DNA from: Verrucomicrobiales bacterium
GTDB taxonomy: Bacteria; Verrucomicrobiota; Verrucomicrobiia; Verrucomicrobiales; SLCJ01
DNA length: 15,538 nucleotides
Reading direction: 5' to 3'
NCBI GenBank assembly: GCA_046075565.1
Contig: JBJTQJ010000101.1
Span: forward strand, 1 to 15,538
The notes beneath the pieces are model-generated. The model saw nothing but the letters and a program-made list of their open reading frames with translations, searched no databases and was not told where the DNA came from. Below, one piece after another: positions 1 through 15,538 of the stretch. Each line of letters starts with the position of its first letter. Within the stretch, counting starts at the first letter, position 1. The position numbers and the translations under genes were made by a program.

Positions 1-94
1 ATCACGGTCGTGACCCCGCGTCGCCTGAGAGGCGATGAAGGGCAAGCCGCTGATGCGGATCCGGAACCCCCGGACTTTCAAGTTTCCTGTCTTC

Positions 95-2155
95 TCAGAA
101 TCCGATCCCGATGGCCAGGCCCGCCCGGTAACCATCGTAGGAATTTTCGGCATTGCCGGATTGGTCATTGCGGTACCCGACGAAGGTGGTGGCGAAGGCG
201 CGGTCCCTCCAAATCGGAAAAGAATAGGAAAGATCAACGGTCAGGAATTCGCGGTCGAGGGAAGTTTGCCCGGCCGTCTGTTCGCGCAAGGGGCTTTCGA
301 TTTGGTATCCGCCCGTGAGGGTGAGGGAGCTTCGGTCGAAGCGGCGGGTTACCGAACCCCTGGTCGCGAAGACTTCGCGGAAGTCGTCTCCGTTGCCCGA
401 TCCAACACTGGCATTGCGAGCCACACCCAGATTGACGGCCCATTGATCGGTGGGGGACCACGTCGCCCCGATTTCCCCGGTGATGAATGGGCTTGCGCCT
501 CCAGTGAATGAAGGCTCGGGATCAGCTGTGGGTTCCGGCGTTGGAGCAGGTGCTTGAACTACTGGTTGGGCCACCGGGGCCGGAGCGACAGGGTTATTTG
601 GATCCGTGACCACATCGGGCACGACGATGATCTGGCGTTGGGGAGGAGGAGGCGGCGGAATCACCGGTTCGGGTTCCTTCTCATCGAACTGGTGGAATTC
701 CGCTCCGATCTGCGCGTTGAAAGAAATCTTGTTCGACACCTTGTAGCGGGCGCGGAGGATTGGTCCGAAGCTGTTGCTGGCCAGACCGTCGGAGCGTTCG
801 TCGTAGGTGGCGCGAACCCCGGGTCCGAGTTCTAGCAGGGGCGAAACCTGCCAAAGTGCGGCGAAATTCATGCGGGCGGTGACGGTCTCCGGGTAGTCCT
901 GCTCCACGGTCTTCGTTGTCGGTCCTTGAACGGGAGCAGGTTCGGGAGGTGCTATTCCCGGGGGAGGGGGAATCTGCTGGCCCAGCGTGTTTACATAGAT
1001 GGGAGGAGGAGGCGGAGGAGGAGGCTCGACCTCGACCTCGATGTCTTGGGAGTAAGGGCCGCGGAAAGCGTAACCTCCGTCGAGTTCGAGCTTGGTTTTG
1101 GATGTGAGTTTGTAAGTAATCCGGAGGTCGGTATCGATCCTTTCCTCCCGCACATCGGTGTCGTAATAGCGGTTCTGCCCGCTGCTCAGGCCGTAGCCCA
1201 GACCAAAGGATGTGGCGAAGCGCTGCCCTGCGAAGCCGGCGCGGAAACTCCCGCCGTAATCCTCCCCGGCAAGGCCCTCCCGATCGAAGCTGTTGTCCAC
1301 GATGCCACCTATAGCCGCCGGGTTCTGTTGTCGGGCGATATCGTTGAGCGAGTTGCCGTTGATGGTGCTGCGGTAATACCCACTGAGTTCGGCCCCCCAT
1401 TTCCGGCGGTCATAGCGTAGGGCCAGGGTCGCGTTATGCTCCCAGCCGCTCAGAACATCGTAATCCGTGTGGGTCACATAGCTGGGGCCATAGGCGGCGT
1501 CGATGAAAAAGATCGGCCCCGGTGTCCGATAGCGGGCGAACGGAGTGAAGCGCAGGACAAAGCTCTCCGGCCCTTGGCCGTAGGTTTCTTGACTGTATTG
1601 CTCTGATCGCTGAAAGATATTCGAGTCATACAAGCCGGTAAAGGAAAGCCCGGTTTGAAGGCCGAGGAAGGGGCCAGTGAGCCCGAACGGACCCACCCGG
1701 GTGTTCATTTCCCGCATGGCGGTGATCGCCCGAACCCGTTGGATGGTGGCCGCGTCCGCTTCCTCTGGAGAAGCGAACAGAGGATTTTCGTCGGGGCCTC
1801 CTTCAGCCGAACCAGAAGACGATTCGGGCAGGGCGAGTTCGTCGAGCATTTTCTCCATGTGGAGAGAAGTCACGAGCATTCCAGGGTCATCGCCAGTGGC
1901 CGCGCCTGAGGGGTCGAGCGGCGGCAATTCCAGAGGCGTGACCAAGGCAGAGTCCCCCGGCCGGGGTGATTGGCCATCAGCGGGGGGCGGTGGAGCCTCT
2001 TGGGCTCCGGCGCGAAATTCCGGAAAGAGCAGCAAGGCGGCGGCTAACAAACCGCATCGACCGGCTCCCTGGACCACGCGACGAAAGCGGGCGAGCGAGT
2101 TGAAAAACCCGCCCGGCGGGCGAAGGAAAATAGACGGCGGGAATGGCTCTGCCAT
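95..2155 (-). CDS. Outer-membrane beta-barrel protein of a polysaccharide export locus (BBP2/EpsX-WzpX-like) with proline-rich insertions
   Basis: 686-aa ORF; signal-peptide-like segment (GLLAAALLLFPEFRAGAQE); 'YDSNIF' motif at barrel start; many amphipathic beta strands; C-terminal GLAIGIGF beta-signal; divergent from wza-wzc. The true start may be downstream of the ORF start. Confidence 0.8.
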   Translation of the reverse strand: MAEPFPPSIFLRPPGGFFNSLARFRRVVQGAGRCGLLAAALLLFPEFRAGAQEAPPPPADGQSPRPGDSALVTPLELPPLDPSGAATGDDPGMLVTSLHMEKMLDELALPESSSGSAEGGPDENPLFASPEEADAATIQRVRAITAMREMNTRVGPFGLTGPFLGLQTGLSFTGLYDSNIFQRSEQYSQETYGQGPESFVLRFTPFARYRTPGPIFFIDAAYGPSYVTHTDYDVLSGWEHNATLALRYDRRKWGAELSGYYRSTINGNSLNDIARQQNPAAIGGIVDNSFDREGLAGEDYGGSFRAGFAGQRFATSFGLGYGLSSGQNRYYDTDVREERIDTDLRITYKLTSKTKLELDGGYAFRGPYSQDIEVEVEPPPPPPPPIYVNTLGQQIPPPPGIAPPEPAPVQGPTTKTVEQDYPETVTARMNFAALWQVSPLLELGPGVRATYDERSDGLASNSFGPILRARYKVSNKISFNAQIGAEFHQFDEKEPEPVIPPPPPPQRQIIVVPDVVTDPNNPVAPAPVAQPVVQAPAPTPEPTADPEPSFTGGASPFITGEIGATWSPTDQWAVNLGVARNASVGSGNGDDFREVFATRGSVTRRFDRSSLTLTGGYQIESPLREQTAGQTSLDREFLTVDLSYSFPIWRDRAFATTFVGYRNDQSGNAENSYDGYRAGLAIGIGF

Positions 2156-2392
2156 GCAGACGAGGATGGAGCAACCGGAGTTGCGGGTTCAACCCATGGG
2201 CATGGCCCATGGGTCACTAGTATTACTCTAGCACATTCGGGCCGTCGAAAACGAAAAATTCTTTCGCATTTACAAATCATTTGGGGAGTCCGACGCTCCT
2301 CAATCGCCCGACTGCCACGTTTCGAACTTGGCAATTACACTCTGTCGGCTCCCTCCCAGAAACCCGCTCGCCTTGTGACGTCCGAAACCCTC

Positions 2393-2525
2393 GTCCAAGG
2401 AGGGGCGGACTCCGATCCGCCCGGTTCATGCGTGGCGAAAGCGCCACCCCTGTCTTGAAGGGGTCATCTACCACCCATGGGCATACCATTCGACCCGTCG
2501 GATCGGAGTCCGCCGCTCCTTGGAC
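2393..2525. repeat. 27-bp inverted repeat pair enclosing 79 bp (REP doublet/MITE-like or invertible segment)
   Basis: 2393-2419 GTCCAAGGAGGGGCGGACTCCGATCCG is the reverse complement of 2499-2525 with one mismatch; internal hairpin GTGGCG-AAAG-CGCCAC at 2432-2447. Confidence 0.9.
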
Positions 2526-2619
2526 AACCGCCTGTCCCGTTTTCCGGCGTGGTCCATCGACAGAACTCGAAGAGTTGCGGAAGGGATCCAGCCTCCACCT
2601 CTTCCGCCTCTTTTTTCTC

Positions 2620-2648
2620 TGGACTTTTCCGGCATTCGGAGGCAGATT
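2620..2648 (+). promoter_or_regulatory. Possible sigma70 promoter for wza
   Basis: TGGACT-N17-CAGATT, 11 nt upstream of ATG 2660; weak consensus match. Confidence 0.3.
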
Positions 2649-2659
2649 CCCGCACACCT

Positions 2660-3505
2660 ATGAGCCACGATTTTCTTACCCGCCTCGCGCTGCTCTTCTT
2701 CCTGCTGCCTTGTGCCCTGTTGGCCCAGCAGCCTGCCTCGCTTGTCGCAGAGCAGCCCACCGGTTACGTCATCAAGGCGAATGACGTCCTGAGGCTGGAT
2801 ATTTTCAACGAGCCCAAGGTGTCCGTTCCGGAATCTCCCGTTGGCAAGACAGGCGAGGCTTCCTTTCCTCTCATTGGCAATGTGGCGTTGGGCGGGCTCA
2901 CGGTCAGCCAGGCCTCGGAGAAAATCCGCGCCCTCTATGACGCCGATTGGCTGGTGGATCCGAAGCTCACCTTGACCGTGGTCGGTTACGCTACCGAAGC
3001 CGTCACCGTCCTCGGCTCCGTCCAGCGGCCCGGCCAGTTGGCGATCAACCCCACGACCGGGCTCGATCTTGCGACCGCCCTCGCCATCGCGGGAGGCTTG
3101 TCCGAAACCGCCGACACCGAACGCATTGAATTGCACCGCGCCGCCGGTGGAGTCACGGTCTACGGCAAGAACGATGTTTCGGACGGAGCCGCCGGCAAAA
3201 TCAAACTCGCTTCGGGCGACCGGATCATCGTCGGACAAAGTCGGTTTGTCGGCACGTTTGTCACGGTCATCGGCAATGTGGGCAAACAAGGTGCGGTCGG
3301 GTTTCCGGTCGATGGCAAGCTGGACTTGGTCACCGCCATTGCCGCCGCCTCAGGGCTTACCGACATTGCAAACCCCAAGAAAATTTCCGTCAACCGCGGT
3401 GGCACGGTTACCGAAGTTGATTACACGGCGATTTCGAAGAATGCGGCCAAACCATACATGCTGCAGCCGGGCGACATTATCACTGTTCCGCAACGATTCT
3501 GGTAA
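2660..3505 (+). CDS. wza: Polysaccharide export protein, OPX/Wza family (Poly_export plus SLBB domains)
   Basis: Start ATG 2660 gives a signal peptide (MSHDFLTRLALLFFLLPCALLAQQ); Poly_export motifs YVIKANDVLRLDIFNEP and GEASFPLIGNVALGGLTV; two SLBB-like repeats (VTVLGSVQRPG...LAIAGGL, VTVIGNVGKQG...AIAAASGL); ends LQPGDIITVPQRFW. Confidence 0.92.
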   Translation: MSHDFLTRLALLFFLLPCALLAQQPASLVAEQPTGYVIKANDVLRLDIFNEPKVSVPESPVGKTGEASFPLIGNVALGGLTVSQASEKIRALYDADWLVDPKLTLTVVGYATEAVTVLGSVQRPGQLAINPTTGLDLATALAIAGGLSETADTERIELHRAAGGVTVYGKNDVSDGAAGKIKLASGDRIIVGQSRFVGTFVTVIGNVGKQGAVGFPVDGKLDLVTAIAAASGLTDIANPKKISVNRGGTVTEVDYTAISKNAAKPYMLQPGDIITVPQRFW

Positions 3506-3583
3506 ACACGCCAATCCAAGGAGGGCCTGATTCTTGCGAATCAGAATGCCGGTTCCAATTTCCCCCCACACCCGCACGACGAC

Positions 3584-5821
3584 ATGGAAGATGAAGATTT
3601 TGAAGATAGCTCGCCCGCCCCGCGTTCCCGGCGCTCCAGGCATAACGCCCTTTTGCCGGCCATGCTCGGCCGATGGTATTGGGTGGCTCTCCTTTTGATC
3701 TTGGGGGCGCTCTCCTCGCTCTACTATCTGTCCAAAGCGCCCAAATATTTTACGGCCACGGCCACACTGGCCATTACCATGCCCGAGCGGAGCATGATGG
3801 GCGGCGGACGTGCCCAGAGCGAAGAGTTTGATACAACCACCCTCGAGGGTCTCAATACCATCGCCGCCCGTCTTGGACGGGTTGAGTTGCTCGAGCGCGT
3901 GGCATCACGAGCCGATGTTTTGGCGTTGCGTGGCTTCGTTCCGCCTGAAGTGGACTGGCGTCCCTCCTGGTGGACGGCTTGGACCGAAGGTTCGGACGCC
4001 CAGGCTCGCGTGGCCACCGATGCGCGCGCCTTGCCCAAGACCGCTCTGGTTAGCGTCATCGGTTCTGGCATCAGTGTCAAGGTCCGGGCGAGGACCCGCC
4101 TCCTCGACATCAGCGTCAAACATAGGGATCCGGCAGTCGCACGGGTGCTCGCCGATGCCGTCGCCACCGAGTATGTGGCGGAAACCGAACAAATCGCCGG
4201 CGAAAACCGCAGCACCCAGTCCAACACGCTGATCGCCAAAGCCGAGGAAGCCAGCCGCAAAATCGCCGAAACCAACACCGCTCTCGGCAACTATACCCGT
4301 GTGCTCCAATTGCATCAGGAACTTGAGGGCATGGAGACAACCTATGCCACCCTCGCCCTGCGCTACCGTCCGAGGTATCCCGACATGGTCGATGCCAAGG
4401 GAAAACTCGAAGATATCAAGCGCCGCTTCCTCGCCGAGTTGGACACGGCCATGACCTCCCCGGCGGATGCCCCCTACTGGCAGACCGCCGCCGATGCCAT
4501 CACCGCCGCCAAGGACGACCCCGAGGCCAAGTTGAACGCCGCCCGTCAGGCCCTTCTTTCCCGTGTTTCCGTGCTCAATGCCCAAGCAAAAAGCCAGGAA
4601 ACCATTCTCCAGGCCATGTCCACCAGCAGCACCATAGGCGACGTGGACCGCGAGACATCGAGCATCTCGATCCGGGTGGATAACAAGGCATTGCTGCCCG
4701 AACAGCCCTCGGAACCAAGCGTGCCGAAGATCATTGTCATTGGTTCGGGTGGTGGTCTTTTCCTCGGTTTGGCGACCGCCTTCCTGCTCGCCAAGCTCGA
4801 CAACAAATTCCATTCGGTGGCCCAACTTGAAGCTGAGGCCGAAGTGCCCGTCCTCGCGGCCATCTCCCAAATCAACCCGAGCCATCTCGCCCAAGCCGTC
4901 AACTATACCCGCAAACGGGGGAAAGATGTTGAATTGAATGGCCCGCAACAATCCTGGGATCCGCTCCTGCTTTTCCGCCCCGGCCTTTCCTCGACCAACT
5001 TCTGCGAGAACTTCCGCGTCCTCCGCGCCTCCGTTGCCTTGCTTGGCGACGAGAAGCGCCGCCGGATTACCCTCTTCACCAGCTCCTTGCCCGGTGAAGG
5101 GAAATCCATGGTCTCGGCCAACTTCGCCCTCGCCTCCGCCGCCCTCGGGCGCAAGACCCTCCTCATCGACCTCGATCTCCGCAAGCCCCGCCAGCACAAA
5201 ATCTTTGGTATCCTGAGAAACCAACACGGCAAGGCCGGAGCCACCGATTGGTGCGCCGGTCAGGCCACCATGGAAGAAGCGACCATCACCGACACCGGTG
5301 CCGAGAACCTCCACATCATTGTCTCTGGCTCCCGCGCTCCCAACCCCGGTGAGCTACTCCAGGCCGACCGGCTCCGCGAGATCTTCGAAGAAGCCATGGC
5401 CAAATACGAGGTCGTGGTTGTTGATACCGCGCCTCTCCTTGCGGTGCCGGAAGCCCGGCTCATCGCCCCCTTCGTCGACAATCTCTGCCTGATTGTCCGC
5501 GCCAATTTGGTCTCCAAAGGCGCGGTCCAGCGTTCCCTCGACCTTCTCGAGTCGGCCGGCACTCCGCCTTCGGGGCTCATCTTCAACGGTTATACTGAAA
5601 GCCGTCGTCGTATCGGGTACAACTACACCTATGGCAGCTATCGGACGAGCCGCTTCGGTAAGGCCGTGCAATACGGCTACGGCTCCTACGGTTCCTACGG
5701 CTCCTACGGCCATGATCACGATGACGACCACGACGATGAACCCGGAGACGAGGTCGCCAATCGAGGCAAGGCGAAAAAAAACCAGAGCCCCGAGCCCAAG
5801 GGTCCATCCGAGGACCTTTGA
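3584..5821 (+). CDS. wzc: Polysaccharide co-polymerase/BY tyrosine autokinase (Wzc/GumC family)
   Basis: 745 aa; two TM segments flanking a coiled-coil periplasmic region; ENFRVLR; Walker A SSLPGEGKS; A' LLIDLDLRKP; Walker B VVVVDTAP; Tyr-rich tail YGYGSYGSYGSYG. Confidence 0.96.
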   Translation: MEDEDFEDSSPAPRSRRSRHNALLPAMLGRWYWVALLLILGALSSLYYLSKAPKYFTATATLAITMPERSMMGGGRAQSEEFDTTTLEGLNTIAARLGRVELLERVASRADVLALRGFVPPEVDWRPSWWTAWTEGSDAQARVATDARALPKTALVSVIGSGISVKVRARTRLLDISVKHRDPAVARVLADAVATEYVAETEQIAGENRSTQSNTLIAKAEEASRKIAETNTALGNYTRVLQLHQELEGMETTYATLALRYRPRYPDMVDAKGKLEDIKRRFLAELDTAMTSPADAPYWQTAADAITAAKDDPEAKLNAARQALLSRVSVLNAQAKSQETILQAMSTSSTIGDVDRETSSISIRVDNKALLPEQPSEPSVPKIIVIGSGGGLFLGLATAFLLAKLDNKFHSVAQLEAEAEVPVLAAISQINPSHLAQAVNYTRKRGKDVELNGPQQSWDPLLLFRPGLSSTNFCENFRVLRASVALLGDEKRRRITLFTSSLPGEGKSMVSANFALASAALGRKTLLIDLDLRKPRQHKIFGILRNQHGKAGATDWCAGQATMEEATITDTGAENLHIIVSGSRAPNPGELLQADRLREIFEEAMAKYEVVVVDTAPLLAVPEARLIAPFVDNLCLIVRANLVSKGAVQRSLDLLESAGTPPSGLIFNGYTESRRRIGYNYTYGSYRTSRFGKAVQYGYGSYGSYGSYGHDHDDDHDDEPGDEVANRGKAKKNQSPEPKGPSEDL

Positions 5822-5986
5822 GCGAGTTGGGCGAGGCGAGTCAAAATGTGCCGCCGGCAGCCAAACCACTTTCACCTTTTAGGGTCGATTTCTGGTTTCC
5901 AGTCAAATCGACCATGGGCGGAGGCTTGGCTTGAATGCAATAGAGCCGCTGGCTGGGCGCTGCACGGTCGTCGGGGCCTTCGGCCC

Positions 5987-6130
5987 GTCCTTGGTCTTTG
6001 GTCCTTAGTCGAGCTTGTTCAGAACAAAGTGCCATTCAAGCGCTAGCAAATGCAAGTATCATGCGAAGCGCGATAGCACTTCATCATAACCGACCAAGGA
6101 CCAAGGACCAAGGACTAAGGACTAAAGAAC
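5987..6130. repeat. Inverted pair of heptamer tandem arrays (GTCCTTG-type / CAAGGAC-type)
   Basis: 5987-6010 GTCCTTG GTCTTTG GTCCTTA GTC; 6092-6130 GAC (CAAGGAC)x3 TAAGGAC TAAAGAAC; the two arrays are mutually complementary. Confidence 0.9.
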
Positions 6131-6155
6131 CCGCGACCCTGTCGGGGCAGGCCCC

Positions 6156-6857
6156 ATGCGCAATCTCTTGTTCATTCTCGTTGCCATCGCGGTCATTGAG
6201 GCCGTCGCCTGGTGGTGGATGAACCCGGCTCCCGCCGGACTCGGCAAACCGGTGCTGACCTACACTCCGGCCTATCTGGACAACCCGACAACCGGGACAG
6301 CGAAATTCGAACCTCACACCTCAAGCACGGGTTCTCTGGTGACGCTCTTGCCGGAAATCGTCGCGACGGCCCGTCCCACCCTGCGCTGTAGCACTGGCAT
6401 CGCGGCCCGCATCGAGCGGGACGACGGCGTCTCCATCCATGTCGCGTTTTTCGAATGGGACCACAAATCAACTGCCAATACCCTGGAGGCGTTCAAACAT
6501 CTGCCGGATGAGTGTATGGGCTCCATCGGGCACAAACTCATCGAAAAAGCCGCGCCCCGTGCCTACAAGGTCGGCGACCAATCGCTCTCCTTCGACCATA
6601 CCATTTTCCGCGACCCCTCCGGCATGCTCATCCATGCCTTCAAAGGCACATGGGTCTCCGGGGCCGATACCCTGATCGGCGAGGAAACCCGCGGCGGTGT
6701 CGAACAATGGAACCAACTGCGCCGGAAGGCCGCCTTCAAACGGTTCCGCCCGGCCTACGCCCGCGTCGTGCAAGGCGCGGTCCGTGGCATTGCCAACTCC
6801 GACCAGGCATGGGAAATCTTCCGCTCCACCATCCTGGTCGATCTGGAAATGAAATAG
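6156..6857 (+). CDS. epsI: EpsI-like (exosortase-associated, DUF3485-like) membrane-anchored periplasmic protein
   Basis: 233 aa; N-terminal TM anchor; HLPDECMGSIG resembles the EpsI HxPxxCxxxxG motif; directly downstream of wzc. Confidence 0.6.
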   Translation: MRNLLFILVAIAVIEAVAWWWMNPAPAGLGKPVLTYTPAYLDNPTTGTAKFEPHTSSTGSLVTLLPEIVATARPTLRCSTGIAARIERDDGVSIHVAFFEWDHKSTANTLEAFKHLPDECMGSIGHKLIEKAAPRAYKVGDQSLSFDHTIFRDPSGMLIHAFKGTWVSGADTLIGEETRGGVEQWNQLRRKAAFKRFRPAYARVVQGAVRGIANSDQAWEIFRSTILVDLEMK

Positions 6858-7110
6858 CGGCGAAGCCGCTGTGCGTGGTGCTTGGTCCTGCGCCGGCGGC
6901 GCTGTCCTTTGACCGTGCCTGTTCCGACAGAGTCGGGGGTCCTTGGTCAAAAAAAGCATGCGCCAGCGACCAGGGGTCAGGCTAAGGACCAAGCACAGTG
7001 CCTCCGGCGCTTCCCCCCTGTCAGCTTTCCCCCTTCAGGTCTCCGGCTTAATGAAGCCCTGCCTTTGGGGCATCAGCGTTTCAGCTTTTCTCTTCCACCT
7101 CTCACCGGAC

Positions 7111-7289
7111 GCCGGGACCATGCCGATGTCGAGGCCATGCTTCACAACGGACTGATTGAAAAAAAACTCCTCATGGTGCTCTTCAGTCGAATCGAACCCG
7201 CCCTGATCCGTTATCCCGCGCTCGACCCGGAAAGTTTCCGGAACACCGTCGAAGTTTTCTGCAACGCCATCGATAACTCGGCCGGATGA
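7111..7289 (+). pseudogene. 5'-truncated copy of the DUF6036-like nucleotidyltransferase gene
   Basis: Near-identical to 13483-13661 (RDHADVEAMLHNGLIEKK...IDNSAG*); the N-terminal two-thirds, including the catalytic motif, is absent. Confidence 0.9.
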
Positions 7290-7603
7290 ACTTCGATCCA
7301 ATGCATCAACTCATCGCCGACTTGCCCGGTGCCCAGCGTGTGTCAGAGGGTTTGAACGATCATCGTCATCAACGCCACACCCTCGCCTCATGCCTCGTGC
7401 GCATCGCGCGCCCTCGGCTTGCCAGGGCCGGCCTGATGCAGGCCTTGCCTGTGCACGACACCCGGGCGGAACTTGACCTCTACCAACTTCTCGCATCCGA
7501 GGGAAACCAAGCCCATAGTCGCTACAACGCGCTCATTCGCGAGCTGGTTAGCTTCGAGCGTGCCCTCGACCACCGCCTTGCCAAAAGAAAGCCAAAACCG
7601 TAG
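7286..7603 (+). CDS. Hypothetical protein, partner of the DUF6036-like NTase (copy 1)
   Basis: 105 aa; ATGA overlap with the upstream remnant; 86 of the first 98 aa identical to 13658-13984 by manual alignment. Confidence 0.85.
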   Translation: MNFDPMHQLIADLPGAQRVSEGLNDHRHQRHTLASCLVRIARPRLARAGLMQALPVHDTRAELDLYQLLASEGNQAHSRYNALIRELVSFERALDHRLAKRKPKP

Positions 7604-7867
7604 CGCAACAGGCAGGGCTCAGGGGTCAGTCAAAGATCATCGATCATCAATCTTCAATCCCTCGGTCCCACCGACTCGGGACCAAGGACAAAGGACCTCC
7701 GACTCTGTCGGGGCGAGCAAGAGCCTCCAACGGGCAGTCCCACCCTTGCCCGCCATAGCCACCAGGGCGACGGCGGGGCCCAAATCCTCCGCTCTTCCTC
7801 CATCATCGGCGGTGCTACCGGATCAACCACGTCATCGGGCAAGTCCGCACCAAGGCCGTCGCCGTGC

Positions 7868-7895
7868 TTGCCTCGTTTTAGCCCTGTGGTAAAAT
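7868..7895 (+). promoter_or_regulatory. sigma70-like promoter (leaderless position)
   Basis: TTGCCT-N16-TAAAAT with extended -10 TG; ATG 7903 lies 7 nt downstream. Confidence 0.65.
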
Positions 7896-7902
7896 GACCA
7901 CC

Positions 7903-8154
7903 ATGAAACACAAGGATCTGCTGGAACGAATCTCCTTCGACCCCGAAATCTTCGGCGGCAAGCCCATCATCCGCGGCCGACGCCTTGCAGTGGAGCACGT
8001 GCTCGACATGCTGGCTGCCGGGGACGACGCGGCCACGATTCTCAAAGGTTATCCATGGCTGGAACCTGAAGTCATCCAGGCCTGTCTCACCTACGCCTCC
8101 ATGCTCGCACGCCATGAGCGAATCGAAATCCTCCCTGCTGCCCTGGCAAGCTGA
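7903..8154 (+). CDS. DUF433 family antitoxin
   Basis: ERISFDPEIFGGKPIIRGRRLAVEHVLDMLAAG...YPWLEPEVIQACLTYA is a typical DUF433 signature; alternative start 7894. Confidence 0.93.
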   Translation: MKHKDLLERISFDPEIFGGKPIIRGRRLAVEHVLDMLAAGDDAATILKGYPWLEPEVIQACLTYASMLARHERIEILPAALAS

Positions 8155-8504
8155 TGGCTCTGGTTCTTCTCGACACTTGCGTTTGGGGTGGTGTTCTTCC
8201 CGATTTGGAGGCTCTCGGTCACGATGTTGTCTGGTCCGGAAACTGGGAAAAAGATCCGGGGGACTAGGCGATTTTGCAATCAGCCTATTTGGAAAGCCGC
8301 ATTCTCGTCACCTTGGATAAAGATTTCGGCGAACTGGCCATTCTCAAAGGCATGCCGCATGCCGGCAACATCCGCCTCACAGGCTTCCGTGCCTCCCAAA
8401 TGGCTGGCGTCATCAACCACCTCTTGGTTGCATACGACGTCGAACTGACGGATGCCGCCATTCTCACGGTTACTCCAGAACGTGTCCGCATCCGCGTGCC
8501 CTGA
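8154..8504 (+). pseudogene. DUF5615/VapC45-like PIN toxin with an internal nonsense codon
   Basis: MALVLLDTCVWGG...LGHDVVW...DPGD*AILQSAYLESRILVTLDKDFGEL...RVRIRVP in one frame; single in-frame TAG at 8265-8267. Confidence 0.9.
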
Positions 8505-8618
8505 CTTCTGGCTGTCCGGGCGCTGAAGGCGCAGACCAATGACGCGGCGCAGCCGCCAAGCACCCCCGACCCTGTCGGGGCAGGCAGGCACAGTGCTTCT
8601 GGCGCTCTCAAAACCACG

Positions 8619-8647
8619 GTGACAAGTGGGCAACCGGGAGGTAAAAT
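8619..8647 (+). promoter_or_regulatory. sigma70-like promoter
   Basis: GTGACA-N17-TAAAAT; ATG 8653 lies 5 nt downstream; an SD-like GGGAGG also occurs at 8636-8641. Confidence 0.65.
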
Positions 8648-8652
8648 GACAT

Positions 8653-8823
8653 ATGACCAAGGTTCTTGAAATCGAAAAAGCCATAGAACAGCTTCCCGAG
8701 CACGAACAGCGGCAAATCGCCGAATGGTTCGAAGACCACCGGCTCGTTGTCGCGAGTTCGGCGTCTCTCGCGTCCATCTATGACGACGAGGATGGCGGAG
8801 AAAGCCAACTGGCCGGCGAATGA
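8653..8823 (+). CDS. Small putative antitoxin (56 aa, absent from the ORF track)
   Basis: MTKVLEIEKAIEQLPEHEQRQIAEWFEDHRLVVASSASLASIYDDEDGGESQLAGE*; acidic tail; ATGA overlap with mazF. Confidence 0.85.
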   Translation: MTKVLEIEKAIEQLPEHEQRQIAEWFEDHRLVVASSASLASIYDDEDGGESQLAGE

Positions 8824-9125
8824 AACGTGGTGAAATCTGGCTCGCCGACCTCGGCTATCAAGGAAAAATACGGCCGGTGCTGATCCTAAGCGTGTCTCCC
8901 GGCCCTTATGACCGCGCACTGGCCACCTACCTCATCCGGACGACCAGCGTGCGTGGAACCGCCTACGAAGTGCTACACCAGGCGCGTGGCATGAAAGACG
9001 GGGCTTTCGACGCCCAAGGGATAGGCACCACCGACTACAGCCGCTTCATGCGCCGCCTTGGAAAAATGGATGATCCCACGCTCGCCCTGATCGAAGATAA
9101 GGTTAGGGAATGGCTCTCACTTTGA
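8820..9125 (+). CDS. mazF: PemK/MazF family endoribonuclease toxin
   Basis: 101 aa; MKRGEIWLADL...GKIRPVLILS signature; C-terminal RRLGKMDDPTLALIEDKVREWLSL. Confidence 0.92.
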   Translation: MKRGEIWLADLGYQGKIRPVLILSVSPGPYDRALATYLIRTTSVRGTAYEVLHQARGMKDGAFDAQGIGTTDYSRFMRRLGKMDDPTLALIEDKVREWLSL

Positions 9126-9218
9126 AACATCAGGAGCCTGCCCACCGCTCACCCTTGCCCGCCATAGCCCGTAGGGCGACGGCGGGGCCCACCGCCCGCC
9201 ACGCCGATTCGAATCCCC

Positions 9219-9247
9219 TTTACCCAAAATCAACGCTGCGATAAACT
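9219..9247 (+). promoter_or_regulatory. sigma70-like promoter (leaderless position)
   Basis: TTTACC-N17-TAAACT; ATG 9254 lies 6 nt downstream; no SD; repeated at 12169-12197. Confidence 0.65.
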
Positions 9248-9253
9248 TGCAAC

Positions 9254-9469
9254 ATGAACGACCGCATCACATTCAACCCTAGGCAATGCGGAGGCCGCCC
9301 CTGTATCCGGGGAATGCGCATCCGCGTGATCGATATCCTCGACCTTTTGGCCGCAGGCCTCGACTTCGAGGCAATCCTCGATGAAATGCCAGACTTGGAA
9401 CGCGAGGACATCGTCGCGGCCATTCAATATGCCAGACGCGGAATGGACCATCCGGTTATCGCGGCATGA
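9254..9469 (+). CDS. DUF433 family antitoxin
   Basis: MNDRITFNPRQCGGRPCIRGMRIRVIDILDLLAAG...MPDLEREDIVAAIQYA. Confidence 0.95.
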   Translation: MNDRITFNPRQCGGRPCIRGMRIRVIDILDLLAAGLDFEAILDEMPDLEREDIVAAIQYARRGMDHPVIAA

Positions 9470-9607
9470 TTTGGCTCGACGCCCACCGTGATTTGGTTGC
9501 GGTGTGGAAATACTTCGGAAGAAATGCTCAAAGGGATTTTATCGGAACACCTCGAAACAGCCCTCGCTTTCATCCAGGCAGGTGATCCCCTTGTCGAGAT
9601 TCAATAA
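9466..9607 (+). pseudogene. DUF5615 PIN toxin with a large internal deletion
   Basis: ATGA-coupled start MIWLDAH joined out of frame to PTVIWLRCGNTSEEMLKGILSEHLETALAFIQAGDPLVEIQ*; compare the intact paralog 12429-12758 (MRFLIDAQL...PVIVWLRIGNAS...GNPLIEVR). Confidence 0.9.
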
Positions 9608-9658
9608 TTCCCGCCTTTCCCAGAAGTCAGAGTTCAGACCCAGTGCATGGAAAGCCCT

Positions 9659-9681
9659 GTAGGGCGTTTGTGTCAAACGCC
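9659..9681 (+). repeat. GTAG-family REP-like hairpin
   Basis: GTAG followed by a perfect 8-bp stem GGCGTTTG-TGT-CAAACGCC. Confidence 0.7.
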
Positions 9682-9709
9682 GGGCCAATGCGCCGCGACC
9701 ACAAAGCCC

Positions 9710-9791
9710 GGTTGGCAGTCCTCCAAGCCCAGGAGTCAGGGAACAGAAGTCAGGCTTCAGCTACCCCGACCTTGTCGGGGCAGGCAAGCAC
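9710..9791 (+). repeat. Spacer module F (~82 bp), second copy at 11832-11913
   Basis: GGTTGGCAGTCCTCCAAGCCCAGGAGTCAGGGAACAGAAGTCAGGCTTCAGC..CCCCGACCTTGTCGGGGC is near-identical in both copies; each is followed shortly by CTTCGCCCAAGG. Confidence 0.92.
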
Positions 9792-9930
9792 GGCGGCCAC
9801 GTCTCCAGGCACCAAGCACCCTACTTCGCCCCAAGGGCTACGAAGGGCAGGCAAAGGTCGTCGCGCTCCTGCTCGGACCGACCGGGGTCGGCAATACCGC
9901 ACGCCAGGTTCTGCCTCCTGGTGATCCATC

Positions 9931-9960
9931 TTGACAACCATGGGTAATCCGCGAGATCTT
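9931..9960 (+). promoter_or_regulatory. sigma70-like promoter
   Basis: Perfect TTGACA -35; weak -10 GATCTT at N18; ATG 9966 lies 5 nt downstream. Confidence 0.5.
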
Positions 9961-9965
9961 TGGCA

Positions 9966-10187
9966 ATGACCACCTTGGAAAAACTCCAGTCAAAAGTCGC
10001 CGCCCTTCCGGAAAGTTTGGCGGTCGAGGTGCTTGACTTTCTGGAGTATCTCGCGTCGAAGCGCGCTTCTGAGCAAGCGCTGAAAACAAACGCGGTTGGC
10101 CGATTCAGGGGCGCTTTCAAAGGCAAATTAAGTTCCTCCGACGAGTTTTCCCGCCGAAAATCCGATGAAATCCACATGGAGAGATAG
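9966..10187 (+). CDS. DUF2281-like antitoxin
   Basis: MTTLEKLQSKVAALPESLAVEVLDFLEYLASK...RGAFKGKL; the LPxxxxxEVLDFxEYL motif is characteristic; upstream of a VapC. Confidence 0.85.
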   Translation: MTTLEKLQSKVAALPESLAVEVLDFLEYLASKRASEQALKTNAVGRFRGAFKGKLSSSDEFSRRKSDEIHMER

Positions 10188-10579
10188 TCCGGCTGTCGTG
10201 CTGGATGCTTGTGCTCTCATTGCTTTTCTCAATGATGAAGCGGGCGCGGACATCGTGGATTCCATCCTCATTGGTCGAGTTATCCGCCACCAACCTTCTG
10301 GAAGTCGCCTGCGACGCCATCCGCAATAGCGGGGAAGTCTCAAGTGCCCGTCAAGTGATTGAAACGGTCCGGGAGTTGCCAATTTTCATCAGGTGGGACT
10401 TGGACGAAAAGCTTCTTGTAAATGCCGCCCGGTTCAAGTCCGGCTTCCGGATATCCTTGGCAGACTCCGTCGCTCTTGGGTTGGCTGTTTCCCGGGATGC
10501 GCCATTGGTGACGAGCGACCACCACGAGTTCGACCCACTCGCCAAGGCTGGCTTCGCCCGGTTTATTTGGATACGCTAA
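10165..10579 (+). pseudogene. vapC: VapC PIN-domain toxin, frameshifted
   Basis: Frame 1 gives (MKSTWRDSP)AVVLDACALIAFLNDEAGADIVDSILI; after ~10270 frame 2 continues VELSATNLLEV...ISLADSVALGLA...LVTSDHHEFD...WIR*. Confidence 0.88.
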
Positions 10580-10710
10580 TCAAATCCGCACCTCAGGCCC
10601 TTAGAGTACACCGCAGGCGCAGACCAAGGACGCGGCGCAGCCGCTAAGCACAAAGCACCCCCGACCTTGTCGGGGCGGACACGAACCGCGGCGCAGCCGC
10701 TTCCCCCCCC

Positions 10711-10792
10711 TTGCCTCCCTCCACTCCATCGCCCGAAAGCGCACCAACCACTCCCCGCCAGCCCGTGGCCCACTCCACCGACCCCGTAGAAC
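10711..10792 (+). repeat. Spacer module E (82 bp), second copy at 12010-12091
   Basis: TTGCCTCCCTCCACTCCATCGCCCGAAA...CCCCGTAGAAC with 3 mismatches between copies; both end at GTAGAAC and are followed by different hairpin sequences containing GCTAC. Confidence 0.92.
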
Positions 10793-10933
10793 TGGGTTGC
10801 GCTACAGACGCGGCGCAGCCGCGTAGCCACTCCTACCCTTGCCCGCCATAGCCCGTAGGGCGACGGCGGGGCCCAAATCCTCCGCTCTTCCTCCATCATC
10901 GGCTGAGCCACCGGTATCAACCACGTGATCGGC

Positions 10934-10962
10934 TTGACTCCTCCAACCACGTGAAATAGACT
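10934..10962 (+). promoter_or_regulatory. sigma70-like promoter (leaderless position)
   Basis: TTGACT-N17-TAGACT; GTG 10969 lies 6 nt downstream. Confidence 0.7.
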
Positions 10963-10968
10963 CAAGTC

Positions 10969-11043
10969 GTGGTAACTACCCGCCAATACCCGCACCTTTC
11001 ACCGGCGGAAATCCATTCCGCCTTGGCAACCTGCTTCGCATGA
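10969..11043 (+). pseudogene. 24-codon DUF433-like remnant/leader ORF
   Basis: GTG start, MVTTRQYPHLSPAEIHSALATCFA*; YPHLSPAEIHSAL resembles the DUF433 C-terminal helix (cf. YPWLEPEVIQACL, FPYLEPADIQACL in this window); stop overlaps the MNT start (ATGA). Confidence 0.65.
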
Positions 11044-11348
11044 CAATTGATCAAACCACCCGTCAAATGGCCGCTCGTCTCAAACGCGGTATGCGTGCTG
11101 AGCGGGTTTGGCTTTTTGGTTCACAAGCACGGGGAAATACCGGACCTCATAGCGATATCGATCTTCTTGCCGTGGTTCCTCACTCTACCGTTTCGCGCTA
11201 CCAAAGGGCCATCGCTGCCCGTCGTGAGCTATCCGACTTCAACGTACCCATGGACATCGTGGTTCTGACCCATGATGAATGGGAAAAACAGCTTAAAGCT
11301 CCCAGTTCCCTCGCCAGCACGGTGGCTAGGGAGGGAATCGCTTTATGA
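11040..11348 (+). CDS. Minimal nucleotidyltransferase (MNT) antitoxin
   Basis: 102 aa; VWLFGSQARG...SDIDLLAV and PMDIVV motifs of the Pol-beta-like MNT family. Confidence 0.93.
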   Translation: MTIDQTTRQMAARLKRGMRAERVWLFGSQARGNTGPHSDIDLLAVVPHSTVSRYQRAIAARRELSDFNVPMDIVVLTHDEWEKQLKAPSSLASTVAREGIAL

Positions 11349-11349
11349 C

Positions 11350-11757
11350 ATGAGTCCTGAATCCCTTGAACTCGCGAAAATCTGGTTGGCGAAAGCACAA
11401 TCGGATCTGGCCACGGCCAGGCTATTGATCAAGGGTGAAGAACGCTATTTGGACACTGGCAGCTACCATTGCCAGCAAGCGGCCGAAAAAGCCATCAAAG
11501 CATGGCTCACCGCAGCTGAAGTAACCTTTGTCAAAACCCATTCCCTGGAGATTCTCCTGCGCCTCTGTTTGCCCTCCAACCCAGGCTTCCTTCAGTTCCT
11601 TCCCCATGTGGTCGAGTTGACGCCGCTTGCCACCGAGTTCCGCTATCCTGGCGACATCTTCGAACCATCGCCAGCTGAAGCAGACCACGCGTTAATGCTT
11701 GCCGAAGAACTGACATCCTGGACTGCTTCAGAATTTGGCAAAATCCCAGTACCCTGA
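11350..11757 (+). CDS. HEPN domain protein (MNT-associated, PF05168-like)
   Basis: Start ATG 11350; WLAKAQSDL, YHCQQAAEKAIKA, KTHSL and RYPG motifs. Confidence 0.93.
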   Translation: MSPESLELAKIWLAKAQSDLATARLLIKGEERYLDTGSYHCQQAAEKAIKAWLTAAEVTFVKTHSLEILLRLCLPSNPGFLQFLPHVVELTPLATEFRYPGDIFEPSPAEADHALMLAEELTSWTASEFGKIPVP

Positions 11758-12168
11758 CCTTCCAACATCCGACAACCGACAATTTCCCATCCTCAGAGCC
11801 CAGTTGGCCTTGCCTGCCCCGACAAGGTCGGGGTTGGCAGTCCTCCAAGCCCAGGAGTCAGGGAACAGAAGTCAGGCTTCAGCGACCCCGACCTTGTCGG
11901 GGCGGGCAGGCACAAAGCCCCCTGCTTCGCCCAAGGTCTAACAAGGACTAAGGACCTCAAATCTCCGGTCTTGCGTCTTCTCGTCGTCCTTCATCCTTCA
12001 TCCTTTCTCTTGCCTCCCTCCACTCCATCGCCCGAAAACGCACCAACCACTCCCCGCCAGCCCGTGGCCCACGCCACCGGCCCCGTAGAACGGGGCTTCG
12101 CAACGGGCCCGTCTTCGACCTGCGGGCTACGACGGTGCCCACCCCTCGCCACGCCTATTCGAATCCCC

Positions 12169-12197
12169 TTTACCCAAAATCAATGCTGCGATAAACT
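12169..12197 (+). promoter_or_regulatory. sigma70-like promoter (leaderless position), duplicate of 9219-9247
   Basis: TTTACC-N17-TAAACT; ATG 12204 lies 6 nt downstream. Confidence 0.65.
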
Positions 12198-12203
12198 TGC
12201 AAC

Positions 12204-12422
12204 ATGAACGACCGCATCACATTCAATCCCGAACAGTGTGGCGGGAGGCCCTGCATCCGGGGAATGCGCATCCGCGTGAAGGATGTGCTCGACCTCTTGG
12301 CAGCGGGGGTGCCCCAGGCTGAGATTCTCGAAGATTTCCCATATCTCGAGCCTGCCGACATCCAAGCTTGCCTCGACTACGCCGCATCCCAAATCGATCA
12401 CCCGGTGCTCATTGCGAGTTGA
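12204..12422 (+). CDS. DUF433 family antitoxin
   Basis: MNDRITFNPEQCGGRPCIRGMRIRVKDVLDLLAAG...FPYLEPADIQACLDYA. Confidence 0.95.
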   Translation: MNDRITFNPEQCGGRPCIRGMRIRVKDVLDLLAAGVPQAEILEDFPYLEPADIQACLDYAASQIDHPVLIAS

Positions 12423-12428
12423 ACCGCC

Positions 12429-12758
12429 ATGCGTTTCCTGATCGACGCTCAGTTGCCGCCCGCATTGGCACGACTCTTGGAGGGGCATGGTCATGTCGCC
12501 GAACACGTTGAAGATATTGGCCTCCGCCATGCTGATGATTCCACCATCTGGGCCTACGCCGTTTCACATCAGGCCGTCATTATCACCAAGGACGAGGATT
12601 TTCCACAGCGCCTGCATCATGCCAGGTCCAAACCCGTGATCGTGTGGTTGCGCATTGGCAACGCCAGCCGCCGCGCACTGCTTCAATGGTTCGAGCCCCT
12701 GCTTCCGCAAATCGAATCCCTCATCGGCCAGGGCAACCCTCTGATCGAGGTGCGCTGA
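12429..12758 (+). CDS. DUF5615/VapC45-like PIN toxin (intact)
   Basis: MRFLIDAQLPPALA...GHVAEHV...DDSTIW...IITKDEDF...VWLRIGN. Confidence 0.93.
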   Translation: MRFLIDAQLPPALARLLEGHGHVAEHVEDIGLRHADDSTIWAYAVSHQAVIITKDEDFPQRLHHARSKPVIVWLRIGNASRRALLQWFEPLLPQIESLIGQGNPLIEVR

Positions 12759-12765
12759 CCTCTCC

Positions 12766-12882
12766 CGCTTCCGCCCTGCCCATGCCCGCGTCGTCCAAGG
12801 AGCCGTGCAAGGTGTTTCCTCTCCCGATCAAGCATGGGAAATCTTCCGCTCCAGCACCCTGGTCGATCTGGAAATGAAATAG
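12766..12882 (+). pseudogene. Diverged duplicate of the epsI 3' end (38 codons plus stop)
   Basis: Encodes RFRPAHARVVQGAVQGVSSPDQAWEIFRSSTLVDLEMK* versus RFRPAYARVVQGAVRGIANSDQAWEIFRSTILVDLEMK* at 6741-6857 (30/38 identical). Confidence 0.92.
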
Positions 12883-12944
12883 CGGTCCTGCGCCTGACCC
12901 AACAGAGTCGGGGGTCCTTGGTCAAAAAGGCATGCGCCAGCGAC

Positions 12945-13006
12945 CAGAGGTCAGAGGTCAGAGGTCAGTCAAAAATCCTCAATCTTCAATCCTCAATCCT
13001 CAATCC
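12945..13006 (+). repeat. Heptamer tandem repeats (CAGAGGT)x3 and (AATCYTC)x4.7
   Basis: 12945-12965 and 12974-13006; a degenerate version of the same junction occurs at 7620-7660. Confidence 0.9.
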
Positions 13007-13121
13007 AAGGACACTGCACCTCTGCAACCGCACCCCGCAAATCGCGTTCGACTTGCTAGCACATTCGCGCGGGCTCTGTGCGATACTTGCACTTTAATCT
13101 GGAAAATCAATTCCTCCACCC

Positions 13122-13661
13122 ATGCGTCAGCCGCTGGATATCGATAAGCTTAAGGCCTTCATGGTTGCGATGGGAGGGCGAACCAAGGGCCCAGGAAAAA
13201 TTTATCTCACCGGCGGAGCTACCGCCCTCCTTCATGGCTGGAGATCAATGACGGTGGATGTCGACATCAAGGCCGATCCCGAGCCCTCCGGCTATTTCGA
13301 ATCGATTGCCATGATCAAGGACGAACTGTCCGTGAACGTCGAGTTGGCAAGCCCATCGGATTTCATTCCCGAACTTCCCGACTGGCGTGAACGATCCCTG
13401 TTTATCGCGCGGCATGGCCAACTCGACTTCTATCATTACGATCCTTACAGCCAGGCGCTTTCAAAGCTGGAGCGCGGTCACGGCCGGGACCATGCCGATG
13501 TCGAGTCCATGCTTCACAACGGACTGATTGAAAAAAAACTCCTCATGGTGCTCTTCAGTGGAATCGAACCCGCCCTGATCCGTTATCCCGCGCTCGACCC
13601 GGAAAGTTTCCGGAACACCGTCGAAGTTTTCTGCAACTCCATCGATAACTCGGCCGGATGA
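13122..13661 (+). CDS. DUF6036-like nucleotidyltransferase (AbiEii-like fold)
   Basis: 179 aa; IYLTGGATALLHGWRSMTVDVDI matches the GG..R.T.DxD NTase motif; C-terminal SKLERGHGRDHAD. Confidence 0.8.
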   Translation: MRQPLDIDKLKAFMVAMGGRTKGPGKIYLTGGATALLHGWRSMTVDVDIKADPEPSGYFESIAMIKDELSVNVELASPSDFIPELPDWRERSLFIARHGQLDFYHYDPYSQALSKLERGHGRDHADVESMLHNGLIEKKLLMVLFSGIEPALIRYPALDPESFRNTVEVFCNSIDNSAG

Positions 13662-13984
13662 ACTCCGATCCAATGCATCAACTCATCGCCGACCTGCCCG
13701 GTGCCCAGCGTGTGTCAGAGGGTTTGGACGATCATCGGGAGCATCGCCACACTCCCGCATCATGCCTCGTTCGCATGGCGCGCCCGCGGCTTGCCAAGGC
13801 TGGCCTGATGAAGGCCTTGCCCAAGCACGATACCCAGGCGGAACTGGATCTCTATCAACTCCTCGCCTCCGAAGGCAACCAGGCCTATAGCCGCTACAAC
13901 GCGCTCATTCGCGAACTCGTCAGCTTCGAGCATGCCCTCGACCACCGCCTTGGTAAGGAACAATCAGAGATTGGAACTTGCTGA
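13658..13984 (+). CDS. Hypothetical protein, partner of the DUF6036-like NTase (copy 2)
   Basis: 108 aa; ATGA overlap with the NTase; the paralog at 7286-7603 differs by many synonymous changes, which supports coding status. Confidence 0.85.
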   Translation: MNSDPMHQLIADLPGAQRVSEGLDDHREHRHTPASCLVRMARPRLAKAGLMKALPKHDTQAELDLYQLLASEGNQAYSRYNALIRELVSFEHALDHRLGKEQSEIGTC

Positions 13985-14012
13985 TCATGCATCGGGCTTC
14001 CGAATACTGTGA

Positions 14013-14118
14013 AGAGTCCGAAAGTCTCAAAGTCTGAAAGTCAAAAAGTGGCCAATACGCCACTTTCACTCTCTCCTCTCCGGCCTTCAGTCCTTCGACT
14101 TTAAGACCTTTAGACTTC
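14013..14118. repeat. Inverted octamer arrays around a perfect hairpin (possible terminator)
   Basis: AGAGTCCG AAAGTCTC AAAGTCTG AAAGTCAA (14013-14044); hairpin AAAGTGGC-CAATAC-GCCACTTT (14045-14066); complementary TCGACTTT AAGACCTT TAGACTTC (14095-14118). Confidence 0.8.
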
Positions 14119-14373
14119 TCCTCCCCTCTTCTTCCTGAAAACCAAAACTAGCAACTTCCCCTTCAATAATCTAAAATCCACAATCCTCAATTAACAATCG
14201 TCAATCTTCCCCGCGTCCCTTGGCGGTGCAAATCTCCTCCTTTTCCTCTAACTTCTGAGTGCTGACAGTCCGTTTGTTACAATGCGGGGACCGACCCCGG
14301 ACGCCAGCTGTTTGAGCTACAGATACCAACTCTCCCATATTCTTAGTTGAACGCGGCACCCTCACATCCAGGC

Positions 14374-15538
14374 ATGAGCTACCGCCCTGAAATTGACGGG
14401 CTGCGTGCAATTGCTGTCTTGGCCGTCGTGCTTTATCATGCCGGCCTCGGTTGTTCGGGTGGCTTTGTTGGAGTGGATGTGTTTTTTGTCATTTCGGGTT
14501 ATCTCATCACTTCCCTAATTCTCAAGGATATTGAGCGCGGCACCTACTCATTGGCAGAGTTTTGGGAGCGTCGCTCCCGCAGGATCATCCCGGCATTGTT
14601 CGTGGTGATTTTGGCGACTTTGCTTGCCGGGGGGGGCATTCTCCTGCCCGCCGATTATTCAGATTTGGGAGAATCAGCCATCGCCCAGACATTTTTTGGC
14701 GCAAACATCCACTTTTGGCTGGATTCAGGTTACTTCGCTGAACCTTCTGCGGAGAAGCCTCTTTTGCATACCTGGTCGCTGGCGGTAGAAGAGCAGTTTT
14801 ATTTGCTTGTCCCTCTCGTGTTCTGGGGAATCTTGAGAAATTCAGGGACCCGATCAAAAAACCGGGCTTTGATCCTGTTCTTCTTTGCCTTTCTGCTCAG
14901 CTTTGCACTCAGCGTGGTAAGGGTGCGGACGAATCCTTCATCCACCTTTTTTTTATTGCCCACACGCGCATGGGAGCTCCTCATGGGCTCGGTCTTGGCC
15001 ATGTTGCCGGCGGGCGCGATGCGTGCTCCACACTGGATCCGGGAAACCATCTGTGCATTGGGCATTGGGTTGATTCTCTGGTCCGTCTTCGCCTACACTG
15101 AGAGCACATTATTCCCGGGTATATCCGCCTTGCCTCCCTGTCTTGGTGCGGCGTTTGTGATCTGGTCGAACACGGGCACGACGACTCGCTGTTCGTCGAT
15201 ACTCCGGACTCGCCCAGTGGTATTCGTGGGCTTGATTTCTTATTCCTTATACCTTTGGCATTGGCCATTGTTTGCCTACGCTACGTATTGGTTTGGCAGT
15301 CATGTGCCTTTGTCCGTTCGTCTGTCGCTGCTTCTTGCCGGATTCGTTTTGGCGATTCTCTCGTGGCGCTATGTCGAAACACCGTTTCGCGCCCGCAAGG
15401 TTTGTGGCACCCGGCGGGGCATTTTCACCTTTGCCGGGTGCAGTTTGCTATGCATGTGCTCCGTTGGCCTGGTGGTTCAAGTAAATGCCGGGTTCCCCGC
15501 CAGACTTTCTCTTGAAGCGCTCTGTTTTGCTGAGGGCA
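14374..15538 (+). CDS. Acyltransferase-3 family O-acyltransferase (OafA/YrhL-like), running off the window end
   Basis: MSYRPEIDGLRAIAVLAVVLYHA...GGFVGVDVFFVISGYLIT...FWERRSRRIIP...HTWSLAVEEQFY...GLISYSLYLWHWP; no stop in the window, so it is missing from the ORF track. Confidence 0.96.
   Translation, partial: MSYRPEIDGLRAIAVLAVVLYHAGLGCSGGFVGVDVFFVISGYLITSLILKDIERGTYSLAEFWERRSRRIIPALFVVILATLLAGGGILLPADYSDLGESAIAQTFFGANIHFWLDSGYFAEPSAEKPLLHTWSLAVEEQFYLLVPLVFWGILRNSGTRSKNRALILFFFAFLLSFALSVVRVRTNPSSTFFLLPTRAWELLMGSVLAMLPAGAMRAPHWIRETICALGIGLILWSVFAYTESTLFPGISALPPCLGAAFVIWSNTGTTTRCSSILRTRPVVFVGLISYSLYLWHWPLFAYATYWFGSHVPLSVRLSLLLAGFVLAILSWRYVETPFRARKVCGTRRGIFTFAGCSLLCMCSVGLVVQVNAGFPARLSLEALCFAEG

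Follow-up and report, generated by a model that had tools for sequence, protein, structure and literature searches.

Sedentary chromosomal integrons contain arrays of small, co-oriented cassettes rich in toxin-antitoxin (TA) genes, and in environmental bacteria chromosomal TA clusters occur in variable regions or genomic islands. For their part, REP, BIME and REPIN elements are short, GC-rich imperfect palindromes that lie in intergenic positions after genes, form inverted doublets and are accompanied by RAYT (Y1) transposases. Heptameric repeats have reportedly been found in Xanthomonas and Nostoc. The TAACTGA repeats of marine Beggiatoaceae are described as intergenic heptamer arrays (PMC4679880). 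In a study of lake MAGs, TA genes ranked among the most frequent targets of deletion, and noncoding deletions in Planctomycetota were marked by tandem repeats between genes (PMC9426551).

The window analyzed here, the whole 15,538-nt contig C101 of a freshwater Verrucomicrobiota genome (3.9 Mb, 129 contigs), contains an array of eight two-gene modules (6858-13984). The array follows wza-wzc and an EpsI-like gene, and every gene in it is on the + strand. The conserved left flank (2477-5821) is formed by wza (2477-3505, +; Pfam Poly_export and SLBB; polysaccharide export) and wzc (3584-5821, +; Pfam AAA_31; NCBIfam TIGR01007, 1.6e-44; tyrosine autokinase). The gene that follows, X (6156-6857, +), encodes 233 amino acids with a hydrophobic segment at the N terminus; Pfam and NCBIfam searches with it gave no matching models, and any name given to its 180 homologues was "hypothetical." It had been called epsI from the sequence, and EpsI-like can be kept solely because the homologous domain is fused behind the exosortase domain of a 562-aa ORF in another genome (G031). 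On the right flank, an acyltransferase-3 family gene (14347-15537, +; Pfam Acyl_transf_3, 1.4e-28) runs past the contig end.

The number, strand and Pfam families of the modules agreed with the sequence-only reading, but translation of the window revealed that four of the eight are decayed. In the first, only a 3' stump of DUF6036 (7111-7289) precedes hyp (7286-7603), a helical partner. DUF433-1 (7894-8154) is paired with a DUF5615/PIN-like gene, PIN1 (8154-8504; partial Pfam match, 8274-8504), interrupted by an in-frame TAG at 8265-8267. The next pair (8653-9125), which appears intact, consists of a 56-aa ORF matching no family and MazF/PemK (8820-9125). DUF433-2 (9254-9469) is followed by PIN2 (9466-9610), a PIN-like remnant with an internal deletion, and DUF2281 (9960-10187) by VapC/PIN (10165-10579; Pfam PIN, 10205-10579), whose reading frame is shifted near 10280. 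MNT (NTP_transf_2, 11040-11348) with HEPN (11350-11757), and DUF433-3 (12204-12422) with a DUF5615/PIN-like gene (12429-12758), appear intact, and the array ends with full-length DUF6036 (13122-13661) and hyp (13658-13984). To judge from position alone, the 56-aa ORF and the two hyp ORFs would be antitoxins or toxins. Six family censuses gave 29 TA-family matches genome-wide, 7 of them in the window, which makes up 0.4% of the genome (window/genome: PIN, 1/16; DUF433, 3/4; PemK, 1/2; ParE, 0/1; NTP_transf_2, 1/3; DUF6036, 1/3). MNT was the sole array gene to match a PADLOC candidate family (PDC-S09), and no tie of the array to surface variation or phage defense, as had been suggested, was found.

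The spacers measured 128 to 490 nt, a wider range than the 100 to 390 bp or so estimated earlier, and the repeats among them comprised 25 direct families and 21 inverted pairs (all spacer features are given on the + strand). S0 (5822-6155) carries inverted heptamer arms (5987-6010 and 6092-6122) and a palindrome, P (6131-6152), that ends 4 nt upstream of the X start; a copy of S0 is present on contig C94 (87 to 94% identity). The spacer between X and the DUF6036 stump (within 6741-7603) contains a reversed P (6917-6948). S2 (7604-7893), whose initial 120 nt are common to contig C87, comprises a heptamer tract (7613-7660), a P-like sequence (7684-7725), module A+ (7735-7838) and a promoter-like site (7868-7895). 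Module D (8527-8563), P (8564-8580) and a promoter-like site (8619-8647) make up S3 (8505-8652), and in S4 (9126-9253) a module-A hairpin (9150-9191) is followed by 80 nt common to the upstream region of DUF433-3. S5 (9611-9959) has heptamers (9621-9637) and module C (9710-9791) enclosing P (9764-9780), and S6 (10580-11039) has module D, P (10659-10675), module B (10710-10805), A+ (10828-10932) and a promoter-like site (10934-10962). In S7 (11758-12203), an inverted P pair (11804-11834/11885-11915), forming a 121-nt hairpin with a predicted fold of -39.2 kcal/mol (z, -6.8), is accompanied by module C, module B (12009-12104) and the DUF433 upstream module (12124-12203). A reversed P and heptamers occupy 12892-13006, and S9 (13985-14346) has heptamer-like tracts alone, without P or a shared module. 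P-type palindromes were present, in both orientations, in 8 of the 10 spacers (all except S4 and S9), typically 60 to 150 nt past the preceding stop. A promoter had been assigned to six modules; we detected three sigma-70-like + strand sites upstream of modules, and the total of four sites represented no excess over shuffled sequence (mean, 2.5; standard deviation, 1.6).

The long spacer modules were restricted to C101 and a paralogous locus on C94/C87, and three repeat modules extend into coding sequence (7111-7580 = 13483-13952, 9174-9357 = 12124-12307 and 6741-6980 = 12766-12954), in accordance with ordinary segmental duplication or gene conversion. One such duplication is repeat H, a direct repeat of 0.9 to 1.2 kb on either side of the central 5 kb. 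Copy 1 (6741-7603, +) comprises the X 3' end, the reversed-P spacer, the DUF6036 stump and hyp, and copy 2 (12766-13984, +) comprises a remnant of the X 3' end (12766-12885), a spacer, full-length DUF6036 and hyp. Their identity was 91.9% over the 470 nt of 7111-7580 and 13483-13952, and it was mosaic (DUF6036 stump, 98.3%; hyp, 85.8%; X end, 82.5%). Since the spacer modules were 91 to 100% identical, compared with 58 to 70% at the nucleotide level for the paralogous genes that they flank, the spacers were copied or homogenized recently. The mosaic and this contrast together are the pattern that gene conversion would be expected to give. Modules A+ and D-P, however, adjoin unrelated genes and are thus not explained by the mere copying of genes together with adjacent sequence.

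Single modules recurred, with 66 to 87% nucleotide identity, in 78 of the 400 other genomes of the order compared by BLAST, each match corresponding to one module; this set included three genomes of the same family, none of which matched any module, and no genome of the same genus. Where coordinates were checked, matches began about 20 nt or less from the first start codon and ended at the second stop; in the BLAST comparison and the related loci, homology with relatives ceased at the ORF limits and never included the spacers. The most widespread module was DUF433-3/PIN-like (64 to 82%, many genomes of the order). A genome of another family (G041) shared hyp (87%) and DUF433-2 (84%), the latter module matching a full-length pair (L066/G041) at 84%; pairs of the 56-aa ORF and MazF were found in four genomes (G228, G216, G249 and G235; 72 to 77%), and DUF6036 and hyp were neighbors in 56 of 65 loci elsewhere. 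Cassette content and order do vary between relatives, as had been anticipated: those of the related loci L066 and L023/L024 differ from those of C101. Same-strand TA arrays with spacer repeats of their own were found in the polysaccharide loci of L024 and L066, which belong to two other lineages, and on contig C3 of this genome. Two recombination breakpoints could be mapped, one at nt 2520 of L023/L024, inside a wzm-like gene, and the other at the end of a DUF433-2/-3 conversion tract, about 100 nt into the gene; both fall within coding sequence and neither, contrary to expectation, in the repeats.

The short repeats were found well beyond the array. P was nevertheless enriched in the window, which contains 5 of the 14 strict copies of the genome; of 62 relaxed copies, against about 30 expected by composition, 8 are in the window. 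Period-7 tracts numbered 84 on about 45 contigs, adjoining glycosyltransferase, restriction and housekeeping genes (among the loci are McrBC, RibD, a glycosyltransferase cluster and an aldolase/microcompartment locus); tracts elsewhere in the genome and in L023 adjoin small 23S-rRNA-IVS-type or PD-(D/E)XK_3 genes, inverted heptamer arms surround one such gene on C15, and one tract varies by a single 7-nt unit in another sample. Among 301 genomes of the order, 12 had the module-A hairpin, at 1 to 3 copies per genome. It is conserved between families and includes a base pair that covaries (UA in 10 and CG in 8 of 19 distinct rows; covariation score above 500/500 shuffles). Its neighbors in 16 contexts included three clear TA-type genes (Zeta, PIN and Fic) and one weak Xre-like HTH, the remainder being housekeeping or transposase genes. 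In G140, a Zeta-toxin pair lies between two copies of a repeat of about 150 nt with this hairpin, and in G111 IS110-family and Y1 genes adjoin it. The shared, shuffled spacer repeats noted earlier are real, but they are a mixture of locally copied segments and generic REP-like hairpins and heptamers.

The array is probably an ordinary chromosomal TA island that lies in a hypervariable Wza/Wzc polysaccharide locus and owes its present form to duplication and to ectopic recombination between REP-like repeats. Self-contained TA pairs would have spread singly among lineages and piled up where insertion was tolerated, about half of them decaying afterwards. The spacers would represent lineage-wide intergenic hairpins and heptamer tracts plus pieces copied from one spacer to another, rather than a special recombination site, the copying proceeding by segmental duplication and by ectopic homologous recombination or gene conversion, with repeat H as one such duplication. 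This order of events and recombination among repeats as the shuffling force are suggested by the patterns above, and the hairpins may act as terminators or insulators. Against this explanation count the density and strict co-orientation of the eight modules, unusual outside integrons, the single P per junction and its local enrichment, as for a cassette-end site, the unrelated genes beside modules A+ and D-P, and the similar arrays in L024, L066 and C3 together with the bracketed Zeta pair.

The P element at most junctions, its enrichment and the bracketed Zeta pair could point to a dedicated attC-less system, in which P or module-A hairpins, perhaps with heptamer arrays, mark cassette ends and a trans-acting enzyme, such as one of the Y1 proteins of the genome (RAYT/IS200-like) or the integron integrase on contig C68, inserts, excises or shuffles the cassettes. 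The inverted P hairpin, the conservation of module A, the exchange of cassettes between families, the spacers younger than the genes and a genome holding 11 Y1_Tnp matches and an IntI would all fit. Nevertheless, we consider such a system unlikely. Profile searches placed none of the 4 Phage_integrase and 11 Y1_Tnp matches on C101, and a relaxed palindrome lies no more than 1.5 kb away from only 2 of the 11 Y1_Tnp matches. The hairpins are low in copy number with chiefly housekeeping neighbors, P is missing from two spacers and occurs in both orientations, and the paralogous locus, rather than excision, explains the contig joints seen in sequencing runs. The proposal that spacer repeats are capture substrates is not supported, in that the long modules are local, the short ones generic, and the spacers outside the homology with relatives. 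With breakpoints in genes and generic short repeats, two of the four outcomes that the sequence-only reading had listed against itself were partly observed; its observation is partly confirmed and its interpretation partly supported.

The contig is integrase-less, as had been stated, but the genome is not: C68 encodes an IntI (TIGR02249; 362.8 bits; cutoff, 265) with at least four cassettes, including RelB/ParE and HicA/HicB pairs. The array, co-oriented and TA-rich as in sedentary integrons, might then be a degenerate integron array (CALIN) with eroded attC, formerly served by that IntI, which we find scarcely credible. A home-made R''/L''/L'/R' pattern search recovered all four attC sites (66 to 127 nt) that lie at the ends of the C68 cassettes, whereas 5800-14400 gave 0 sites (3.1 in shuffles), bearing out the claimed absence of attC, and the single match on C101 lies inside the acyltransferase gene (genome background, 1.5 per 10 kb). 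The C68 sites are wholly unlike the C101 spacers, which are longer and carry promoter-like sites; the GC content of the array (0.582) is near that of the genome (0.596) and not that of the C68 cassettes (0.487), and the array sits between chromosomal polysaccharide genes. That part of the cassette order is an assembly artifact, with strains or the paralogous locus joined chimerically where the assembler crossed repeats, is very improbable. The assembly is a draft, C94 and C87 are broken within further copies of these repeats, Logan contigs from the run that covers the window best (and may be its source) break at shared modules, and word depth, a poor guide, was 20.5 over the left flank versus about 8 to 14 over the array. 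However, no shared module exceeds 105 nt, and they are nonidentical except for one 41-nt stretch; the copies of repeat H differ by 8%, and further samples of that study yielded independent contigs that cover the X-S1 and S3-antitoxin junctions and the S8-DUF6036 stretch with 0 or 1 differences; moreover, the modules are internally coherent and recur elsewhere as units.

Compared with known systems, the array resembles sedentary integrons in its co-oriented two-gene TA cassettes within a few kilobases, variable in content and common to distant lineages, but differs in lacking attC-like sites and an adjacent IntI, in its long spacers with promoter-like sites, in a GC content near that of the genome (10 points lower in the C68 cassettes) and in its polysaccharide operon setting. 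In contrast to known heptamer arrays, most of its tracts share one orientation and none encloses a TA pair, although period-7 tandem tracts, often as inverted arms, are common to both. REP, BIME and REPIN elements typically number hundreds of copies, whereas tens were found here, with 2 of 11 Y1 genes near a palindrome and several sequence families having the core alone in common; the palindromes after genes, the inverted doublet hairpin and the Y1 gene beside the module-A hairpin in G111 are nonetheless alike. Finally, while environmental TA clusters differ from this one-stranded array with the same palindrome at nearly every junction and recently homogenized spacers, it shares with them a hypervariable, horizontally exchanged region, many decayed copies and a patchy distribution.

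All eight two-gene modules of the toxin-antitoxin (TA) array (6858-13984) lie on the plus strand, the same strand as wza (2477-3505), wzc (3584-5821), the gene behind wzc (here X, 6156-6857) and an acyltransferase-3 gene that begins at 14347. The contig (C101; 15,538 nt) is one of 129 in a genome of 3.9 Mb, and the sequencing runs containing it are freshwater metagenomes. The names given to homologues assign it to Verrucomicrobiota. Profile matches identified both the Wza export protein and the Wzc tyrosine autokinase, as in a Wza/Wzc (exosortase-type) polysaccharide locus. Divergent from wza, a 686-aa open reading frame without family match occupies 95-2155 on the minus strand. Positions 1-141 repeat, in reverse complement and without mismatch, the beginning of another contig, C54, an assembly-graph overlap. 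ARAGORN detected no tRNA or tmRNA in the window.

Four of the eight modules look intact: a 56-aa ORF with MazF (module 3; 8653-8823 and 8820-9125), MNT with HEPN (module 6; 11040-11348 and 11350-11757), DUF433 with DUF5615 (module 7; 12204-12422 and 12429-12758), and DUF6036 with its partner ORF, hyp (module 8; 13122-13661 and 13658-13984). The other four are decayed. Module 1 retains a 3' stump of DUF6036 (7111-7289) before hyp (7286-7603); module 2 combines DUF433 (7894-8154) with a DUF5615/PIN-like gene (8154-8504) interrupted by an in-frame TAG at 8265; module 4 consists of DUF433 (9254-9469) and an internally deleted PIN-like remnant extending to about 9610; and in module 5, DUF2281 (9960-10187) precedes a VapC gene that is frameshifted near 10280 and runs to 10579. 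Both partners belong to recognised families in DUF433 + DUF5615 (copies 1 and 3), DUF2281 + PIN and MNT + HEPN, and a single partner does so in the MazF pair, in DUF433-2 (whose other gene is the unmatched remnant) and in DUF6036 + hyp. Such small, adjacent, co-oriented genes, with at least one recognised family in each pair, have the layout of type II TA systems, and a TA function is predicted for them. A census of six TA families in the genome gave 29 matches, 7 of them in the array, including three of the four DUF433 genes; the TA density of the island is thus exceptional for this genome. The eight co-oriented modules described in the sequence-only reading were confirmed. That reading had also proposed that the array possibly couples surface-polysaccharide variation to anti-phage or addiction functions; no link to surface variation or phage defence was found, and PADLOC matched MNT alone, to a candidate family.

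DUF6036 and hyp are a conserved pair, adjacent in 56 of the 65 loci found in other genomes, with the order reversed (hyp, then DUF6036) in loci of Acidobacteria and Actinomycetes. The hyp family comprises at least 497 proteins without a Pfam domain, and identities among the 120 homologues listed range from 57 to 91%. A confident AlphaFold model (pLDDT 88) is all-helical. Foldseek comparison with PDB folds gave nothing at an E value of 0.001 or better and a PDB sequence-profile search nothing below 0.5.

The gene X encodes a membrane-anchored protein of 233 aa, previously taken for epsI. It matched neither the EpsI family model nor any other Pfam or NCBIfam model, even at an E value of 5, and its 180 homologues (family lengths, 162 to 397 aa) are always "hypothetical" where the source gives a name. 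The sole link to EpsI comes from a 562-aa ORF in another genome, G031, where the region homologous to X follows an Exosortase_EpsH domain; on this ground the label "EpsI-like" is reasonable as a putative one. Downstream of the X homologues in G031, G016 and G029 (27 to 38% amino acid identity), no runs of small genes were seen, judged by ORF sizes only.

The array had been called integrase-less, which is correct for the contig but not for the genome. Four phage-integrase (tyrosine-recombinase) and 11 Y1-transposase matches occur in the genome, none of them on C101, and the IntI model (TIGR02249) passes its cut-off solely on contig C68, at 10107-11048 (362.8 versus 265 bits). There, a complete integron spans 9867-13990, with IntI and cassettes on one strand and a GTTAAGC core after the intI stop. 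Its cassettes, at least four and of low GC content (0.487, versus 0.596 for the genome), carry DUF4304-like, RelB/ParE, HicA/HicB and bacterial PH domain genes, and each ends in an attC-type imperfect palindrome, identified by direct inspection. At its end, C68 also contains the beginning of another ORF which, by eye only, has the look of an IS3-type transposase.

To search for attC sites, a purpose-written scan for R''/L''/L'/R' imperfect palindromes was used rather than the model of IntegronFinder, with the C68 cassette ends as a control. The scan recovered all four control sites and none in 5800-14400 (3.1 in shuffles); in agreement with the sequence-only reading, the array is therefore not an attC array. 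The whole of C101 gives a single match, located in the acyltransferase gene, while the background across the genome is 1.5 per 10 kb. Neither attC at the cassette 3' ends nor IntI with attI beside the array was found. As a caution, a genome with a true integron at another site can still come to carry a dense, co-oriented TA array lacking attC.

The spacers contain three kinds of repeats: segmental copies that include coding sequence, intergenic modules, and short generic elements. Among the first, a direct repeat (6741-7603 and 12766-13984) brackets the central 5 kb and is composed of the 3' end of X, a spacer, the 3' part of DUF6036, and hyp. Its identity is a mosaic, with 82.5% in the X end, 92% in the spacer, 98.3% in the DUF6036 part and 85.8% in hyp, and a third copy is divided between the ends of contigs C94 and C87. 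Similarly, DUF433-2 and DUF433-3 are 86% identical over a 184-nt stretch made up of 80 nt of upstream sequence and the first ~100 nt of the gene, whereas the whole genes are only 70% identical, the signature of a conversion tract with its end inside the gene. The intergenic modules (A/A+, B, C and D; 37 to 105 nt) are confined to C101, where they share 91 to 100% identity and flank unrelated genes: A+ stands before DUF433-1 and MNT, and D with the spacer palindrome P after PIN1 and VapC. The shared, shuffled spacer repeats of the sequence-only reading are real. Since these modules are far more alike than the paralogous genes (DUF433 copies, 61 to 70% at the nucleotide level; PIN1 and PIN3, 30% at the amino acid level), the spacers were copied or homogenised recently.

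The short elements extend well beyond the array. The palindrome P, CCCCGAC-N3-GTCGGGG, is present in 8 of the 10 spacers, and in spacer S7 (11758-12203) an inverted pair folds as a 121-nt hairpin (z, -6.8). An Rfam scan of the window at E values up to 1 gave only four sub-threshold chance matches to microRNA families, on palindromes. Tandem 7-nt units form a second class, present in the spacers and genome-wide; of the 84 tracts of at least three copies that TRF detected in the genome, the window contains 6, a density of 3.9 per 10 kb compared with 0.21 genome-wide. Those of the unit families of the array occur on ~45 contigs, next to a glycosyltransferase/Wzy cluster (C16), McrBC (C48), RibD (C100) and an aldolase/microcompartment locus (C20), among others. 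On C15 (4607-5366), long inverted heptamer arrays enclose a 23S-rRNA-IVS-type (four-helix) gene, and in the metagenome locus L023 tracts at 3200-3270 and 4878-5075 accompany small IVS-type and PD-(D/E)XK_3 genes (3200-5075). Within the open frame of a glycosyltransferase on C3, P and two heptamer tracts (5532-5649 of the excerpted locus) fall between the first N-terminal motif and the remaining domain, which looks like an in-frame insertion. In the X homologue of another metagenome locus, L024, a heptamer tract lies in the reading frame (about 930-960); it is absent from X of the window. Heptamer arrays belong to a known though unexplained repeat class (PMC4679880, PMC9426551, PMC4692102).

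Module A has at its core a two-stem hairpin of 27 to 35 nt with a conserved 3x3 internal loop, not represented in Rfam. Copies lie at 9159-9185 and 10843-10869, with a degenerate one at 7750-7776 and another on contig C105 (42635-42661). Among 301 genomes searched from the order, 12 contain the hairpin, with 3 strict copies in the study genome, 1 to 3 in each of the 11 others and no control matches. It is nearly invariant across several families, and its inner pair covaries (UA in 10, CG in 8 and UG in 1 of 19 distinct rows; GCCC/GGGC versus GCTC/GAGC). Of its 16 contexts outside the window, three are clearly TA-type (Zeta, PIN and Fic), one has a weak Xre-like HTH match, and two contain IS110 transposases, one of these also a Y1 gene; the remainder are housekeeping genes such as those for L25, LpxD, aldehyde dehydrogenase and UbiA. 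In genome G111, where an IS110 element is nearby, a Y1_Tnp ORF ends 75 nt before the hairpin, which there caps a palindrome some 110 nt long. In the study genome, 2 of the 11 Y1_Tnp genes have a relaxed palindrome within 1.5 kb.

With contexts of hairpin and heptamers that are largely non-TA genes, the proposed specificity of the repeats for TA cassettes mostly failed. Nor was the high copy number of REP/REPIN elements found: strict copies of P number 14 genome-wide, 5 of which fall within the window (0 for the reversed-pattern control), and relaxed ones 62, 8 of them in the window, with ~30 expected by composition, and the hairpin has the 3 strict copies. The short repeats fit low-copy REP-like elements rather than a cassette-specific site. 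The 121-nt hairpin of S7 points the other way, as does genome G140, in which two copies of a ~150-nt repeat containing the module-A hairpin bracket a Zeta pair. No empty site for this Zeta cassette was found in the same-genus genome G040, as the flanks there are not homologous to those of G140.

The study genome is the sole member of its genus in the collection, and the three genomes of its family yielded neither X nor any cassette at the thresholds used. Order-wide BLAST (E value of 1e-10 or better) gave matches in 78 of 400 other genomes, at 64 to 87% nucleotide identity and with one module per match. Wherever coordinates were checked, the match opens no more than ~20 nt from the start codon of the first gene and closes at the stop codon of the second, without homology in the spacers. 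Such ORF-limited homology could equally reflect cassette-wise transfer or purifying selection on genes whose spacers have diverged past detection. For at least two modules, the 84 to 87% nucleotide identity across families favours transfer; genome G041, of another family, has matches to hyp (87%) and DUF433-2 (84%), and locus L066, with the same two identities and spacing, was counted together with it once. L066 encodes, on one strand, wza and wzc (38% and 33% protein identity to those of the window), a sugar transferase, DUF218, an epimerase, hyp, DUF433/PIN (the full-length counterpart of the window remnant), DUF433/DUF5615, Unstab_antitox, DUF433, ParE-like and UPF0175 genes, and it carries its own spacer repeats and heptamers.

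The metagenome contigs L023 and L024, whose X is 54% identical in amino acids to that of the window, match each other at 99.6% identity for 2,520 nt, up to a point within a wzm-like gene where they part. In L023, wzm, the IVS-type and PD-(D/E)XK_3 genes, and wzt follow; in L024, there are wzm and wzt fragments, two DUF6036 modules, heptamers and a 51-nt palindromic repeat of its own in six copies. The fragments of this polysaccharide ABC transporter, whole in L023, are interleaved with the DUF6036 modules in L024 (2200-2766 and 5852-7355). From these differences and the cross-family matches, cassette content does vary among related loci, with modules apparently moving between lineages. The expectation that relatives would differ in cassettes, with breakpoints in the repeats, held for content only, as the mapped breakpoints fall in genes and homology ends at ORF ends.

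The window was compared, at likeness 90, with Logan contigs from four sequencing runs of a single study. None of these contigs spans the array. Three joints were found (6256 to 12752, 6883 to 12884 and 7723 to 9764); as all coincide with paralogues on C94 and C87, they were rejected as cassette deletions and attributed to that paralogous locus. The X-S1 and S3-antitoxin junctions, as well as the S8-DUF6036 stretch, are also present in independent samples, with 0 to 1 differences. The heptamer tract at 12986 is polymorphic in copy number between samples, being shorter by a single 7-nt unit in one contig of run X2 (depth 4.57 of 13.2). In the run that best covers the window, word depth, an unreliable guide here, is 20.5 on the left flank (1-5872) and ~8 to 14 over 6197-15535, with variants from 5873; a second strain may have the same wza-wzc and diverge after ~5872.

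The co-orientation, the palindrome at most junctions and the homogenised spacers are real, striking features of the array. We consider it rather probable that they belong to a TA island of the ordinary kind, lodged in a hypervariable polysaccharide locus. Individually mobile TA pairs would have gathered in the variable part of the locus, and the island would have been reshaped by duplication and by ectopic recombination, the latter among REP-like elements and heptamers that the lineage carries anyway. The sequence-only reading had proposed a non-integron cassette capture with spacer repeats as substrates. In its developed form, a dedicated attC-less capture in polysaccharide loci of Verrucomicrobiales would act on small, self-contained gene pairs bounded by hairpins or heptamer arms and moved by a trans-acting single-strand Y1/RAYT or integrase-type enzyme, which seems to us improbable. 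We likewise doubt strongly that hairpin-ended units of its cargo, TA pairs here and 23S-IVS-type and PD-(D/E)XK_3 genes elsewhere, undergo insertion, excision and shuffling. What most recommends a test of such a capture is recurrence: at least three verrucomicrobial lineages carry similar same-strand arrays in polysaccharide loci, each with homogenised spacer repeats of its own, and a further array lies on C3, where a second TA and polysaccharide locus (19000-27000) combines an exosortase, Phd/PIN, two glycosyltransferases, HepT/MNT and PIN.

Among the papers listed by full-text literature searches, judged by title and start of abstract, none described repeat-spaced TA arrays at verrucomicrobial polysaccharide loci, which is not proof of absence. 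If the ordinary island is the true reading, the locus would be a clear case of selfish TA pairs accumulating and decaying in a hypervariable surface-polysaccharide locus, with REP-like hairpins and heptamer tracts rendering such regions recombination-prone and difficult to assemble. The attC-less capture, if true, would be a second, independent solution to the task of the integron.
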